Sequence record: MN047793.1
DNA: 64,000 nt
Reading direction: 5' to 3' (one strand)
Part shown: positions 1 to 64,000 of the stretch, one piece after another
Position numbering within the stretch: position 1 is the first letter of the stretch
How the letters are laid out: every line of letters starts with the position of its first letter
The notes under the pieces: model-generated
Seen by the model: only the letters and a program-made list of their open reading frames with translations
What the model was told of the DNA's origin: nothing
The model's database searches: none
Made by a program: the position numbers and the translations under genes

Positions 1-689
1 AACGCACTAATAGCAGCATACTGTTCATTTAACTGCTCAACACCTAAACGGGCATTATCCGTTAACTTGGTACCAGAGTTTGACAGCAGACGTTTTAGAA
101 ATTTATCTAATGGTCCATTAATAAATGCATCAGCACCATGGACGCCACTTTGCTCAACCTTGGCACGTGCGTCCTGAATTTTTTTCAGCTTGGCATTAAA
201 CACTACCTGATTAGCAGCATAATGCTCTTGGTTTTGAACAAGGTCATTAACTGCTTCCGTTAATTCTGCATAGTCAGAATTTAGTTCAGTTAGCTTCTTT
301 ACGTTACCGCCGACTGCCTTGATATAATCCATACCTTGCTTCGCAGCTTTAGCATAAATCTGACTTTGGGTTTCAGCGGCATTTTGAACAACATCCTCTA
401 AATTAGAAAATGCTTTATTCAATGGGTTTATGGACTTAATGGTTTCCTTAAAATGGTCAGCAATACTTCTTCCACCACTTTTGAATGACTGCTGAAGCTC
501 TTCTAAATTTTTAGCAATAGCAAGAAGATTTTCATTTGTCTGTTGGATGGATTTATTACTACCTCCACGGCTTGGTCGAGAGCTACCAGACCCATTATTA
601 CCCGAAAATGAGTTTCGGCTCTTTAGTTGGTTAGTTAGTTCTTCAACCGCTTTTCGCAGTAATTCTAAATTTCGATCAGTCTGTGACAT
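1..689 (-). CDS. Probable tape measure protein, N-terminal part (runs off the window start)
   Basis: ATG at 689, open frame to position 1 (MSQTDRNLELLRKAVEELTNQLK...), helical Ala/Gln/Lys-rich composition, late promoter AATAAATA upstream; absent from the ORF track because no stop is inside the window. Product is inference. Confidence 0.5.
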   Translation of the reverse strand, partial: MSQTDRNLELLRKAVEELTNQLKSRNSFSGNNGSGSSRPSRGGSNKSIQQTNENLLAIAKNLEELQQSFKSGGRSIADHFKETIKSINPLNKAFSNLEDVVQNAAETQSQIYAKAAKQGMDYIKAVGGNVKKLTELNSDYAELTEAVNDLVQNQEHYAANQVVFNAKLKKIQDARAKVEQSGVHGADAFINGPLDKFLKRLLSNSGTKLTDNARLGVEQLNEQYAAISA

Positions 690-718
690 TGGATAAGTAA
701 GCCATTAAGGTTATAGTG

Positions 719-726
719 TATTTATT
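719..726 (-). promoter_or_regulatory. T4-type late promoter (AATAAATA)
   Basis: Matches TATAAATA-like gp55 consensus 30 nt upstream of ATG 689. Confidence 0.6.
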
Positions 727-749
727 TGCTTACCATTTTCATAAAGTAG

Positions 750-778
750 TTGACATTATATTTGAATATAGATATTAT
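750..778 (+). promoter_or_regulatory. sigma70 promoter for late sigma factor gene
   Basis: TTGACA-17 nt-TATTAT. Confidence 0.75.
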
Positions 779-809
779 ACGTACATCGGCTCTATACAGG
801 AATTTACTT

Positions 810-1397
810 ATGACCGAACTTAAGACCAAGAAAAAGAAGAACTATATTAATAACTCTGACCTTCTGATTGAAATCGAGAAGAGTCATAAGCAAAACCGTA
901 TGACTGAAGAACTCGGAAATATGCTATTGCTGCTAAACAAACGGTATATCCAAATTCCTCGTTTTGCGAAATATACGTACACTGATGATATGCAAGGCTT
1001 TGCTCTTCTTACATTATGTAAGATTTGGAAAGGTTTCGATGCATCAAAAAGTCAAAATCCATTCGCGTATTTTACCCAATGTATCCATAATGCATACTTC
1101 CAGTTTAATAACTTAGAACGTAAGCAGCGAGATATTAAGGATGAGATTCGTATCAATAATGGCCTAAACGCATCATTTAACTATGCGGACCGAATGAATG
1201 CAGATTCGAGCGACAGCGATGCCAGTGGTGACATAGATTATATGGACATTCATGACTCTATCGATCCATATAAGGAAGATAGTGCATATGATCCCACTGC
1301 TCCAGGCGAAGTCATTGTTTTGGATGCTGCCGAAATCAAGGTTCTTGAAATTGGTGCAGAGTTTTTCAGTGATGATGTAATTGGTGAAATCGATTAA
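810..1397 (+). CDS. gp55: Late-transcription sigma factor, T4 gp55-like
   Basis: NYINNSDLL N-terminus, RF..YTYTDDM, NPFAYFTQCIHNAY motif, acidic C-tail; start moved to ATG 810 (ACAGGA RBS, downstream of promoter). Confidence 0.9.
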   Translation: MTELKTKKKKNYINNSDLLIEIEKSHKQNRMTEELGNMLLLLNKRYIQIPRFAKYTYTDDMQGFALLTLCKIWKGFDASKSQNPFAYFTQCIHNAYFQFNNLERKQRDIKDEIRINNGLNASFNYADRMNADSSDSDASGDIDYMDIHDSIDPYKEDSAYDPTAPGEVIVLDAAEIKVLEIGAEFFSDDVIGEID

Positions 1398-1425
1398 AAA
1401 AAGGCCCGCTAAGCGGGCCTTTTTT
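1396..1425. terminator. Bidirectional intrinsic terminator
   Basis: AAAAAAAGGCCCGC-TAA-GCGGGCCTTTTTT between convergent genes. Confidence 0.9.
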
Positions 1426-4400
1426 ATGCTACATCTTCTTCTGAATTAAGGATGGTAGAGAACCCATTCCTTAATTCAATTTCAAGTCTGCTATCGAACA
1501 TGTTACTTACTTCATCACGGTGTGAGATAACAAACATACTTAACTTGTTCTCAATACCAATAGCCTTGATCATCTTCGCCGCAAGGGATACTCCGACGTT
1601 ACCAAGACCCACGTCTAGGCACTCATCAAGGATACAGAGGTTGATACGTCCGAAACGTGACTGGAGTACGTCACGGAACGCGAACGCAAGGCATAGATTC
1701 ACACGGGCCTTCTGACCCGCAGAGAAATTACCATACTCATAAGGCTCAGAGAACTGAGAAATAGACACGTCCATTTGTTCAGTAAACTGAATTTTGTGAG
1801 GCAGTCCAATCTTATCCAAATTATAGCGGAGCCTACTGTTCAACAGGGGGATGCTCTTGTTAAGTAAGGCTTTACGTACAAATGAATCTTTTTTGGTCAA
1901 CAACTTCAGCAAGAAGTCTTGATGCTTAATCTTCTTATCTAGAACGTTAACGCGATCATGGTCTGCTGCTTCCAGCACCGTTTCCTTTAACGAATCGACT
2001 ACGGATGTAAACGGATTGGTTTCAGATACAATCTCACTATGCCTATTTTTTAGGGTTTCGATACGGACAGTATGCCCTTGAATATCTGCAAGGGATTTGA
2101 ATGCCGAATTGATAAATTCCTTAGCCATAGGCATCTTACTACGAATAGTATCTGCCTTGGCCTTAATTACAGCAAGACTCTCTACAATATCCTCTTCTGA
2201 AAGGTCATCTTCATTCGGTACATATGGGTTTGTAGCCTTCTGTGCCATATCAAGTTGATTGACGTATACCTCAAGGTTAGTTTCTAATTGGTCAAGATTA
2301 TCTGGAATATCAAATTGATTTAATTCGATTAAACGAGGGGTAATTTTATTAGTGTAAGTATCATTAACTTGGTCTAATTCACTTTCAATAGCAGAAATAT
2401 CTGCGGAAAGTTCCGCAATATCTTCCTCTAGAGTTGATACTGAATGGTTACATTCTGCAATTTTAGTCTTCGCTTCATTGAACTGTTGCTGACAGTAAGG
2501 GCATAGATTATCTCCAAGTTTGGCAATTTCATCCAGCTTCTTAGCCTTTTCCACGTTCTTTGTAGATAATGATGTGGTAGCACTCATAAGACGGTCTGTC
2601 AGACCGTTGATGCGAACCTTCTCTAACTTGGACTTTGCGGTTAGGTCCACCAACTCGTCACGCACTGCACGTAGACCAGCAAAATCAATACTCTTGATTT
2701 TGGCAATCTCTTTATTCAAAGAATCAATCGTTTTAGCAGTTGTAACTTCCCATGCTTCAAATTTAGAAGCATTTGTTCGAATATTACTCAATTCAGACTG
2801 AAGGGCTGGTACATCTTTTTCGACTTTCGTTAACTCCTTTTCTAAGCGAGCTACTTCTTCAAACCCTTCGATAGAATTTTGAACATCAATGGCCTCAAGG
2901 TCGTTAATTTGTTTAACGATGGTCTCTACACGAGAGTCCCTTGATGCATTCCACTCTTCCATACGCGCAATATTGGTATTGACTTGCGTGTCATGTCTAG
3001 CATGCTCTGCTTCTAGTTTGGTATTGATTTCGACCAAGTTCTTAAATTCAGCCTTAGATGCAGCAAGCTCAGTCTTCAATAGTTCTGCCTTGACCGTTAA
3101 CTCTGTCAAACCGAATAATTCTTCAATGATATCTCGCTGATTCGCCTTACTTGCGTGCGAGGATGGCAGGCTAAGGAACGGTTCATGAGCCGCAGAGAAT
3201 ACAACAATACGGATAAACATGTCATACGGAATACCGATGATATTTTCAATCATTGCCGTGGCGTTTGCGACACTATCTGGCGTGATGTCATGGTCCTTCG
3301 TAAACTCTGGCTTATCATTATTACGGTATACGCGGACACCATCACCACCTAATGGGCGGTTCTTACGATAACGCTCAATCTTGTAATAGACTCCGTTCAC
3401 CACCATGGTAACCGTCAAGAGCATGTTTTTACCATTGCTCTTATTAATCTGTCCATTCAAATCTACATCCATCAAATTCTTACCGAATAGACATAGTAGA
3501 ATCGCATTTAGGATGGTTGATTTACCTGCACCATTGGAATCGATTTGACCATCTACTACTGAATCATAGTTCCTACCAATAATTAATGTAGGAGTCGTGA
3601 AGTCAAGGTTTACTTCCGTAGTATCAGAACCATAAGACAAATAGTTCTGCATAGTTGAAGAAATGAACCTGATATCAGAAGCCTTGGCCTGTAGGTCTTG
3701 CGAGGACTGAGCTAAGCCATTGTATAGACTTAGAACCAAATCAGTATCTACACTAGAATCTTTAATACGCTTAAGCAATTCAATAATTACTTCGTTCGTA
3801 GTTTCCAATTCTAGCTCTTCAATAGCAGCTTCATCATCCGTTAGGTTTACATCAATGGTAATCTTTTCGTCCAAACTGATTTCGCGAAGGTCAAACTTCG
3901 CTTGTAATGACGCACGAATTTGATTACTTTCTTCATAGGTAATATCAGTATCCACGTCAAGCTTGACGCGTGCACCCTTCGTTAGAAACTTCTTTGGATT
4001 TTCCAGGACTTCAGTTAACGGCATACGGAGATACTGAGGACCATTCGGCCAATCAATATAATCTAAATCATCATTAACAAAGTCATAAACCGCCATACCA
4101 CGCTTCTTATCATTTACGTCAGAGAAGTCCATACAAAATGGTGAACCGACGTAATGTACGTTACCTTGAGATTGGCGTTGGTGAAAGTGACCGCTGAAGA
4201 CTTTCTTTTGTTTTTTAAAGAACGTATGTGCTTCTGGTCCATGTTCCATAATATTACTAGAACCGGATACACGAAACCCCTTAAGTTCTAGATGCCCCAT
4301 TGCTACTGGGACTTTAGAATGTTCAATAAGTGTCGGGTACTCATCTTCACGGAGATATGGAATAGCTAATACCCCGCCATGAATAGTATCAATTATTTGA

Positions 4401-4756
4401 GTATCATTAATTAATACAATATTCTCAAATGGTTCAAAAATTTCAGTAGTGAAAGTTGTACGTGTATTACGGAACGCTAGGTCATGATTTCCAGTAATCC
4501 ACATGATGGGAAGACCTAAATCATTAAGTAACTTAGCGCCAGTATATGATCGTTGTAATGTAAAGGCATTGATTGCTGCACGGTGTTCATGCCAGTCACC
4601 TAAGAACCAAACATGGTCAATAGTTGGGTCTTCTTTTACTTTCTCACAGAACCATTCAATGAAATTTAAACAATCTTGATTATGTTCTTCAGAATTATTC
4701 TTCTTACCGAAATGGATGTCTGAAAAAATAGCAGCCTTTTTTAATTTATTACTCAT
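1424..4756 (-). CDS. Fused Mre11/SbcD nuclease - Rad50/SbcC ATPase (gp47-gp46 fusion)
   Basis: N-term SDIHFG, GDWHE, GNHD, GHL, SGHFH metallophosphoesterase motifs; then GAGKST Walker A, coiled coil with CPYC zinc hook, FSAGQ signature, ILDE Walker B, ISH H-loop; start at ATG 4756 (MSNKL) with AAGGGT RBS. Confidence 0.92.
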   Translation of the reverse strand: MSNKLKKAAIFSDIHFGKKNNSEEHNQDCLNFIEWFCEKVKEDPTIDHVWFLGDWHEHRAAINAFTLQRSYTGAKLLNDLGLPIMWITGNHDLAFRNTRTTFTTEIFEPFENIVLINDTQIIDTIHGGVLAIPYLREDEYPTLIEHSKVPVAMGHLELKGFRVSGSSNIMEHGPEAHTFFKKQKKVFSGHFHQRQSQGNVHYVGSPFCMDFSDVNDKKRGMAVYDFVNDDLDYIDWPNGPQYLRMPLTEVLENPKKFLTKGARVKLDVDTDITYEESNQIRASLQAKFDLREISLDEKITIDVNLTDDEAAIEELELETTNEVIIELLKRIKDSSVDTDLVLSLYNGLAQSSQDLQAKASDIRFISSTMQNYLSYGSDTTEVNLDFTTPTLIIGRNYDSVVDGQIDSNGAGKSTILNAILLCLFGKNLMDVDLNGQINKSNGKNMLLTVTMVVNGVYYKIERYRKNRPLGGDGVRVYRNNDKPEFTKDHDITPDSVANATAMIENIIGIPYDMFIRIVVFSAAHEPFLSLPSSHASKANQRDIIEELFGLTELTVKAELLKTELAASKAEFKNLVEINTKLEAEHARHDTQVNTNIARMEEWNASRDSRVETIVKQINDLEAIDVQNSIEGFEEVARLEKELTKVEKDVPALQSELSNIRTNASKFEAWEVTTAKTIDSLNKEIAKIKSIDFAGLRAVRDELVDLTAKSKLEKVRINGLTDRLMSATTSLSTKNVEKAKKLDEIAKLGDNLCPYCQQQFNEAKTKIAECNHSVSTLEEDIAELSADISAIESELDQVNDTYTNKITPRLIELNQFDIPDNLDQLETNLEVYVNQLDMAQKATNPYVPNEDDLSEEDIVESLAVIKAKADTIRSKMPMAKEFINSAFKSLADIQGHTVRIETLKNRHSEIVSETNPFTSVVDSLKETVLEAADHDRVNVLDKKIKHQDFLLKLLTKKDSFVRKALLNKSIPLLNSRLRYNLDKIGLPHKIQFTEQMDVSISQFSEPYEYGNFSAGQKARVNLCLAFAFRDVLQSRFGRINLCILDECLDVGLGNVGVSLAAKMIKAIGIENKLSMFVISHRDEVSNMFDSRLEIELRNGFSTILNSEEDVA

Positions 4757-4768
4757 TTGTTTTACCCT

Positions 4769-4776
4769 TATAAATA
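4769..4776 (+). promoter_or_regulatory. Late promoter TATAAATA
   Basis: Exact T4 late consensus upstream of GIY-YIG gene. Confidence 0.7.
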
Positions 4777-4797
4777 TCACTAGAACCCACTTTCCTA

Positions 4798-5589
4798 ATG
4801 GATTTTATGACAAACAAATACTACGTGTATGCTTACCTAGATCCACGCAAAATCAGCACAGATTATAGATTTACTAATGAACCATTCTACATTGGTAGAG
4901 GATCAGATGCAAGACTTAATTATCATATAAATGAAGTACGTAAACTTCCTGATATCATCACTAGAGAAATGTTTACTAAACATAGACTAAACATGATAAA
5001 GATAAACAAAATACGTTCTATTTTGGATGATGGATATGAACCCGTTATAATCAAGCTATATGAAAATTTATCAATGGAAGACTCTAAAGAATATGAAAAG
5101 AAACTTATAGCTGAAATTGGTCGTTCAGTGTTTGGTGAAGGTCCATTAACCAATTTAACTGAAGGTGGTGAAGGCAGACATATCGTGCATGCTGGAAGAT
5201 TTAATCCGTTTTATGGCAAACGTCATTCTGATGAATTCCGTAAACAGATGTCGGTTCTTCATTCTGGAAAAGAAATCTCTGCGGAGCATAGAGCTACAAT
5301 TTCTTCAAAATTAAAGGGTGTACCTAAGTCTAGGATAACCGTAGAATGTCGTAGAACATACATGCGAAAGTTGCATAATGACGACCCCACTAATCCTATG
5401 TTTACACGGCTAGGTGAACGAAATAGTAAAACGTGGTGCATTACGAGTCCGACAGGTCAAGTTATACATGTAACATCTTTGCGTAAATTTTGTATAGAAA
5501 ACAATCTTAAGGTTAAAACATTGATGTCTGCCTACAACAAGAAACGTGCCACTCGTGATGGATGGCACGTTTCTTTAATTTCTATGTAA
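4798..5589 (+). CDS. Free-standing GIY-YIG homing endonuclease (Seg-like) with NUMOD3 motifs
   Basis: YYVYAY...FYIGRG..R, E and NLTEGGEG motifs; NPFYGKRHSDE NUMOD3 repeat. Confidence 0.85.
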   Translation: MDFMTNKYYVYAYLDPRKISTDYRFTNEPFYIGRGSDARLNYHINEVRKLPDIITREMFTKHRLNMIKINKIRSILDDGYEPVIIKLYENLSMEDSKEYEKKLIAEIGRSVFGEGPLTNLTEGGEGRHIVHAGRFNPFYGKRHSDEFRKQMSVLHSGKEISAEHRATISSKLKGVPKSRITVECRRTYMRKLHNDDPTNPMFTRLGERNSKTWCITSPTGQVIHVTSLRKFCIENNLKVKTLMSAYNKKRATRDGWHVSLISM

Positions 5590-5592
5590 AAT

Positions 5593-5904
5593 TTAAAGCT
5601 CTTGTCCTGGCTTACCTAATAGGATGAACCACGGGTTGGATTCCGTTAATGGAAGATCGTTGACCTTTTCTTCAGCAAAAAATGCATCTTCAATATCCAC
5701 TTTAGGATATTCAACATCCGTACGATCATTTACAACAGTGATTCCGTAATACGTTGACCCATCACTCTTAGGGTATTCGCCCGAGTCTACTACTGTGAAA
5801 ATGTCACCCAATTCATTGTCGCCGGTTAATGGTGATAGTCCAATGTATGCGAAGGCTAGTTTACGTCCGATCAGGTGAGTATTAGGTGGAGAAGTTGAAG
5901 ACAT
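5593..5904 (-). CDS. Hypothetical protein (103 aa)
   Basis: ORF with RBS-like AGAGA; no recognisable motif. Confidence 0.6.
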   Translation of the reverse strand: MSSTSPPNTHLIGRKLAFAYIGLSPLTGDNELGDIFTVVDSGEYPKSDGSTYYGITVVNDRTDVEYPKVDIEDAFFAEEKVNDLPLTESNPWFILLGKPGQEL

Positions 5905-6011
5905 GCTGAATCTCTATGATAGTTTACCGCTTGGCCGAAGCCTAAAGTTTAATTATAAAATCAAACCTTAAATATAAGTGGGCAAACTATATCATAAAAA
6001 TACATAAAAAG

Positions 6012-6036
6012 AAAGCCAGAATTTCTTCTGGCTTTT
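6012..6036. terminator. Intrinsic terminator downstream of helicase
   Basis: AAAGCCAGAA-TTTC-TTCTGGCTTTT. Confidence 0.75.
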
Positions 6037-6042
6037 TATCAA

Positions 6043-7716
6043 TCAGTGTTCCGAATATGCATCCTTCCACCATTTCGGAATCATACCTTTAGACCTTCGG
6101 TACAGATTATCCCATGCCGAATCCAAGATGTACACATGGCCCCAGTCATCTGGTGAACGAACAACACGGCCACCGCCCTGAATCACCGCAATGAGTGCCT
6201 GGATTGTATACCAACTAGACGACAATTCCATACGCTTCTTTACCCACGCGTCGCCAAGATACGGATATGGTACTTTAGCGAAAATGGCAAATCTGCCCTT
6301 GTCATGCTTCAAGTCAAGACCTTCTGTTACTGAAGGTGAAATGAGTAATTTAGGATACCCGCTATCTTCTTGGAATTCCTGCAATATTTGGTCTCGCGTA
6401 AATCCAGACTCAGGATTGTGATGCAGAATCTGGTGCGGAATTTTATTTGAAAGTTCTTCAACTAACCATTTTGCTACTTGGAAACTACCAGCATGAATTA
6501 CACCACTCTCCTCATCGTGCAAACTAGTGCAAATCTGAACAATACGATTCAGCATCTTATTACGGTCAGACTTACGGTCGTCCTTATCCCAGCCATACGT
6601 CATTTTTGCTGTCGGCATGTAAATCACCGGACGGTTGTCTTCCGGAAATTCTGACGGAATAGAAATGAATGCCGTTAGTTCAGGATTGATACCCAAATCT
6701 GAGCAATACGACTTCTTATCTAAGATGGTGGATGACATGAACAGAAACTTATCTCCCATAGGCTCTACCAAATCACGGAAGATATGCTTACCGTACAATT
6801 CCTTAAACTTAAAGGAAGTCTTTGAATCTGCTACAAGCACGTAACGTTCATCCAATTCATCAATGGTAAAGTTATTCAACTGTTCATTGATGGAATTACG
6901 ATGGTCACGCAATTCGCGCAAATCTTTAATAGCACGCTGCTCATCACCGGATAGCTTACGTCCAGGCTCAAATTCCATTTCATCAATAATGCGTTTGACG
7001 ATAGGAACCTGTTGCATGATTTTAGTTTCTAGTGCAGGAAGATATTCATTGTTAATCCAAGTCATTGCTTCTGCAATATACCGAGGCAGTCTAAACTTAA
7101 CACCAATACGCTTACAACGCATTTCACTAAAAGAAATTGCATTGAATTCGGTCAAATGGTGTTCAAGGGTATGTGCTTCGTCAAACACTATTAGCTTACG
7201 GGGACGTACCGGACTACCCTCTCCACCCGCATATTTGAACAGATTAAGGGCCAAGGAATAATTCATCACCACATTTGGTGCGTGACCAATCTGGCTAAAC
7301 GAATGCTTGTAAGGACACATCGAACACTTAGGCTTGATGTCACCACCGATATCACAATTAGTATTCTTTGGCTCACACTTATAGTTACTCTTACCATACG
7401 CAGTATGGAGCAAATGTTCCTCAAATGACTCCTCATACTGCTTCTGAAGCACCTTCTGTGGTGTCATCAGGTATGCATCACCAAAGTTACGCGAGAACCA
7501 TCCGCTAAGGTTGAGAGCCAATGGTGACTTACCACCACCCACTGGAATCTCTGCAATAAGGTATTTGATTTTCGGGTCAAGGCCTAACACCCAATCTTGA
7601 ATGATTTCTTGAGATACCCGTGGCGGGAACTGACCAAACGGCCAATACGACAGAATGTCTTCCTTGTCTAAAAGAGACATATCTCGTGTGTTACCAATGT
7701 TACGGGGGTTAGTCAT
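6043..7716 (-). CDS. DinG/XPD-family SF2 helicase with Fe-S cluster
   Basis: EIPVGGGKS Walker A, DEAH, four-Cys region KC..C..KCSMCPY, EGLDL, AKVPYP, QGGGRVVRSPDDWG helicase C2 motifs; start ATG 7716 with AAGGA RBS. Confidence 0.88.
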   Translation of the reverse strand: MTNPRNIGNTRDMSLLDKEDILSYWPFGQFPPRVSQEIIQDWVLGLDPKIKYLIAEIPVGGGKSPLALNLSGWFSRNFGDAYLMTPQKVLQKQYEESFEEHLLHTAYGKSNYKCEPKNTNCDIGGDIKPKCSMCPYKHSFSQIGHAPNVVMNYSLALNLFKYAGGEGSPVRPRKLIVFDEAHTLEHHLTEFNAISFSEMRCKRIGVKFRLPRYIAEAMTWINNEYLPALETKIMQQVPIVKRIIDEMEFEPGRKLSGDEQRAIKDLRELRDHRNSINEQLNNFTIDELDERYVLVADSKTSFKFKELYGKHIFRDLVEPMGDKFLFMSSTILDKKSYCSDLGINPELTAFISIPSEFPEDNRPVIYMPTAKMTYGWDKDDRKSDRNKMLNRIVQICTSLHDEESGVIHAGSFQVAKWLVEELSNKIPHQILHHNPESGFTRDQILQEFQEDSGYPKLLISPSVTEGLDLKHDKGRFAIFAKVPYPYLGDAWVKKRMELSSSWYTIQALIAVIQGGGRVVRSPDDWGHVYILDSAWDNLYRRSKGMIPKWWKDAYSEH

Positions 7717-7741
7717 TAGGTGTCCTTGATTGATTTGATGA

Positions 7742-7769
7742 ATTATACGCAGAATTTGGTGTATGTCAA
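7742..7769 (-). promoter_or_regulatory. sigma70 promoter for helicase
   Basis: TTGACA-16 nt-TATAAT on minus strand; lies inside the longer ORF-track start, supporting ATG 7716. Confidence 0.75.
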
Positions 7770-7800
7770 CCAAACTTATATGAGATGTTTATGACATTAT

Positions 7801-8263
7801 AATTGAAAGAAATACGTTAGACAATAAACCCCCCGTACTCACTCTTCCTACCCATTAACTACATATTTTATAAATGTATATGAGATAGAAATTACATGAG
7901 ACGTAATCCAATTCATATCATTCAGCATCCTACAAGGGCTTCCTAAATGGTGACATGAATTGGTTCGATGTGTAGACGTAGGCTTTGTTGTCTTGTCTTC
8001 ACACGGTTACTTTGATGCTAGCCAACGCCGCTAGGGTAGTCATTCCCTTCTCTTTCAATCACGGCCAGAATTAACCTTTCGGTCAGGTGTCGTTTTAGTT
8101 GGTTTGTATGTTGCGGTAACTCGCAGCATATCCTCTTCCACTCTGTGCGATGTATTGCAGGGAGCTTCTTTGAAGATATGCCCACATGGGCGGGGGGTTT
8201 CTTTCAATCAGTCTTTCTCTGATACGCACCCAACGGACAGTAGTGTTTAACGTGTTGTCCGTT
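7801..8263. ncRNA. Candidate structured non-coding element (ncRNA or origin)
   Basis: No ORF >=60 aa in 640 nt; AAACCCCCCG (7827-7836) complementary to CGGGGGGTTT (8191-8200); several local hairpins; function unknown. Confidence 0.35.
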
Positions 8264-8413
8264 CCTTCACGGGTACCAATGACTCATAGTACCATTAGCC
8301 TTCTTATAATTTCTTAAATATGTTCTAGAGCGTTCTGAAAGCGAATGGTATCACTGCTCAAGTTCTATTACAAGTGGTAATGGTATCTAGTTTTTGATGA
8401 TGGATGCTGTAAC

Positions 8414-9463
8414 TCAGCGATTAAATGTATTGCGTACACCTTGACGACGTGAAGCAACTTTATCACTGGATCGATCAAGAGATTTGAAGTCTACACGGCT
8501 ATCAAACGCAGCATCAACTTGGTGTTCAAAATCTTCTACAGATTTAACATTAGGGAATGATCTTACCACGGAAGCTACAACTGTTGTCAATAATTCATAA
8601 CTTTCATCGTTTAAATCACCCTGACGTGGTTTTTTACCATTCTGAAGAAGAGTGAATGTGTTTTGGTCAAGATTCTTAACAATTTCCCATGCTAAACGAC
8701 CCTTCTCTGTACGATTACGAGATTTGGGATGGATAGCAAATAATATACGGTTTATATTTCTTGCAGTGTTGCCACTGGTATGAGTAGCCCATTCATAAAA
8801 TTGTGGAATTAATGTTTTAATTCGTGCAGGGTCTAGTTTATTAATAGTCTCAATAAATTTGTCCCATACGGATTTATTAAACGTACCTTTAGGATCAATG
8901 AAACCGAGACTGACTAAACGATCAAATCTTTCAGAATTCTTTTGACGGATGGTATCAATGAATGTAGAGCGATCACGATGATTTGCTGCAAGGGTGCGCA
9001 ACCCAGTTATGATAGCAATATCTTCTTGTGTTAATTCACGAGCAATACCAATAGCTTTTACGGTATTCTCATCTAGTGATTCTAAGAATTCACGAGTCGC
9101 AACATCAGTAACATCCATAAAGTATCGACGGAGAGCCTTGTAACCCTGTCCAGCAGCTTTCGTAAGGTTCTTATCACTGATATCGCGTGAAGGAGCGGCG
9201 AGCGACTGACGCAGTTCCGAACCGCGAGGTGTAGGAACTACCATTGATCCCTTTTGCTGTAACAAACCTTTTTTGAGAAACCAATTTGTCACAAAATCCA
9301 ATTGGGCATCTTGTCCAGCTTTATAAACTCGTCTATTCAATAGACCTGTCAATTTAGCCGCTGATGGTGGAGATTCATTAAATTGATCACGAAATGCTTG
9401 TCCAAAAGCATTATAAACACTACCAACATCAAAAGCTTCTGACAAAAACTGAAGGAGTCTCAT
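8414..9463 (-). CDS. Putative internal head protein with capsid-targeting-like N-terminus
   Basis: MRLLQFLSE|AFD resembles T4 CTS MKTYQEFIAE; late promoter GATAAATA at 9486-9493. Confidence 0.55.
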   Translation of the reverse strand: MRLLQFLSEAFDVGSVYNAFGQAFRDQFNESPPSAAKLTGLLNRRVYKAGQDAQLDFVTNWFLKKGLLQQKGSMVVPTPRGSELRQSLAAPSRDISDKNLTKAAGQGYKALRRYFMDVTDVATREFLESLDENTVKAIGIARELTQEDIAIITGLRTLAANHRDRSTFIDTIRQKNSERFDRLVSLGFIDPKGTFNKSVWDKFIETINKLDPARIKTLIPQFYEWATHTSGNTARNINRILFAIHPKSRNRTEKGRLAWEIVKNLDQNTFTLLQNGKKPRQGDLNDESYELLTTVVASVVRSFPNVKSVEDFEHQVDAAFDSRVDFKSLDRSSDKVASRRQGVRNTFNR

Positions 9464-9484
9464 TATAAATTACCTGATAATAAC

Positions 9485-10228
9485 TTATTTATCCAACGGC
9501 TTCGGACCCTTGATGATTTCGTAGAGAGTCTTCGCATCATTAATATCTTCAATAGGTTTTGGTATAGATTTCATCTCAAGTATTTCTTCAGAATGACCAC
9601 GAATGAAATTAACCCATTTGTCATCTTTAAGTCCCGAATGATCGAGTAATGCTTGATAAATTTGAGGTTTTTTGAATGAACCACCAGCAATACCATCCGC
9701 GTTACGATATTCAACCTTCTTACCTTTGATAATAGGTGGATACACCATAGCTGCTGCTTGTTGTTTAACTTCGGTAGGTTGAAGGATTGATAATTTAGCG
9801 TAATACCAGTCAACGTTTAAGGGGAGCCACTGATTCAACGTATGACGTAATGTTGTACCGAATGTGACTAAATCGATTAAAGGACCGGCTGCGGAAGAAT
9901 AACTATAACCTTCGATAGCGATATGCCAATGTCTGTCGATCTTAGAAACGACATTGGATCGTTCGTTCGCGATAATATCAGTTTTTATATCGTTCGCGAT
10001 AGCGGTATATTGTAGGAATTTAAGAATTTCTAAATTGCTATGACTATCAGTTTTAGGAATATCTGGATATACACGGATGGTAACTCCTTGATCTTCGCAT
10101 TCTTTAAACCAACGTTTAAGTTCACCTTTTTTAGTATGTGCGACGCCTTCCGTAGTGTATACGTACTTGACATCATTTACTACCATGGCGGTACAACTTA
10201 AGGATGGGTCAATAGCAACAAAATTCAT
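9485..10228 (-). CDS. RuvC-like Holliday junction resolvase (RNase H fold)
   Basis: VAIDPSLSCTA, IAIEGYSY, and EDINDA acidic catalytic motifs. Confidence 0.75.
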   Translation of the reverse strand: MNFVAIDPSLSCTAMVVNDVKYVYTTEGVAHTKKGELKRWFKECEDQGVTIRVYPDIPKTDSHSNLEILKFLQYTAIANDIKTDIIANERSNVVSKIDRHWHIAIEGYSYSSAAGPLIDLVTFGTTLRHTLNQWLPLNVDWYYAKLSILQPTEVKQQAAAMVYPPIIKGKKVEYRNADGIAGGSFKKPQIYQALLDHSGLKDDKWVNFIRGHSEEILEMKSIPKPIEDINDAKTLYEIIKGPKPLDK

Positions 10229-10473
10229 TAGTAAATCCTTGGAACATTAGGAGGCTTAGCGGCCTCATCTTTCAATCGTTTTTCAATAAATGCGTAAGCA
10301 CGTTGTCTTTCATGAAAAGTAGTTTCGAATACATCTTCGTACTGAATACCACCTCTCATAAACCATGATAATTCCCAGGCTTCATCTACAATCTTTGTTC
10401 TGGAATCCATCAAATCCCGATAAACTTTAGCTATTAAGGCTGAGTCTTTGGACTTGATGGCCGAATAAAAAAA
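10228..10473 (-). CDS. gp51-like baseplate/tail assembly chaperone ORF, probably reached by -1 frameshift from the upstream gene
   Basis: LSWFMRGGIQYEDV..ER motif; frame is open back to the T7 run at 10467-10473. Confidence 0.6.
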   Translation of the reverse strand, partial: FFYSAIKSKDSALIAKVYRDLMDSRTKIVDEAWELSWFMRGGIQYEDVFETTFHERQRAYAFIEKRLKDEAAKPPNVPRIY

Positions 10474-11318
10474 GCGGTAGGATTCAATTCTGTGGATAGT
10501 TCATTTACGTGACCGCATTTAGTACATGCTACCTTATAGTTAAATGATGGACCCCAATCCTGAATATCCTTAATCTTGTCCATGATTAATTGAGTATCTG
10601 CACGAGGAAGAGTATCTAACCATTCTCGGATAAACTCTCTATTTTCTTTAGTATCATTTCTTATCGCATCTACTGATTCAATAATTGCGAGCACTGAATC
10701 TAGAATATATGTCCGTAATGTCTCCGGATCATTTAGTGACTCTGGACTGGTTTGCTGCATTATTAAGAATTCTTGAAACGTAATAGGTTTTAGTTTAACT
10801 GTTCGATTATCTGATTCTGTGAGAACAGTAAAGGTCGTCTCAATATCGCTAGGGTCAATTTCCTTAGATTCATTAGTGAAATATTCAAGTTGTACACGGG
10901 CTTCTTGCTCATGACCACAATTAGCAACATGTGTGATTTCATTCTTTCCCTTTCCTTTAACCGTAACTTCACCGCCTTTAGGATTTTGGCAAGTAAACTT
11001 TACGTCAATATATGGACCGAATGAGATTCGGCGAAGGTGGGTTAGAATAAAGTCAACGTCCGCAGTTAATAAGTCTAGAGGACGTTTGATTTGCTGCCCA
11101 CAGCGACGGAACACCGTGTCGATAGCTGTCCCTTGGAATAGCATATCAGGGGATTTCATCATGATTTCATCGGTCATGGTCATTGGGTGAAGAATGATTT
11201 CGCCATTGACGACATCATCGGCCAGTTCACCGTTTTTATAGAACATACCTAATGACGGGAGACGAATGGTCTCTCCAGGCATTTTATTAAGACGTGACAG
11301 TAATGGATTGGTGGACAT
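10434..11318 (-). CDS. gp26-like baseplate hub / tail assembly chaperone
   Basis: NPLL..., IRLPSLGMFY, MTMTDEIMMKSPDMLFQG, DVDFIL..LRRISFG, CxxxC...C and CTKCGH Zn motifs; late promoter CTAAATA 11347-11353. Confidence 0.7.
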   Translation of the reverse strand: MSTNPLLSRLNKMPGETIRLPSLGMFYKNGELADDVVNGEIILHPMTMTDEIMMKSPDMLFQGTAIDTVFRRCGQQIKRPLDLLTADVDFILTHLRRISFGPYIDVKFTCQNPKGGEVTVKGKGKNEITHVANCGHEQEARVQLEYFTNESKEIDPSDIETTFTVLTESDNRTVKLKPITFQEFLIMQQTSPESLNDPETLRTYILDSVLAIIESVDAIRNDTKENREFIREWLDTLPRADTQLIMDKIKDIQDWGPSFNYKVACTKCGHVNELSTELNPTAFFIRPSSPKTQP

Positions 11319-11418
11319 GTAAATTCAATTCTCTAAAGGTTTGGACTATTTAGGACACTACCAAAATAGTTATTTGCACGGAAATAAATACTCCATAACA
11401 TATGTAGGTTTATTCCAA

Positions 11419-12180
11419 ATGGCGTCAAATACAAATTACAACTATTCTAATAGTTCAGCCACCAGCAATAATGCTAAGGGTAGTGGTACTAGTGACCCGA
11501 ATCAGGAGTCGCGTGGAGAACTTATTAATGCCCGCGATGCTGCTGATAGGCAGAGCGCTGCTGTGGCTGCTGAAAGAGAATGGATAAAGCAAGTATCTGC
11601 TGCCCCAGTAAGTGATACTAGAAAGAATAATAAAATTCGTCTAGTGAGTACTGCCACTGCAACAGGAAATGGTAAAATCAATACCGGAACTGAACAGATC
11701 ACATTTAACCTGACTCCTGAAATTTCAGAATCTAAACAAGTCATCTATGCCGAAATTGGGGATATTCGACAGGCTGGGTCAATTTTAATTTATGGTGGTT
11801 CACCTAGTCGCCGTTGGTCAGTAAACTCCAAGTTCTTATCTAGAACCGCAGAAGAAGCAGACTCTACCTGGAAAAGTATCCAACTATTAAAAGCATGGGG
11901 TAACCCTGATACTAACTATAAGTATGGTATTGATTCTGGAACACCGTATGTTCTTAAATTATATGGTTACGGTAGAACATGGCAAGGTATCCCTGTAGTA
12001 CTAACTTCAGTTAATGTGGATTATGCTTCTGACGTTGATTTCATTCCTACAGTATATGGTACTAATGTTCCAATAATTCAAACTGTGTCATTCCAATTAA
12101 CTGAAGCTAGAACTCCTGATGATTTATTAGTCAAGTTCGATTTAGAGAAGTTTAAACGCGGTATCCTACCTGAGTGGTAA
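11419..12180 (+). CDS. Tail tube initiator / baseplate-tube junction protein (gp48/gp54/P2 gpU-like)
   Basis: FNLTPEISES..Y...I..Y.GSPSR, LYGYG, PVVLTSVNVDY..DVDFI..VPIIQTVSFQLTE; late promoter AATAAATA 11383-11390. Confidence 0.6.
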   Translation: MASNTNYNYSNSSATSNNAKGSGTSDPNQESRGELINARDAADRQSAAVAAEREWIKQVSAAPVSDTRKNNKIRLVSTATATGNGKINTGTEQITFNLTPEISESKQVIYAEIGDIRQAGSILIYGGSPSRRWSVNSKFLSRTAEEADSTWKSIQLLKAWGNPDTNYKYGIDSGTPYVLKLYGYGRTWQGIPVVLTSVNVDYASDVDFIPTVYGTNVPIIQTVSFQLTEARTPDDLLVKFDLEKFKRGILPEW

Positions 12181-12182
12181 TC

Positions 12183-12542
12183 ATGAAATTCAAACAGTAC
12201 GAAAATAAATCATCCATGCGAAAGAAGAATTCCCGCTACCTACAAGGTGGTGATACGGAAGTATTTCAAGAACGTCTGGGATGGTGGGAGAAACGTACTG
12301 ATATTCCAACTGACCAGTATGATGATATTGTATTCACAATAACCAAGAAATACGAATATCGCCCGTGGTTAGTCGCTAAAATTTTCTTAGGTAAGGAAGA
12401 TTTAGAATGGTTGATTTTGCAATATAATGAAATTGTTGATATAATGGAAGAGTTCGTGGTAGGACGTGAAATTAAGATTCCTTCAAAGAATCGAACCAAT
12501 TTCAGTATTATCATAAAACCGACATTAAGTAGTAAACTATGA
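12183..12542 (+). CDS. gp53-like / LysM-type baseplate wedge protein
   Basis: YEYRPWLVAKIFLG...LEWLILQYNEI.D..EEF..G.EIKIPS motif. Confidence 0.75.
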   Translation: MKFKQYENKSSMRKKNSRYLQGGDTEVFQERLGWWEKRTDIPTDQYDDIVFTITKKYEYRPWLVAKIFLGKEDLEWLILQYNEIVDIMEEFVVGREIKIPSKNRTNFSIIIKPTLSSKL

Positions 12543-14419
12543 GTCTTACACCCCAAGAACAGAATCCATTAACCCGATATCAATCATACGACATTAAACA
12601 TATTATTGTCGGCTTTAGATATTCTGAAGACGCCTGTACGTTTAATATAACGGGAGATGTTGGCGTATCTGGAACTGTATTAGGAGCTACATCTGGTGAT
12701 CGTCGTATGGAGAATACCAAATGTAAAGGTCCGGCTATTGTAATTCTTAATGAGATACAAGACCCGACATTCGTATTGCACCAAGCCCAGACGAATTGGA
12801 AATTCTTTTCTAGTAATAATCCCACAACTGGCTCATATGTCGGATGGATGCAAATTCATGACCGTATAGGAATGTTATTTCATCAAAGACTTCGTAATTA
12901 TTGTAAAACCCTAGGTATGGCCTTGGGTCATATTACATTTTCGTGGAAGACTTTCTTTACAGGAAATCTACCGAATGGTGATAAAGAAACTATTACCATT
13001 AATCCGATGATATTTCATATTACTGATTTTGCGCAATCATTATCATCAGATATTGGCCGTGCTTACCAAATGAGCTTTGTATCATCATATAATACATATG
13101 GTCAGCTTCCGCAATTTTCCAAAATGTTCCAAACGTCATTAACTCACGCAGATGGTAACTTACATAAAGAAATACCATCATCAGAAACGAGTGGCGGTGG
13201 ATTAATGAGTCGCAGACAAGAAGATGCACTAAAATCTGCGGCACGTAAAAATAGGCTAGATAAATCAAAGCCGATGAAGACCCTTCAGGATGTATTTAAC
13301 TCATTACAAACTGAAATGACCCAAGGCGGATATCCGAATAAAATTCAGATTCAAGAATGGCAGGCAGCAGTTAGGCAGAATTACACGAAGAAGTTAATCC
13401 CACCTAAACAGTATCTTCCTGAATTACCTTTAAAGTATTCAATAAAGATTGATGACAAATACTCATCGTATAAAATTGATAATCGTAATTTACCATTTGA
13501 ACAGCCAGAACAGGATCAACGTTTAGAAGGTATTCGTGTTATTCCATTCCATATGGGAACTGATTTATCTTCTGCGATTGATACTATTATGTTGATGTCT
13601 AAATCTGTGAGTAAGGATTACAATTCTCCTACACCAACTGGTTACAGATCAACCACTACAGTATTAAGAACGTGTAGTGGTCAATATAATATTCATACTA
13701 ATATAAACTCGTATAAAGTTCCTATGAACAAGTCTGATGGTACAGATACTGGACCGGGCGATGGGGTTATTGATGGACCGTTAGAATATGTGTATCAGGA
13801 TTCAGAAAAGAAAGGTAGAGATATTATATCAATCAACTATCGTTCTAGCGTAACTCCAATTCAACAGAACATGGAGCAATCAGTAGAGGATGCTGACGAT
13901 ATTGGCGTGGTATATGGTAATCGTGAACCTATTTCAATTCAACGTATGCCACAGAATGATGATGACTTCTTTACATCCGGATATTCAGGTAATCGTGGAT
14001 TTCTTGGAGCATTTGAAATTAATGGACTAGAGAGTGCAGACAGTGCATCTGTAATCAAATCAAATTTGACCCCATCATTAGTAAAACAGGCAACGTCTTA
14101 TGGTATCAAGATTACGGGTAATCCTTATATTATGAATGATATCAACCGTAACCCGTTAGATGTTAAAGAGGATAAGGGTGTTTCTGACGGTGCTAAATGG
14201 TCGTATACGTTATATGATAAAGTTGAATATGTACCAATGTATATGAAGTTAACTATCTATATGCGACCAGAAGCCGCATTAGCAGGGGTAGGGTCTGCGG
14301 ACGTTGACCAAACCTACTTTTATTCTGGACACCTACATATTACCAGTATTACAACATCTTTTATCGGGTCTGCATTTACCCAGACTATCGAAGGCGTTAG
14401 AACAGAAGACACTATTTAA
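12539..14419 (+). CDS. Putative baseplate hub protein (gp27-like position)
   Basis: Synteny between gp53-like and gp5-like genes; C-terminal IKITGNP...FYSGHLHITSITTSF.GS.FTQTIEG beta-strand pattern. Confidence 0.5.
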   Translation: MSLTPQEQNPLTRYQSYDIKHIIVGFRYSEDACTFNITGDVGVSGTVLGATSGDRRMENTKCKGPAIVILNEIQDPTFVLHQAQTNWKFFSSNNPTTGSYVGWMQIHDRIGMLFHQRLRNYCKTLGMALGHITFSWKTFFTGNLPNGDKETITINPMIFHITDFAQSLSSDIGRAYQMSFVSSYNTYGQLPQFSKMFQTSLTHADGNLHKEIPSSETSGGGLMSRRQEDALKSAARKNRLDKSKPMKTLQDVFNSLQTEMTQGGYPNKIQIQEWQAAVRQNYTKKLIPPKQYLPELPLKYSIKIDDKYSSYKIDNRNLPFEQPEQDQRLEGIRVIPFHMGTDLSSAIDTIMLMSKSVSKDYNSPTPTGYRSTTTVLRTCSGQYNIHTNINSYKVPMNKSDGTDTGPGDGVIDGPLEYVYQDSEKKGRDIISINYRSSVTPIQQNMEQSVEDADDIGVVYGNREPISIQRMPQNDDDFFTSGYSGNRGFLGAFEINGLESADSASVIKSNLTPSLVKQATSYGIKITGNPYIMNDINRNPLDVKEDKGVSDGAKWSYTLYDKVEYVPMYMKLTIYMRPEAALAGVGSADVDQTYFYSGHLHITSITTSFIGSAFTQTIEGVRTEDTI

Positions 14420-17355
14420 TGAACATTAGTCCAACCGAAATTGCTGAATCTTTTAAAAAACACTACTCTACTGATGGTAATGGTGATGAATATAAGCCAG
14501 GACTATTTGCAGGATTGACTATGGGTGTGGTTGTCGATACCGATGACCCGTTACAAGCTGGTAGATTAAGAATTTTTTGTCCATCACTGAACGATAATCC
14601 CACTAAGGTTCAACATTTGCCTTGGTCTACATATGTGTCTCCATTTAGCGGTAGCATCAATAATGACCAATATTACCGAGGAACGGACGAAGCTAACGCT
14701 ACTTCTGAGGGAAGTATCCATTATGGCTTCTGGGCTATCCCGGAAATGGGTGCACATGTATTAGTGGGATGTATTGACGGTGATCCCCGCCGACGTTTCT
14801 GGATTGGCTGTATGCCAGAACACCAACAAACGAATACATTATTCCACGGACGTTATAAGTGGAATGATGGCTCAGTTGAAGGACCATTAACTGGTAATAA
14901 TTCAAAAATGCAACCATTGCATAGTAACTTAATGCGTGCATTTGATGACCAAATAGATACTCCTGAATTTAGATCACGTGGTGCAGATTATCAAGCTACT
15001 GCCATTAGTGAAGACGTTGGACAGATTCCTAATAGTGCAATGCGTGATAGCTTAGACCAGCAGTCTGCACAAATTATTGATAACAATCCAGACTCATGGG
15101 AACATGATGCTATGGGTGCACAAGGTTATGACTGGTCAGGATTTAAGCGTCTTGGTAATCACCTAGCTTCACGAGTATTTGGTATGTCTACTCCAGGCAG
15201 TCATGCATTTGTTATGGATGACAGGCCATTCAACCAACGTATCCGTGTACGTTCGACAGCTGGACATCAAATTCTATTAGATGATACTAACGAACGCATC
15301 TATATTTCTACATTTGAAGGTAATAGCTGGGTAGAAATGGATGTTAATGGTAATATTGACATGTATTCTGCTAATCGCATCTCAATGCACGCAGAAAAGG
15401 ATATTAACCTTAATGCTGGTAGTACTATTCGATTATTCGGTCGAGAAGGTGTGCATTTATATGCTGGTACTGATCAATTAACACAAGATGTGTTCGATTA
15501 CGAAACAAATAAGACGGGTAAATTATCACAACCTGTTCTAGCTGATCGACCACAATCGGGCGAAATTCGTATCCATGCTAGTGCTGATCTTCACCTAAAA
15601 TCGGATCAGAACATCCGGACCTTGAGTTTAGTGGATACATTCGTTGAAGCTAATGGTAATTTCTGGGGTAAGGTCGATAAGTCTGCATACCTACAAGTAG
15701 AAACTGATATCAATATAACTACTAATGTGGGCGATTATAATTTAACAGTTAAAAACAATGTCAACGAAACCGTACATGGTAATTCCAAGAGATTTACCTA
15801 TGGTACGTCAGCAGTTGCATCCAATGGACGTGCTGAGGTACTAAGTTTTGAATCTACATTAGATTTAGGATCACAGCAAAGTGTTAATATGAAATCCAGT
15901 AATGGTGACGTTAACGTAGAAGCTCAAGGTAATGGCGGTGGCGGTGGCAACATTTCTGTTCGCAGCCCTAATTCCCAAATGCAAGTTGGTACTGATGGCA
16001 TCAGTGCTATGACAGACTCGAACGTCAAGATGATGGGTGCTGAAAACTTTGAAGTATCTGTAGACCCTTCTGCTACATCCAAATACACTGCACCAGTATC
16101 TGTAGCAGGTATTCCAGAAGTTAGCGGGTGTGATATCGCGGGTGCACCAATTCCATGGAATGGATCACGTCAAACCATCACTGATGAAGAAGCTGTGCGA
16201 GTTGCTTATGGTGCAGGATTCCGTGGTAAAGATTTAGTTATTGCAACAGCTATCATGAAAGCTGAGTCTTCATTAAAAGTATTAGCTACTAATAAGGCAG
16301 CGGCGGATGGTAAATGGGGTGCTACAGTAGGTCTATTCCAGATTCGTACACTAAATGAACCGCAGAATTATACCGGTCTTGACCGTGAGATTCGTGATAA
16401 TAGAAATCGACAACTAGAAAATCCGAATAATAATGCCGCTGCCGCGTATAAAATCTTCACTCAGATGAGTCCTAAAAATGAGTGGTCTGTTGGTAAATGG
16501 GCATCATTAGGAGATGGAAACGTTCAGAAGCACCTTGCGGCAGCATCAATGGTAGTATCACGCCTATGTGGTGGAACGCCAGTGGCCGCACGTATGGCCG
16601 TAATGACAGCAGAAGATTTCACTATCGGGTTTGATGTTGGTGAGGAATCGCTTGTAGCTGTACAGGACGCTGACAATTCAACGTTCAGTATGATGGCGGC
16701 TCGTACCTTCGCTCCTACAGGAAACGCTTCTACGCCATTCTCAGGCTCTTCTCTGCAACTGACTACTGGTCTTGCTAAGTTGCAATCTATTGCTGATATT
16801 GAATTTAAGAGTTTAAGTTCAACATTACAGACATCGTATAACAACCTAGTCAATCAAACTGATGCGGCAATAACACGACTAGATCAATTGTCATTTTGTA
16901 TGGGTACAGTGTTACCGTTAATTAAAACTGGACTGGCATCAGTAAGTAATCCGTTTACATTAGATATCCCGTTCTCATTTGATCTTGGTGATATTGCAGG
17001 GAAAATGTTCCAAGGAATGATGCCACCCCAGTTATCTGCTATTGCTGGAAATATTGACCAGCTAAATGCAAAGATTGCTTCTCTAGGCGGTATTCCAGGG
17101 GTTACTTTACCACTTGATATGTTTAGTGTGGTAGATCAACTTCGGAATAACTCCTTAGCTTTACAAGCGCTAGGATTACCTACGGACCTAAACTTCCCGA
17201 TCAATGGTAAAACGGTCGGAGCAGTGGAAATTCTAACTAAATTGAGTACGGACTTAAAGATTCTTGATATCCCTACTCTGGAACTACCAACATTCCAACA
17301 AGTCGTAGATAAGATTTTCCGCAACAACTCAATTCAACTAACTTTGGATATTTAA
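14419..17355 (+). CDS. gp5/VgrG-like central spike with internal lytic-transglycosylase domain
   Basis: GVVVDTDDPLQAGRLRIFCP OB-fold, GFWAIPEMGAHVLV, STPGSHAFVMDD, RSTAGHQILLDD beta-helix repeats; AIMKAESS...GLFQI SLT-like motif. Confidence 0.85.
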   Translation: MNISPTEIAESFKKHYSTDGNGDEYKPGLFAGLTMGVVVDTDDPLQAGRLRIFCPSLNDNPTKVQHLPWSTYVSPFSGSINNDQYYRGTDEANATSEGSIHYGFWAIPEMGAHVLVGCIDGDPRRRFWIGCMPEHQQTNTLFHGRYKWNDGSVEGPLTGNNSKMQPLHSNLMRAFDDQIDTPEFRSRGADYQATAISEDVGQIPNSAMRDSLDQQSAQIIDNNPDSWEHDAMGAQGYDWSGFKRLGNHLASRVFGMSTPGSHAFVMDDRPFNQRIRVRSTAGHQILLDDTNERIYISTFEGNSWVEMDVNGNIDMYSANRISMHAEKDINLNAGSTIRLFGREGVHLYAGTDQLTQDVFDYETNKTGKLSQPVLADRPQSGEIRIHASADLHLKSDQNIRTLSLVDTFVEANGNFWGKVDKSAYLQVETDINITTNVGDYNLTVKNNVNETVHGNSKRFTYGTSAVASNGRAEVLSFESTLDLGSQQSVNMKSSNGDVNVEAQGNGGGGGNISVRSPNSQMQVGTDGISAMTDSNVKMMGAENFEVSVDPSATSKYTAPVSVAGIPEVSGCDIAGAPIPWNGSRQTITDEEAVRVAYGAGFRGKDLVIATAIMKAESSLKVLATNKAAADGKWGATVGLFQIRTLNEPQNYTGLDREIRDNRNRQLENPNNNAAAAYKIFTQMSPKNEWSVGKWASLGDGNVQKHLAAASMVVSRLCGGTPVAARMAVMTAEDFTIGFDVGEESLVAVQDADNSTFSMMAARTFAPTGNASTPFSGSSLQLTTGLAKLQSIADIEFKSLSSTLQTSYNNLVNQTDAAITRLDQLSFCMGTVLPLIKTGLASVSNPFTLDIPFSFDLGDIAGKMFQGMMPPQLSAIAGNIDQLNAKIASLGGIPGVTLPLDMFSVVDQLRNNSLALQALGLPTDLNFPINGKTVGAVEILTKLSTDLKILDIPTLELPTFQQVVDKIFRNNSIQLTLDI

Positions 17356-17356
17356 T

Positions 17357-18169
17357 ATGGCTAATTGGGAATGGGCACGTGAAACTATGATGCCGGATAG
17401 AAACGGTGAAAAGTCACGTATAACCAATACATTTGCTCAACACATTAACCGTCGCCCCGCTTCAAAGGGCGGCGTCGATGTGTCATATCCGTCAGCCGTC
17501 GCCCCGCCAATTTTTACACCAATCGCAGGTAAGGTAATCTCCGCAGGTACAGATTCATGGAATACGGTAAATATTGTAGATGCTGATGGTAATAAGCACG
17601 GTTTCTTACATATGGCACGTGTTACCGTAAAGGTCGGTGATGACGTAAAGGCTGGCACTCAAGTAGGTAATGAGGGTGGTATGGGACCGGCTGAGCAAGG
17701 CCGTGGAAAGAGTAACACAGCATATACTGCACACTTACATTATCAGATTACTCTTAAATCAACAGGTGGTCGTGTAGACCCTGTAGCATGGTGGAACGGT
17801 GACCAAAACCCTGGAGATGTAAACGAAAGTCCTACATCGGAAGAAATTCCGGGAGATACCCCACCTGATACATCATCGCCACCACCTCCACCGGTAGGTA
17901 CTATTGATGAATATAAACCGAAAGAAGCTGATCCAAGTCAAGCATCATTGACATCATTAGCTGTATGGACTAATAGAATGCCAATGCATGAACCCTGGGC
18001 ACGGGTATTACTTGTCGATACTACAACAAATGAAGCTACTGATAATTATCACCAGAATGTGAATCACAATCCACAAATAGCAGATGACCACACAGCTAAA
18101 ACTTCTGGAATTATCGGTAAACTAGAAGGTGATGAGATTATCCAACGTAATAAATTCTGGCGTCGTTAA
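17357..18169 (+). CDS. M23-peptidase-like tail-tip protein
   Basis: PIFTPIAGKV, FLHM, VKVGDDVKAGTQVG..G, AHLHY..VDP; first HxxxD appears as KGGVD. Confidence 0.75.
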   Translation: MANWEWARETMMPDRNGEKSRITNTFAQHINRRPASKGGVDVSYPSAVAPPIFTPIAGKVISAGTDSWNTVNIVDADGNKHGFLHMARVTVKVGDDVKAGTQVGNEGGMGPAEQGRGKSNTAYTAHLHYQITLKSTGGRVDPVAWWNGDQNPGDVNESPTSEEIPGDTPPDTSSPPPPPVGTIDEYKPKEADPSQASLTSLAVWTNRMPMHEPWARVLLVDTTTNEATDNYHQNVNHNPQIADDHTAKTSGIIGKLEGDEIIQRNKFWRR

Positions 18170-18185
18170 TAGGCTAAATAGGTAT

Positions 18186-18560
18186 ATGACGAAGAACTTA
18201 TACAAGGGTGTATCCTTTCAGAATTTCTCAAAAAATAAAAGCATTAAGCTTTATGATGTTGAGTTAATCAAAAAGGATTTATTGAACAATATCTTTACTC
18301 GCAAAGCAGAGCGGGTGAATATGTTTACCTATGGCACTCGTATTCCGGATATTGTGTTTGAACCATTAGATGAAAGTACGCTAGATGTTATTAACGAAGA
18401 TTTACTTGGTGTAATTCAAAATGAGCCTCGCGTTACTTTGGTTGATATGAGAATAGTACCTCTTTATGACCGTAGCGTAGTTATAGTTAGCTTAGTTTTA
18501 AACTACGTGGAGTTGGATTTTACTGACACTCTTGATGTAAACATTCAGTTTGAAAGCTGA
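18186..18560 (+). CDS. gp25: Baseplate wedge protein gp25-like
   Basis: LIKKDLLNNIFTRKAERV.M..YGTRIPD.VFEPLD, EPRV motif; late promoter GCTAAATA 18173-18180. Confidence 0.88.
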   Translation: MTKNLYKGVSFQNFSKNKSIKLYDVELIKKDLLNNIFTRKAERVNMFTYGTRIPDIVFEPLDESTLDVINEDLLGVIQNEPRVTLVDMRIVPLYDRSVVIVSLVLNYVELDFTDTLDVNIQFES

Positions 18561-18598
18561 TACCTCCAAAATAAATAATGAGAATTGGAAAATAATTA

Positions 18599-21514
18599 AT
18601 GAGACAGGTTAGTAGAGCGGAAAATTGGGAACGTGCACATGAAGCGTTCCAGCAAATCAACTTCTCGGCATGGGATTATAATAGTGTAAAGGAATCATTA
18701 CTTGATTATCTAAAGCTATATTATCCTGAAGATTTTAATGACTTCACTGAAAACAGTGATATGGTCGCCGTACTTGAGTTATTTGCATATGTTGGACAGT
18801 TATTCGCATACCGCTATGACTTAAATGCTCATGAGAACTTCATTTCTGTAGCAGAACGTAAAGAATCAGTATTACGTCTAGCTAAGCTACTATCATATAA
18901 TGCTTCAAGAAATATTCCTGCTCGTGGATTGGTGAAAGTCACATCAATCATTACCACTGAGCGAGTATTCGATTCTAAAGGTAATGACCTAGCCAATAAG
19001 ACAATTTATTGGAATGACCCTAATAATCCAAACTGGAAAGAACAATTCACGCTGGTTATCAATCGTGTATTGGAGCAAGAGTTTGGTTCAGTTTTACCAT
19101 CAGATCGTGTACAAGTTAATGATGTATTATTTGAACTATACCCATTAAAGAATGATCCGCTTCTTCCTACATTAACTATTCCATTCAATATTACTGTGTC
19201 TGGTAATAACTATCCAATGGAAGTTGTAAGCTCCAGATTGAATGAATTTGGTCCATATGAAAAACGACCAGAAAAGAATCAACGTCTAAACTTCATTTAC
19301 CTATCTGATGGTCTTGGAGATTCTTCCGAGAATACAGGTTTCTTCTATCTTGTAAAACAAGGTAGTTTAGGCCGTACAGAAATGACATTTGATGGTGTCA
19401 CTCCAAATCAAACATTTGATGTCAATATTGTCAATTGTAACGAAACTGACGTATGGCTAAACAATATTGACCCTGACACGGGTAGCATTATTGTTGGCGA
19501 TGATGTAACCGCAGAAACCCGTTTCGGTGAATGGGATCGCGTAGATATCGCAAATTCACAGAACGTTATTTTCAATACCAATCCACAACGTAACAAGTAT
19601 GAAGTCGAAACCATCGCACAGGGTGACCGTGAAGATATGTTCCGCCTCATATTCGGTGATGGTAAATTTGCCAATATTCCTAGTGGTACCTTTGAAGTAT
19701 GGTATCGTGTATCGGCTAATGAAGACCTCATTATTCCGACTAATGCTATTCAAAACTCTGGCACGACATTTACCTACCGTGATGCTGACAATAAAGAGCA
19801 GACATTCTCTACCAACTTCTCGTTAACTAATCCAATTCAGAATGCTGCACCATCTGAAACGATTGAGCATATCCGTCGTATCGCTCCTGCGGTGTATTAC
19901 ACCCAAGATCGTATGGTTAATGGTAGAGATTATAATGATTTCCCGTTACAAGATAATACCATACTTAAACTTCGAGCAATTAATAGAACGTTTGCTGGAG
20001 ATTCGAAATATATTAATTGGCATGATGCTAGTGAATATTATGAGAACGTAAAACTATTCGGTAACGATCTAGTAATCTATTATAAAAATTATGAAGAACG
20101 TATCTCTATTCCCGCTACTGTATTACCAGCTGATGATGGTGGAGCTAACGTTGCGTTAATTAATGCCTTGATTCAAAACTGGTTACAGCCAGTATTACAG
20201 TCAGAATCATATTTCATGAAAGCTGTAATTGGCGGAACTCCACCTACGGATGTACGTACCGTATTTACGGCAGCAGAACTAGTTAATATTGAGTCCGGGT
20301 TAGCAACCATTATTAATAATGTGCCGGGATCATTATATTTTAACTTTGATACTGCTACTAATGTATGGTCAGTTTCTACAACGCCACCAATTGCGGGCTA
20401 TTGGTTCTATATCCAGTCGAACAATGACAATAGCTTCCAGATTCTGTTCAATGCTATTCGTATGGTTATGCATAGTAATGACACCAAGTTTTGGGTAACT
20501 AACGATAATCAAAAAGTTACCACATATGATACCTTTGCTAATCGTTATGATACCGTTAGTGTATTGCGGGCAAATATTGGAACTACGGGCAACATTTTAA
20601 CTAGAAACTATGATTTTAGAGTATTACGCCAAGATACGATAACACTTGGAGAAGAAATAGGTACGAATAGTATTCATGATTTACTAGTATTACCTAATGA
20701 TGAAAATCTGGATGGCATTCCTGATGATATCTCATTAAGCTACTTAATCAGTAGCGAAAATCCATCACGAGTATACTTTAATAGAGCTACCACTAGTGAT
20801 GAATGGGTATATGTACCATTTAGCCAAGATGCGGTTGCCGCATACGAAGCAGATCGTACCGCAGGTATTGGTTTATGGAAACGTGAGCGCGGAGTTGAAG
20901 GATTAAACTTCTTATGGATGCACCGTACTCCACGCTATCATTTAATCGATCCATCACCAACCAATATCATTGACTGGTTTATCATTAGTCGTAGTTATTA
21001 CTTCAGTACTCGTCTATGGCTGAATGGTACGTTGGATACAAAGCCGACTCCTCCTACTCCATTCCAATTGAAGTCTGATTATTCTGAACTGTTAGAAAGT
21101 AAGATGATTTCTGATACAGTAATTTTACATCCAGGCAAATTCAAGATTATTATAGGTAATAAGGCAGAGTCTGAACTTCAGGCTACTATTAAAGTTATTC
21201 GATCAAATAATAGAACGTTAACTAATAACCAAATTAAAACTATTATCGTTGATACTATCAATATTTTCTTTGACATTGAAAAATGGGAATTCGGTGAAAC
21301 CTTCTATTTCACAGAACTAGCTAGCTATATTCATGCTAAACTTCCAGTAGATATCGATTCTATCGTATTGGTACCAAAGAATGCACAGCAGGTATTTGGT
21401 GATCTTCAACAAATTTTTGCGAAAGAAGATGAAATCATTCAGCCTAGCATCTCTGTTGATGATATCGAAATTATCGAATCATTGAATCCACGCAACCTAA
21501 AACAGACGCTATAA
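18599..21514 (+). CDS. gp6: Baseplate wedge protein gp6-like
   Basis: DYNSVKESL.DYLK..YPEDFNDF, LELFAY, ENFI..AER.ESVLRLA..LSYN, FGDG.F, ETIEHIR..AP..YYTQDRMV...DY. Confidence 0.88.
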   Translation: MRQVSRAENWERAHEAFQQINFSAWDYNSVKESLLDYLKLYYPEDFNDFTENSDMVAVLELFAYVGQLFAYRYDLNAHENFISVAERKESVLRLAKLLSYNASRNIPARGLVKVTSIITTERVFDSKGNDLANKTIYWNDPNNPNWKEQFTLVINRVLEQEFGSVLPSDRVQVNDVLFELYPLKNDPLLPTLTIPFNITVSGNNYPMEVVSSRLNEFGPYEKRPEKNQRLNFIYLSDGLGDSSENTGFFYLVKQGSLGRTEMTFDGVTPNQTFDVNIVNCNETDVWLNNIDPDTGSIIVGDDVTAETRFGEWDRVDIANSQNVIFNTNPQRNKYEVETIAQGDREDMFRLIFGDGKFANIPSGTFEVWYRVSANEDLIIPTNAIQNSGTTFTYRDADNKEQTFSTNFSLTNPIQNAAPSETIEHIRRIAPAVYYTQDRMVNGRDYNDFPLQDNTILKLRAINRTFAGDSKYINWHDASEYYENVKLFGNDLVIYYKNYEERISIPATVLPADDGGANVALINALIQNWLQPVLQSESYFMKAVIGGTPPTDVRTVFTAAELVNIESGLATIINNVPGSLYFNFDTATNVWSVSTTPPIAGYWFYIQSNNDNSFQILFNAIRMVMHSNDTKFWVTNDNQKVTTYDTFANRYDTVSVLRANIGTTGNILTRNYDFRVLRQDTITLGEEIGTNSIHDLLVLPNDENLDGIPDDISLSYLISSENPSRVYFNRATTSDEWVYVPFSQDAVAAYEADRTAGIGLWKRERGVEGLNFLWMHRTPRYHLIDPSPTNIIDWFIISRSYYFSTRLWLNGTLDTKPTPPTPFQLKSDYSELLESKMISDTVILHPGKFKIIIGNKAESELQATIKVIRSNNRTLTNNQIKTIIVDTINIFFDIEKWEFGETFYFTELASYIHAKLPVDIDSIVLVPKNAQQVFGDLQQIFAKEDEIIQPSISVDDIEIIESLNPRNLKQTL

Positions 21515-21590
21515 TTGGTAATAAATTGGGCCGAAATTCGGCCCAACACCAGCACTAAATAGTTCTATACTATTTTAGGACTGACCAAAC

Positions 21591-24500
21591 GTGGCTGATA
21601 AAAACTCAGATTACAAAAAGAAGCATTTGAACTTAAATGACTTCCTCCCGGCAACTAACCGGGGCGAGTTTATGGATTCATTAAATAAGAATCTATTTAA
21701 TCGTTATCTGACGAAAGATGAATTTGACCATATTGTAGGTATCATTGGTGATGCTGATCCTAATGATAAAATTAACAAGCAAATTACTGAGCGATCATCA
21801 TTCCGTCAAGCGAATCAACTACAGCCAGTAGTTTCAAAGAAGATCGGTTCAATTAATCACTTCATGAGTTTTGAAGACTTTATGACCCGCATTGGTCGTA
21901 CCGGTGTTGATACTGATAAATTTGATGAATGGGGTAATGCCCTTCAATTCAACTGGGTACCACCTATCGATATGGATAAGATGGTAAACTATCGTGATTA
22001 TTACTGGGACAGCCTAGTTAATCGTGACCACTCAATTCCACAATACATCACTATTAAGAGTCAGCAGAATTGGTCAGCAGCACGTTTTCGACAATCACTG
22101 AAGACATTAGTCGATGTGGTAGGATTAACCAATGTAGCATCTGCTAATGCTAGTCAGAAAAAAATTGCTATTGCTGGTAATCTAGTAGATACATTTAGGG
22201 CTGGTGAGCACTTTGTACTGTCACAAGCTGACGGTTCATTGGACTTACTATCAATCCGTAACGTTACGCTGAACGTGGCTACTGGTAATACTGAACTAGA
22301 AACCAATGAAGCGTTTTCAACATCTACTCCACTAACTGCATACCTTACTCGTGCCGACATTTCAGTTACCAGTATCTCAGGTAATAAAGTCACTGTGTCT
22401 GGTGACTTTAGTAATCTACTGATTAAGGATTACGTTATTGGCATCAATACATCAGCTTTAAAGCTGATGGAAATCGAAAGTAGTTCATTTGATGCTCTTA
22501 CTAACGTAACCACCATTACTGTAGCTGGATTGAATCAGAATAATTTTACTAAAATCTCTCTATTTCCGACAGTATCATTAATGCAGGCTGAAGCAGAGGT
22601 GTCAGTAAACCCGACATCAATTCTTCCCCAAGGTCAATGGAGTAATGATACCATTGGTAAACTTCTATGGTATTCCAATACTGAACTACTAAATGGTTCG
22701 ACGGGACGTACGGTATTCGGATCAACATTACTTGAAGATATTACTAAAGATTTCACAGCATTTGGTATTCAGACTAGCGATCTATTAGAAATTGCTGAAG
22801 GTAATAAAGGTTCGGGACTGTATTCAGTTGCAGCAGTATCACCAACACAAATTTTCACCAACAACCAATTCTTCTCTGCACAAAACATTTCGTATCGTGT
22901 TATTCGACCGTTTTCTGTTGAAAGCATTTCATCAACTGTGTCCCCAGGAAACGTATCACCTAACGCACTGTGGTTTAATCCTACTAATGATTCTCTATAC
23001 CAATGGAATGGTTCCACATGGAACATCGTATTAGTAGGATTATCATTACTCAAAACCCTGATTAGTGACCGTAAGGTAGTTAACTACAGTAATAAAAACG
23101 ACTGGACTGCGGATAATCATTGGGTACACCGTTCACAAATTACCGAATATACTGGAATGATTCGTGCACAAATGCCGATCATTGAGTACTTCCCGTACAT
23201 TGAGTTATCAGAAACTTCATATTCTACTAAATTATGGAGGTACCGTAAGGATGTAAATTCAACCTATCTAACCTCATCTACTCCACCAAAATTAGTTGAA
23301 CTGTTTAATTTCCGTTACTCTGGAAATGAATTTGCGTTCACCGACCTACGTACGATGGTATTCCATAATAAGTACGGCAATTTTGTGTCAGAGCTTAAAG
23401 CTGGTGACGTAATGCGGTTATCTGGATTTACCCAGAACGACGGACTATACACCGTCAAATCAGTATCATTCGCTCAACCTTCGCAAAATGCACGAGCGGT
23501 TTCTACTATCGAATTTGATAACCCAATCATTGCTACTAATGATCTACCTATCGGAGCAACATTTGCGCCAGAGTTAACAGCAAATGGTGATAAATTCACT
23601 GGACTATCAAGTAAACATTGGGAATTCGGCGGAATCACTGATATTAGTGCTTCAAGCCTACTACCAGAAAAGAATCCAATGTTGGACATCAATGTTGGAA
23701 CGGTAACCTCTAACGGTTTCGAAAGCATCATCGGTCTATACTCACAGACTTACTCTTCACAGGGTAACGTGTTAGTTGAACCTACTCTATTCTTTGATAA
23801 CAGTTTACATGATCTTGTACTGTACGATGATTACCAAGAAGGTGATATCCGTGTATACGTCAACGGAGAGCGCTTGTACGGGGCATTTGAGGACTTCGCG
23901 TCTAATATCAACCCAGACTACGTGGGTGGCATCAGATTCATCAATGGCTACACTGTACGCTCTACTGACGTTATTCGTATCGAGCTTGGTGAGTATGCAT
24001 TGGCTGATATCGGTCTACGTGCGGTTGAAGTTAACACTGCATCTGGCCCAGTACTTTATAATTTAACTAATATCAGAAAAATTGAACAACGCAAGGGTGA
24101 AGGAAACCAATACCCATATTTTGCGCTTCGTGATATTTTTGGCAAGAGACTAAATCTTGCGACTTCAATTTTCCGCTTCTTGGAAAGTGATACCTCACCA
24201 GTTAACTCGAATACTCTAAAGCGTATTGTATCGACTGGTGATGGTACCGATTATTCATTTGTACAGGAGCTAAAGAATCCACAAACTGGACAACTATATT
24301 GTTACTACGATTTCCAGCAAATTGGTGATGAGTTACAAACTATCTGGAAGCGAGGAACATACAGTGAACAGTATGTTCCTCTCAAGATTGATGGTCAGTG
24401 GGAAATGCCTAATCAGTGGTACTATAACGTATCACATGACAATTATACCGAAGTAAAGCTTACAGAAATCTTCCGCCACTTTAAATCAATCATTGATGTA

Positions 24501-27500
24501 CAAAGTCAACCGGGATTATTCAGTAAAACTTCTGGACTATTTTTCCTTGACGACCAAATCAATTATGGTATTGGTGGTACTATTAAAGAACATAATGATG
24601 GATTCGACTCATTAGTTTCTTCAATTCTTGTTGAAAATGGTAATCCAGTAACGGTAATCGAATTCGCTAAGAACCAGTATGATAATCAGCTACGCTATAT
24701 CAAAGAACGTTTCTATCAAGAAGCGGCTTCCCTATTCCTAGCAGATGAAACTGTTATTACTGCAAACGATCTACAGTCATTTATCACTGATTCTCTAATA
24801 AATTACGTAGAGAACAACGGTAAATTCGACCAGTGGTTTGGTGACTCTACGTCATACAACCCAACAACTAAGCTAGGGGTTCGTAATTGGATTGCCTCAT
24901 TGCCTCAGTTTGGACTAGAAGCGCGGCAACGTCCTTATATCGTTAAGGATTCTGACCAGAACTTATACGAAGTACATTGCCACGATGGTCATGTAGTAAA
25001 TGTCGCCTTCACTCCTGCGATGAATGAGCAGTTATTACGCCGTGCAGTTGGTAAGTCGCCGTCAATCACACAATTAGTGACTAATGAAAACGTACCGTTC
25101 CCGACCACAGTAAATGGTAATCAGCTTTCTATTGGTACATATCTAATCCGTACAAACACGGTTGCTAAGACACGTAAACTATATCGTGCTACTCAACTCG
25201 GTGTATGGCAAGAGTTAGATTTAAATAGTATATTCGCAAATGCAGTTCTAGAATTAGAAACCCGTCTATACAATACATTAGATGTTAATACTGATGCTAT
25301 TAATTTCAAATCAGTATATGATTTCAGTAAGGTAGAATCTAATAGTGGATATTCTTCATTAATGGAAGAACAGTTCCAGGCATATGCAGTAACAGAAGGT
25401 ATTGACTCTCCTCTAGTTAATACGTCACGTTTCCGACAGAATAATCCATTTACATGGAATTATTATCATTCTCCAATTAAAAATGATCCATTAACTGGAA
25501 ATATTTCTTATAACACTGCCGGCACATGGCAGGCATTGTATGAAAATGTTTACGGTACAGCATACCCACATCTTGAGCCATGGAAACTTCAAGGTTATGT
25601 CAATAAGCCAACATGGTGGGATACTGAATATGCTGATATAACAGGTCTTCGCCGTTGGAAAATCGTAATGTGGGCTAACGTGTTCAATGGTATCGTTCCT
25701 ACCAGTGGAACTACTCCAGCAGGGAACCCAGGAACAAGCGTCCCAGGACAAATTACTAATCGTTTTTCATATCTTCCAGTAAACGTGTCAGGCACGACAA
25801 CTGACGATGGCTATGCCCCAGACGATATTCTTCCACCATATTGGAACAGTATTAACACCAGCGATACTCGCGTGCGTGGATTATATGATCCAAACTTTGG
25901 TGAGTTTGTCACCACCCCACAATTAAACTTCGAATTTGGACAAAATGGTTTAGTTGAATGGCAATGGAAGCAGTCCAATGCATATGCATATGATCGATTA
26001 ATTGTAGCATACAAACTTGACCCAATGCGATTCATGCATCAGACGTTTGGGGCAGAATATCAGGTAGTATCATGCCTACAAATTTCTAAAGAAACGGAGA
26101 AGGTGTTTAGCCATTCGGATATGATTTTCCATGGTGATTATCAAGACGATACTAATGACATTTACCGTGCTCATGGATTGAATCAATGGTACGTCCATTA
26201 CAACCGTTATAGCGGTTTTGATGGTGTTTCTTCAGAATTCCGTTCCCTATGGAAGGAATGGGAAACTGACCTTGCATATCTTGTTGGCGCTTTCTTAGAT
26301 ACTCCAAGTTTCCGTATCAATAGCGATTTCTTTGATATTACAACTAAAGATTATGAGATTGCCGTTAAGAAAACTAAGGGTATCCGTGACGTATGGTTGA
26401 ATTCATTAAATGCGACCGCAATAACAGTGCCTTCACAATATGCGAAACTTCGTGACCAAGGAATTGGCTGGACAGTAGAATTTGCTAATACTAATCCAGT
26501 ATCTCGTCCAATAGAATATTTTGCTACACAAAATTACTCCGTAAATTTAAATACTGGTACTAGTACATTCCGTACGTATTCATATCCGCTAAAGAGTGCA
26601 GACGTAACAGCTGCTAGAGGATATCAACAAGCGACGTTTAATAGTCCGGTAGCATTAAATTTATTGACCGGGTTATCTAACCAGACATACACTGCGAATA
26701 TTACATTCAATAATACTACAACGGTATCCCTAAGCATTGCTGGAACTACAGTTACTACATTCTCTGACCTAATTGATAATATTAACAATCAACTAGGAAC
26801 ATCGGGAGTTATGGTTATTGAAAATGGTAATTTAGTGGTATACAGCGGTAACTCTACTTCAAGTACTTCCGTAGAAATCGCCGACGGTAATTTGTTCAAC
26901 GCAATTACTGGATTTGTTTCATTCGAAGACCCTGCAACGACAAGTAATAAATTTGAGAAGGTATTCCGTATAGATGGTAATTTTTACGGAACGTTTGTGG
27001 ATGCAGGTAGTATAATCATTCGGAACGCTGGGGTATTCAATGGTACATATACTATCAGTAATGTGTACTATGATAGTGCAACATTCCAAACCTTAGTATT
27101 CGTTAATGAATCTGTTACTTTACCTACTACAGGAGCAGTTCCTGTAACTGGAGTAATTGAACCAGTTAATGCTAAGACTCTTCCTGATGAATGGACTACC
27201 GGAACAGTTGTTTATTTCAACACTACAGGATACTTACCAAATAATCTTGATGACGAACTACCATATTATCTGATTCGTGTAAACGCTCGCGAGTTCCGCG
27301 TAGCAGAAACGGCCGAGGCAGCAGAGAAGGGGATTGCCATCACTCCTTCAGGTAATGCTATGGGCGAAGTGTTCATCGGGAATATCCTAATGACATTTAA
27401 CGCTCTTGGTGGAACACTAACGGATTACAACTGGCGTCGTCACGCTGTAGACACTCGTTATGTTGAGAATTCTTCAACATTGAGTATTTCAGGAATCCAA

Positions 27501-30500
27501 CAAATGGTGGACTTCCTTACAGGCTTCGATGAGTACTCTCAGGCACAAGGCTTCCGCTACCGTAATGTAAATGGAGAGAATGCAGACCCAGTTACTGGCA
27601 GAAATAATGACTGGCAGACTGAAACTGAAAAATTCATTAATTGGCTATATGCTCTACGTAATTCGCAGCAAGAAACTATGTTGCGTTATGATGTAGTAGG
27701 AAATGCGTCGAACAATGCATTGGCAATGACATCCGGTTCCGTCCCTAATTGGGCAAATGGAACTGCGGTCGTATTACTACCACAAAATGGTTCAACTCTT
27801 CCGCCAGAATTCGATAATCCACTTTCTTCAACTGTTCCATATTACGTAATTCGTGTGGCTAATAATACTAATGAATTTAAATTAGCAGCAACGGCGTATG
27901 ATGCAGCAAAGGGTAATGCTATTACTTTAACTGGTAATGGTAGTGGCACCTTCCAAGTAATGGTTTATAAAGCTATTACAAAATTCCCATCATACGAGTT
28001 AAATCCATTCAAGAACTACATCTGGATCAACCATGAAACGGGTGTTCTAGCTAACGTGCTGGATGATGATTATACTGACCCAATGAGTGCATCAAGATTA
28101 TTTGATAATAATCTTCTAGAATTAAATGCACAAAATGTTCTAGTGTTCCGCGAGGATAAAGAAAGTCGAATCTCATTAACTGGAGATAGTATCACTAATA
28201 ATGAATCTGGTAAAACAAATTCATATATGGCAGGTATGCATCTATTCTTTGACGGATTTGAACATATGATTCGATTCGAAGATAGGTCAGTAGATAATTC
28301 ATTAATTTATGACTCTTTCTTTGGATTAAACACTCCACGATTCTACGTTGAATTTGATCGCCAACAAGATTTCACTTTACGTCCAAACGTAGGCGGATTC
28401 TTCATGAGCGGTAGTAGTCTCGTACAAAACTTTGAATCTACTGTAAATGATATGCGCTATTATTACGATAGTGTTAAGGCCCCTGAAGGTCGTGCAACTA
28501 CAGATTTAGTTCGTCAATCATTAGGTTATGATGGAGCCAAAGAGTATATGGATGATTTGAAAATCAATCCTAAAACTCAATTCCAGTTCTGGCAGGGTAT
28601 GATCCAGAATAAGGGTACTAATAAGGCTGTAACGGCATTCGTCAATCAAGATACATTTGACACCGCATTAGTTGATGAATTCTGGGCATATAAGGTTGCA
28701 GAATTTGGTGACAATAAAGAACGTAATCACATCGAAATGAAGTTACTACCAAGTGACGTTGTTAAGAATGAACTACGTGTAGAATTTATTGCACCAGAAA
28801 ATACTGCGGTAGACTCTACGTTTACCAGTGTCGCATTAACTGACCTATCTCGCTGGTGGAATCAACCTGACCAAATTCAGGCAATGTCACCTAATGAAGC
28901 ATTCTTCTTCAATGCAAAGGTAGTTAATTACATCGCAGATTTAGCTCCATGGATTAAGGTAGTGAATGGTAAGCGCATATTCCAATCACCATCATATTAC
29001 ATGGACGCAGTGGTTGTAACATATTTCAATCCATTAACCAAGAAGACTGTTACCTTAAACGAAGGACTTGAGTACAAATTCTTGAACGCAAAAATCATTG
29101 AATTTATGGTAGACCTCAACACTCTACCTACAGTTTCTATGAGTATGCTATCTTATGATTATGATTCTCAAAACCCCGCTAAGGTAATCGATAAAGATGC
29201 CGGACAAGTAGTGGCAACACTACCCATCTGGAACCCAGCTATGGGTCATTACTTCGATGCAGCATACTATGCAGTAGACTTACATCGTCCTACCGACCCG
29301 GCAATTTATACAAATTCACTGGATGGTTCAGATACTGGTAATGCTACTTGGAAGAATAACCATGTAGGAACTGTTTGGTTGGACAATAAGCTGGAGCAGT
29401 ACGTACCGTATTACGACAAGACTGTGTACCCATCAACCGGTGCCCGTATATCTCGTTGGGGTAAACTAGCACCGTGGGCAGAAATTAATCTATACCAATG
29501 GACGCGTACCCTTATCGCTCCGGAAGATTATGATGAAATCGCACGTCGTCAGTCTTATGACATGTCAATTGCTGATGCAGATAAAGAAACTGGTACAACA
29601 TACAAGCGTCTATATCTAAACAGTAATGCACTAGACCCGGAAACCTCTAACCTTGACCCATTCTGGGTAGAAGTTAAGGATACCCATTATGACTTCACAG
29701 CTGGATTAAGTGAAGATAGTATGAACAATACCTTGGGCGGTAAGGTTGTTGAAGTGTACATAAACGCCGTATATCGTGAAACCATTGAATTTGAAGATGG
29801 TAATGCTGTACGTGCATATTTCACTCAATTCAATTTCGGTGATTACTGTCATGTAATCGCACGTGCGGAAGTACCGACATCCGAGCAATTAGAAGCTGGG
29901 GTATATCGTTATTTCACTCCCCACACCATAGAAAAACGTTTTGATGTCAAGTCTGGACAGACATACAACGTTTACTATTATTGGGTAACAGATAAAAAGC
30001 AGCCACTTTCTGATTTAAACCCATCAGTGTCTTTATATTCAGCAAAACGTCAATTGACTGATATGTCAGAGCCGTATATAATCCTACAGGGTCTACGTAC
30101 ACCTGACTTCGGTTATGGTTTGATATTCGGTCACGTGTTCGATGAATTTGCCTTCAACCTACCATATCGTTATACCCAAATGGTAGCAAAGGGACTTCAT
30201 GGTACAGTAAAAGATAATAACCGTTCAATAATTCGCTTCACTCGTGACTTCACCCTACGTGACAAGTTAGACGCGGATTCCATCACGCCTAAGAACCGTC
30301 ATGAAGAATGGAAGCTATTCCGTGAGCAACAATTAGAGAAAGTCGATAGATACCTGTGGAATAAGATTACCGAAGCTCTTATTGGATTCCGTTTAAGTAC
30401 TGATTATAATTCTGCGAATACGAATAAACCAATTCCATCATTAAATAGAATCTTATTCGACCGTTTATACCAAGCTGATACTCAATATGGTTTAGGTGAT

Positions 30501-31409
30501 CAACAGGTATTCACCAATAAAGACCTATCGCGTGATACTATCATTTCCGTGCTGAGCAACCCAAATACTCAATTCGAATATGTGAATATCGAAGAGTTCT
30601 TGTCCCGTCATAACTTCGCAACTCCGGAAGATATTATTCAGGCAATGAATGAAATCTATGTAAACTTCTCAGTGTCTGAAGTTAATAAGATTTTCTTCGC
30701 AGTATTACATGATGCCATGAGTTTGAAGATGGAGCATGCAGAAATATTCAAGACATCATGGGTAGGACTCCAGATTTCTAAGAATGTAGTACCATCAATT
30801 GCTGTACCATACGATGAACTTCGTTTGGTTCCTGGCCCAGATTGTGCGACAACACCCCCCGCACCATCACCGACACCATCCCCAACAAGTACACCAAATC
30901 CGTCAACCACGCCTACACCGACACCCAGTCCCACACCATCAAATAATATTTGTGGTGGTGGAGTTAATGACAGAGTATTGGAAGAAAGTGAGGGACGCAT
31001 TACTGAAGATGGAGAATGTAGAACATTAGAGCCGAATGCTGTCCCGGTAACACCTACACCGACACCATCTCCTCGTGTTGCTGTTACTGTTGTAGGTGTC
31101 ATCACAATCGATTCGGAAGGTGGTTACCATTTTGATATTGGTACATATTGTGGGTCAAGTCCTATAACTTCACTACAATTTTTGGGAGATAGTGAATTAA
31201 GTCAAGATGTCACATTAACATGTGGAGGAACCGCATTGCCAGGAATTTATTATGCATATAATAAGCCTGCGGCTACATTAATTGGTAATGAATGGTATAC
31301 TGCAAATATAGATTTTCCTCCAACAGCCGAACGCTATATTGTAAGAACCTTGATAAATGGTAATGAAACAATCTATCTCCGATTAGTTAACCCAAATTCA
31401 GAGGTATAA
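21591..31409 (+). CDS. Giant baseplate wedge protein (gp7-like, 3272 aa) with Thr/Pro-rich C-terminal linkers
   Basis: Follows gp6; FNWVPPIDMDKMVNYRDYYW, QFWQGMIQNKGT, DEFWAYKVAEFG motifs; late promoter ACTAAATA 21554-21561; GTG start. Confidence 0.7.
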   Translation: MADKNSDYKKKHLNLNDFLPATNRGEFMDSLNKNLFNRYLTKDEFDHIVGIIGDADPNDKINKQITERSSFRQANQLQPVVSKKIGSINHFMSFEDFMTRIGRTGVDTDKFDEWGNALQFNWVPPIDMDKMVNYRDYYWDSLVNRDHSIPQYITIKSQQNWSAARFRQSLKTLVDVVGLTNVASANASQKKIAIAGNLVDTFRAGEHFVLSQADGSLDLLSIRNVTLNVATGNTELETNEAFSTSTPLTAYLTRADISVTSISGNKVTVSGDFSNLLIKDYVIGINTSALKLMEIESSSFDALTNVTTITVAGLNQNNFTKISLFPTVSLMQAEAEVSVNPTSILPQGQWSNDTIGKLLWYSNTELLNGSTGRTVFGSTLLEDITKDFTAFGIQTSDLLEIAEGNKGSGLYSVAAVSPTQIFTNNQFFSAQNISYRVIRPFSVESISSTVSPGNVSPNALWFNPTNDSLYQWNGSTWNIVLVGLSLLKTLISDRKVVNYSNKNDWTADNHWVHRSQITEYTGMIRAQMPIIEYFPYIELSETSYSTKLWRYRKDVNSTYLTSSTPPKLVELFNFRYSGNEFAFTDLRTMVFHNKYGNFVSELKAGDVMRLSGFTQNDGLYTVKSVSFAQPSQNARAVSTIEFDNPIIATNDLPIGATFAPELTANGDKFTGLSSKHWEFGGITDISASSLLPEKNPMLDINVGTVTSNGFESIIGLYSQTYSSQGNVLVEPTLFFDNSLHDLVLYDDYQEGDIRVYVNGERLYGAFEDFASNINPDYVGGIRFINGYTVRSTDVIRIELGEYALADIGLRAVEVNTASGPVLYNLTNIRKIEQRKGEGNQYPYFALRDIFGKRLNLATSIFRFLESDTSPVNSNTLKRIVSTGDGTDYSFVQELKNPQTGQLYCYYDFQQIGDELQTIWKRGTYSEQYVPLKIDGQWEMPNQWYYNVSHDNYTEVKLTEIFRHFKSIIDVQSQPGLFSKTSGLFFLDDQINYGIGGTIKEHNDGFDSLVSSILVENGNPVTVIEFAKNQYDNQLRYIKERFYQEAASLFLADETVITANDLQSFITDSLINYVENNGKFDQWFGDSTSYNPTTKLGVRNWIASLPQFGLEARQRPYIVKDSDQNLYEVHCHDGHVVNVAFTPAMNEQLLRRAVGKSPSITQLVTNENVPFPTTVNGNQLSIGTYLIRTNTVAKTRKLYRATQLGVWQELDLNSIFANAVLELETRLYNTLDVNTDAINFKSVYDFSKVESNSGYSSLMEEQFQAYAVTEGIDSPLVNTSRFRQNNPFTWNYYHSPIKNDPLTGNISYNTAGTWQALYENVYGTAYPHLEPWKLQGYVNKPTWWDTEYADITGLRRWKIVMWANVFNGIVPTSGTTPAGNPGTSVPGQITNRFSYLPVNVSGTTTDDGYAPDDILPPYWNSINTSDTRVRGLYDPNFGEFVTTPQLNFEFGQNGLVEWQWKQSNAYAYDRLIVAYKLDPMRFMHQTFGAEYQVVSCLQISKETEKVFSHSDMIFHGDYQDDTNDIYRAHGLNQWYVHYNRYSGFDGVSSEFRSLWKEWETDLAYLVGAFLDTPSFRINSDFFDITTKDYEIAVKKTKGIRDVWLNSLNATAITVPSQYAKLRDQGIGWTVEFANTNPVSRPIEYFATQNYSVNLNTGTSTFRTYSYPLKSADVTAARGYQQATFNSPVALNLLTGLSNQTYTANITFNNTTTVSLSIAGTTVTTFSDLIDNINNQLGTSGVMVIENGNLVVYSGNSTSSTSVEIADGNLFNAITGFVSFEDPATTSNKFEKVFRIDGNFYGTFVDAGSIIIRNAGVFNGTYTISNVYYDSATFQTLVFVNESVTLPTTGAVPVTGVIEPVNAKTLPDEWTTGTVVYFNTTGYLPNNLDDELPYYLIRVNAREFRVAETAEAAEKGIAITPSGNAMGEVFIGNILMTFNALGGTLTDYNWRRHAVDTRYVENSSTLSISGIQQMVDFLTGFDEYSQAQGFRYRNVNGENADPVTGRNNDWQTETEKFINWLYALRNSQQETMLRYDVVGNASNNALAMTSGSVPNWANGTAVVLLPQNGSTLPPEFDNPLSSTVPYYVIRVANNTNEFKLAATAYDAAKGNAITLTGNGSGTFQVMVYKAITKFPSYELNPFKNYIWINHETGVLANVLDDDYTDPMSASRLFDNNLLELNAQNVLVFREDKESRISLTGDSITNNESGKTNSYMAGMHLFFDGFEHMIRFEDRSVDNSLIYDSFFGLNTPRFYVEFDRQQDFTLRPNVGGFFMSGSSLVQNFESTVNDMRYYYDSVKAPEGRATTDLVRQSLGYDGAKEYMDDLKINPKTQFQFWQGMIQNKGTNKAVTAFVNQDTFDTALVDEFWAYKVAEFGDNKERNHIEMKLLPSDVVKNELRVEFIAPENTAVDSTFTSVALTDLSRWWNQPDQIQAMSPNEAFFFNAKVVNYIADLAPWIKVVNGKRIFQSPSYYMDAVVVTYFNPLTKKTVTLNEGLEYKFLNAKIIEFMVDLNTLPTVSMSMLSYDYDSQNPAKVIDKDAGQVVATLPIWNPAMGHYFDAAYYAVDLHRPTDPAIYTNSLDGSDTGNATWKNNHVGTVWLDNKLEQYVPYYDKTVYPSTGARISRWGKLAPWAEINLYQWTRTLIAPEDYDEIARRQSYDMSIADADKETGTTYKRLYLNSNALDPETSNLDPFWVEVKDTHYDFTAGLSEDSMNNTLGGKVVEVYINAVYRETIEFEDGNAVRAYFTQFNFGDYCHVIARAEVPTSEQLEAGVYRYFTPHTIEKRFDVKSGQTYNVYYYWVTDKKQPLSDLNPSVSLYSAKRQLTDMSEPYIILQGLRTPDFGYGLIFGHVFDEFAFNLPYRYTQMVAKGLHGTVKDNNRSIIRFTRDFTLRDKLDADSITPKNRHEEWKLFREQQLEKVDRYLWNKITEALIGFRLSTDYNSANTNKPIPSLNRILFDRLYQADTQYGLGDQQVFTNKDLSRDTIISVLSNPNTQFEYVNIEEFLSRHNFATPEDIIQAMNEIYVNFSVSEVNKIFFAVLHDAMSLKMEHAEIFKTSWVGLQISKNVVPSIAVPYDELRLVPGPDCATTPPAPSPTPSPTSTPNPSTTPTPTPSPTPSNNICGGGVNDRVLEESEGRITEDGECRTLEPNAVPVTPTPTPSPRVAVTVVGVITIDSEGGYHFDIGTYCGSSPITSLQFLGDSELSQDVTLTCGGTALPGIYYAYNKPAATLIGNEWYTANIDFPPTAERYIVRTLINGNETIYLRLVNPNSEV
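30849..31073 (+). repeat. Pro/Thr/Ser-rich low-complexity repeats in the giant wedge protein
   Basis: TTPPAPSPTPSPTSTPNPSTTPTPTPSPTPS (30849-30941) and VPVTPTPTPSP (31041-31073). Confidence 0.9.
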
Positions 31410-31412
31410 ATA
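31405..31412 (+). promoter_or_regulatory. Late promoter TATAAATA
   Basis: Exact consensus overlapping the wedge stop codon. Confidence 0.7.
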
Positions 31413-31447
31413 TGAAAAAATATCTAAAACTACAGGATTCAATTTAA

Positions 31448-32107
31448 ATGTCAAAACGTATTTCCGAATTAGATAATGCCTCACAGATTCCAGCTAATCC
31501 AAACTCACTACTTGAGATTGCAGAACCCAACAATGGGTCACCATCTGGTTACGTAAGTCGAAAGATACCATTATCTTCGATTGGCGGATCAGGAAGTAGT
31601 GGGCCAAGTCATCGTTTTTATTTTTCTGGAACAGAGATATTAGATGGCTTTACATCATTTACATTTGCGAGAATTAATTACAGTGATCTATATCTACTAA
31701 CTCCGTCTGAGGTTACACAGAATGGTAGTTTTGAAGCTGCAACTATCGATGTTTCATTATCTGTAGTAGGTAGTGATGAAGGTACTAATCGAGTAGGAGC
31801 CTCATCATCAAGAATCGTATATCTTCGTGATGACTATACTTACATGAATTATTTGGCTAGCGGTTCTTCAAATTTGAATAGTAATTCAGCACCTATTAGT
31901 TTACCATATTTTGTGCCAGATTATTTCGGTAATAGCCTTCCTCCAATAATTACTAATGTTATATTTGATGATGATATCAATATGTTCTCTATTAACGCGA
32001 GCATTGCTACTAATCCCTACGGATCAATGCCACAAGAGATTACATATCGTGGATATCTTGACATCACAGTCGTACGTAGTATGACAGGTTCTATTCCACA
32101 AACATGA
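31448..32107 (+). CDS. Putative virion structural protein
   Basis: MSKRISEL N-terminus typical of fibre/appendage proteins; in late operon. Confidence 0.5.
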   Translation: MSKRISELDNASQIPANPNSLLEIAEPNNGSPSGYVSRKIPLSSIGGSGSSGPSHRFYFSGTEILDGFTSFTFARINYSDLYLLTPSEVTQNGSFEAATIDVSLSVVGSDEGTNRVGASSSRIVYLRDDYTYMNYLASGSSNLNSNSAPISLPYFVPDYFGNSLPPIITNVIFDDDINMFSINASIATNPYGSMPQEITYRGYLDITVVRSMTGSIPQT

Positions 32108-32688
32108 TAGATGTTCATATATTATTGATGGGTGATGAACGCTCCGATTTACTAGAGCAATGTCTAAACTCATTAAAATATGAACCTATAACATTGCATA
32201 AATGTGATGGAGTTCCGGGAGATATACGTACTGCTAGAGCGAACGCTATAAGCCAGGGAACAAATGATTATGTTGGCTGGGTAGACCCTGATGACTTCAT
32301 AATTCCGGGAGCATACCAATTGCTGTTGGATAATATTGGCGATAAAAAGTTTGCTTGGTGTAATGAAGAAGTATGGCATATGACTCCAGACCTAAGTGCG
32401 GTTACTGCGACTCATATACGCAAGCGACCCCACCATATGCATATTATCCATCGTAGTTTAATTAACTACAACCTGATTCGTAATGAGGTTCCAAGAAGAA
32501 CCCCAGATCGATGGGTAGAAATGCTTACTAAGCAGGGAGTACATGTAAATTCTGTAGGCTATGTTTGGAGAGAATATTCAACATCAGCTTCACGAATATT
32601 ATTCGCTCCTGATGATGAACAATGGCACGAACAACGTAGGAAGCATTTTCTACAACAGAATACTTCGATAAATAAGACAACTAATTAA
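32104..32688 (+). CDS. GT-A fold glycosyltransferase (GT2-like)
   Basis: LEQCLNSL, ARANAI..G.NDYVGWVDPDD (DxDD) signature. Confidence 0.75.
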   Translation: MIDVHILLMGDERSDLLEQCLNSLKYEPITLHKCDGVPGDIRTARANAISQGTNDYVGWVDPDDFIIPGAYQLLLDNIGDKKFAWCNEEVWHMTPDLSAVTATHIRKRPHHMHIIHRSLINYNLIRNEVPRRTPDRWVEMLTKQGVHVNSVGYVWREYSTSASRILFAPDDEQWHEQRRKHFLQQNTSINKTTN

Positions 32689-32699
32689 GGTTTGTATAA

Positions 32700-33908
32700 A
32701 TGTCTAACCCAATAACACTAAATCTACCGATCCAGATTAATACCAGAGTTTTAATTTATGATGTTGATACTGGGGATGTTTTGGTAGATAAACCCAACTC
32801 CATCCATAGCCAAAATATGGCCCGCGTACTTTCACGAGGATTAGCCCACGAAGCTAATAACTACATTTATCGTATGGCTTTTGGTAATGGTGGAACTTTC
32901 CGTGATGCTGCGGGTAATCTGGTATATAATCCACCGAACGATGGTCGTGGCGGAAGCTGGGAAGACCGATTATACAATGAAACTTATTCAGAAGTTATTG
33001 ACGATATCGACCCATTATTTGGTGAGGACCCCGGCTCTGCCGAGTCTGGTAATATTCGTCCAGGCGGTGGTGCTATTCCTACCGATGATCCAACTGGCGG
33101 TGGTGTGGTCTCACAGGAAGTCGGAACTAAGTCTAATGTGACATGCACGGTATATTTAAACAATAATGAACCAATGGGACAGGTAGAATCCCATTATGAT
33201 GCCACCACTATTGCAAATCCGGATAGTCGCTGCTTCCAATTTGACGAACTTGGTTTATACAGTGCTGGTGCACCCGCTACAGCAACTAATGGATACTCTG
33301 CGGTAAATGTTGGCGAATCCACCTCAGAAACGCTCTCCAGGCTCGCCACATCAACGACGTATCAGATATCGGTAGATGTGGATGGTGTTACGTACAGTGC
33401 CGTTCTAACGACGCCTGCTGGCGGTACAGGAGCTACCGGTGGCCTCACACTAGGAGATATCTGTGAAGGTATTAACACTGGTGCATGGATTGTATCTGGT
33501 GACCCAATCCAAGACCATGTGTACGTCTATGTTACTGACCGTTCTGGTGGTACCTATCCAACAATTATTGGTAAACAATCGTACGGATTCTTACTCTTCC
33601 AAAGTCGTACGGTTGGTTCAGGGTCAAGCGTAAATCTAAATTGTTCAACTGCATCTGCTACAAACTTCTTCAATGTCTTGACAAATGGATCATGCGTCAA
33701 TGTAAACGTCAATCAAGAAGCTGGTGAAAATGCGGGCGTTGCTAATGACCCAACTAATTCAGCTAACGAACGTGAAAGACTATTGACACATCTAATTTTT
33801 GACCCTATCCTTAAGTCAACATACAGGTCGTTGAAGATTGTGTATGTACTAACGGTATCAGTACCAAAGACGACGGACAGTCAAGTAGCACTGGTAACAG
33901 GGGCATAA
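32700..33908 (+). CDS. Conserved baseplate/tail structural protein
   Basis: NSIH..NM...L.RGL, MAFGNGGT, FDELGL, LLTHLIFDPILKS..RSLKIVY.L pattern; late-type promoters upstream. Confidence 0.55.
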   Translation: MSNPITLNLPIQINTRVLIYDVDTGDVLVDKPNSIHSQNMARVLSRGLAHEANNYIYRMAFGNGGTFRDAAGNLVYNPPNDGRGGSWEDRLYNETYSEVIDDIDPLFGEDPGSAESGNIRPGGGAIPTDDPTGGGVVSQEVGTKSNVTCTVYLNNNEPMGQVESHYDATTIANPDSRCFQFDELGLYSAGAPATATNGYSAVNVGESTSETLSRLATSTTYQISVDVDGVTYSAVLTTPAGGTGATGGLTLGDICEGINTGAWIVSGDPIQDHVYVYVTDRSGGTYPTIIGKQSYGFLLFQSRTVGSGSSVNLNCSTASATNFFNVLTNGSCVNVNVNQEAGENAGVANDPTNSANERERLLTHLIFDPILKSTYRSLKIVYVLTVSVPKTTDSQVALVTGA

Positions 33909-33930
33909 GGTTAGTGGTTTTTCCTAATGC

Positions 33931-33957
33931 AAAAAGCCCGCTTTCGCGGGCTTTTTT
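33931..33957. terminator. Bidirectional intrinsic terminator
   Basis: AAAAAGCCCGC-TTTC-GCGGGCTTTTTT between convergent operons. Confidence 0.9.
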
Positions 33958-33972
33958 ATTGCACTCTACACT

Positions 33973-35613
33973 TTAATTTGTGTAGAGGTCATTTTCGCGA
34001 CGTGTACTGCCGTCATAATGATACACCCGATTATGGTTAATTGGAGTAGCCAATAGACTGCCTACCTTTAGCTTTCCGTCACGCATGTGCATCATAGTTT
34101 GACTCATCCAAGTCTGTTCATACAGTCCTGCATAACGAACTTCCATGAATACTACCTGTGTACCTTTTTTAGTAAACATGATCGGCCAATTACAGTAGTG
34201 GTATTCACCTACAGCATAAGGTAGTCCTTTATGGGTTCCAGTATAGTCGATCTTTACTTTCCATACTTCAGTACCATCTTCACGGTCAGGGAAGTATTCG
34301 GACTTTTTACTTAGAGGTAAATTCTCCCATGCCCAGTTCTTATGGTTATCACCATAAAACTCACTGAATGCCAATTTCAAGTAATCTAGTTTTTCAGATT
34401 TCATGATATCTAGGCATTTATCAAACAGGTCATTATGATAGGTACTAAAGCCACTCTTACATAGACCAGCACCGGGAGCATGGAATAACATATCGTCTTC
34501 GAAAAATACCATGTATTCGTGCTTAGACGCTAAGAAATGTTCGGCTGCAAACTGTCTCCCGCCATTGATGCCAATGTTATCTTTTTTAAATACCTCAAAC
34601 CCATACTGCGTAAATAGTTCTTGGTAACGATCAGCTACTCGTGGGTCAGTAGAATTATCAATCACGTATTTACGAACTTCTTTGAATTCTTTCGGGAATG
34701 TTTCAGACATCGACTTAGCCCATAATTCAAACTGTTGAGGTAAATTATACGTTAACACGTAGAATGCCAGTTCTTCTTCCACATCCATAACTGGCTTGTC
34801 TTTTAAATCTTGAAAATACTTATAAACTAAGCCGTTATTTTCAATCATACGTACATTTACTTTATTAGGATATTTGTAAGCAATAATAGTGAAAATTGAT
34901 TCCTCGGTTCCCATGAGGCGATTACCGAATGATTCTGACATTAGACCATAGTAAATATCATTGATTTCATTAATTGCGTGTTTTGGTCCACCGAATATGC
35001 CACCACGACAGACAAACTGGGTTTCTTTACCAGCCATACGATCCATGGCAGTTTTTTCGAAACCGTGCACTTCCACTGTACCGTCGTAAGGGAATGCCAC
35101 ATAAAGCATCTTGTTTAAGTCTGGAGTAATTCTACGTTCAAATTCCTTATCAATGTATCCTGCCGGATCACCGATAGTATTGGCAATACCAGCATCAATC
35201 CAAAGATAATATTTGGTGTCGAAAAAGTTAAAATGGGTAGCATCGTTCAGGTAGAACTGCTTAGACATTACTAATGGATTGTATAGTTCTAATTTAGCTT
35301 GTGTAGAATCTACAATCCATCCAGACTGACCATACCATTTAGGGTCCACTCGAATGTCTTGAATATCCTTATAGAAAGGAAACTCACGTAAATCATCTAG
35401 CGACTTAAACACTAGACGTGTATTCTCCCGGCTACGATGCTGCCAGATAACTTCTTCTAAGCTAGGCTCGCAGTAAATGACCATTGGGTAATCTACTTTA
35501 AGTAGCTTAGTAAAACTTTCTACATAATGATCAAACGAACGTTTGAAGCCTGATTCTAAATCTCCACGACCTAAATCAAACAGTGCGGTAACTAGGGTAA
35601 GGTTGCTGCTCAT
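33973..35613 (-). CDS. Two-domain glycosyltransferase: HtrL/YibB-like N-domain plus GT2-like C-domain
   Basis: TLVTALFDLGR, YNPLVMSK, YYLWIDAG, GGIFGG, EESI; then VLTYN, VIDNS, NIGINGGR, YMVFFEDD. Confidence 0.75.
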   Translation of the reverse strand: MSSNLTLVTALFDLGRGDLESGFKRSFDHYVESFTKLLKVDYPMVIYCEPSLEEVIWQHRSRENTRLVFKSLDDLREFPFYKDIQDIRVDPKWYGQSGWIVDSTQAKLELYNPLVMSKQFYLNDATHFNFFDTKYYLWIDAGIANTIGDPAGYIDKEFERRITPDLNKMLYVAFPYDGTVEVHGFEKTAMDRMAGKETQFVCRGGIFGGPKHAINEINDIYYGLMSESFGNRLMGTEESIFTIIAYKYPNKVNVRMIENNGLVYKYFQDLKDKPVMDVEEELAFYVLTYNLPQQFELWAKSMSETFPKEFKEVRKYVIDNSTDPRVADRYQELFTQYGFEVFKKDNIGINGGRQFAAEHFLASKHEYMVFFEDDMLFHAPGAGLCKSGFSTYHNDLFDKCLDIMKSEKLDYLKLAFSEFYGDNHKNWAWENLPLSKKSEYFPDREDGTEVWKVKIDYTGTHKGLPYAVGEYHYCNWPIMFTKKGTQVVFMEVRYAGLYEQTWMSQTMMHMRDGKLKVGSLLATPINHNRVYHYDGSTRRENDLYTN

Positions 35614-35618
35614 AAAAC

Positions 35619-36362
35619 TTAAATAATCCTCATAATTTTATCGTGATGTAAATACCTAAATGTATGTAGAACTGGATAAGGTCTCATGTAATCAAGTATT
35701 GGGTGATGCGGTAATTTTGATTCGCTCATTGCGTAGGAAATTTCCAAAGCTTCTATGAACGGATTTATGCCACGGTCATAACAGCGCCGTGTGATCATTT
35801 CCCATTGTGCCATAAACTCCCTAAATTCTTTACATTTAGGCTTGAAGAACATAAAAACCTCAATCGGCATACGGGCTTTGATATTAATTAGTTCAATACT
35901 GAGAGCCGTAGCTTTTGGCTCAGTCATAAACTGGAGAGCTACTTCTTCACATGGACGATTGCGGAAACGAGCAATAAGCCCTTTATCTTCGTGGTCAATA
36001 AACTGCTGCCATTCTTCTTCATTCCATCCAATCATAAATCCATCAGCATCAGCATGTACGATCATATCGTAATCCTGCATGCCGTAAGCTACTTTAGTAG
36101 GAAGCATTTTTAGATTATAATTGAATTGACGTTCGGCATACCAAATGTTTTGTTTGGTAACATCCTCGATAGCAAACAGCTTAACTCTATCTATTTTTTC
36201 TGGGTGATTACGCTCGACGTATCCAGAAAGTTCTTTAACGTCATCAGTGATAATCAGTATGTCACCTTTAGTCAATAATAGAACGCAATCAATTAAGGTG
36301 GTCACCTTAAAAGTGTATGCGGTACCGAGAGCTAACGTAGCAAATATGTATTTCTTATCCAT
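35619..36362 (-). CDS. GT-A fold glycosyltransferase (GT6/GT8-like)
   Basis: FATLALGTAY, ILIITDD, FNYNLK, IVHADAD (DxD); start moved to ATG 36362. Confidence 0.6.
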   Translation of the reverse strand: MDKKYIFATLALGTAYTFKVTTLIDCVLLLTKGDILIITDDVKELSGYVERNHPEKIDRVKLFAIEDVTKQNIWYAERQFNYNLKMLPTKVAYGMQDYDMIVHADADGFMIGWNEEEWQQFIDHEDKGLIARFRNRPCEEVALQFMTEPKATALSIELINIKARMPIEVFMFFKPKCKEFREFMAQWEMITRRCYDRGINPFIEALEISYAMSESKLPHHPILDYMRPYPVLHTFRYLHHDKIMRII

Positions 36363-37215
36363 GTAACACCTTGAAGAAGTCTGAAAAGCTAACATCTTCT
36401 CCAGGGCGATACATTTGTTCCCAATCTTCGTGATACCACGTATTGAAGCTGAATTGAGTGAAGTTGTCGGGATGTGCTTGATGAAGATGATACATAATCT
36501 CTTCTTCTTTTAGTAATACTCCATTATCGACTACTCGTTGCATATGATGGAATGCTTCAGCGATATACGATAATACTTGGTCGCGTTTTCCACCAAACAT
36601 TCCACCAATCACACCAAATTCTGGACGGTAACCGTAAACCTTTTGGAAGTCATCTGACCCATGGTTTACTTGTTTCGAGCGGATATTTAAAACTTTATCA
36701 CCAACATAATTACACAAATCGTTATAAAGATCACGATGTTGTGTAATCATATCAAAGTCATAAAAGTTTTTACTAGCTTCGGAACGGAATTTATTGGTAA
36801 TTAGACCACCATGAAATAGTCCGGCATCAATCCAAAAGATACTATCCGTATCATCAAGTTCTGAAACATTCTTCCATAACCAGATAAATTTACCCCACAT
36901 AATTTCCACACATCTAGAACGCCAAGCGGCTTCTGTAGTATATTTTGGGTCTACACCTTTAATTTTATCAATATCCGCATGATAATAGTTAGATTCTAAC
37001 TCTTCAGACACAACCTTAAGATTCGGGGTTGACGTAAAATATTTAACTAAGTCATCATAATGGCGAGATGAAGTATAACAGACGATAGAATATCCACCGT
37101 CTGCTAAAGATTTTAATGATTGAATATACCTATCATAGATGGCGGCGGTATTTCCATTCAGCCGCGTACCTTCTAATCCTGAATATATTGCAGTGACGAA
37201 CTGTGCCTTAAACAC
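36355..37215 (-). CDS. HtrL/YibB-like glycosyltransferase
   Basis: FVTAIY, IMWGKFIWL, IFWIDAGL, IGGMFGG, EEEIM motifs paralogous to 33973 N-domain. Confidence 0.7.
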   Translation of the reverse strand: MFKAQFVTAIYSGLEGTRLNGNTAAIYDRYIQSLKSLADGGYSIVCYTSSRHYDDLVKYFTSTPNLKVVSEELESNYYHADIDKIKGVDPKYTTEAAWRSRCVEIMWGKFIWLWKNVSELDDTDSIFWIDAGLFHGGLITNKFRSEASKNFYDFDMITQHRDLYNDLCNYVGDKVLNIRSKQVNHGSDDFQKVYGYRPEFGVIGGMFGGKRDQVLSYIAEAFHHMQRVVDNGVLLKEEEIMYHLHQAHPDNFTQFSFNTWYHEDWEQMYRPGEDVSFSDFFKVLHG

Positions 37216-37217
37216 GA

Positions 37218-39515
37218 TTATTCCTCTATTAATTTAACTTTATCGATAGAGCCAAGAATCGCTAAGGGTAGATACTCGTGATCCTTCACACTTATCTTAC
37301 CAAGCTGTGAGTACCATAAGTACATCGCTTCCCATTGATTACTTAACCATTCTACGTGTTCAAAACTTCCACCGAAGAACTTGACCGTAGGATGTAGTAA
37401 ACCAATACCTTGACCAAATTTATCAGAAAGCCACTGTTCAGAGAATAATTCATTAGTAACATTTCGTGATGCTGATAAAATCAAATGCGTATTGTTCTGT
37501 GACATGGTAATGATGTTAGTCAACTCTTTATTGAAAGATGACGGAACGAATTGTGCAACATCGACGAATACGTGATGCGACGCTAGGTAGCGGTCTTCAT
37601 TTAGAGCTTCCTTAGTCCAAAGCATACGAATCTTATCAAACGCTTCTACCACAGTGGTGGAACCGTGATAATTTTTAAGATAGATGTGGCGCGGCTCGAC
37701 GGTATATACATGGAATCCAGTTAGGTCAAACTTGGTACTAGTTACGGCATCTGTTATAATAACTACATTATCATACTGACGTAACGTGTTTAGATTTTCC
37801 TCAATAGTTGCATGCTGGCTCGCATCTTGTTCAAATACAAAAGCATTAATTCCCATACCAGTACGTGCTTTTTTGGAACTAAACACAGGTGAACGCTTGA
37901 ATTTGCGGGCATCCTTTTTCTTGAAAACTAGATTACCCTTATAGTAGATCGCATCTAGTTCAGATTCGTCCAGAATCTTGAATGCATCGGATAACCGGGT
38001 AAGAATAGGCTTACCGTTAACATTAAACGAGGTGTTCAAGATAACACCATGACCAGTATGTTTTTCAAATTCTGTAATCAGGTCATAGATTAATTCGTTC
38101 TGTAGGCGGGTAACTGTTTGTAAACGGGCGCTACCATCAGTATGAGTAATCGCAGGCAAAGTCTCTTGCCATTCATCACGCACGTTAGCTACGAAGGTCA
38201 TATGACGAGATTCTACGTTATAATCGTACACGAAGTATTTGTTGGCATCTTCCAGACGGGTAATCGGAGCAAACGGGCGATACCATTCACGATGTTTAAC
38301 CTTGTGGTTTAATACATCCTTCATGTCGCCAGACGGATTACAGATAATGCTACGATTACCTAATGCACGAGAACCGTGTTCAGAATTACCTTGAATTAGA
38401 CCGACAATGTTGTTGTCTGCTACAAACTCTCCTAGCTCCTGTACTGTGACATTTTCATACACAAAATACTTTGATTGATCTTGGATGTAAGTAGAGAATT
38501 CACGATCATCCATTACGGGAAGCCCGGAATATGTAAGGTCTACAGTATGCTTAGGACTTAAGTGCCATAAAATACCACCTACGGAGATACCGCAGTCGTT
38601 TGTATTAGGAGGAACGAAAACATTACCGCCCTTCATTTCAAGGAGACGGGAATTGAGTAGTACATTAAGCCCACAACCGCCTGACACGCTCAAGGGAAGG
38701 TGTTTGTACTTCTCAAGGTATGGCTCTGCTAATTCAAGGAAGAACTCTTCAAACGCACGCTGAGTGGTTGCAGCAATGTCCCAAGCTACCTGACCTGAAA
38801 ACCGTGTGGTTTCGAAATCGAAACCTTCAAGTAAACCAATAGCAGCAAACAGACTTGATACAGCATCAGTTCGTAACTCTAGACCACCAATATAAGAGTC
38901 TCCACTGTAGACGAACTTACGGTAATATTCTACGAAATGTGGTAACCAATCTTCTCTAACTGTTCCATAAGAACATAGACCCATTAATTTACCAGCATAC
39001 ACCAGATTACCAATGGATAGAGGATCACGCTTGATATCATCAAGGTAATCAGCGAGAAGCATATAGGGGAACCCCAAATCATTGGGTAGACGATCTAGAA
39101 GCTTAATACCAGTATTACGGTCAGCCTCGTAGAAGTTAAAATAGCTACCATCACCACCGCCATCGAAGGAAATTACTAACGATTTATCGAACGGTGATTG
39201 GTAGAATGCAGCCGCAGCATGGGCCACGTGATGGTCTGCTGCGATCTGCTGTTTGAAACGGAACTTAGGAATGATATTAGAAACATATCCAGTAATGTAC
39301 ATATCAACTTCTGATTTACCCGCTTTCTGTAGCAAGTAATCAGTAATTTCATCAAACACTACTTGTGGGTGAGAACATGGCATGTAATTAACTAAACCGA
39401 TGTTCTTCGAATTCAACCAACGCTCTACTTCTACAACGGTGTATTCGCCTTTGTAGTACATTGAGATAGCGGCGTTGTGTGATCCATACGCCGATATCAC
39501 CAGATAATCATTCAT
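37218..39515 (-). CDS. NodU/CmcH-family O-carbamoyltransferase with C-terminal degenerate HtrL-like domain
   Basis: HNAAI, HHVAHA..AF..SPF, SFDGGGD, GKLMGL.SYG, SGGCGLN, GSRALGNRSI, KHREWYRPFAP, H.DGSARLQTV, LNTSFN..GKPI. Confidence 0.92.
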   Translation of the reverse strand: MNDYLVISAYGSHNAAISMYYKGEYTVVEVERWLNSKNIGLVNYMPCSHPQVVFDEITDYLLQKAGKSEVDMYITGYVSNIIPKFRFKQQIAADHHVAHAAAAFYQSPFDKSLVISFDGGGDGSYFNFYEADRNTGIKLLDRLPNDLGFPYMLLADYLDDIKRDPLSIGNLVYAGKLMGLCSYGTVREDWLPHFVEYYRKFVYSGDSYIGGLELRTDAVSSLFAAIGLLEGFDFETTRFSGQVAWDIAATTQRAFEEFFLELAEPYLEKYKHLPLSVSGGCGLNVLLNSRLLEMKGGNVFVPPNTNDCGISVGGILWHLSPKHTVDLTYSGLPVMDDREFSTYIQDQSKYFVYENVTVQELGEFVADNNIVGLIQGNSEHGSRALGNRSIICNPSGDMKDVLNHKVKHREWYRPFAPITRLEDANKYFVYDYNVESRHMTFVANVRDEWQETLPAITHTDGSARLQTVTRLQNELIYDLITEFEKHTGHGVILNTSFNVNGKPILTRLSDAFKILDESELDAIYYKGNLVFKKKDARKFKRSPVFSSKKARTGMGINAFVFEQDASQHATIEENLNTLRQYDNVVIITDAVTSTKFDLTGFHVYTVEPRHIYLKNYHGSTTVVEAFDKIRMLWTKEALNEDRYLASHHVFVDVAQFVPSSFNKELTNIITMSQNNTHLILSASRNVTNELFSEQWLSDKFGQGIGLLHPTVKFFGGSFEHVEWLSNQWEAMYLWYSQLGKISVKDHEYLPLAILGSIDKVKLIEE

Positions 39516-39543
39516 GAGGTTCCCTATTAGTTATACTGTGTAG

Positions 39544-39550
39544 TATTTAC
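39544..39550 (-). promoter_or_regulatory. Possible late promoter (GTAAATA) for carbamoyltransferase-GT genes
   Basis: TAAATA core about 30 nt upstream of ATG 39515, same spacing as other late genes. Confidence 0.45.
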
Positions 39551-39560
39551 TATTTTTGAA

Positions 39561-40913
39561 TTAGGGTTGAACATCCTTTTCGATACGATTACCCCAACCG
39601 CGACTACGACTATGCGGCCATACAATATACTTTGTAGCAGGCTTATCACCGCGCCAAATTAAGCGGAAATCAATCCACTCATTCTGAACGTAGTTCTTAA
39701 TTTCATCTTCCTGGGCATCCTTACGGAAAATTTCAGTACCATTATCATCAGCTGAACCAACATACCAGAAATCATAATCGTATGGTTCTTCACCTAACTC
39801 TGCGCGATGTACTAATACACGAATATCATGTGAACCAATGAACGTAGCTTTCCACTGTTCTTCAGTTTCATACTTGAAGTCACCCGGTGGGTCTAGACGA
39901 TCAATAGTCTTCTGCTGAACACCACGATATTTGAAACTGATACCAGCATATTCTTCATACTGAAGAACGGTTCGCTTATCACCAAATCCATACTTACCAA
40001 AGTCAATCTGTTTCGGGTCTTCACCATCCATACCAAATAGAATGCGGTTACGCTTGTGGCATAGATCATTACGCTGTACCCAATCGAGTTCTACGCGACC
40101 TTTATTACGCTGGTTAGTGGTGTGGTCATCCCATACCTTGATTCGCCCCTTACGCGTATATTCATGCCATGCAATTAGGCGGTGAGGGTGGAACAAGTCA
40201 TAACCGTGAGTATATGCACGAACAGCAATAGAAATCTCTTCTCCATGAAAGAAGTATTCAGGATCATGCTGAACTTCAACAGCAAATGTACCATCAGCAA
40301 ACGCAAAGTGAGCAGAGAAGAAGCGAGCGCGGGTAGGTTTATCAAGTTCTCTCCAATTATCAATCGTGGACGGCATAAAGAACACTGCACCCTCTGGAAT
40401 GAAACGGTCAAAGTCCATCTTCCATGGGTCCATTACACGAGCAGCTGGATCATTTTCAGGATCAAAAGACGGGATGTATGCAGTTAGTAGCGGCTTTTCA
40501 TAACCATCTTCACGCAGACCTTCAAGCATATCGATACAAACCTTATCCCAGCCTTCAACGAAGCGGTGATGAGAGTCTAATTGCATTGTATACTTTTCGC
40601 CAGAGTATAGCTGTTGAATCTGATGACGTGCCCAGCATGCGCCTTGGGTTTTATGGAAATGTAAATCGATAACGGTGAACTTCGCACCATCCTTACTTAG
40701 ATGTAGTAGTGGTAGGTCCTTACTGAATTCTGACCCACTTTCCAAGACAAAGCCTGCGTCTAGGAAGATATCAATCGGGTCTTCTTCACCATGCTGCCAG
40801 CAAATACCGACGTGTAGGTTTTCAGGATGTTCCGCATGAGTCAGCATATCAAGAAGAGTAGGGACTAATTGCGGATCACGGTAAGCTGCCATTTGTACAA
40901 AAATTGTATTCAT
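39561..40913 (-). CDS. GT60-family polypeptide GlcNAc-transferase (Skp1 Gnt1 / mucin OGNT-like)
   Basis: IFVQMAAYRD, GACWAR, QLDSHHRF..GWD, LTAY, FFSAHFAF, DP..FFHGEE..AVR.YTHGYD.F.P, WHEY. Confidence 0.85.
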   Translation of the reverse strand: MNTIFVQMAAYRDPQLVPTLLDMLTHAEHPENLHVGICWQHGEEDPIDIFLDAGFVLESGSEFSKDLPLLHLSKDGAKFTVIDLHFHKTQGACWARHQIQQLYSGEKYTMQLDSHHRFVEGWDKVCIDMLEGLREDGYEKPLLTAYIPSFDPENDPAARVMDPWKMDFDRFIPEGAVFFMPSTIDNWRELDKPTRARFFSAHFAFADGTFAVEVQHDPEYFFHGEEISIAVRAYTHGYDLFHPHRLIAWHEYTRKGRIKVWDDHTTNQRNKGRVELDWVQRNDLCHKRNRILFGMDGEDPKQIDFGKYGFGDKRTVLQYEEYAGISFKYRGVQQKTIDRLDPPGDFKYETEEQWKATFIGSHDIRVLVHRAELGEEPYDYDFWYVGSADDNGTEIFRKDAQEDEIKNYVQNEWIDFRLIWRGDKPATKYIVWPHSRSRGWGNRIEKDVQP

Positions 40914-40942
40914 TTAATATTATATCCTATTGGTCTTACAAA

Positions 40943-40974
40943 AAGTTTAGGAGATTTTTCAATCTCCTAAACTT
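40943..40974 (-). terminator. 14-bp perfect hairpin (terminator-like) just upstream of GT60 gene
   Basis: AAGTTTAGGAGATT-4 nt-AATCTCCTAAACTT followed by T-run on minus strand. Confidence 0.65.
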
Positions 40975-41021
40975 GTATTTCAGATTATATAGCGCCCCTT
41001 TCGGAAGCATGAGCTAAATTA

Positions 41022-41558
41022 TTATGCCTTGCGCGGACGGCCTGCACGACGCTTAGCGACAGGTGATGGGACATCAGTTTCGGTGTCAGTTTCGTCACGT
41101 TCGACGTATTCTACGTCATGGACTGATGTTGGAGCGTCGGTAACTGGACCTTCACTGTAACCCTGTGCCGCTGGACCCTTATAACCAAATTCTGGGTTAA
41201 TAGGTAGACCACGTTCACCGGAATTACGTGAAACAATTTGACCACCAACTGTACGAATTTTAACAAACTGCTCGAAGAATTCTAGAGCATTCATACCATT
41301 CGGTAGAGTTGACTGTGACATTAAGTCCCATAGAGCATAGCGCACGGAATCACGCTTAAGGATAATCTGACGTAGGCGCTTAATATCAATCGGGTCTAGA
41401 TGATCTAGGCGAATAAAGAATAAGTCACCGTTACGGTTGTCGATTGCCATAACAGCAATTTCATTTGCAACATTTTTACCAAAAAGGTCAACGGCGGCGA
41501 TATGCGGATATTGCTGTGACCATTCAAAGTAGTAAGGTAGATTTGCGGGCTTTTTCAT
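41022..41558 (-). CDS. Conserved hypothetical protein with C-terminal basic AT-hook-like tail
   Basis: AGGAG RBS before ATG 41558; C-term KRRAGRPRKA; late promoter CTAAATA near 41610. Confidence 0.7.
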   Translation of the reverse strand: MKKPANLPYYFEWSQQYPHIAAVDLFGKNVANEIAVMAIDNRNGDLFFIRLDHLDPIDIKRLRQIILKRDSVRYALWDLMSQSTLPNGMNALEFFEQFVKIRTVGGQIVSRNSGERGLPINPEFGYKGPAAQGYSEGPVTDAPTSVHDVEYVERDETDTETDVPSPVAKRRAGRPRKA

Positions 41559-41631
41559 TGTAGTTGTCTCCTGAGTAATGTACAATTCACTTAAAGTGTA
41601 AGCTGAAAATATTTAGACAAGGAAAAAAAGT

Positions 41632-42105
41632 GTGAGCGGGAATAACGTGATCTTTAGGGCAGGAATACTGCCATATTATGTAGAAAATGACATTACAGAC
41701 CCAATTGAGTTCATGTTCATGAAGCCATCTGATCCTACGTACGGTGGACCTGACTGGCAAATCGCAAAAGGTCGGGTAGAAAACGATGATAGTAATTTAG
41801 TAACTGCTTTACGAGAGGGAGCAGAAGAACTTGGATTACGCGAATCCAATATCATTGAAGTACAAGAGTTAGGAACCTATTTAGGACGTACAGTGGTGTA
41901 TCTGTGTCGTGTGGTGAATAAGCATGATTTCGATGCATTTCATTTCGAGACGGGAGCCGTTACGTGGTACACTATGCAACAATTCAATGAAGTTGGTAGA
42001 GACTTACATAAGCGAATTGTTCAGGATGCCGAAAAGGCTATTCGCTCAGGTAAAATCGTTTACGATATCGAAACTATTATTCGGTCGGGGCAGAATACGT
42101 ACTAA
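41632..42105 (+). CDS. Nudix hydrolase
   Basis: Nudix box KGRVENDDSNLVTALREGAEELGL. Confidence 0.9.
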   Translation: MSGNNVIFRAGILPYYVENDITDPIEFMFMKPSDPTYGGPDWQIAKGRVENDDSNLVTALREGAEELGLRESNIIEVQELGTYLGRTVVYLCRVVNKHDFDAFHFETGAVTWYTMQQFNEVGRDLHKRIVQDAEKAIRSGKIVYDIETIIRSGQNTY

Positions 42106-43006
42106 AATATTGCCCTAGGCTCATAGTCATCTCATAAACATTGTCAATTTGGTAGACGCCTTCGCCTTCCCATGAAGGCTCTCCAAATTTCATCACAAAG
42201 CCTTTCCAGTCAAATTCCTGATCGATAACGAAAGACGTTACATATTTCAAATTAAATCGTTTAACGGCATCCTTAATGGATGACCATCCACCAACGGTAA
42301 CGCCAATACGAAACAGCTTTGAATTACTCTCATCCTGAATTTTTAGGATGTATAACACCTTGTCATTGACTACTTGGATCACCTTTCCTAATTCGACCTT
42401 ACACTTGGGTCCAATAAATTCTCTCCATGAGAACCAATCGCCGGTCTTAAAGTAAGCAACGTCAGGACGGTGAGGAATATCTTCTGGACATTTCCCAGAC
42501 CGACAGAAGTCTCGCCAATCATGAATTGTAGAAAATCCCTTAGAATGGGCATATGCCTTGGCTTCCTTATAAGGTCGCCATGTCTTCTTTTTAATTCTAG
42601 GATACTCGTTCACTACACCTAAAAAGTCTCCCCAATTGCTCCATTTCCCTCTTAATCCATAATATGCATCAGGAGATTGTGGCATTCTTGCGGGATTGTT
42701 CAGACGGTGCCAAAGGTTATATTCAGCAGCCGTTCGGATACCTTCGTTTTGGATACGATCACGAGCCTCTTCATAAGGTAGAAACTCTTCATATCTACGG
42801 CGCTTACGCTTACGCTTGCTCCGGTAGGTGGCAATGTATTCTTTACGCTTACGATCACTTTCTGCACGTTCTTCAGCCGTAAGAAAAGGCCTACCCCTCT
42901 TTTTTATTTCTCCAGAGTTGACAGCGTTACGGTACTCAATCATCTCAGGAGAACCATCAGATTTTATAGAGTATTTTTTAGGCTTTTTGCTAGGAGAATC
43001 TGACAT
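42077..43006 (-). CDS. DNA-binding protein: AT-hook, two phage-integrase-repeat-like units, possible degenerate GIY-YIG C-domain
   Basis: KKRGRPF; repeats FLPYEEARD..EY..W..P.SPD.YY..W.NWGDFLG and WRPYKEAK..DW..P.RPD..Y..W.SWREFIG; LYIL..FRIGVT. Confidence 0.6.
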   Translation of the reverse strand: MSDSPSKKPKKYSIKSDGSPEMIEYRNAVNSGEIKKRGRPFLTAEERAESDRKRKEYIATYRSKRKRKRRRYEEFLPYEEARDRIQNEGIRTAAEYNLWHRLNNPARMPQSPDAYYGLRGKWSNWGDFLGVVNEYPRIKKKTWRPYKEAKAYAHSKGFSTIHDWRDFCRSGKCPEDIPHRPDVAYFKTGDWFSWREFIGPKCKVELGKVIQVVNDKVLYILKIQDESNSKLFRIGVTVGGWSSIKDAVKRFNLKYVTSFVIDQEFDWKGFVMKFGEPSWEGEGVYQIDNVYEMTMSLGQYFSTYSAPTE

Positions 43007-43043
43007 ATATGGATAAATAATTATATCAATTTTGGGGTTAACA

Positions 43044-43427
43044 ATGAGAAAGTTTAAGTCTTGGGCACTTGGTTTAGCTGAGAGCTTCGATGCATGGCGT
43101 CTAGTTCCACGCACAATTTTATTATCTTACGGCTATTTAGTGTGGAGCATGTACACGTGGTACAAGGCTATTCCTATCTATGTCCAAACTAAATGCGATG
43201 GTGCTGTACTAGAGATTCTAATCTCTAAGGGTATGCAGATGCTGCAAGCTAAAGAATTGGCATGTAACATTGTGGGTACAGTTGGTGGACCCACTAGCGA
43301 GCAAACAATGTTTGTCACTACAATCATTGGTCTATCTACGGGTATCTTTGCCCTATATACAACTACTGGCCGTAAGTGGCAGAGAGAAACTGGGGTCGTC
43401 GCTGGAAAACGTCGAGAAACAGAATAA
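43044..43427 (+). CDS. Two-transmembrane protein, putative holin-like
   Basis: DAWRLVPR + hydrophobic helix, PTSEQ + hydrophobic helix, basic C-tail; late promoter GATAAATA 43012-43019. Confidence 0.5.
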   Translation: MRKFKSWALGLAESFDAWRLVPRTILLSYGYLVWSMYTWYKAIPIYVQTKCDGAVLEILISKGMQMLQAKELACNIVGTVGGPTSEQTMFVTTIIGLSTGIFALYTTTGRKWQRETGVVAGKRRETE

Positions 43428-43428
43428 G

Positions 43429-43457
43429 AAAAAGGGAGCTTATGCTCCCTTTCTTTT
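43429..43457. terminator. Bidirectional intrinsic terminator
   Basis: AAAAAGGGAGC-TTAT-GCTCCCTTTCTTTT. Confidence 0.85.
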
Positions 43458-44390
43458 ACAACTTAACATTGGTACAAATGCATCAATATTAGATCGGATG
43501 TTATTCAGTTCGTACTTACCACAGAATCGTAAGAATTCCATGTAGTTGAACTTACCTCGTGACTCAAGGGCTTCATTAATTGTCTTATCGATCAACGTTC
43601 TAATGAAATCTGGTTGAGCCGTAAGGTCCATTAGAAGAATATTTTCATCAAACACCTCTTGTGTTACAAACTTCTTTTCGATAGGAACTCCATCGTCATC
43701 ATTAATTAATACCTTAAACTCATGCTGCATGATGTTCGTGCGTAACAATGCATCCCTATATGATGCAGCAATTTTAGTTTCGCGAAGACGTGGATAGGAT
43801 GACATAACATTGTCCCCATCATCCCCACGAATACACTTAACATACATGAAATAATCTGGGTCATCATTATATTCAGTTAATGTACGTTCCTTATCGGAAG
43901 TAGGATCAACTAAATGTAGATTATTACGAACTAGCAATTGCATGAAGTCTTTGTCGGCACTGATTAGATAATGTTCATCTTCGGGATTGGCTTGAATATA
44001 TCCAGCAATCAAGTCATCGGCCTCAAGATATTTTGCCTTCAATACCAATACTCGCGTCTTTTCACGGAACAATTCTACGAATTCGGAGATATGGGAATCA
44101 AATTTCTCCATCTTAGCTCTGTCAGAAGCCGACATACCCTTTCTACGAGTACCTTTGTATGGCTTGTAGGTAACGCAGGTATCAATATCTTTCGTATAAG
44201 CCTTACGCCAGGAATAGTCATCAAATGCTAAGATCAGGTCATCAGGTTTATATTTGTTATAATACTTATTGATAGTAGATAGAGCGATGTGATGACACAT
44301 TCCCACATTCACATCAAGGGATTCTTTGATGTGAGGGAAGAACGTGCGATATAGAATGTTACTTACGTCGATAATTAGTTTACGTGCCAT
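43440..44390 (-). CDS. rnh: 5'-3' exonuclease / T4 RNase H (FEN-like)
   Basis: IIDVSNILYR, LAFDD, YKGTR, EADDLIA, SADKDFMQL, GDDGDNV. Confidence 0.9.
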   Translation of the reverse strand: MARKLIIDVSNILYRTFFPHIKESLDVNVGMCHHIALSTINKYYNKYKPDDLILAFDDYSWRKAYTKDIDTCVTYKPYKGTRRKGMSASDRAKMEKFDSHISEFVELFREKTRVLVLKAKYLEADDLIAGYIQANPEDEHYLISADKDFMQLLVRNNLHLVDPTSDKERTLTEYNDDPDYFMYVKCIRGDDGDNVMSSYPRLRETKIAASYRDALLRTNIMQHEFKVLINDDDGVPIEKKFVTQEVFDENILLMDLTAQPDFIRTLIDKTINEALESRGKFNYMEFLRFCGKYELNNIRSNIDAFVPMLSCKRKGA

Positions 44391-44971
44391 TATTGGTAAC
44401 CAATCGGGTCTAGATTACGACTCAGACTGCTGACCCACATCTGTACTAAAATATCATCAGTCTGACCTTTAAATCCATTACTGCGAAGGTATTTAATAAA
44501 CGCATCATTCCAATCTAACTGGATTTTAAGATCACCATCAGCATTAAACTCTTGGCCGATTACTTCCACCCACGGTTCAGAGGAATTACGTTGTTTTTCA
44601 CGTTCTTCTTCAAGAATTTTCTGACGTTCAGCCTCTTCGATAGAATCAAGATATGATTGCACTACTTGAGTATCCGTTTCACCAGTATGGCCCTTCTTCA
44701 AGAGGTCTTTGATGAACGCTTGATTCCAGTGATATCGATTACTGAGAAGGGCTTCGTCTTCGGCCCCTTCAATTTCTTCAAACCATGGGCGAGAACTATT
44801 CATCTTCTCATTATAAATTTCTAGACGAATAGCTGCTTTATGTTCTTCTTGCTCTAACCGCTTACGTGCAGCATCGGCAAGTAACTCTTGCCGAATCGCA
44901 TTTTCGCGAGCTTGGTTCTCTTTTGCAATAGTCTCTTTAGACTTGAATAAGTTCTTTAAATTATCAATCAT
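44390..44971 (-). CDS. Hypothetical protein with internal tandem domain duplication
   Basis: SS.PW...WNQAFIK.L...G.TG.TD..VVQ repeated as SSEPW...WNDAFIK.L...G.KGQTD..LVQ. Confidence 0.7.
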   Translation of the reverse strand: MIDNLKNLFKSKETIAKENQARENAIRQELLADAARKRLEQEEHKAAIRLEIYNEKMNSSRPWFEEIEGAEDEALLSNRYHWNQAFIKDLLKKGHTGETDTQVVQSYLDSIEEAERQKILEEEREKQRNSSEPWVEVIGQEFNADGDLKIQLDWNDAFIKYLRSNGFKGQTDDILVQMWVSSLSRNLDPIGYQ

Positions 44972-44979
44972 ATTAATCC

Positions 44980-45714
44980 TTATACTTCAGCAAACACATA
45001 TGCCGGGATACCGTGAACATCTAACTTCATAATACCGCGACGTGTAATAGTGACAGTTACAGTATCCTTCTTAAGATCAGTCGTCAATTCTTTGAGTACT
45101 GGAAATAGGATGTTCGTTTTGTAGGATACGGTAAATGTATCAGTGTCAGTCTTTATATCTAGATCAGTTTCTAATTCGTGAGACAAAATATCTCCCTCAG
45201 AAGCTGATATAGTGAAATTTACAGTTTTTTGGTCCTTAGACGTAAATGACACCTTGTCCGATTTCATTACGGATTTTGATGAATTCATTAAATCCACGTC
45301 TTCCTTGGTAAAGGAGAAGCTGAAGTGATCTGGATCGTTAAGTGCCTTTGGACATTTAAGCATTGCTGGGTCAGCACACTTAAAGTCGATAGAAGTTTTA
45401 TCACGCTTAAGAACTAAACGTAAAACGAACTTGTCACCACTATCACGGGTCTTGAAGTCGGCAAGTAATGTACCTTCATCTTTAAGCAGTTTTATACGTG
45501 AATTCAATTCTTGGACACGAGTAATACCCATCGCTCCGATATCTAGTTCAGTCCCCGCTTCAAAGGGTAAGATAAACATAGTAGAATTCTCTTGGCTATC
45601 ACCACGAATAGAATGGTTGTCCACTACGATCTTTTCTACTCCCAAACTGGTAGCCGTCTTTAGAGCACGCTGTAGCTTGTTTTGTAACTCTTTTGATACT
45701 TTATCACTCATCAC
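44980..45714 (-). CDS. Putative DNA polymerase sliding clamp (gp45-like)
   Basis: 244 aa, two-domain beta-rich pattern, adjacent to family B polymerase whose C-tail carries a clamp-binding-like motif. Confidence 0.55.
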   Translation of the reverse strand: MMSDKVSKELQNKLQRALKTATSLGVEKIVVDNHSIRGDSQENSTMFILPFEAGTELDIGAMGITRVQELNSRIKLLKDEGTLLADFKTRDSGDKFVLRLVLKRDKTSIDFKCADPAMLKCPKALNDPDHFSFSFTKEDVDLMNSSKSVMKSDKVSFTSKDQKTVNFTISASEGDILSHELETDLDIKTDTDTFTVSYKTNILFPVLKELTTDLKKDTVTVTITRRGIMKLDVHGIPAYVFAEV

Positions 45715-45922
45715 TAGTTCCTTTCTTGATCCAAAGTAGGCCTGTAGAACTTACAGGCTCATACCCTTGGGCGATTAATTCTTCTTCCGTTAATCCGTTT
45801 TTAATCAATCCTGCATATGCATCAGTGTTAATTGGTTGTACATTAACAAGATCATTTGCAATTTTTGCAGGAAATACTTTGCGGATTAATTCTCGTAATT
45901 CTACATCACTAAATTTATTCAT
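45704..45922 (-). CDS. Small protein carrying a major-capsid-like motif
   Basis: LIRKVFPAKIANDLVNVQPI resembles T4 gp23 VRRAIPNLIAFDICGVQPM; GAAGG RBS before ATG 45922. Confidence 0.5.
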   Translation of the reverse strand: MNKFSDVELRELIRKVFPAKIANDLVNVQPINTDAYAGLIKNGLTEEELIAQGYEPVSSTGLLWIKKGTSDE

Positions 45923-45930
45923 AAGCCTTC

Positions 45931-48579
45931 TCAATATTCTACGAGAGAATCGAACAGCAAGGACTTGCGTGTTGGAATTCTTTCACCGATTGCACCAAGT
46001 ATATTTGATAATGGCTTATCAATCAAGCGCAATGCTTGCGCATCACGATCAATTAGTGGCATAAAGTGTTCTTCAAACCACGGCGGCATCTTTTTCATGT
46101 CGGTAGGGATAGCAATACTTTTAAACTTACCGAATTTCTGTGTCAGATAGAAAATCTTAATTTTAGAACCTGACACAATGCGGAGGCTTTCTTTATCACC
46201 ATAATTATCCAAACAGAGGTTATAGAAAATAGACGCAGATACGTGACCAGGGATTTTTAGACCATCTTCTTCTGCGGTACGGCGTGCAGTATAGTCCTCG
46301 ATACCCTTAATACCCTTCGGTAGACCGATATCTAGAATATTTTCAGAAGAACGAATCTTTTCTTTGTATTCAACGATATCTTCTTGAATGCTTCTCCAGT
46401 TACCACCCTTAAGCAGTGACTCGATAAATTTGGTCAACTTACGACCAATCACCTTTGGGATATTTGTCTTCTTGATCTGTAGACCCATAACTTTCATTTT
46501 GTCTACATCATGACCATCAGCATGCCATAGGTGCATAATGTACATTTTGGGCTTGATGAAGATTGAACGACCAGAGATTAGATCGAGACCAGCCTTAATT
46601 TCATTATGATCTGAATTAAATGCTTCTTTACAGAATGCAGCAAAGGAATCGTTTGTCTTCTTTTCTACGATTTCGCATACTTCCTTGGCTTCTTCTACTG
46701 AGTCAGAATATGTCTTGAAGTAACACGAGTCGGTGTCACCATACACTGTACATTCTGAGGTGGGAATAAAGATTTGTTTACCCTTTTCATCTACACCTTC
46801 TGCTGGAGGAGAATACACACCATCCATGATCTTTGCGATATATGCGATCATATGCATGAGAATTGCACGACCTGAACGAGTTGTAGATTCTGCCAGACGA
46901 ATATCAAAGAACTTGAAGTATTGGTTACCTAGAGCACCGTATGCAGAGTTAAGAAGGATTTTATAAACATACTGTAGACGATCATAGTATTCCTGCTTGA
47001 CCTTAGTAGCAGTATACTCACTACTCTTGGGTTCCATCTTGAGCATTGCAGCTTTAAGACTCTTTGCTTCAGCCTGATATTTTTTACGTTGAGTAAACCA
47101 GTTGGACAAGATAGTCGGTAAGAATCCACGAGTTTCTTGGTTAAATACAGTACCATAACCAGAAATAGTTAAATTATTCTCACGGAAGTAATCGTACCAT
47201 TCAGCACCTGTCGCAGTTTCTACCGTACCATCTTCACTACGGAAATATAGTTCAGTAGATGACTTGGCATAAATTTCTTCGTATGCTTTATGGTTTTCGA
47301 AGAACTGTCCGACAATAGTTTCTGGACTAATATTTACTGTACGAATAGCTGACGGATACAGTGAATTAACGTCTAGTGCTGCCACCGCTTCGTGCATACC
47401 TACGCGAGGCTTAAGTACAGCAGCACCGGTGAATTTACCTAAGTCATCTACCGTCTTAACTGAGTCCGGAACAATAGTATGTAATTCTTGGTGACAGAAG
47501 TTAACGATTGCGCATTCTACTACCTTTAGAGTACCTAAAACGTTCTTAAGAGCAGTGGTAGAACCGTGCGTCATTTGTACGGCAAGACGGATATATCCAA
47601 GCTTCTTTTCAAATCCATCTAGACACTCTGAATCTCGAATACCATATCGAACGAATTGTTCGAAGTCTTCACGATATAGAGAGTAAAGTGTGCCTTCATA
47701 ATCTAGCTTTGGAAGCTCTGGTAAAATTTCTTCAGAGATGGCTTCTAGAGAGTAAGACGGTCTCATAGCCATTTCGAATTTCTGGAAGGCCTTTAGATAG
47801 TCCACATGTTCACGGCCAAAGATTTCTAGAACTTGGTCAATCTGACCAAACTTACCTTCAACTTCTTTGTATCGTGGCTCCTTAGCACCTTCAAAGCACC
47901 ATAATTTCTTAGCACTATCTCCAAACAAACGTAAGCACCGTTCGTAAACGTACGGTACGTCGAAACCTTCCGAGTTCCATCCTGCAATGATGTCAGTATC
48001 TTCAATTAATTCAAAGAATGCCAATAACAAAGATTCTTCATCATCGAAGAATTGGATGTCAGCTAATGCCTTAGTCTCGTCAGATAACATATCTAGATTC
48101 CACTCAGGACCCGGCTCCCACTTACTTAGGTGGGGGGAGAGTAGAAGCATGTATGATTTCTGTGACCAGAAATGGAACAGTGAAATGGCGCTTACGGGAG
48201 CATACGGGTTCTGCGGACTTGAGAACCCCTGTTCACGATCATAGTCCACCTCGATGTCGAAGAATGAGATGTGGGAATCGACAGTGGTTTCTTTTCCGTA
48301 ATAGTGCTCTGATAGAATCTTTTGATCTACTGCAATATCTGATTCATAGACTTTCTCACCAAAATTTTTATACTTATCTCGGGTGTTCTTGAATTCTGTG
48401 AAATTTTTAAAATCTAGACGGCGTAGGGAGTTGCCGTGGATGTCTTTATAATCACCTTCTCTGTCTTGCACGTAGAAATACCAAGGGGCCGGGTAAGTTT
48501 TCATTACCCGGCCCTTCTGCGTGCGCTCCCAAACAATAACATCTTTCATGTTTAGAGAAGTCTGCGCGCTAATGTACAT
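45931..48579 (-). CDS. gp43: Family B DNA polymerase (gp43-like)
   Basis: Exo motifs FFDIEVD, GWNSEGFDVPY, YGIRDS; Pol motifs DVNSLYPS, KILLNSAYG, YGDTDS; C-tail KSLLFDSL. Confidence 0.97.
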   Translation of the reverse strand: MYISAQTSLNMKDVIVWERTQKGRVMKTYPAPWYFYVQDREGDYKDIHGNSLRRLDFKNFTEFKNTRDKYKNFGEKVYESDIAVDQKILSEHYYGKETTVDSHISFFDIEVDYDREQGFSSPQNPYAPVSAISLFHFWSQKSYMLLLSPHLSKWEPGPEWNLDMLSDETKALADIQFFDDEESLLLAFFELIEDTDIIAGWNSEGFDVPYVYERCLRLFGDSAKKLWCFEGAKEPRYKEVEGKFGQIDQVLEIFGREHVDYLKAFQKFEMAMRPSYSLEAISEEILPELPKLDYEGTLYSLYREDFEQFVRYGIRDSECLDGFEKKLGYIRLAVQMTHGSTTALKNVLGTLKVVECAIVNFCHQELHTIVPDSVKTVDDLGKFTGAAVLKPRVGMHEAVAALDVNSLYPSAIRTVNISPETIVGQFFENHKAYEEIYAKSSTELYFRSEDGTVETATGAEWYDYFRENNLTISGYGTVFNQETRGFLPTILSNWFTQRKKYQAEAKSLKAAMLKMEPKSSEYTATKVKQEYYDRLQYVYKILLNSAYGALGNQYFKFFDIRLAESTTRSGRAILMHMIAYIAKIMDGVYSPPAEGVDEKGKQIFIPTSECTVYGDTDSCYFKTYSDSVEEAKEVCEIVEKKTNDSFAAFCKEAFNSDHNEIKAGLDLISGRSIFIKPKMYIMHLWHADGHDVDKMKVMGLQIKKTNIPKVIGRKLTKFIESLLKGGNWRSIQEDIVEYKEKIRSSENILDIGLPKGIKGIEDYTARRTAEEDGLKIPGHVSASIFYNLCLDNYGDKESLRIVSGSKIKIFYLTQKFGKFKSIAIPTDMKKMPPWFEEHFMPLIDRDAQALRLIDKPLSNILGAIGERIPTRKSLLFDSLVEY

Positions 48580-48587
48580 TGTTTAAA

Positions 48588-48908
48588 TTATTCCTCTGAA
48601 TCTTCTTGATCACTCGCTTTGCGATATAGCGTTTCGTAGGCAACTTCGAATGATCCATGTTCTTGCACTAACTTATCAAACTCGTTACCCTTTGACTCAT
48701 CCTTGAATCGTACTGTCGCCATCTTCTTTAGAAACTTGGGTGGAACTTCAAGTTCTTCCTTCATACGTTCAACGATAGCCTTGATCTGGTCGTCAGCTGC
48801 TGCCTTGCGCATTAGTTGGATAACAATTTCATCAGCTGCATTACGAATTGCCTGCTGGTCTTTCGGGGTACTCGGTAGCTGATAGTCGCCGTTCGTTTCA
48901 ATACTCAT
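48588..48908 (-). CDS. dsDNA-binding protein, T4 DsbA-like
   Basis: Helical 106 aa: IKAIVERMKEELEVPPKFLKKMA..FK...F......FE..YE. Confidence 0.6.
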   Translation of the reverse strand: MSIETNGDYQLPSTPKDQQAIRNAADEIVIQLMRKAAADDQIKAIVERMKEELEVPPKFLKKMATVRFKDESKGNEFDKLVQEHGSFEVAYETLYRKASDQEDSEE

Positions 48909-48960
48909 GTGTTAATTTCCTTTAGTTGGTGACGCTAGTCTACCAAACTAATTATAATTA

Positions 48961-49578
48961 TCAAGAGTTATTTTTGAACCACGTTTTATAATTTCCAGGA
49001 AATTCGTTCATATCATAATTATAGGGCTTCATACCTACAAGTTGAAAACGAATCTGGTATAGGTCACCGATCTTAGGACTTATAGTCACATTAGTGAAAT
49101 TAGGAGCACTAGGGAAGACCACTAAGCGTCCACGAGATGGAACGAACCCAAATTGGTGATTGGGGAATTCTAGCTTACTTCCGTAAATTTCGAAAGACTC
49201 GTCAAAATTTCGATCAGAGCTTTCAGTCTTTAAAAAAATTATACCGGTGAAGTCATGATCGTTTGACCTCATCCACTTGTTATCTTTAAGGAAGCTATTT
49301 TCTGCTCGAAGTCCTTCCTGTTTACATTTTTCAGGATAGTACTCAATATTGAAGGGGAGGATACCACCATGCTCATAATTATAATAATCCTCTAAATCTT
49401 CAATCAAATCTTCTAATAAAGGGAGAACTCTGTTTTGTGTCAATACGTTTTGTGTAATAGACTTGACGACAGTACCATTTTCTACGTTAGGAAATTCAAA
49501 GAATGAGCGCGCCACGATGTCTTCGCACATCAATGGGGATAAGAAGTCGTCAACGATAAAGAAAGGAGATTTATTCAT
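48961..49578 (-). CDS. 2OG-Fe(II) oxygenase-fold protein (atypical metal ligands)
   Basis: FIVDDFLSP..C, FTGIIFL, YG.KLEFP...F.P.RG.LVVFPS. Confidence 0.65.
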   Translation of the reverse strand: MNKSPFFIVDDFLSPLMCEDIVARSFFEFPNVENGTVVKSITQNVLTQNRVLPLLEDLIEDLEDYYNYEHGGILPFNIEYYPEKCKQEGLRAENSFLKDNKWMRSNDHDFTGIIFLKTESSDRNFDESFEIYGSKLEFPNHQFGFVPSRGRLVVFPSAPNFTNVTISPKIGDLYQIRFQLVGMKPYNYDMNEFPGNYKTWFKNNS

Positions 49579-50038
49579 GAGATGATAGTTTTTTCGGATT
49601 CAATAGCATTATATAGTCCGATTTACTATCAGCAGATTTCTTTAACTTAAATGGTACATTAGTATGCTCTACTTCGTTTAAAGAAATTTGAAGATAGATC
49701 ACAGGACCTGTATCATCACTTTCACAAACATTGGTTAGTATTGATCTACCTAGAAAGGTTACTTTACCGGTAGAGCACGAAAGCGGAATACTTTCATAAG
49801 ACTCTACGAAGATTACGTTTTCGTCTAAGTCATTTTCAAATTTACTGGTAACCGATGGAGAGTCGGATAGACTTAATAATTTAACATCACCTTCAGTAGC
49901 TTCGCTAATTCCTGTGCACGACTCATCTATTTTAGTAGATGAGTTGATTGGGGTGAATGTAATATCAAGCATTTTAAGACGTTCCGGTCCTATAATGTTA
50001 AGATATTCAATAAGTGCTTCAGTAGAATCAAATTTCAT
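49571..50038 (-). CDS. Hypothetical protein, possibly degenerate retropepsin-like fold
   Basis: TKIDESC resembles AKIDTGA; PVIYLQISL..F.L...YIMLL pattern. Confidence 0.35.
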   Translation of the reverse strand: MKFDSTEALIEYLNIIGPERLKMLDITFTPINSSTKIDESCTGISEATEGDVKLLSLSDSPSVTSKFENDLDENVIFVESYESIPLSCSTGKVTFLGRSILTNVCESDDTGPVIYLQISLNEVEHTNVPFKLKKSADSKSDYIMLLNPKKLSSHE

Positions 50039-50117
50039 TACTTGCGACTCTTTAAATATTTGAGTAACTTTTTAAGTAGCTTCTTATATTTTCGGAAGTA
50101 GTAAAATGTTAAAAACT

Positions 50118-51521
50118 TCATACTCCATCACCTTGTTGTGATTGTCCATTCTGTTGTTGCTGTTGACCAGCACGTTGCTGACCATTTTGTTGCTGATTGT
50201 TAGGTTGTGGACTATTTGCGTTTGGGTCAGTATTTTTACCAGAGCTACGCAACTCTGCTGCGCGAATCTCACGTGTTCTGGCAGTTCGCATACGTGCTTG
50301 TAGTTCTCGCATCTGGTTCTGCTTTTGTGCATTCTTGTAATTACGAGTATCCACATCATCCGTAGGAAGAATAGCCCACTTCGCAGGTAATTGGGCCATC
50401 TGACGACGAACCATTGCTACAGTTTCACCTTCTTCACCCTCACGAATACCGCTGGCTTGACTTACACGAAATTTAGCGATATCAGCAAGTTTCTTAGCCT
50501 GCTTCTCTGTATCCTTTTGTTTCTCCATGGCAAGTTCCATGCTCGCCAACTCTTCTTGTTCTTTACTTGATGCAACCGCCGCACGTGCAGAAAATTCTGC
50601 CTGTTGTGCACGATAACGTTCAGCTTCAGCTTCAGCTTGAGCCTGTTGTGCAGCAGCTTGAGCTTTAAACATTGATAATACTTTATCAAGGATAGAATCT
50701 GATGATGAGGCCTCTGGTTCAGCAAAATCTTCTACACCATCAGCATCAGCAGATAAATCATCCTCCGGAGCACCACCTAAATCAGCACCACCAGCAGCAA
50801 GAGGATCACCACCTTCTTCACCACCCTCTTCAGAACCATCAGGGTTCATATCAATCGGAGCATTACCGCTAGCTACTGGACCAAATTCATCATCTTCGCC
50901 TCCTGCTGCAATAGGATCATTACCCATACCACCGGCAGCATCCCCATTAGCTTGTGAGTCATCAACCACATCATTAGACTGCCCAATATCTGCGGATTTG
51001 GTAGCCTTGTCCGCGTTGTATACAACGTCTGTAGGAATCTTGGGGAACTCTACGTCAATGATATCGAAACGGTCCTTGAGGCGATACAGAAGCTCTGCCA
51101 TCGATATTTCTTTACCCTCAGTACCAGTTGCAGAAAAAGCTTCCATATCAGCAAGTTCGTGTCCGAGCGTTGCTTCAAACTCTTCAGCTTGGTCTTTGCG
51201 TACAGTCACCTTCATGACATTACCTTCCGAATCTTCAACACCATATGTGGTGTGGTTACGGGCTTCTACTGATTTACCTTCAATACCGCTTAGACGCGAC
51301 AATACGTCTTGCATATCGAATGCTTCGTTAACCCGGATAGGAAAGGGAGTTACGTGCGATGTTTTCAGCCGATTAGCAACACGACCATGAAAGTCTTTAA
51401 GGAAAGACTGTAGACGTGTGCGCTCTTTAGCGCCCAGGCCTGGACCATCTGTACGAACAGCAATGTTTCCGGCAGCAACCGCCCCACCAATAGCTGTTTC
51501 GTTTAGCTTTTGCTTATTCAT
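50118..51521 (-). CDS. Acidic putative prohead core/internal protein
   Basis: TATAAATA 51549-51556; protease-site-like KLNE, RVNE, GIRE; Asp/Glu/Gly linker, coiled coil, Gln-rich tail. Confidence 0.5.
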   Translation of the reverse strand: MNKQKLNETAIGGAVAAGNIAVRTDGPGLGAKERTRLQSFLKDFHGRVANRLKTSHVTPFPIRVNEAFDMQDVLSRLSGIEGKSVEARNHTTYGVEDSEGNVMKVTVRKDQAEEFEATLGHELADMEAFSATGTEGKEISMAELLYRLKDRFDIIDVEFPKIPTDVVYNADKATKSADIGQSNDVVDDSQANGDAAGGMGNDPIAAGGEDDEFGPVASGNAPIDMNPDGSEEGGEEGGDPLAAGGADLGGAPEDDLSADADGVEDFAEPEASSSDSILDKVLSMFKAQAAAQQAQAEAEAERYRAQQAEFSARAAVASSKEQEELASMELAMEKQKDTEKQAKKLADIAKFRVSQASGIREGEEGETVAMVRRQMAQLPAKWAILPTDDVDTRNYKNAQKQNQMRELQARMRTARTREIRAAELRSSGKNTDPNANSPQPNNQQQNGQQRAGQQQQQNGQSQQGDGV

Positions 51522-51548
51522 GAATATAAAAACCTTGTATGTATCAGG

Positions 51549-51556
51549 TATTTATA
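51549..51556 (-). promoter_or_regulatory. Late promoter TATAAATA
   Basis: Exact consensus. Confidence 0.7.
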
Positions 51557-51558
51557 AC

Positions 51559-52020
51559 TTACTTCCTAAAAATGCTCTTTTCAGATAATACCGAGAACTT
51601 AAATCCATTACGTTTACACCAAAGGTCTGCCGCATTGAATTTAGCCATATTTACGATGTATTGTTGGTTTTCGAACATCTTAGTAGCAGAATTACGACTC
51701 TTAGAAGCTTTAGTAAATTTCTCGGGTTTGACTTCTATGATTTCTTTAATATGTTCACCAAAGCGATTGATATATTCTACACACAAATCCGGATAGTATT
51801 TTGCTGGCCTAAATCCTTCAGGGCATGGTTTCATGTAAGGTATGGCAATCTCTTCAGACCCCCATCGAAGTACATTAACATTGTTATCACAGAACTGGAA
51901 TACTCGTAATTCCCATGATGAACGAATGATAATATTGTCAGAATCTCCCATATATTTTTCGGGATGCCTAGGGATAAACCGCTTCTTACTATCATCGGCA
52001 GTAGATACTTTATTAGCCAT
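51559..52020 (-). CDS. gp4: Head completion nuclease gp4-like (TnsA-type)
   Basis: F.P.HPEKY.GD...I..RSSWE, WGSEEI.IPY, YYPD, EVKP, N.AK..AA..WC...G.KF. Confidence 0.92.
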   Translation of the reverse strand: MANKVSTADDSKKRFIPRHPEKYMGDSDNIIIRSSWELRVFQFCDNNVNVLRWGSEEIAIPYMKPCPEGFRPAKYYPDLCVEYINRFGEHIKEIIEVKPEKFTKASKSRNSATKMFENQQYIVNMAKFNAADLWCKRNGFKFSVLSEKSIFRK

Positions 52021-52741
52021 TAGTTACATTGCCCCCAACAGTACCTTCGTTATGTTCTTCGATTATATTTACGGAATCATAAACGAATGTGGCAGAAATA
52101 ACAGGTGCCTCAGATGTCCCCATATCTAATTCATCCCAATTGAATGATTGGATTTTTGGGTTAATGTAATCATAATGTACGCGAGAAAAATAATCTGACG
52201 TAGGACGATATCCGGAATTGTAGTGATGAGTAACCCGCATAGTCTTGATTAGACCATCAGCATCGTTAGTAGGTAGAGGACCTAATGAAGCCCACGCTTG
52301 AATATCATCATTTCTTAAGTAATAACTATCTCCTGATTCGCGAATAGAGATTGGACTTACCGCATTCAAATATGCACGTAATAACGTATGTGCTGTATTT
52401 TTATTATCATCATAAAATGAAATAGTTACGGCACCGTAATCTGTGCGGGTAGCTACTTTATAACGATAGTTATAAGAATTAACTTCAACGTAATTAATAT
52501 TAATATTAGGTCTGGACACATTCTTACATGCGTACTTGTTTAATGACATGTTATCACTACCCGGCTCAATGGGTAGTTGTAGGCTCGTGTCGAATGAGAC
52601 AGTGAATAGGAATTTAGTTTTAGGAGCATCGTAACCGCCTAACTCTAGGCCAGCATTAGCCAATTCTCGAAATCCAAAAGATCGATCATTAGTTAATTTC
52701 CATGTAGTTAGTGATACTGGAACTCTATCTGGCTTTACCAT
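52013..52741 (-). CDS. Tail tube paralogue (gp19/gp54-like)
   Basis: PKTKFLF.V.F, K.VSRP, YNYR.KV.T..DY..VTISFYDD, ELDM..SE...ISATF.YD. Confidence 0.7.
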   Translation of the reverse strand: MVKPDRVPVSLTTWKLTNDRSFGFRELANAGLELGGYDAPKTKFLFTVSFDTSLQLPIEPGSDNMSLNKYACKNVSRPNININYVEVNSYNYRYKVATRTDYGAVTISFYDDNKNTAHTLLRAYLNAVSPISIRESGDSYYLRNDDIQAWASLGPLPTNDADGLIKTMRVTHHYNSGYRPTSDYFSRVHYDYINPKIQSFNWDELDMGTSEAPVISATFVYDSVNIIEEHNEGTVGGNVTNG

Positions 52742-53316
52742 TACTTTGTACTTCCTGAGCGTGCTGCCGCTATAGCTAAACGTTTTGTTGCAAGTAACAC
52801 TCTAGATGAAAAGTTTTCTCTCTTGAATGTCCCAGATTTAACTTCATATCCGATGGTGTAGCATAATGATCTAAACTTTGTTACTTCAGATTGTGAGACC
52901 TGACTGGCTTTATTAACCAGTAGTTCCATACCAAGATTTATGATAATGATATCAATTAATTCATCATTTGATGCCGACTTTATTTTCCCTGGTGTGGATG
53001 CGTAAATTACATTATTGAACAGAAACAATTTGGAAGGGTCTACACCTTTACAGAGTTTAGCTAGCAATTCCAGTCCACGTAGTCCTTTAGACACACGACC
53101 ATCACCATAATCAACGATCACGTTAGAATTTTGATATAATGCTGTACGATCAGTATCCGCTTCGGGTACTACGTATCCATCATTTGATGTTACGATATTA
53201 ACTGGAAATGTAAGAGAATCGATATACGTAGTCACAGCAGAAAGATTACCAGATGCGAATCTCTGGTCAATCTGTTCAAACTCACTAAGGGTTTTGATGT
53301 AATTACTGTTTGCCAT
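52741..53316 (-). CDS. Hypothetical late protein
   Basis: ORF with TATAAATA at 53333-53340. Confidence 0.6.
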   Translation of the reverse strand: MANSNYIKTLSEFEQIDQRFASGNLSAVTTYIDSLTFPVNIVTSNDGYVVPEADTDRTALYQNSNVIVDYGDGRVSKGLRGLELLAKLCKGVDPSKLFLFNNVIYASTPGKIKSASNDELIDIIIINLGMELLVNKASQVSQSEVTKFRSLCYTIGYEVKSGTFKRENFSSRVLLATKRLAIAAARSGSTK

Positions 53317-53347
53317 ATATTTCTCTTTTTATTATTTATAAAACAAG

Positions 53348-53369
53348 AAAAGGGGCCGAAGCCCCTTTT
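53348..53369 (-). terminator. Intrinsic terminator after tail tube gene
   Basis: AAAAGGGGC-CGAA-GCCCCTTTT. Confidence 0.88.
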
Positions 53370-53387
53370 CTTGAACAGAAGTGACGA

Positions 53388-53972
53388 TTAGATAATTGGA
53401 GCCATACCGCCAGTAGCGCGACCGGACTGTGGTAAAATCATCTGGCGAGCGTGGTCATAACGAAGAGTTAACTGAATCTTGATGGTTTCAGAAGCAGCGT
53501 AATCTAGGTCAGTGTAGTCAGCATTTTCGATCCATACACCTTCAATGTACCAAATTTCTAGTGGAGTGTTGTCACCGTCTAGAATTTCTTGGGTTACCGA
53601 AAACTTATAGTCCTGACCAGCAAGTGCCGTTGGTAAACGAGGTGCAGCAGCGAGACCAATAATACGCTGTTGGCGTTCAAGCTGAGCGCGAACGACTGAG
53701 GAAACACCGCCGCCGATATCGGCTTCGAATGTGGCATTGATTGGGTCGAACTGATGCTTACCAGCAATGTAAGTGCGTGAGTTGTAACGATCAAGAGTAA
53801 CGGATTCGAAAGATAGTTTTGGACGATCACATGTAATTGCCTGGAATGTGAGAGCCTGACTATCAAGAAGACCGCCTGCACCATTAAAGGTTAGACGCCA
53901 TTTGTTCTTCATCTGTGGGTGTAAAATCTCGCCGCCATTACCGCGAACACCCATATCAAGTAGTGTTGCCAT
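53388..53972 (-). CDS. gp19: Major tail tube protein gp19-like
   Basis: ILHP.MKNKWR..F, CDRPKLSFE.V.L..YNS..YIAGKH.FDPI, W.IEG.WI.N.DY.DLDYA.SE...I.LTLRYD; late promoter AATAAATA 54005-54012. Confidence 0.9.
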   Translation of the reverse strand: MATLLDMGVRGNGGEILHPQMKNKWRLTFNGAGGLLDSQALTFQAITCDRPKLSFESVTLDRYNSRTYIAGKHQFDPINATFEADIGGGVSSVVRAQLERQQRIIGLAAAPRLPTALAGQDYKFSVTQEILDGDNTPLEIWYIEGVWIENADYTDLDYAASETIKIQLTLRYDHARQMILPQSGRATGGMAPII

Positions 53973-54067
53973 TTTTTGAACTCCCTAAATATTCTGTTCG
54001 TTATTATTTATTGTCTTTGACTAGAAAATTCAATAAATATTACTTACAATACATTAGGGTACAGTCC

Positions 54068-54802
54068 ATGAGATTCACACAGTTTTTAGTAGAAGATGCA
54101 ACAAAAAGTAGACCATTGGTTGAAAAACATGATCTTGTTCTTCAAAAGATTCTAGATGCTGTTGATGAGGGGCATGTCGAATATAGTGATGATAAAATCA
54201 GCTTTGATATCGGTGATATGTCAGATACTCCAAAGCTTAAAGGACTAAAGCTAGTTATCCGAGCAGGTAAGAGTGGTAACATTAAACTCGGTCGCGACCG
54301 AGAAGGTAATTACGCAATCGTTATTGATACCACTGATAATATGCCAGGGCGTCAAGACATTGACACATTCCTAGCAAGTAAGCCTATCTATGCAGGGTTC
54401 AAGAAAGCATATGAGAATTATATCAAAAATCACTTTGATTCTGAAAAGGATTATGGTATGAATGATACTCAAACTAAATTGCAAGCCAATAGCCGTGAGA
54501 ACTTTGAAGAAGGTTACGGTGAACTTATTGCATCAGTCAGAGAACAACATCAGCAGTACACCAAGGCTGTCGCAGAAATCGATAAAGAGCTTAGTCAAAT
54601 TGCTAATCTTGGACGAAAAAAATCTCTCGAATTAGCTAAAGAAAATTTAAAAGCTGAATATCTCGGTAAAACGGATAAGGAATTCGTAAGCAAGACGCTA
54701 TCCTTACCCGAAGCGGCATTCGTTAAACATCTTGACAAACAATGGCGTGAAAAGTTAGAAGCACGTCTAAGCAGCTTCTACAACAGCAACTACAGCAAAT
54801 AA
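54068..54802 (+). CDS. Putative internal head protein with capsid-targeting-like N-terminus
   Basis: MRFTQFLVE|DA; late promoter AATAAATA 54033-54040. Confidence 0.55.
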   Translation: MRFTQFLVEDATKSRPLVEKHDLVLQKILDAVDEGHVEYSDDKISFDIGDMSDTPKLKGLKLVIRAGKSGNIKLGRDREGNYAIVIDTTDNMPGRQDIDTFLASKPIYAGFKKAYENYIKNHFDSEKDYGMNDTQTKLQANSRENFEEGYGELIASVREQHQQYTKAVAEIDKELSQIANLGRKKSLELAKENLKAEYLGKTDKEFVSKTLSLPEAAFVKHLDKQWREKLEARLSSFYNSNYSK

Positions 54803-54818
54803 TTTAAATTAATTATTG

Positions 54819-54848
54819 TTGACATATGAGGGATTGGTGGTATACAAT
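54819..54848 (+). promoter_or_regulatory. sigma70 early promoter
   Basis: TTGACA-18 nt-TACAAT. Confidence 0.65.
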
Positions 54849-54854
54849 CCCCAT

Positions 54855-55052
54855 ATGAAATCTATTCCACAATCCTTCCTATGGCGTATTCGTGCGTTAG
54901 TAGCTGCTATATCTGCTGGCGACTACGCGTGGGGATTTGCTACGCGAAAAACTTGGCCCACCAAATGCTATTGGGGATGTGGATACATTGCATATGATGG
55001 ATATCATTGGTACCTACATATCGGACCATTTTACGCGTGCGCATACATCTAA
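54855..55052 (+). CDS. Small aromatic-rich hypothetical protein
   Basis: ORF directly after sigma70 promoter. Confidence 0.45.
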   Translation: MKSIPQSFLWRIRALVAAISAGDYAWGFATRKTWPTKCYWGCGYIAYDGYHWYLHIGPFYACAYI

Positions 55053-55082
55053 TATAACTTCATTTCAGAACGAATCTATTTC

Positions 55083-62884: not shown

Positions 62885-64000
62885 TTACCCGAAAGTCGGT
62901 GACCATGATTTGCCGCCATTACCTTGTAAGAAATTAACTTCTGCTGAAGTTAATGGTCTATTAAATGTGTATATTTCATCAACATCGCCAACGATGCGAC
63001 CATTTGATATTTCATTAAGAACTAAATTACTGTTTGTTCTTGGAGTAAAGTTTAACACTGCCGTTACCATTAGTGCGCCATTTGCATACAGTGATACATC
63101 CTCACCCGACACTGTAATCATGGTGGAAAACCATTGATTTATAGGAATGTCTAAAACTGATAAGGTGAAAGCTTCATTATTTGGGCCAACTATATTCCAG
63201 AATACAAAATTATTTGATCCATCATATCTTAGAGCCACGGTAGGGCCATTAGAAGTGTTACTGTACCCACCAAAAATTGTACCTGTTAGTGCAGTATCCT
63301 GAACTTTAACGAGTCCTCCAATACTAAAGCTGGTGGTATTTAATACGTTCGACTGAGGACCAGAATGTACGGCAGACGTTATTAACCGTTTACCACCTAA
63401 AGGACTGGCTTCATATGTATTGGAAAATCCGATAAGATCGCCTCTTCCTGAAATGTTATTGGCTACGTTATCGTTAAATGACCACCAATCTTCAGATGCT
63501 GCACGAATAGCATTAATCATCGGAGTAATAGTATCTGATGGAGTTACCGAAATTGTTGGCGTTACAGTTCTAGTAGGCGTACGGGTTACTGTTGGAGTAA
63601 TACTACTGGTTACTGTGATGGTAGGTGTCACGCTAGGCGTGATTGTTGCCGACACGGATGGCGTCAGGGTCGGGGTAGAGGTGACTGACGGAGTAGTTGT
63701 TGGGGTAACAGTTGCGGTAACAGTTATTGACGGAGTTAATGTGGCCGTAACCGTTGGTGTAGGGGTTATAGTAGCTGATGGGGTTATACTTGCTGTGATA
63801 CTTGGAGTAGGTGTTACCGTTGCTGTAGGGGTAACTGTCATCGTCGGAGTAGGTGAGGGAGTTATCTGTTTACCCAATAATACATTATATAAATCTGACG
63901 GAACTAATGATGGAGTCTGTACCACATTAGCGATGAACATCTGATATTCAGAAGACCATACTACAGAAGACAGGCGACGCGTCTTGTAAGTAGTAAATGA
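62885..64000 (-). CDS. C-terminal part of a tail fibre/appendage protein: mucin-like Thr/Pro linker plus LamG/ConA-like domain (5' end beyond window)
   Basis: Frame stays open from 64000; about 114-aa T/P/S/V repeat; then WWSFN, SFSIGG.V, W......SG..V.LY.NG, G..DE.Y.FNRPL...EV LamG pattern. Confidence 0.75.
   Translation of the reverse strand, partial: SFTTYKTRRLSSVVWSSEYQMFIANVVQTPSLVPSDLYNVLLGKQITPSPTPTMTVTPTATVTPTPSITASITPSATITPTPTVTATLTPSITVTATVTPTTTPSVTSTPTLTPSVSATITPSVTPTITVTSSITPTVTRTPTRTVTPTISVTPSDTITPMINAIRAASEDWWSFNDNVANNISGRGDLIGFSNTYEASPLGGKRLITSAVHSGPQSNVLNTTSFSIGGLVKVQDTALTGTIFGGYSNTSNGPTVALRYDGSNNFVFWNIVGPNNEAFTLSVLDIPINQWFSTMITVSGEDVSLYANGALMVTAVLNFTPRTNSNLVLNEISNGRIVGDVDEIYTFNRPLTSAEVNFLQGNGGKSWSPTFG
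63521..63864 (-). repeat. Mucin-like (xTP/TVT) repeat region
   Basis: ITPSPTPTMTVTPTATVTPTPSITASITPSATITPTPTVTATLTPSITVTATVTPTTTPSVTSTPT... Confidence 0.95.

What the first reader, a model, noticed from the sequence alone, without database searches (positions are those of the whole stretch)
10228..10500. Predicted -1 programmed frameshift fusing gp26-like and gp51-like chaperones (gpG/gpGT-type)
Seen (minus strand): ...CCT ACC GCT TTT TTT ATT CGG... gives a T TTT TTT slippery heptamer (10467-10473), about 10 codons before the gp26-like stop. The -1 frame reads YSAIKSKDSALIAKVYRDLMDSRTKIVDEAWELSWFMRGG without a stop into the gp51-like ORF, whose own TTG/ATG start lacks a clear SD. Known: long-tailed phages make tail chaperones G and GT by a conserved -1 frameshift; T4 gp26 and gp51 are separate genes. 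Inference: this T4-superfamily phage keeps the G/GT arrangement, implying gp26/gp51 are the G/T equivalents.
Basis: partly seen in the sequence, partly recalled or inferred. Interest (0 to 1): 0.75.

Follow-up and report, generated by a model that had tools for sequence, protein, structure and literature searches.

The report
Conserved frameshift in phage hub-chaperone gene
A jumbo Xanthomonas phage makes a short and a long form of its T4 gp26/gp51-type baseplate-hub assembly protein from one gene, most likely by a programmed -1 ribosomal frameshift; the same signal is present in every checked relative that has one such gene, whereas T-even phages encode the two forms as separate genes 26 and 51.

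Summary
The window comes from Xanthomonas phage Xoo-sp13. On the minus strand, the 294-aa PF12322 (T4_baseplate) gene (11318..10434) carries an in-register T TTT TTT heptamer at 10473..10467. The -1 frame is open from there to 10228 (79 codons).

The signal is not chance:
- 46 distinct jumbo-type and T4-like relatives and 78 distinct cyanophage-type loci all keep T TTT TTY in register. They do so even in genomes that otherwise use TTC for Phe.
- All keep an open, homologous -1 ORF of 55-90 aa.
- Three further relatives keep only a U_UUU tetramer.
- A stable stem-loop follows 4-8 nt downstream. In the window it is 11 bp after a 6-nt spacer.
- Start codons for the downstream ORF are not conserved.

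The -1 domain is homologous to the C-terminal domain of T-even gp51 (Pfam Gp51_C). In T-even phages gp26 is the body alone and gp51 is the body plus Gp51_C in one frame, with no slippery site. So gp26 and gp51 correspond to the short and long products (G/GT-like, rather than G/T).

A tape-measure-chaperone function is plausible but unproven. No direct protein evidence exists, and I found no paper describing this frameshift.

The parts
10434..11318 (-). 0-frame ORF of the gp26/gp51-family hub assembly gene (294 aa; Xoosp13_288, annotated 'baseplate hub subunit'). This is the short product.
   Evidence: Matches Pfam PF12322 T4_baseplate at 1.3e-19 and PHROG150 positions 10-236 of 282 at 2.8e-25. 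The AF2 model has pLDDT 89.9. BFVD fold matches to baseplate hub assembly proteins reach E 1.7e-18.
10467..10473 (-). Slippery heptamer T TTT TTT (X XXY YYZ register) at the conserved C-terminal Phe-Phe.
   Evidence: Seen. It is conserved in register in 46 distinct jumbo and T4-like loci and in 78 distinct cyanophage-type loci. The preceding codon always ends in T, across 10 different codons for 9 amino acids.
10434..10466 (-). 0-frame tail after the heptamer: 10 codons plus a TAA stop.
   Evidence: Seen. In relatives this tail is 0-14 codons long and is not conserved in deep comparisons.
10407..10460 (-). Predicted stimulatory stem-loop. An 11-bp stem pairs 10460..10450 with 10417..10407, 6 nt after the heptamer. 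The 3' arm contains the annotated TTG/ATG start of the small ORF.
   Evidence: z-score -2.9; dG -20.8 against a locus mean of -8.7 (percentile 0.004). Across 45 loci the median percentile is 0.01; a consensus stem at the same columns in 7 clade members, with 2 pairs showing compensatory changes.
10228..10467 (-). -1 frame extension: 79 codons plus a stop. It is a Gp51_C-like helical domain and forms the C-terminal part of the long product.
   Evidence: the frame is open; homologues align from the first codon after the shift point; hhalign against cyanophage/KVP40 -1 ORFs plus the gp51 C-terminus gives E 1.5e-5 (prob 80%); against full gp51 it matches residues 222-250 at E 3.9e-4.
10228..10410 (-). 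Small ORF as annotated in GenBank (Xoosp13_287, 60 aa, hypothetical protein). It is the 3' three-quarters of the -1 extension.
   Evidence: annotation; no Pfam or PHROG hit; close homologues are called as 60-aa ORFs.
9485..10228 (-). Neighbouring RuvC-like gene. Its ATG overlaps the stop of the -1 ORF (TAATG).
   Evidence: PHROG159 at 2.7e-7. The same overlap occurs in XacN1.

Best explanation
Gene Xoosp13_288 encodes a non-structural baseplate-hub/tail assembly chaperone of the T4 gp26/gp51 family, and it is decoded in two ways.

- Most ribosomes read the 0 frame and terminate at 10434. This gives a 294-aa short form, equivalent to T4 gp26.
- A fraction slip back one base on U UUU UUU (10473..10467), with both Phe-tRNAs re-pairing. 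An 11-bp stem-loop starting 6 nt downstream helps the slip.
- Those ribosomes continue in the -1 frame to 10228. This adds a roughly 79-residue helical Gp51_C-like domain and gives a long form, equivalent to T4 gp51.

The separately annotated 60-aa ORF Xoosp13_287 is therefore mostly or wholly the 3' part of the long form.

The arrangement works like lambda G/GT: a fixed ratio of two proteins that share a body and differ by a C-terminal adaptor domain. Tevenvirinae, and at least one other lineage, replaced the frameshift with two paralogous genes.

Shown: the signals, their conservation, and the homologies. Inferred: that slippage is ribosomal, its efficiency, and the function of each form.
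For: Signal and register
- Heptamer in register; -1 frame open.
- All 9 jumbo-phage relatives at 21-62% identity have T TTT TTY at the same Phe-Phe and a 71-82-aa -1 ORF.
- C48C1, KVP40, ACP17 and S-SM2 do too.
- 41/41 IMG/VR loci and 78/78 distinct cyanophage-type loci do too.

Selection at the nucleotide level
- The preceding codon always ends in T, across 10 codons for 9 amino acids.
- The first Phe is always TTT, even where the rest of the gene uses TTC: ACP17 0 TTT/12 TTC, L024 0/9, L018 1/13.

Frameshift rather than independent initiation
- -1 ORFs align from the first codon after the shift point, with constant spacing to the conserved core.
- The 0-frame tail varies from 0 to 14 codons.
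- The -1 frame is open only a median of 5 codons upstream of the site.
- The first ATG lies beyond codon 25 or is absent in 26/46 loci.
- RsoM2USA, PA5oct and RaK2 have no annotated downstream ORF at all.
- Gene callers give the domain inconsistent, often truncated N-termini in 158 clusters.

Stimulatory structure
- The 60 nt downstream are unusually stable. Median percentile is 0.01, and 71% of loci fall in the lowest decile.
- A consensus stem is present in the clade.

The long form is a real protein
- T-even gp51 is PF12322 plus PF28602 Gp51_C in one frame; gp26 is PF12322 only.
- Cyanophage and KVP40 -1 ORFs hit PHROG634 'baseplate hub assembly catalyst' at 1.4e-28 and 5.9e-21.
- C48C1's -1 ORF against the gp51 C-terminus gives BLASTP 2e-7.
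- L063 carries tandem short and long paralogues with the jumbo-type domain in frame (A5 HMM 1.5e-19).
- T6 and Cronus gp26 lack the heptamer.

Copy number and location
- Xoo-sp13 has a single family member.
- The XacN1 orthologue and the RaK2 protein were not found in virions (PMC5852040).
- T4 gp26 and gp51 are listed as hub assembly chaperones (PMC3004832).
Against: - There is no direct protein, ribosome-profiling or transcript evidence for any member.
- In this phage the -1 ORF has an ATG at codon 20 with a weak GGGA upstream, so some independent initiation cannot be excluded.
- The window's own -1 ORF has no direct Pfam or PHROG hit. Its link to Gp51_C rests on profile-profile scores of moderate strength (prob 80% and 36%).
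- Three relatives have only a T5 run (xTT TTT A), so a full heptamer is not absolutely required.
- The stem-loop shows few compensatory changes, and its arms overlap conserved coding sequence.
- For the G/GT-like function, no Phage_TAC family hit was found.
- The Foldseek hit to the HK97 tail assembly chaperone is weak (E 0.18) and absent for the gp51 model.
- No tape-measure gene is adjacent in the window.
Confidence: 0.85

Rival explanations
1. The same fusion protein arises from transcriptional slippage. RNA polymerase would add one U on the T-run, so part of the mRNA carries the two frames in phase and no ribosomal slip is needed.
For: - The site is a homopolymer: T7 in the window, T8-T9 in C48C1, L018, L024, L025 and RsoM2USA.
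- A one-base insertion gives the same product as a -1 shift.
Against: - 34 of 45 distinct jumbo and T4-like genes and 78/78 cyanophage-type genes have only T6 followed by C. From general knowledge, that is short for polymerase slippage.
- What is conserved is the codon register of a heptamer plus a stem-loop 4-8 nt downstream. These are the hallmarks of ribosomal -1 frameshifting and are irrelevant to polymerase slippage.
Confidence: 0.08
2. There is no recoding. The small ORF is a separate gene, as annotated. It would be translated by its own initiation at the ATG at 10410 or by termination-reinitiation after the 0-frame stop at 10434.
For: - An ATG with a weak GGGA upstream lies 24 nt after the 0-frame stop.
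- GenBank and the gene callers annotate it this way.
- Some relatives have an ATG within the first 7 codons.
Against: - Start codons are not conserved. In 26/46 loci the first ATG falls inside the conserved core or is absent, and PA5oct has no Met at all.
- The -1 peptide is conserved from the shift point itself.
- The heptamer is kept against codon bias.
- The start lies in the 3' arm of an 11-bp stem.
- In T-evens and in L063 the domain is covalently part of the body.
Confidence: 0.05
3. It is an artefact or decay. Either a homopolymer sequencing error split one gene, or the gene is a frameshifted pseudogene.
For: Homopolymer runs are error-prone on some sequencing platforms.
Against: - The same -1 relation is found in more than 120 independently assembled genomes and contigs from different platforms and clades.
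- The 0-frame always terminates within 0-14 codons.
- Both frames remain under evident protein-level conservation.
- An essential assembly gene family would not be broken everywhere in the same way.
Confidence: 0.01

Closest known systems
Lambda gpG/gpGT and the conserved tail-assembly-chaperone frameshift of long-tailed phages (Levin 1993; Xu, Hendrix & Duda 2004; P2 E/E+E'), as summarised in PMC5009743
   Same: - A -1 shift on an X XXY YYZ heptamer occurs a few codons before the stop of an assembly-chaperone gene.
- The short and long products share the body, and the long form gains a small C-terminal domain.
- The products are absent from virions.
- The arrangement is conserved although the sequences diverge.
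   Different: - The protein family is different: PF12322 T4_baseplate plus Gp51_C, about 210-290 aa with Cys pairs, and no hit to Phage_TAC families.
- Fold similarity to the HK97 chaperone is weak and was not replicated.
- In Xoo-sp13 the gene is not directly upstream of a tape-measure gene.
- Binding to the tape measure or tube protein is untested.
T4/T6 gp26 and gp51 (hub assembly chaperones; PF12322 and PF12322+PF28602)
   Same: - They are homologous. The window's 0-frame protein corresponds to the gp26-type body.
- The body plus the -1 domain is colinear with gp51.
- They are non-structural or of uncertain presence in the particle.
   Different: - T-evens encode the two forms as two divergently transcribed paralogues.
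- T-evens have no slippery site: gp26 ends GAA TTC TTT ... and is followed by gene 25.
- Xoo-sp13 has one gene plus a frameshift.
E. coli dnaX tau/gamma -1 frameshift
   Same: A heptamer plus a downstream stem-loop sets a fixed ratio of two products from one bacterial-type gene.
   Different: - In dnaX the shifted product is the shorter one.
- dnaX uses A AAA AAG with an upstream SD-like stimulator. No SD-like element is seen upstream of the site here.
GenBank annotation of Citrobacter phage Moon gp27/gp28 as 'tape measure chaperone / GT-like fusion' (KM236240)
   Same: It is an earlier attempt to locate a G/GT-type frameshift pair in a T4-like phage, next to the gp29 tape measure.
   Different: - It concerns different genes (27/28), which are structural hub proteins.
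- It was not examined further here.

Membership tests
Programmed -1 ribosomal frameshift site | X XXY YYZ slippery heptamer in the 0-frame register | tested here: met
   T TTT TTT at 10473..10467. T TTT TTY is in register in 46+78 distinct relatives. Three relatives have only xTT TTT A.
Programmed -1 ribosomal frameshift site | Open -1 frame that overlaps the 0-frame end, encodes a conserved peptide from the shift point, and lacks a conserved start | tested here: met
Programmed -1 ribosomal frameshift site | Stimulatory RNA structure 5-9 nt downstream | tested here: met
   Prediction only. There is an 11-bp stem after a 6-nt spacer. Its percentile is 0.004 in the window and the median over 45 loci is 0.01. 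Covariation is limited: 2 of 10 pairs.
Programmed -1 ribosomal frameshift site | Frameshift product observed, and ribosomal rather than transcriptional origin | not testable with these tools
   No proteomic, Ribo-seq or RNA data were at hand. Virion MS of XacN1 and RaK2 did not detect the protein at all.
Lambda-type tail assembly chaperone G/GT | Sequence or fold membership in known TAC families | tested here: inconclusive
   No Pfam, PHROG or PDB sequence hit to TACs. Foldseek gives the HK97 TAC 2ob9 at prob 0.82, E 0.18 and TM 0.49-0.52 over 95 columns for the window model. That hit is absent for the gp51 model.
Lambda-type tail assembly chaperone G/GT | Gene lies immediately upstream of the tape-measure gene | tested here: not met
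   In the window the downstream genes are a RuvC-like gene and a hypothetical; the divergent neighbours are baseplate genes. In S-SM2 the next gene has weak tape-measure PHROG hits at 1.7e-5. In T-evens gene 51 heads the 51-27-28-29 cluster.
Lambda-type tail assembly chaperone G/GT | Short and long products share an N-terminal body through a -1 shift near the 3' end, and are absent from virions | tested here: met
   The arrangement is met at sequence level. Absence from virions is reported for XacN1 and RaK2 and for T4 gp51.
Lambda-type tail assembly chaperone G/GT | Body binds the tape measure and the C-domain binds the tube protein | not testable with these tools
   No interaction data were available.
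T4 gp26/gp51 family | PF12322 T4_baseplate body | tested here: met
   1.3e-19. PHROG150 at 2.8e-25. Cronus gp51 5.5e-56; Cronus gp26 PHROG150 9.1e-62.
T4 gp26/gp51 family | Gp51_C domain (PF28602) following the body | tested here: inconclusive
   PF28602 is not in the local Pfam copy. The window's -1 ORF has no direct hit. Profile-profile results: A5 vs A6 gives E 1.5e-5, prob 80%; A5 vs the gp51 alignment gives E 3.9e-4 at gp51 residues 222-250. For cyanophage and KVP40 -1 ORFs the link is strong, through PHROG634 at 1e-28 and 6e-21.

The most novel reading that the evidence does not exclude
The gp26/gp51 family is the T4-superfamily counterpart of the G/GT tape-measure chaperones. The ancestral state would be one gene decoded into a short and a long form by a -1 frameshift, as retained in jumbo Rak2/XacN1-like phages, KVP40-like phages and marine cyanomyophages. 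T-even phages, and independently at least one other lineage, would have replaced the frameshift by gene duplication into gene 26 (short) and gene 51 (long). This would give the long-enigmatic gp51 a defined role as the adaptor-bearing form. It would also extend the 'universal' tail-chaperone frameshift to a phage group thought to lack it.
Probability: 0.45. Interest if true: 0.85.

Novelty: new variant of a known kind. Interest (0 to 1): 0.75.

Why it matters
- **T4 and the G/GT frameshift.** The G/GT frameshift is one of the most conserved recoding events in tailed phages, yet no counterpart is known in T4 and its relatives. [quoted passage not shown]
- **A testable hypothesis for gp26 and gp51.** These results tie gp26 and gp51 together as the short and long forms of one ancestral gene. 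They show that most of the T4 superfamily outside the T-evens makes them by frameshifting. The hypothesis for their roles follows: a shared chaperone body, with or without an adaptor domain, at a set ratio.
- **Annotation.** Hundreds of deposited genomes annotate a truncated orphan ORF, sometimes named 'baseplate hub assembly catalyst', or nothing at all downstream of the hub gene. None of the 18 annotated records inspected marks a joined CDS at this gene.

Tried and rejected
Searches that found nothing
- Pfam and PHROG scans of the window's -1 ORF gave no hit.
- PDB sequence searches with profiles of the body and of the -1 domain gave nothing significant.
- Rfam over the site gave only a chance miRNA-like hairpin hit far below threshold.
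- Nine of the ten allowed literature searches (one of them rejected for a too-short term) and four papers read found no description of a gp26/gp51 frameshift.

Structural link to tail assembly chaperones
- Foldseek of the window model gave the HK97 tail assembly chaperone as the only high-probability PDB hit, but at E 0.18.
- The hit did not recur with the T-even gp51 model, so I do not count it as evidence of membership.

Technical dead ends
A narrower alignment (A4) worked.

Natural in-frame fusions among close homologues
- The 309-338-aa homologues (P0041, P0048, P0053 and others) all end shortly after the Phe-Phe. Their extra length comes from internal insertions.
- One true in-frame long form, P0279, came from the representative search.

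Synonymous-site comparison
- The 33-nt overlap between Xoo-sp13 and XacN1 has too few differences to discriminate between the frames.
Full report
**What the window is.** The window matches Xanthomonas phage Xoo-sp13 (MN047793.1, 309 kb jumbo myophage) at 100% identity. Record coordinate equals window coordinate plus 186000. On the minus strand:
- Xoosp13_288 ('baseplate hub subunit', 11318..10434, 294 aa) comes first.
- Xoosp13_287 (hypothetical, 60 aa, 10410..10228) follows it.
- A RuvC-like gene comes next (9485..10228).
- Divergently upstream lies a baseplate module: a virion protein, a gp53-like LysM protein, a 626-aa protein, a gp5-like hub/lysozyme, an M23 peptidase and a gp6-like wedge protein.

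**Observation.** The sequence reads ...GCT TTT TTT ATT..., with the T7 run at 10473..10467 starting at the third position of the Ala codon. This is the X XXY YYZ register.
- The 0 frame stops ten codons later (TAA, 10436..10434).
- The -1 frame is open for 79 codons from the heptamer to 10228. It is closed 11 codons upstream of the shift point.
- T7+/A7+ runs are depleted in this window: 7 seen against about 28 expected.

**Comparative test of the signal.** The hub protein is a PF12322 T4_baseplate / PHROG150 member.

I examined 46 distinct single-gene loci:
- nine jumbo phages at 21-62% identity: XacN1, RAS14, RsoM2USA, Atu_ph07, Phosso, PA5oct, RaK2, A4 and Xoo-sp13 itself;
- four T4-like phages of other clades: cyanophage-type C48C1 and S-SM2, KVP40 and ACP17;
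- 41 IMG/VR contigs (32 distinct genes) and one further contig, L059.

Results:
- All carry T TTT TTY in register at the conserved C-terminal Phe-Phe.
- The heptamer lies 0-14 codons before the stop.
- An open -1 frame of 55-90 codons follows.

A second scan gave 78 of 78 distinct cyanophage-type loci with T TTT TTC one codon before the stop.

Nucleotide-level selection:
- The codon before the Phe-Phe encodes nine different amino acids, but its third base is always T.
- The first Phe codon is always TTT, even in genes that otherwise avoid it (ACP17 0 TTT/12 TTC, L024 0/9, L018 1/13).

Three homologues whose proteins end in V-F or L-F instead of F-F have only xTT TTT A. That is a U_UUU tetramer in register. 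They still have the same open, homologous -1 ORF.

**Frameshift versus a separate gene.**
- The -1 ORFs align from their first codon, with constant spacing to a conserved core (a Y/F-x-R/x-G motif and a P-x-E-R motif).
- The 0-frame tails differ in length and sequence.
- The -1 frame opens a median of only 5 codons before the site.
- The first ATG lies beyond codon 25 or is missing in 26 of 46 loci.
- RsoM2USA, PA5oct and RaK2 have no annotated downstream ORF.
- A profile search of 1.84 billion representatives finds 158 clusters. Nearly all are 40-102-aa orphans with inconsistent N-termini. About 25 begin inside the domain.

In Xoo-sp13 itself an ATG at codon 20 with a weak GGGA exists, so some independent initiation cannot be excluded. 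That start lies in the 3' arm of the stem described next.

**RNA structure.** In the window an 11-bp stem (10460..10450 with 10417..10407) begins 6 nt after the heptamer.
- The downstream 60 nt fold at -20.8 kcal/mol against a locus mean of -8.7 (percentile 0.004).
- Over 45 loci the median percentile is 0.01, and 71% fall in the lowest decile. Stems start 4-8 nt after the site in most.
- Seven sequences of the Xoo-sp13 clade share the stem at the same columns, with two compensatory pairs.
- Rfam has nothing relevant.

**What the two parts are.** In Tevenvirinae (Cronus, T6, CkP1, Moon), genes 26 and 51 are divergent neighbours.
- gp26 (208 aa) is PF12322 only. It ends a few codons after its Phe-Phe, has no slippery site (GAA/GAG TTC TTT), and is followed directly by gene 25.
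- gp51 (249-250 aa) is PF12322 plus PF28602 'Gp51_C' in one frame.
- The two are paralogues (BLASTP 3e-14).

PHROG150 has 282 positions. gp51 covers 13-282, gp26 covers 15-235, the window's 0-frame protein covers 10-236, and the S-SM2 -1 ORF covers 240-281.

Links between the -1 ORFs and Gp51_C:
- Cyanophage and KVP40 -1 ORFs hit PHROG634 'baseplate hub assembly catalyst' at 1.4e-28 and 5.9e-21. gp51 also hits it, at 7e-25.
- C48C1's -1 ORF aligns to gp51 residues 207-250 (2e-7).
- The jumbo-type -1 domain matches the cyanophage/gp51 C-domain profile at E 1.5e-5 (prob 80%).
- The jumbo-type -1 domain matches gp51 residues 222-250 at 3.9e-4.

A contig from an unrelated assembly (L063) has tandem paralogues. 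One has no C-domain; the other has the jumbo-type domain in frame (HMM 1.5e-19).

So the long form exists as a natural single-frame protein in at least two lineages. Genomes with the heptamer have a single family member.

**Structure and function.**
- AF2 gives confident models: the window body at pLDDT 89.9 and T-even gp51 at 91.5. In gp51, residues 196-249 form four short helices.
- BFVD matches show the body fold in many myophage 'baseplate hub assembly' proteins.
- No solved structure matches significantly. The HK97 tail assembly chaperone is the only high-probability PDB hit for the window model (prob 0.82, E 0.18), and it is not seen with gp51.
- The XacN1 orthologue and the RaK2 protein were not detected in virions (PMC5852040).
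- T4 gp26 and gp51 are listed as hub assembly chaperones, and gp51 is absent from particles (PMC3004832).

I conclude that the proteins are assembly chaperones made in two forms. A tape-measure/tube adaptor role like G/GT is a reasonable inference but untested.

**Known or new.** The mechanism is the well-known tail-chaperone frameshift type (PMC5009743).
- I found no paper describing it for gp26/gp51 or for these phages.
- None of the 18 GenBank records inspected annotates a joined CDS at this gene.
- One record (Citrobacter phage Moon) instead labels gp27/gp28 as a GT-like pair.
- The library does not cover all journals, so prior description cannot be excluded.

**Verdict.**
- Confidence that a programmed recoding event yields a long form is about 0.9.
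- Confidence that the event is ribosomal -1 slippage is about 0.85.
- Confidence in a G/GT-like function is about 0.45.

Noticed in passing
window 10226..10230 (-); L002 about 4021..4027: The stop of the -1 ORF overlaps the ATG of the next gene (RuvC-like, 9485..10228) as TAATG. The same overlap occurs in XacN1. The downstream gene is therefore coupled to the -1 frame, not to the 0 frame.
   Followed up: partly
window about 10900..10990 (-), residues ~113-140 of the hub protein: There is an insertion of about 30 residues relative to XacN1, in the region of the first Cys pair. KVP40 has a longer insertion at the same place. The conserved Cys residues (one near residue 73, one at 110, and CxxC at 265/268) suggest a zinc site. 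One JGI homologue was auto-named 'phage FluMu protein Com'.
   Followed up: no
L060 (Citrobacter phage Moon KM236240) 3250..4888: The GenBank annotation calls gp27 'tape measure chaperone' and joins gp27 and gp28 as a 'GT-like fusion protein'. This is a different proposal for a G/GT pair in a T4-like phage.
   Followed up: no
L063 188..2196 (GCA_902386595.1 contig CABMJN010000146.1): There are tandem PF12322 paralogues of 338 aa and 331 aa. The 338-aa protein has no C-domain. The 331-aa protein has the jumbo-type C-domain in frame. This is a second natural two-gene solution besides T-even 26/51.
   Followed up: partly
window, whole: Homopolymer runs of T or A of 7 or more are about four-fold depleted: 7 are seen against about 28 expected from base composition. 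They lie at 179, 1396, 10467, 22158, 41623, 49232 and 54616.
   Followed up: no
window 21591..31409 (+): A very large ORF of 3272 aa with a GTG start lies next to the baseplate module. It was not analysed.
   Followed up: no
L056, L057, L058: Three homologues have V-F or L-F instead of F-F and only a T5 run (xTT TTT A). They keep the open, homologous -1 ORF. Possible explanations are single-tRNA slippage on U_UUU or a lower-efficiency site.
   Followed up: partly

What the first reader, a model, noticed from the sequence alone, without database searches (positions are those of the whole stretch)
33973..40913. Candidate phage-encoded protein O-glycosylation operon for decorating its own virion
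Seen: five contiguous co-oriented genes (GT60-like, carbamoyltransferase-HtrL fusion, HtrL-like, GT6/8-like, HtrL-GT2 fusion) sit right after the baseplate operon, with a late-type TAAATA upstream of the carbamoyltransferase; tail proteins in this window carry long Thr/Pro/Ser repeats. Known: GT60 enzymes add alpha-GlcNAc to proteins (Skp1 hydroxyproline in Dictyostelium; Thr of mucin-like repeats in Trypanosoma cruzi and Dictyostelium); NodU/CmcH enzymes O-carbamoylate sugars; virion glycosylation is documented in some mycobacteriophages. Inference: an initiator-elongator-capping pathway that builds a carbamoylated O-glycan on tail proteins, for shielding, adhesion or receptor mimicry. To my knowledge a GT60-initiated system on a myophage tail is not described.
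Basis: partly seen in the sequence, partly recalled or inferred. Interest (0 to 1): 0.9.

Follow-up and report, generated by a model that had tools for sequence, protein, structure and literature searches.

The report
Phage mucin-type protein glycosylation gene cluster
A giant Xanthomonas phage carries five sugar-adding and sugar-tailoring enzyme genes that most likely coat threonine/proline-rich "mucin-like" stalks of its own tail and appendage proteins with a decorated glycan; a relative's paper had suggested virion glycosylation, but nobody has worked it out.

Summary
The window is Xanthomonas phage Xoo-sp13 (309 kb). Genes Xoosp13_304 to _300 (33973-40913, minus strand) form one terminator-bounded unit:
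- a GT60 polypeptide GlcNAc-transferase homologue;
- a TobZ/NodU-type O-carbamoyltransferase with an extra C-terminal domain;
- an HtrL-like GT-A;
- a GT6/GT8-like retaining GT-A;
- a two-GT-A-domain enzyme (HtrL + GT2-like).

A TAAATA motif precedes the carbamoyltransferase gene. It is position-specific upstream of structural genes and conserved in three relatives.

At least 12 Xoo-sp13 proteins carry about 2,700 such residues, joining lectin, beta-propeller and glycosidase domains.

GT60 plus the HtrL/GT2 fusion is a conserved core in related metagenomic jumbo phages. Carbamoyl-, sulfo-, pyruvyl- and methyl-transferases swap between them. A Bacteroidota chromosome has the same trio flanking a Thr/Pro-rich protein gene.

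For the relative XacN1, published work reports Schiff-stained virion glycoproteins and restriction-digestible DNA.

Best reading (about 0.6): cytoplasmic mucin-type O-glycosylation of the phage's own appendage proteins. The acceptor, the sugars and the timing are inferred, not shown. The XacN1 authors had already suggested virion glycosylation, so this is a new variant of a known kind.

The parts
39561..40913 (-). Xoosp13_304, 450 aa. GT60-family (PF11397) polypeptide alpha-GlcNAc-transferase homologue and proposed initiating enzyme. The D113-S-H115 motif is invariant in 4 orthologues.
37218..39515 (-). Xoosp13_303, 765 aa. Residues 1-531 are a TobZ/NodU-type O-carbamoyltransferase. Residues 532-765 (37218-37922) are an extra domain found only in about 20 close relatives and possibly a degenerate HtrL-like domain.
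36355..37215 (-). Xoosp13_302, 286 aa. A distant HtrL/YibB-like protein, probably GT-A fold, with invariant W-x-D-x-G and G-G-x-F-G-G type motifs in its family.
35619..36362 (-). Xoosp13_301, 247 aa. The annotated start at 36362 is the one homologues support; the mechanical ORF runs to 36395. GT-A fold glycosyltransferase closest to retaining GT6/GT24/GT8 enzymes, with an invariant D105-A-D107 motif.
33973..35613 (-). Xoosp13_300, 546 aa. A two-domain glycosyltransferase: N-terminal HtrL/YibB domain (34828-35613) and C-terminal GT2-like GT-A domain (33973-34827, invariant E372-D-D374). More than 1000 homologues share this architecture.
39544..39549 (-). TAAATA late-promoter-like motif, 34 nt upstream of the carbamoyltransferase start. 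It is conserved at the same place in XacN1, RAS14 and contig L008.
40940..40973 (-). 13-bp hairpin followed by a T-run between Xoosp13_305 and the GT60 gene (terminator-like, -19.3 kcal/mol, z -6.3). A TATAAT-like box follows it. Analogous hairpins precede GT60 in five relatives.
33931..33957 (.). Bidirectional intrinsic terminator (GC stem flanked by A5 and T6) between the convergent baseplate operon and the glycosylation cluster.
62885..64000 (-). C-terminal part of Xoosp13_331 (636 aa; its start lies beyond the window end). It contains the Thr/Pro-rich stalk at 63515-63871 (119 aa) and a ConA-like lectin domain, and it sits next to the gp15-like sheath stabiliser. Candidate acceptor.
30825..30965 (+). 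47-aa Ser/Thr/Pro linker in the 3272-aa baseplate-operon protein Xoosp13_296. It is conserved in XacN1 and RAS14. Candidate acceptor.
32104..32688 (+). Xoosp13_298, 194 aa. A weak GT2-like protein with a D-P-D-D motif inside the baseplate operon. It may be a sixth glycosyltransferase; whether it belongs to the pathway is uncertain.

Best explanation
The cluster is a phage-encoded, cytoplasmic, mucin-type protein O-glycosylation pathway.

Proposed steps (all inferred):
1. The GT60 enzyme transfers a first sugar, by family analogy alpha-GlcNAc from UDP-GlcNAc, to Thr or Ser in the degenerate x-T-P-T repeats.
2. Four further GT-A domains extend the sugar into an oligo- or polysaccharide. These are the HtrL-like g302, the GT6/8-like g301 and the two domains of g300. 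The g300 architecture is that of bifunctional elongating enzymes and polymerases.
3. The TobZ/NodU-type enzyme O-carbamoylates a sugar hydroxyl.

The repeats form long stalks and linkers in at least 12 Xoo-sp13 proteins, several of them tail- or baseplate-associated.

The likely result is glycan-coated, extended, protease-resistant stalks that carry lectin, propeller and glycosidase heads on the virion.

Shown here: the enzyme families and folds, the operon structure, the repeat proteins, and their co-distribution. Inferred: the acceptor, the sugar identities, the enzyme order, late timing and the biological role.
For: Enzymes:
- GT60 matches PF11397 at E 1.5e-76.
- Characterised GT60 members are polypeptide alpha-GlcNAc-transferases acting on Thr-rich mucin domains or on Skp1. 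The Skp1 pathway uses soluble cytoplasmic GTs, including a bifunctional GT2-containing enzyme.
- The carbamoyltransferase matches TobZ, GdmN and NodU.
- g301 is GT6/GT8-like by fold.
- g300 has two GT-A domains, like LH3, COLGALT1, LARGE1, K4CP and PmHS2.
- No protein has a TM segment or signal peptide, and the cluster has no flippase or transporter gene.

Candidate acceptors:
- About 2,700 residues of Thr/Pro-rich segments (roughly 920 Thr) lie in at least 12 annotated Xoo-sp13 proteins.
- These segments link ConA-lectin, RCC1/WD40-like propeller and GTA TIM-barrel domains.
- 8 of these 12 genes have TAAATA upstream, as does the carbamoyltransferase gene. The genome encodes a gp55-like late sigma factor.

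Distribution:
- XacN1, RAS14 and contigs L005-L008, all GT60-positive, carry long repeats.
- The LucasX homologue of the TIM-barrel protein and 42 kb of RsoM2USA, both GT60-negative, carry none.
- Sugar-tailoring enzymes swap in the slot between GT60 and the fusion: carbamoyl-, sulfo-, pyruvyl- and methyl-transferases.
- Jiulongibacter sediminis has GT60, carbamoyltransferase and HtrL/GT2 next to a 262-aa Thr/Pro-rich protein gene and a second GT60 gene.

Experimental evidence in a relative:
- XacN1 virions show at least 2 Schiff-positive bands.
Against: - No glycopeptide, sugar composition or enzyme activity is known for any member.
- The Schiff-positive XacN1 bands were not identified.
- XacN1 has a further GT9 gene that Xoo-sp13 lacks.
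- GT60-positive phage groups B and C show no Thr/Pro-rich ORFs in the 8-21 kb held.
- The negative controls cover only 13.5 kb and 42 kb.
- The GT60 gene has no TAAATA. It sits behind its own hairpin and a TATAAT-like box, so it may be expressed at a different time from the rest.
- The cluster is syntenic with replication genes, not structural ones.
- Thr/Pro linkers occur in many unglycosylated proteins.
Confidence: 0.6

Rival explanations
1. The enzymes build or remodel a glycan that is not on phage proteins, for example host lipopolysaccharide, xanthan-type exopolysaccharide or a lipid-linked oligosaccharide. The effect would be to change the infected cell's surface, for superinfection exclusion or to stop progeny being trapped.
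For: - HtrL/YibB is named after a gene of enterobacterial LPS-core loci (family descriptions).
- NodU-type enzymes carbamoylate free oligosaccharides.
- Pyruvyl, sulfate and methyl tailoring is typical of polysaccharides.
- Iyer et al. interpret glycosyltransferase clusters of jumbo cyanophages as modifying the host's surface polysaccharide (PMC7824862).
Against: - The cluster has no membrane-anchored GT, no initiating phosphoglycosyl transferase, and no flippase, polymerase or ABC exporter. All five proteins look soluble.
- Known GT60 acceptors are polypeptides.
- It leaves unexplained both the co-distribution with Thr/Pro-rich proteins and the bacterial locus.
Confidence: 0.13
2. The pathway glycosylates proteins, but not virion appendages. 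The target would be a host or phage intracellular protein (a Skp1-like regulatory modification or host takeover), and the Thr/Pro stalks are simply flexible linkers.
For: - The closest mechanistic parallel, the Skp1 pathway, is cytoplasmic and regulatory. It uses GT60, a bifunctional GT2-containing enzyme and a GT8-type enzyme.
- The cluster sits in the replication block, and the GT60 gene has a different promoter context.
- Groups B and C have GT60 without nearby Thr/Pro proteins.
Against: - A multi-enzyme, tailored glycan is excessive for switching one target.
- XacN1 virions contain glycoproteins.
- Thr/Pro content and GT60 co-occur in seven phage genomes or contigs and in two of the four bacterial loci.
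Confidence: 0.12
3. The cluster hypermodifies phage DNA by glycosylating and carbamoylating bases, as an anti-restriction measure.
For: - The cluster is co-oriented with and adjacent to DNA polymerase, RNase H and NUDIX genes.
- Phage glycosyltransferases that modify DNA are well known (cited; PMC13326640).
Against: - XacN1 DNA was cut by BssHII, NaeI and SpeI, and those digests were used to settle the genome map.
- Xoo-sp13 encodes a canonical thymidylate synthase, DHFR and dCMP deaminase. No hydroxymethylase or TET-type gene is annotated.
- GT60 is not a known DNA-modifying family.
- The 2026 paper on glycosylated 5-hydroxycytosine mentions neither carbamoyl groups, GT60 nor these phages.
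Confidence: 0.04

Closest known systems
Protist mucin-type O-GlcNAc initiation by CAZy GT60 polypeptide alpha-GlcNAc-transferases (Dictyostelium Golgi enzyme / modB epitope; Trypanosoma cruzi TcOGNT-2)
   Same: - A full-length, high-scoring PF11397 match with a DxH-type motif.
- The candidate acceptors are Thr/Pro-rich, mucin-like repeats, as in the protist substrates.
   Different: - The phage enzyme lacks a signal anchor and would act in the bacterial cytoplasm.
- It has an extra C-terminal region of about 110 aa.
- The downstream enzymes (HtrL-like domains, carbamoyltransferase) have no counterpart in the protist pathways.
- Activity is untested.
Cytoplasmic Skp1 hydroxyproline glycosylation pathway (Gnt1 GT60, then bifunctional PgtA GT2+GT74, then GT8/GT77 enzymes)
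   Same: - Soluble cytoplasmic enzymes.
- GT60 as initiator.
- A two-domain enzyme with a GT2-like half.
- A GT8-like retaining GT-A.
   Different: - No prolyl hydroxylase or Skp1-like target was identified.
- The acceptors are probably many Thr residues, not one Hyp.
- The second domain of the fusion is HtrL-like, not GT74.
- The phage cluster adds a carbamoyltransferase.
Mycobacteriophage virion glycosylation (Freeman et al. 2023, PMC10527164, cited) and chlorovirus PBCV-1 capsid glycosylation by virus-encoded enzymes (cited)
   Same: A virus encodes its own cytoplasmic glycosyltransferases and uses them on its own structural proteins. XacN1 virions stain as glycoproteins.
   Different: - The host is Gram-negative and the phage is a jumbo myophage.
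- The initiator is GT60.
- The acceptors are long mucin-like stalks in many modular proteins, not (from my own knowledge of that work) capsid or tail-tube subunits.
- There is a swappable tailoring slot.
- I did not compare the enzymes themselves.
TobZ / NodU / CmcH / GdmN O-carbamoyltransferases
   Same: Both catalytic domains are present. The match to solved TobZ is E 3e-44 and to the NodU model E 5e-53.
   Different: - It is fused to a 234-aa clade-specific domain.
- Known members act on small-molecule or oligosaccharide hydroxyls, not on protein-linked glycans.
Bifunctional two-GT-A enzymes (LARGE1, K4CP chondroitin polymerase, PmHS2, LH3, COLGALT1, Mimivirus R699)
   Same: The g300 model aligns over both domains with these enzymes (Foldseek E 2e-11 to 1e-8).
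   Different: Sequence identity is only 8-12% and whole-chain TM is about 0.25-0.3. The similarity is in architecture, not orthology. Whether g300 polymerises a repeating unit is unknown.

Membership tests
CAZy GT60 / Pfam PF11397 (polypeptide alpha-GlcNAc-transferase) | Significant full-length match to the family profile | tested here: met
   E 1.5e-76, 258.6 bits against a cut-off of 21. Residues 3-327 cover profile positions 1-350 of 352.
CAZy GT60 / Pfam PF11397 (polypeptide alpha-GlcNAc-transferase) | Metal-binding D-x-H motif of the GT27/GT60 type (assignment of the motif rests on my own knowledge) | tested here: met
   D113-S114-H115 is invariant in the four aligned orthologues.
CAZy GT60 / Pfam PF11397 (polypeptide alpha-GlcNAc-transferase) | Transfers alpha-GlcNAc from UDP-GlcNAc to a polypeptide hydroxyl | not testable with these tools
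   No biochemical data exist for any phage member. The activity is inferred from characterised protist enzymes.
TobZ/NodU/CmcH O-carbamoyltransferases | Kae1-like N-terminal plus YrdC-like C-terminal catalytic domains | tested here: met
   Carbam_trans_N E 2e-27; Carbam_trans_C E 4e-57; PHROG 1601 over residues 5-530; TobZ 3VEN E 3e-44.
HtrL/YibB (PF09612) | Match to the family profile | tested here: met
   g300 N-domain: PF09612 E 2.5e-17 and TIGR02192 E 8e-21. g302: no direct hit, but its family profile matches the g300 N-domain at 99.7% (E 1e-25), and 12 of 71 members hit PF09612.
   No Pfam hit. hhalign shows no match to the g300 N-domain and 56% probability, E 1e-4, against the g302 family over 76 columns, aligning F-F-G-G with G-G-x-F-G-G.
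GT-A fold, retaining GT6/GT8-like glycosyltransferase (g301) | GT-A Rossmann-like fold with a DxD motif | tested here: met
   AF2 pLDDT 96. Foldseek top hits are ABO GTA/GTB, alpha3GalT, the UGGT catalytic domain and XXYLT1, at E about 1e-7 and TM about 0.55. D105-A-D107 is invariant. No sequence-level family assignment was possible.
Phage DNA glycosylation systems (for example T-even glucosyl-hmC) | A pathway for a modifiable base (hydroxymethylase, TET or similar), and DNA refractory to restriction enzymes | tested here: not met
   No such gene is annotated in the whole record; canonical ThyA, DHFR and dCMP deaminase are present. The DNA of the relative XacN1 was digested by BssHII, NaeI and SpeI. 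This rests on annotation only, with no profile search of every ORF.
Virus-encoded virion protein glycosylation (mycobacteriophage / chlorovirus type) | Glycans covalently attached to virion proteins | not testable with these tools
   The only evidence is indirect: at least 2 Schiff-positive bands in XacN1 virions, identities not given.
Surface-polysaccharide (Wzx/Wzy or ABC) biosynthesis cluster | Initiating phosphoglycosyl transferase plus flippase, polymerase or exporter; membrane association | tested here: not met
   None lies in or beside the cluster. The maximum 19-residue hydropathy is below TM level in four proteins; the single 1.82 peak in g301 falls in the model's core helix 14-30 and strand 34-39.

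The most novel reading that the evidence does not exclude
Phages and some bacteria have a complete, soluble, GT60-initiated mucin-type O-glycosylation system with dedicated mucin-like substrates. That would make it a prokaryotic or viral counterpart, possibly a source, of the protist and animal GT60/GT27 initiation step. In this reading the conserved two-GT-A enzyme polymerises a repeating, variably carbamoylated, sulfated or pyruvylated chain (matriglycan- or glycosaminoglycan-like) on virion appendages. Jumbo phages would then carry a proteoglycan-like coat that governs adhesion to exopolysaccharide or mucus and masks the virion.
Probability: 0.2. Interest if true: 0.85.

Novelty: new variant of a known kind. 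Interest (0 to 1): 0.62.

Why it matters
If correct, virion glycosylation is not an oddity of mycobacteriophages. It would be a widespread trait of a large, mostly uncultured jumbo-phage lineage: more than 1000 homologues of the core enzyme turn up in metagenomes.

It would also mean that about a dozen phage proteins are built as mucin-like glycoprotein stalks carrying lectin and enzyme heads.

That bears on several things:
- how such phages move through xanthan-type slime and bind hosts;
- virion stability and antigenicity in biocontrol use against Xanthomonas;
- the evolutionary origin of GT60/GT27-type mucin glycosylation, so far regarded as eukaryotic.

It also gives a concrete, testable function to HtrL/YibB domains, which have none at present.

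Tried and rejected
- Sequence search of the PDB with GT60 and with g300 gave nothing useful.
- Pfam and NCBIfam on g301, g302, the carbamoyltransferase C-domain, the g300 C-domain and their XacN1 and RAS14 orthologues gave no credible family. One call failed on a frame error of mine.
- Profile-profile comparison of the carbamoyltransferase C-domain with the g300 HtrL domain, the g300 C-domain and g301 was negative.
- A single-sequence scan of IMG/VR for GT60 found nothing. The four-sequence alignment was needed.
- Tandem Repeats Finder sees no DNA tandem repeats in the window. The Thr/Pro repeats are therefore degenerate at the DNA level, not recent slippage products.
- The consensus terminator scan did not list the two hairpins that bound the cluster. 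I read them directly and folded them.
- The sigma-70 promoter scan found fewer sites than shuffles, so it is uninformative.
- A literature search for GT60 plus phage found nothing relevant.
- I considered and rejected DNA hypermodification (see the rival explanations).
- I considered whether the repeats might be out-of-frame artefacts. Three Ser/Pro-rich hits are in unannotated or antisense frames and were discarded: window 50770-50850 and 30950-31015, and record 285180-285536.
- The XacN1 supplement does not say which ORFs are the glycoprotein bands.

Full report
**Identity and layout**

The window is 100% identical to Xanthomonas phage Xoo-sp13 (MN047793.1, 309 kb, host X. oryzae pv. oryzae). 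Window 33973-40913 equals record 219973-226913. The five ORFs are Xoosp13_304 to _300. All are on the minus strand and are transcribed from 40913 down to 33973.

Downstream, the cluster converges on the plus-strand baseplate operon (12539-33908). A perfect GC hairpin flanked by A5 and T6 (33931-33957) folds well on both strands.

Upstream, a 13-bp hairpin plus T-run (40940-40973; -19.3 kcal/mol, z -6.3) separates the cluster from Xoosp13_305. So this is a discrete transcription unit. It sits at the end of a block that is co-oriented and syntenic with DNA polymerase, RNase H and a NUDIX gene.

**The enzymes**

- Xoosp13_304 is a full-length PF11397/GT60 protein (E 1.5e-76). Its D-S-H motif is invariant in four orthologues.
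- Xoosp13_303 is a TobZ/NodU-type O-carbamoyltransferase over residues 1-531. It also has a 234-aa C-terminal domain found only in about 20 proteins, all with the same fusion. That domain gives no Pfam hit and no profile match to the HtrL domain of g300. Against the g302 family it gives only 56% probability.
- Xoosp13_302 has no direct Pfam hit. Its family comprises 207 representative clusters. The family profile matches the g300 HtrL domain at 99.7% (E 1e-25), and 12 of 71 members hit PF09612.
- Xoosp13_301 has only 28 homologues, none with a Pfam domain. These support the annotated 247-aa start at 36362 over the longer mechanical ORF. With their alignment, AlphaFold2 gives pLDDT 96. Foldseek places the model with retaining GT-A enzymes of GT6, GT24 and GT8 (E about 1e-7). 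A D-A-D motif is invariant.
- Xoosp13_300 has an N-terminal HtrL/YibB domain. Its C-terminal domain has an N-N-S-T-D-like motif, nearly invariant across the family, and an invariant E-D-D motif. The model (pLDDT 93) shows two GT-A domains. It aligns best with two-GT-A enzymes: LH3, COLGALT1, K4CP, LARGE1, PmHS2 and Mimivirus R699. Domain-wise it aligns with GT2 enzymes TarP and TarS. BFVD hits are phage and giant-virus glycosyltransferases.
- None of the five proteins has a signal peptide or a credible membrane segment.

**Promoter motif**

TAAATA occurs 57 times in the window. That is fewer than base composition predicts. Yet 18 copies lie 22-55 nt upstream of same-strand start codons. The genes they precede include:
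- baseplate wedge;
- the 3272-aa protein;
- tail sheath;
- the gp15-like protein;
- head-completion genes;
- the carbamoyltransferase gene (motif at 39544-39549).

DNA polymerase and RNase H do not have it. The motif sits at the same place upstream of the carbamoyltransferase gene in XacN1, RAS14 and contig L008. The genome encodes a gp55-like late sigma factor.

The GT60 gene itself has no such motif. It has a TATAAT-like box after the hairpin, and hairpins precede GT60 in five relatives. Its timing is open.

**Thr/Pro-rich proteins**

In the window, the long repeat is 63515-63871, 119 aa of Xoosp13_331. This protein has a C-terminal ConA-like lectin domain and lies next to the gp15-like sheath stabiliser. 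The 3272-aa protein has one 47-aa linker.

Scanning the whole record locus by locus shows at least 12 annotated proteins with such segments: _174, _179, _189, _222, _224 to _227, _296, _331, _332 and _343. They hold about 2,700 residues, of which roughly 920 are Thr. In _189, 683 of 996 residues are of this kind.

In the three proteins of locus L003 (_331, _332, _343), the segments contain 36% Thr, 19% Pro, 11% Ser and 10% Val. They join recognisable binding or enzyme domains:
- GTA-type TIM barrel in _332;
- RCC1-like propeller in _174;
- WD40/PD40-like propellers in _343.

Eight of the 12 genes have TAAATA upstream. No DNA tandem repeats are detected. The composition is therefore maintained at the protein level.

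**Distribution**

Among 50,697 phage records, GT60 occurs only in Xoo-sp13, XacN1 and Stenotrophomonas phages CM1 and RAS14. All have the syntenic cluster. RAS14 lacks g301.

The HtrL/GT2 fusion has more than 1000 homologues in metagenomes. IMG/VR yields 21 GT60 loci, in three groups:
- Group A (L006-L008, L026, together with L005, a 345-kb JGI metagenome contig fetched). Jumbo-phage relatives with the same synteny, and with GT60 and the fusion as constant ends.
- Group B. Two tandem GT60 genes plus an HtrL-like gene and the fusion.
- Group C. GT60 genes that match only the catalytic part of the query, near a wedge gene.

Between the constant ends, the content varies:
- carbamoyltransferase in Xoo-sp13, XacN1, RAS14, L007 and L008;
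- a sulfotransferase in L005;
- a polysaccharide pyruvyl transferase and a weak CmcI-like methyltransferase in L006.

This swapping of sugar-tailoring enzymes is what one expects of a glycan-building module.

All GT60-positive jumbo relatives examined carry long Thr/Pro repeats: XacN1 ORF350, 369, 370, 372 and 384; RAS14; and L005-L008 within 10 kb of the cluster.

There are two GT60-negative comparisons:
- LucasX has a homologue of the _332 TIM-barrel domain (57% identity) in a 2021-aa protein with no such segment.
- RsoM2USA is the nearest cultured outgroup (36% DNA polymerase identity). It has neither the cluster nor repeats in 42 kb around its polymerase.

These controls are small. Groups B and C show no repeats in the 8-21 kb held, which is the main open point.

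**Bacterial counterpart**

A scan of one genome per species found four loci. In Jiulongibacter sediminis (Bacteroidota) the gene order is:
- UDP-glucose dehydrogenase;
- NAD-dependent epimerase/dehydratase;
- on the opposite strand, a second GT60-like gene and a 262-aa protein with an Arg-Arg-containing, signal-like N-terminus and a 148-aa Thr/Pro run;
- GT60 (51% identity);
- carbamoyltransferase (47% identity);
- an FkbM-methyltransferase/HtrL/GT2 fusion;
- HNH and McrBC-like genes.

A Cytophagaceae MAG has the same trio. An alphaproteobacterial MAG has two GT60-like genes 3 kb from an ORF with Thr/Pro/Glu repeats. This is independent genomic association of the enzyme trio with a Thr/Pro-rich protein.

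**Literature**

The XacN1 paper (PMC5852040) lists ORF328 (GT9) and ORF334 (the GT60 orthologue) as its glycosyltransferases. It reports at least two Schiff-stained virion protein bands. It proposes that phage enzymes make them, by analogy with PBCV-1. It does not identify the bands.

The same paper used BssHII, NaeI and SpeI digests of XacN1 DNA to settle the genome map. Together with a canonical thymidylate pathway and no annotated hydroxymethylase in Xoo-sp13, this argues against DNA hypermodification.

GT60 enzymes are described as polypeptide alpha-GlcNAc-transferases of mucin domains and of Skp1. The Skp1 pathway is made of soluble cytoplasmic enzymes, including a bifunctional GT2-containing one and a GT8-type one (PMC8724618; PMC3769586). 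Extensive virion glycosylation is established for mycobacteriophages (Freeman 2023, cited). I found no paper linking GT60 to phages.

**Interpretation**

The best-supported model is a cytoplasmic, phage-encoded mucin-type O-glycosylation of the phage's own Thr/Pro-rich stalks (confidence about 0.6):
- GT60 initiates.
- Four further GT-A domains extend.
- The carbamoyltransferase tailors.

The order of enzymes, the sugars, a possible polymerising role of the two-domain enzyme, and the role of the glycan (stiffening, protease protection, adhesion to or passage through exopolysaccharide, masking) are inference.

The rivals are modification of host surface glycans (0.13), protein targets other than virion appendages (0.12) and DNA modification (0.04).

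**Novelty and score**

The general idea, phage glycosyltransferases glycosylating XacN1 virion proteins, is published. Virus-encoded virion glycosylation is a known kind.

To my knowledge, the following are new:
- the GT60 assignment and its match to a genome-wide set of mucin-like substrates;
- the five-gene architecture with three HtrL-type domains;
- the swappable tailoring slot;
- the wide metagenomic spread;
- the bacterial counterpart.

I rate it a new variant of a known kind, interest 0.62.

Noticed in passing
window 32104-32688 (+): Xoosp13_298 is a 194-aa protein inside the baseplate operon. It has weak GT2 hits (E about 1e-3) and a D-P-D-D motif. Its XacN1 counterpart is ORF326. XacN1 also has a GT9 heptosyltransferase-like gene (ORF328) at this place, which Xoo-sp13 lacks.
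   Followed up: partly
L036 4949-15151 (Jiulongibacter sediminis NZ_LGTQ01000005.1): A bacterial chromosome carries the GT60-carbamoyltransferase-HtrL/GT2 trio. It also carries UDP-glucose dehydrogenase, an epimerase/dehydratase, a second GT60-like gene and a 262-aa Thr/Pro-rich protein with a twin-arginine-like N-terminus. The island is bordered by HNH and McrBC-like genes.
   Followed up: partly
window-wide; for example 21550-21560, 59985-59995, 62885-62895: TAAATA sits 22-55 nt upstream of 18 gene starts, mostly structural genes. It is under-represented elsewhere. The genome encodes a gp55-like late sigma factor (Xoosp13_280, outside the window). This looks like a T4-type late promoter core.
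   Followed up: partly
L005 11583-12236; L006 11353-12797: In related metagenomic jumbo phages, the slot that holds the carbamoyltransferase in Xoo-sp13 holds something else. L005 has a Sulfotransfer_4 protein. L006 has a polysaccharide pyruvyl transferase plus a weak CmcI-like methyltransferase.
   Followed up: partly
record 108649-111639 (L032 8649-11639), outside the window: Xoosp13_189 is annotated 'mucin-16-like protein'. It is 996 aa, 683 of them in Thr/Pro-rich segments, and has no Pfam domain. Whether it is a virion protein is unknown.
   Followed up: no
window 21591-31409 (+): A single 3272-aa ORF follows the baseplate wedge genes. It is conserved in XacN1 (3313 aa) and RAS14, and has one conserved Cys-flanked Ser/Thr/Pro linker near its C-terminus. 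I did not examine its function.
   Followed up: no
window 58211-59140 (-): A 309-aa protein with a C-terminal zinc-ribbon (PF13240, E 1e-6), between the NAD-metabolism genes and the tail sheath gene. A TAAATA lies 55 nt upstream.
   Followed up: no
window 55083-56301 (+): Genes annotated NAD+ synthetase and glutamyl-tRNA amidotransferase sit between structural modules. They are auxiliary metabolic genes, conserved in XacN1.
   Followed up: no
L004 17820-20350 (RAS14): The Stenotrophomonas phage cluster lacks the GT6/8-like gene g301. The glycan is therefore expected to differ between close relatives.
   Followed up: no
window 50770-50850 (+), 30950-31015 (-): Ser/Pro-rich translations in frames antisense to or offset from annotated genes. 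They are composition artefacts of the opposite strand, not genes.
   Followed up: yes

Follow-up and report, generated by a model that had tools for sequence, protein, structure and literature searches.

Protein Xoosp13_331 of Xanthomonas phage Xoo-sp13, a jumbo phage whose host is the rice blight bacterium, carries a 115-residue stalk with threonine or serine at every second position, and we lean towards the view that this stalk is a glycan acceptor for a GT60-like enzyme of the same phage. The proposal is well supported by association, though unproven, since such enzymes and stalks are linked in bacteria and viruses, five GT60-negative myoviruses have no stalks in the regions compared, and the related phage XacN1 has virion glycoproteins. 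The initial annotation of this DNA had already suggested that the stalk is a substrate of a GT60 pathway; the genomic association adds independent comparative support to that idea, while the addition of a glycan to the stalk itself, and the identity of the sugar, we infer. The stalk shares its genome and compartment with an enzyme of the family, whose activity is predicted, and the association extends beyond the Xoo-sp13 clade.

The stalk of Xoosp13_331

We analyzed a 64,000-nucleotide stretch of Xoo-sp13 DNA, referred to as the window, corresponding to bases 186001-250000 of record MN047793.1. The stalk gene, Xoosp13_331 (QDJ96517.1), lies on the minus strand at record positions 248885-250795 and encodes 636 residues. 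Its reading frame runs past the end of the window up to record base 250795, and the window therefore carries only residues 266-636 and the stop codon (62885..64000, minus strand; ORF list and record annotation). The initial annotation had called for the full gene; once retrieved, it consisted of an N-terminal beta-propeller, the stalk and a Laminin_G_3 domain, in that order. On the minus strand of the window, the end of the propeller occupies 63866..64000 (residues 266-310, most of the propeller being outside), the stalk 63521..63865 (residues 311-425; previously placed at 63521-63864, in agreement to within one base) and the C-terminal domain 62888..63520 (residues 426-636), with the stop codon at 62885-62887.

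The stalk is a perfect (x-T/S)57 dipeptide repeat in which x is mostly P, V, I or A. Its 115 residues comprise 46 T, 21 P, 14 S, 12 V, 10 I, 6 A and 6 residues of L, R, M or D; T, P and S together account for 70%, compared to 25.5% in the remainder of Xoosp13_331 (binomial 8e-24). T or S fills each of the 57 even positions, in a single register without a shift; none of 100,000 composition-preserving shuffles equalled this, and proline is found at 21 of the 58 odd positions. These counts bear out the earlier description of a segment of T, P, S, V, I and A in an alternating xTxT/TP pattern, which understated how strict the alternation is. The DNA of the stalk uses all four Thr codons. Tandem Repeats Finder reported just 2.2 copies of a 12-nt unit, and blastn detected no similarity to the DNA of other stalks, including those of the same genome; we therefore ruled out recent duplication as the source of the pattern.

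In the AlphaFold2 model, the stalk had a pLDDT of about 30-37 and lacked secondary structure, and it is predicted to be an extended, intrinsically unfolded segment. With its T/S/P enrichment, the lack of a predicted fold and a length that varies among orthologues, it falls among the mucin-like or Pro-Thr low-complexity stalks, which are a class and not a homologous family.

Domains and gene context of Xoosp13_331

The propeller was modelled by AlphaFold2 with a pLDDT above 90 over residues ~25-250, and Foldseek matched it to Ycf48 and sialidase-type propellers. The protein had been described as fibre-like, a description that we do not retain: its body is a globular beta-propeller, in which the fibrous shaft fold of a phage tail fibre was not found. 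A sialidase role for the propeller was rejected, as the match to trypanosomal sialidases had 10% identity and a low TM-score, reflecting a similar propeller-plus-lectin architecture and nothing more. Weak matches to the propeller in Synechococcus phages B3 and B23 fall on unannotated frames and were likewise set aside. Some proteins that carry the tail-fibre chaperone domain PF13884 contain a distant homologue of the propeller.

The terminal LamG/ConA-like domain of the initial annotation was confirmed. Pfam matched residues 481-621 (62933-63355, minus strand) to the Laminin_G_3 / ConA-like jelly roll with 44 bits, above the gathering cut-off of 27.6 (E 3e-11), and the model of the C-terminal domain was a beta-sandwich made of strands only, with a pLDDT of about 85 over residues 486-625. 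At E<=0.001, the C-terminal domain matched 338 representative proteins, mostly multi-LamG giants. It may serve in adhesion by binding a carbohydrate or another ligand.

The gene is placed between a gene for a GTA_TIM "tail protein" (phrog_4271) and genes for a T4 gp15-like tail sheath stabiliser or tail completion protein (the next gene downstream; 62054..62863, minus strand; PF16724, E 5e-41) and the tail sheath protein (59809..61953, minus strand; Phage_sheath_1C in Pfam, E 2e-13, and record annotation), all on one strand. Xoosp13_331 is probably a virion component, and the gene context suggests that it would be attached to the tail. A second set of glycosylation genes, Xoosp13_333-335, is located on the same strand directly upstream of Xoosp13_332 and _331; it encodes a methyltransferase-glycosyltransferase fusion and two MptE-like / sialyltransferase-like proteins, named from weak PHROG matches, the MptE-like match (E 0.0013) being under the Pfam cut-off. 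The arrangement of glycosylation genes within the late string is conserved in XacN1 and metagenome relatives.

Orthologues and other stalk proteins

The orthologues of Xoosp13_331 retained the propeller but had stalks of 44 to about 240 residues, and the distal domain was exchanged for another LamG, a PA14-containing domain or a Cys-rich knob, or was absent. Compared to the orthologue P0122, identity was 54% in the distal domain and 77% in the N-domain, with the distal part evolving faster. The orthologue P0123 terminates in the stalk with nothing distal to it, and C-terminal stalks were also found in Xoosp13_226 and Xoosp13_343. A spacer role had been assigned to the stalk, and this holds insofar as it precedes the LamG domain of Xoosp13_331; the proteins that end in a stalk indicate that it is not a spacer only.

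The stalk had further been treated as a feature of one protein, whereas at least 12 proteins of Xoo-sp13 bear one, and the density of (x-T/S)n runs is 15.3 run-bases per kb genome-wide. Xoosp13_189 contains 236 strict dipeptides within 996 residues, the T/S register being maintained across hundreds of residues in such stalks; the motif also occurs as short inter-domain linkers. These terminal stalks, the stalk content of Xoosp13_189 and the long-range register make the stalk more than a linker. The modules in the other stalk proteins include a GDSL esterase, RCC1 and WD40-like propellers, a Barwin-like domain and GTA_TIM. The names "xylanase A precursor" and "mucin-16-like" that the record gives to two stalk proteins most likely stem from low-complexity matches. 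The window contains a second stretch rich in Thr, Pro and Ser (30807..30974, plus strand), located towards the C-terminal end of the giant protein Xoosp13_296 (21672-31409). Its pattern is less regular than that of the Xoosp13_331 stalk, and strict dipeptide runs of at least 8 are absent from it.

The GT60-like enzyme and its gene cluster

The enzyme of the GT60 pathway invoked in the initial annotation was located in the window. The gene, at 39561..40913 on the minus strand, encodes a candidate polypeptide HexNAc-transferase of 450 aa that matched PF11397 with 258.6 bits (cut-off 21; E 1.5e-76), residues 3-327 aligning to profile positions 1-350 of 352. The enzyme has no signal peptide or membrane anchor, its first strand beginning at residue 4 (model pLDDT 88.7), and because it lacks an N-terminal anchor it shares the cytoplasm with the assembling phage proteins. 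An extra beta-rich domain of about 95 residues follows at the C-terminus of the model.

GT27 enzymes carry an Asp-x-His metal motif, and the residues D113, S114 and H115 of the phage enzyme, invariant in 35 homologues, may by analogy form its metal site. The best 40 PDB matches of the model in Foldseek were all GT27 polypeptide GalNAc-transferases (E about 1e-9; 10-15% sequence identity), peptide-bound complexes among them; a sequence search of the PDB gave no match, and the kinship to GT27 is visible by fold search. The enzyme combines a GT-A fold related to GT27 with the conserved Asp-x-His/Asp motif. Its putative reaction, transfer of alpha-GlcNAc from UDP-GlcNAc to a polypeptide hydroxyl, takes donor and acceptor from the family, whose characterised members are polypeptide GlcNAc-transferases that start mucin-type O-glycans on Thr/Ser-rich domains (PMC8724618). 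A search for a prolyl hydroxylase that would back Hyp-linked glycosylation, the Skp1-type GT60 activity, found none.

The adjoining gene (37218..39515, minus strand) encodes a NodU/Nol-like carbamoyltransferase (Carbam_trans_N and Carbam_trans_C in Pfam; phrog_1601). Two genes of unknown function within the cluster (35619..37215, minus strand; 286 and 247 aa) had no Pfam or PHROG match but are conserved in XacN1 and one metagenome relative. The final cluster gene (33973..35613, minus strand) encodes a 546-aa HtrL_YibB-family protein (PF09612, E 2.5e-17), and its synteny is kept in L008, L094 and L095.

Association of GT60-like genes with stalks

The GT60-like enzyme was present in only 4 of 50,697 phage records, the same four that hold the closest relatives of the Xoosp13_331 propeller. 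Two of these phages, XacN1 and RAS14, were inspected and both carry such stalks. The four cultured GT60-positive phages form one clade, and the co-occurrence of enzyme and stalk therefore counts as a single event. We compared regions centred on the tail sheath gene: five GT60-negative myoviruses had no stalk runs in 160 kb, compared to 47.6 run-bases per kb in the corresponding module of five GT60-positive phages.

The neighbourhoods of GT60-like genes, covering 10 kb on each side, extended the association to bacteria of several phyla and to many viral contigs, in which these genes adjoin (x-T/S)n genes. Around 80 bacterial loci, the run density was 11 bases/kb within 1 kb of the GT60-like gene and 0-0.5 at 6-10 kb (near/far rate ratio 42.6, P 4e-8); with one case per lineage, the linkage was 7 vs 1 (P 4e-4). 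An alignment-based scan recovered at least 584 viral contigs with a GT60-like gene, unlike a scan with a single GT60-like protein as query, which gave no match. An (x-T/S)n ORF was located within 10 kb of the GT60-like gene in 43 of 80 viral loci, and in about 20 of the 80 a stalk ORF was directly upstream on the same strand, a count that was read from the table, includes near-duplicate contigs and corresponds to roughly 10 distinct arrangements. The stalk density in the viral loci was high at every distance from the GT60-like gene, as would be expected of a trait of the whole proteome more than of one enzyme paired with its own substrate. The (PT)n gene linked to the GT60-like gene in Burkholderiaceae encodes a VgrG spike protein, and the enzyme may have a different role there.

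Proposed function of the stalk and alternative explanations

Xoosp13_331 is a late protein of three parts, a conserved propeller, a stalk predicted to be unfolded and a distal LamG domain that can be exchanged, and we propose that its stalk would be the acceptor in a cytoplasmic mucin-type O-glycosylation. The soluble GT60-like transferase would add HexNAc to the Thr or Ser at every second stalk position, and the glycan may be extended or decorated by the carbamoyltransferase, the HtrL-like protein, the methyltransferase-glycosyltransferase fusion and the two MptE-like proteins. So modified, the stalk could become stiff and protease-resistant and, at 115 residues, would reach roughly 30-40 nm, pushing the LamG domain outward. 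In relatives without a distal domain, the stalk itself might serve as a glycan-bearing hair.

We considered it unlikely, though worth serious attention, that the stalk is an unmodified Pro/Thr linker, a flexible extended spacer between folded modules, with the phage glycosyltransferases acting elsewhere. The Pro/Thr linkers of many bacterial enzymes function without sugars, and the stalk resembles them in its predicted disorder, its location between folded domains and its variable length among orthologues; the other stalk proteins likewise bear modules of enzyme-like or binding character, of the kind that linkers typically join in extracellular proteins. A linker would not, however, account for the C-terminal stalks of P0123, Xoosp13_226 and _343, which join nothing, or for Xoosp13_189, which is largely stalk. 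The strict period-2 register, the strong physical linkage that unrelated bacteria show between stalks and GT60-like genes, and the absence of stalks from the GT60-negative control phages argue against it as well.

The stalk could also be glycosylated by another route, in which a product of Xoosp13_333-335 starts the glycan instead of the GT60-like enzyme encoded 23 kb away. The MptE-like (DUF115/Maf) proteins glycosylate Ser/Thr of flagellin, and the position of these genes next to Xoosp13_332 and _331, with the synteny retained in XacN1 and metagenome relatives, speaks for such a route. The weakness of their matches nevertheless makes initiation by these proteins improbable, and the cross-phylum link to (x-T/S)n genes was seen for the GT60-like gene and not for them. 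Their presence is compatible with initiation by the GT60-like enzyme if the Xoosp13_333-335 enzymes extend a glycan that it has started.

The alternation of T/S with V, I, A or P might otherwise point to a structured fibrous shaft, a beta-type multimeric rod like the shafts of tail fibres. A perfect two-residue period that persists over long distances, many of its odd positions being hydrophobic, would suit a rod of this kind, and our structure model covers the monomer only. We regard it as very doubtful given the proline in over a third of the odd positions, a model that has a pLDDT of about 33 and no secondary structure, the free variation in length among close orthologues and the recurrence of the motif as short inter-domain linkers. 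Finally, a mechanical ORF of 174 aa spans the repeat on the plus strand (63420..63944), but there is practically no chance that the stalk is an artefact of a repeat that is non-coding or coded on the opposite strand: the product of this ORF, which we rejected as a gene, is a Gly/Val-rich mirror of the repeat, whereas the minus frame is continuous with two domains, each having its own homology and confident fold, and is kept with its architecture in the orthologues.

Comparison with known glycosylation systems

If glycosylated as proposed, the stalk would have counterparts in several systems. The stalks of serine-rich repeat adhesins are built from dipeptide-type repeats in which every other residue is a hydroxy amino acid, as in Xoosp13_331. 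These adhesins of Gram-positive bacteria also use a long stalk to lift a binding domain, to which the dedicated GtfA/GtfB add O-linked GlcNAc in the cytoplasm before other transferases extend the glycan (PMC6973325, PMC7661464). Their stalks are, however, Ser-rich and Pro-poor, whereas that of Xoosp13_331 is Thr/Pro-rich, and their initiating enzyme belongs to a glycosyltransferase family and fold other than those of the GT60-like enzyme. They further depend on accessory Sec export and a cell-wall anchor, both irrelevant to a phage protein, and nothing in Xoosp13_331 or its neighbours suggests accessory Sec, GtfA/GtfB or a cell-wall anchor. The likeness is an analogy of mechanism only, without homology.

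The mucin-type domains of Dictyostelium and Trypanosoma cruzi, Thr-rich acceptors with Pro, are modified by enzymes of the same Pfam family (PMC8724618); the Dictyostelium spacer repeats, to which the initial annotation compared the stalk, belong with these GT60-initiated domains. The substrates of the eukaryotic enzymes are secreted or GPI-anchored proteins modified in the Golgi, the cytosolic Skp1 enzyme being the exception (PMC8724618). The phage enzyme differs from them in being soluble and having the extra C-terminal domain, and it would act in the bacterial cytoplasm. The GT27 enzymes of animal mucin synthesis are its nearest solved structures and share the Asp-x-His motif and dense Thr/Ser/Pro acceptor arrays, but they are distant in sequence at just 10-15% identity. 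To our knowledge, animal mucin repeats do not keep a strict two-residue register. The Pro/Thr linkers of bacterial cellulases and xylanases resemble the stalk in composition, disorder, variable length and position, which in these enzymes is between catalytic and binding modules. The phage stalks differ from them in being phage-encoded, tied to a dedicated polypeptide glycosyltransferase gene and sometimes terminal.

Primary work on mycobacteriophages has described glycosylation of virions by phage glycosyltransferases. In mycobacteriophages (PMC11256854), chloroviruses and mimivirus (PMC4691112, PMC7019647), viral glycosyltransferases modify the viruses' own structural proteins independently of host secretion, but the enzymes are of other families and the acceptors are capsid or tail-tube tails, N-linked sites or fibrils. 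The literature that we searched held no report of mucin-like (x-T/S)n stalks paired with a GT60-like enzyme, and the RsoM2USA papers and our searches on Stenotrophomonas jumbo phages yielded nothing further on glycosylation.

Implications for phage glycoproteins

Mucin-type O-glycosylation is, as far as we know, considered a trait of eukaryotes, and few cases of protein glycosylation of phage particles are known to us. We tentatively suggest that GT60-like enzymes and (x-Thr/Ser)n stalks could constitute a widespread and undescribed prokaryotic and viral mucin-type O-glycosylation, coating a dozen proteins in the Xoo-sp13/XacN1 clade. If true, at least 584 viral contigs and bacteria of several phyla would carry such a system. 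If the GT60-like enzyme does glycosylate stalks, the jumbo phages of this clade, together with many uncultured viruses and bacteria, would possess a cytoplasmic equivalent of mucin synthesis whose acceptor code is simple and recognisable. A dozen modular proteins that bear enzyme and lectin domains would then be coated with glycan, and the virion would therefore bear a mucin-like glycoprotein brush made wholly in the bacterial cytoplasm. The proposal would bear on how polysaccharide-degrading and binding modules are presented in the slime around Xanthomonas, on the stability and surface properties of crop-protection phages and on the origin of the GT60/GT27 enzyme families.

In XacN1 virions, Schiff staining reveals at least two glycoprotein bands (PMC5852040, Supplementary Fig. 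S4), and the authors of that study had already proposed that the phage encodes the glycosylation of its own structural proteins. The identity of the bands is not given in the text or supplement of PMC5852040, and its text does not list ORF369 of XacN1 (BBA65517.1) among the virion proteins. The stalk proteins offer concrete candidates for these XacN1 virion glycoproteins.

The Xoosp13_331 stalk

The window covers bases 186001-250000 of MN047793.1, the 309-kb genome of the jumbo phage Xoo-sp13, a myovirus that infects Xanthomonas oryzae pv. oryzae. The ORF that encodes the stalk is on the minus strand and extends beyond the end of the window; retrieval of the full gene, as the initial annotation had proposed, identified it as Xoosp13_331 (record 248885-250795, minus strand), a 636-aa "hypothetical protein" in the GenBank record, with residues 266-636 inside the window. 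The stalk spans residues 311-425 (window 63521-63865, minus strand); its commonest residues are T (46) and P (21), followed by S (14), V (12), I (10) and A (6), with six others. The alternating T/P/S-type stretch described earlier is real and its register is even stricter than described, with Thr or Ser at 57 of 57 even positions without a break, a result matched by none of 100,000 composition-preserving shuffles. The T/P/S surplus over the remainder of the protein gave a binomial tail of 8e-24. The stalk DNA has no tandem repeat, showed no similarity by blastn to anything else, its own genome included, and uses all four Thr codons, so the pattern is kept at the protein level. We rejected a plus-strand ORF (window 63420-63944) as a Gly/Val mirror of the stalk repeat.

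Domain architecture and relatives

Pfam detected Laminin_G_3 above threshold at residues 481-621 of Xoosp13_331 and no other domain. An AlphaFold2 model, built on an alignment of 48 sequences, predicted a beta-propeller at residues ~25-250 (pLDDT above 90) and a beta-sandwich at residues 486-625 (pLDDT about 85). The terminal LamG/ConA-like domain of the initial annotation was thus recovered, and its "fibre-like" body was replaced by a propeller, stalk and LamG arrangement. Foldseek against the PDB matched the model to Ycf48 propellers and to trypanosomal (trans-)sialidases. The sialidases also pair a propeller with a lectin domain, at only about 10% identity, and we take this match to indicate fold class only.

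In the N-domain, Xoosp13_331 is closest to XacN1 ORF369, to proteins of the Stenotrophomonas phages RAS14 and CM1, and to the metagenome proteins P0122-P0125 and P0131. Every relative with at least 43% identity has a stalk, beginning at residue ~307-313 and 44 to about 240 residues long. Stalks are absent from remoter propeller homologues (≤37% identity), several of which have the tail-fibre chaperone domain PF13884. The region distal to the stalk varies: P0122 has the same LamG as Xoosp13_331 (identity 54%, against 77% in the N-domain), P0124 has a LamG without significant similarity to it (E 0.13), P0125 has a PA14 domain after an unassigned region, XacN1 ORF369 and P0131 have a small Cys-rich knob, and P0123 ends with the stalk. 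Virion-anchored binding proteins usually pair a conserved N-module with an exchangeable distal one, and by this pattern Xoosp13_331 may be such a protein. The conserved propeller of Xoosp13_331 probably ties the protein to the phage particle, and the stalk would hold out from it the exchangeable LamG domain, which may bind a ligand.

Gene neighborhood of Xoosp13_331

Upstream of Xoosp13_331, Xoosp13_332 ends 33 nt away; its 1439-aa product contains a GTA_TIM domain, matches phrog_4271 ("tail protein") and carries three further stalks. Directly downstream of Xoosp13_331 are a gp15-like sheath stabilizer and the sheath, on one strand throughout. A second set of glycosylation genes, Xoosp13_333 to Xoosp13_335 (L001:12157-14743, minus strand), is located just outside the window, upstream of Xoosp13_332 and within the strand run that includes the stalk gene. 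Xoosp13_333 is a fusion of a TylF-like methyltransferase with a glycosyltransferase (phrog_1962), and Xoosp13_334 and Xoosp13_335 are small proteins matching phrog_4603 ("alpha-2,3-sialyltransferase"), the latter with an additional weak MptE-like match. XacN1 (ORF375 to ORF367) and two metagenome contigs have the same gene order, and the counterparts of Xoosp13_333-335 (XacN1 ORF373-375) are also kept in the metagenome locus L007.

We observed a 139-aa ORF just 3' of the sheath gene (window 59302-59721, minus strand) that is absent from the GenBank annotation, in the gap between Xoosp13_328 and Xoosp13_329. Neither Pfam nor PHROG gave a match for it; a metagenome relative has a 147-aa gene called at this position (L096:14520-14963), and the ORF is a tail-tube candidate by position. 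Two more genes near the tail genes encode a 280-aa protein whose C-terminal domain is a peptidyl-tRNA hydrolase PTH2 (window 57177-58019, plus strand) and a 309-aa protein with a zinc ribbon at its end (window 58211-59140, minus strand); both are kept in position in the metagenome relatives L007 and L096.

The GT60-like enzyme and its cluster

The GT60-pathway gene invoked in the initial annotation exists within the window (39561-40913, minus strand; PF11397, E 1.5e-76). The enzyme was modeled with confidence (pLDDT 88.7); as its first strand starts at residue 4, it lacks a signal peptide and an anchor. The best 40 matches of a fold search against the PDB were all polypeptide GalNAc-transferases, which start animal mucin glycosylation; a PDB sequence search gave no match. 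D113, S114 and H115 were invariant among 35 homologues, and the enzyme behaved as a GT60 member in those membership tests that could be run computationally. GT60 enzymes are GT27-related polypeptide alpha-GlcNAc-transferases that begin mucin-type O-glycans in Dictyostelium and T. cruzi, and one member glycosylates cytosolic Skp1 (PMC8724618). At its C-terminus (residues ~355-450) the phage enzyme carries an additional beta-rich domain of about 95 residues, for which Pfam gave no match; the ricin-like domain of GT27 enzymes is described as missing from eukaryotic GT60 enzymes (PMC8724618).

The gene is the first of a cluster that is kept in XacN1, RAS14-type phages and metagenome contigs up to 389 kb and whose other members encode a Nol-type carbamoyltransferase, an HtrL_YibB protein and two products of unknown function. 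The enzyme would presumably add a HexNAc, which products of the other cluster genes may decorate. In a 345-kb metagenome relative, the cluster contains a sulfotransferase gene (PF17784; L094:14543-15196, plus strand) and no carbamoyltransferase, so the putative decorating enzymes of the cluster differ among phages.

Stalks across the Xoo-sp13 proteome

A six-frame scan of the whole genome revealed stalk-type stretches in at least 12 annotated proteins: Xoosp13_174, _179, _189 ("mucin-16-like" in the record), _222, _224-_227, _296, _331, _332 and _343 ("xylanase A precursor"). Strict (x-T/S) runs of at least eight dipeptides each sum to about 800 dipeptides. The runs are interrupted by single failing dipeptides only, the register holds over hundreds of residues, and the Thr/Ser phase survives these interruptions over as many as about 400 residues in Xoo-sp13, XacN1, RAS14, L007 and L096, with no repeat seen in the DNA. 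This long-range phase may come from how indels arise or from selection for a period-2 reader. With folded parts that include an RCC1 propeller, a GDSL esterase, a Barwin-like domain, WD40-like propellers, GTA_TIM and LamG, the stalk proteins are a set of modular, carbohydrate-oriented proteins; Xoosp13_173, adjoining the stalk gene Xoosp13_174, is pectate-lyase-like. The 996-aa Xoosp13_189 (L011:11649-14639, MN047793.1 108649-111639, plus strand) has 236 strict dipeptides, nearly half of its length, no Pfam domain, and a sole PHROG match (phrog_15511) at the partly Thr/Pro-rich residues 409-654; it looks more like a mucin-like protein than a linker-bearing enzyme.

Linkage of stalks to GT60-like genes

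Among 50,697 cultured phage records, only Xoo-sp13, XacN1, CM1 and RAS14 have a GT60-like gene, and the same four have the nearest propeller-domain relatives; those of XacN1 and RAS14, read directly, carry stalks. The four phages form one clade, so this co-occurrence counts as a single event. Sheath-centered regions of five GT60-negative myoviruses (160 kb) contained no stalk runs; the sheath module of five GT60-positive phages contained 47.6 bases per kb. Relatives of the gene occur in at least 584 viral contigs, and in 43 of the best 80 of these loci a stalk-type ORF was present within 10 kb. By eye from the table, it was directly upstream on the same strand in about 20 of the 80, near-duplicates included, or roughly 10 distinct arrangements; ten such ORFs were checked, with PA14 in one and InlB-B-repeat-like domains in three.

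We analyzed 80 bacterial loci with a GT60-like homologue (35-59% identity) and 10-kb flanks, and recovered ORFs of at least 150 aa with at least 10 strict dipeptides in 27. Run density fell from 11 bases per kb in the first 1 kb next to the gene to 8-10 at 1-4 kb, 0.5 at 6-8 kb and 0 at 8-10 kb, a rate ratio of 42.6 (P 4e-8) with the outer flanks as control; with one case per lineage, the linkage was 7 versus 1 (P 4e-4). Cases adjacent to the gene came from Gemmatimonadota, Bacteroidota, Acidobacteriota, Verrucomicrobiota, Planctomycetota and Sphingomonas, with PqqD-like, fn3 and glycoside-hydrolase-like products among them.

The best-supported reading, which we hold with guarded confidence, is that the stalk is one of many acceptor tracts of a phage-encoded, cytoplasmic mucin-type O-glycosylation system. 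Purified XacN1 virions gave at least two Schiff-stained glycoprotein bands, for which the paper and its supplement name no proteins; its authors suggest that phage glycosyltransferases make virion glycoproteins (PMC5852040). Our literature search found no report tying GT60 to phage proteins and none that describes these stalks. A plain linker, to which the nearest look-alikes in sequence, cellulase Pro/Thr linkers, would point, is somewhat unlikely beside the genomic linkage described here. Glycosylation started by the neighboring genes, for which Xoosp13_333-335 would be at hand, instead of by the GT60-like enzyme is improbable. An ordered fibrous shaft is highly improbable, with pLDDT about 30-37 and secondary structure absent across residues 307-485, the stalk and its surroundings. 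For the acceptor-tract reading, the nearest functional analogue is the serine-rich-repeat (SRR) adhesin system of Gram-positive bacteria (PMC6973325), and the nearest relatives at the enzyme level are the GT60 and GT27 mucin initiators; the stalk is not a member by descent of the SRR adhesin, mucin or cellulase-linker substrate families.

In Gemmatimonadota, a PqqD-like domain and an (x-T/S)n tract are present in one ORF directly upstream of the GT60-like gene (L018:8438-9232, L051:8993-9877 and others, plus strand). PqqD-like domains are peptide-recognition elements of peptide-modifying pathways, and the arrangement suggests that enzyme and substrate form a dedicated pair. A VgrG spike gene of type VI secretion is located 1-6 kb from the GT60-like gene in Ralstonia, Paraburkholderia, Achromobacter and relatives (L021:12273-15134, L039:15081-17576 and similar loci, minus strand), with a long (PT)n tract following the gp5-like domain. 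This Burkholderiaceae linkage may be a different story, in which the enzyme may be a modifier of the VgrG tract or secreted cargo.
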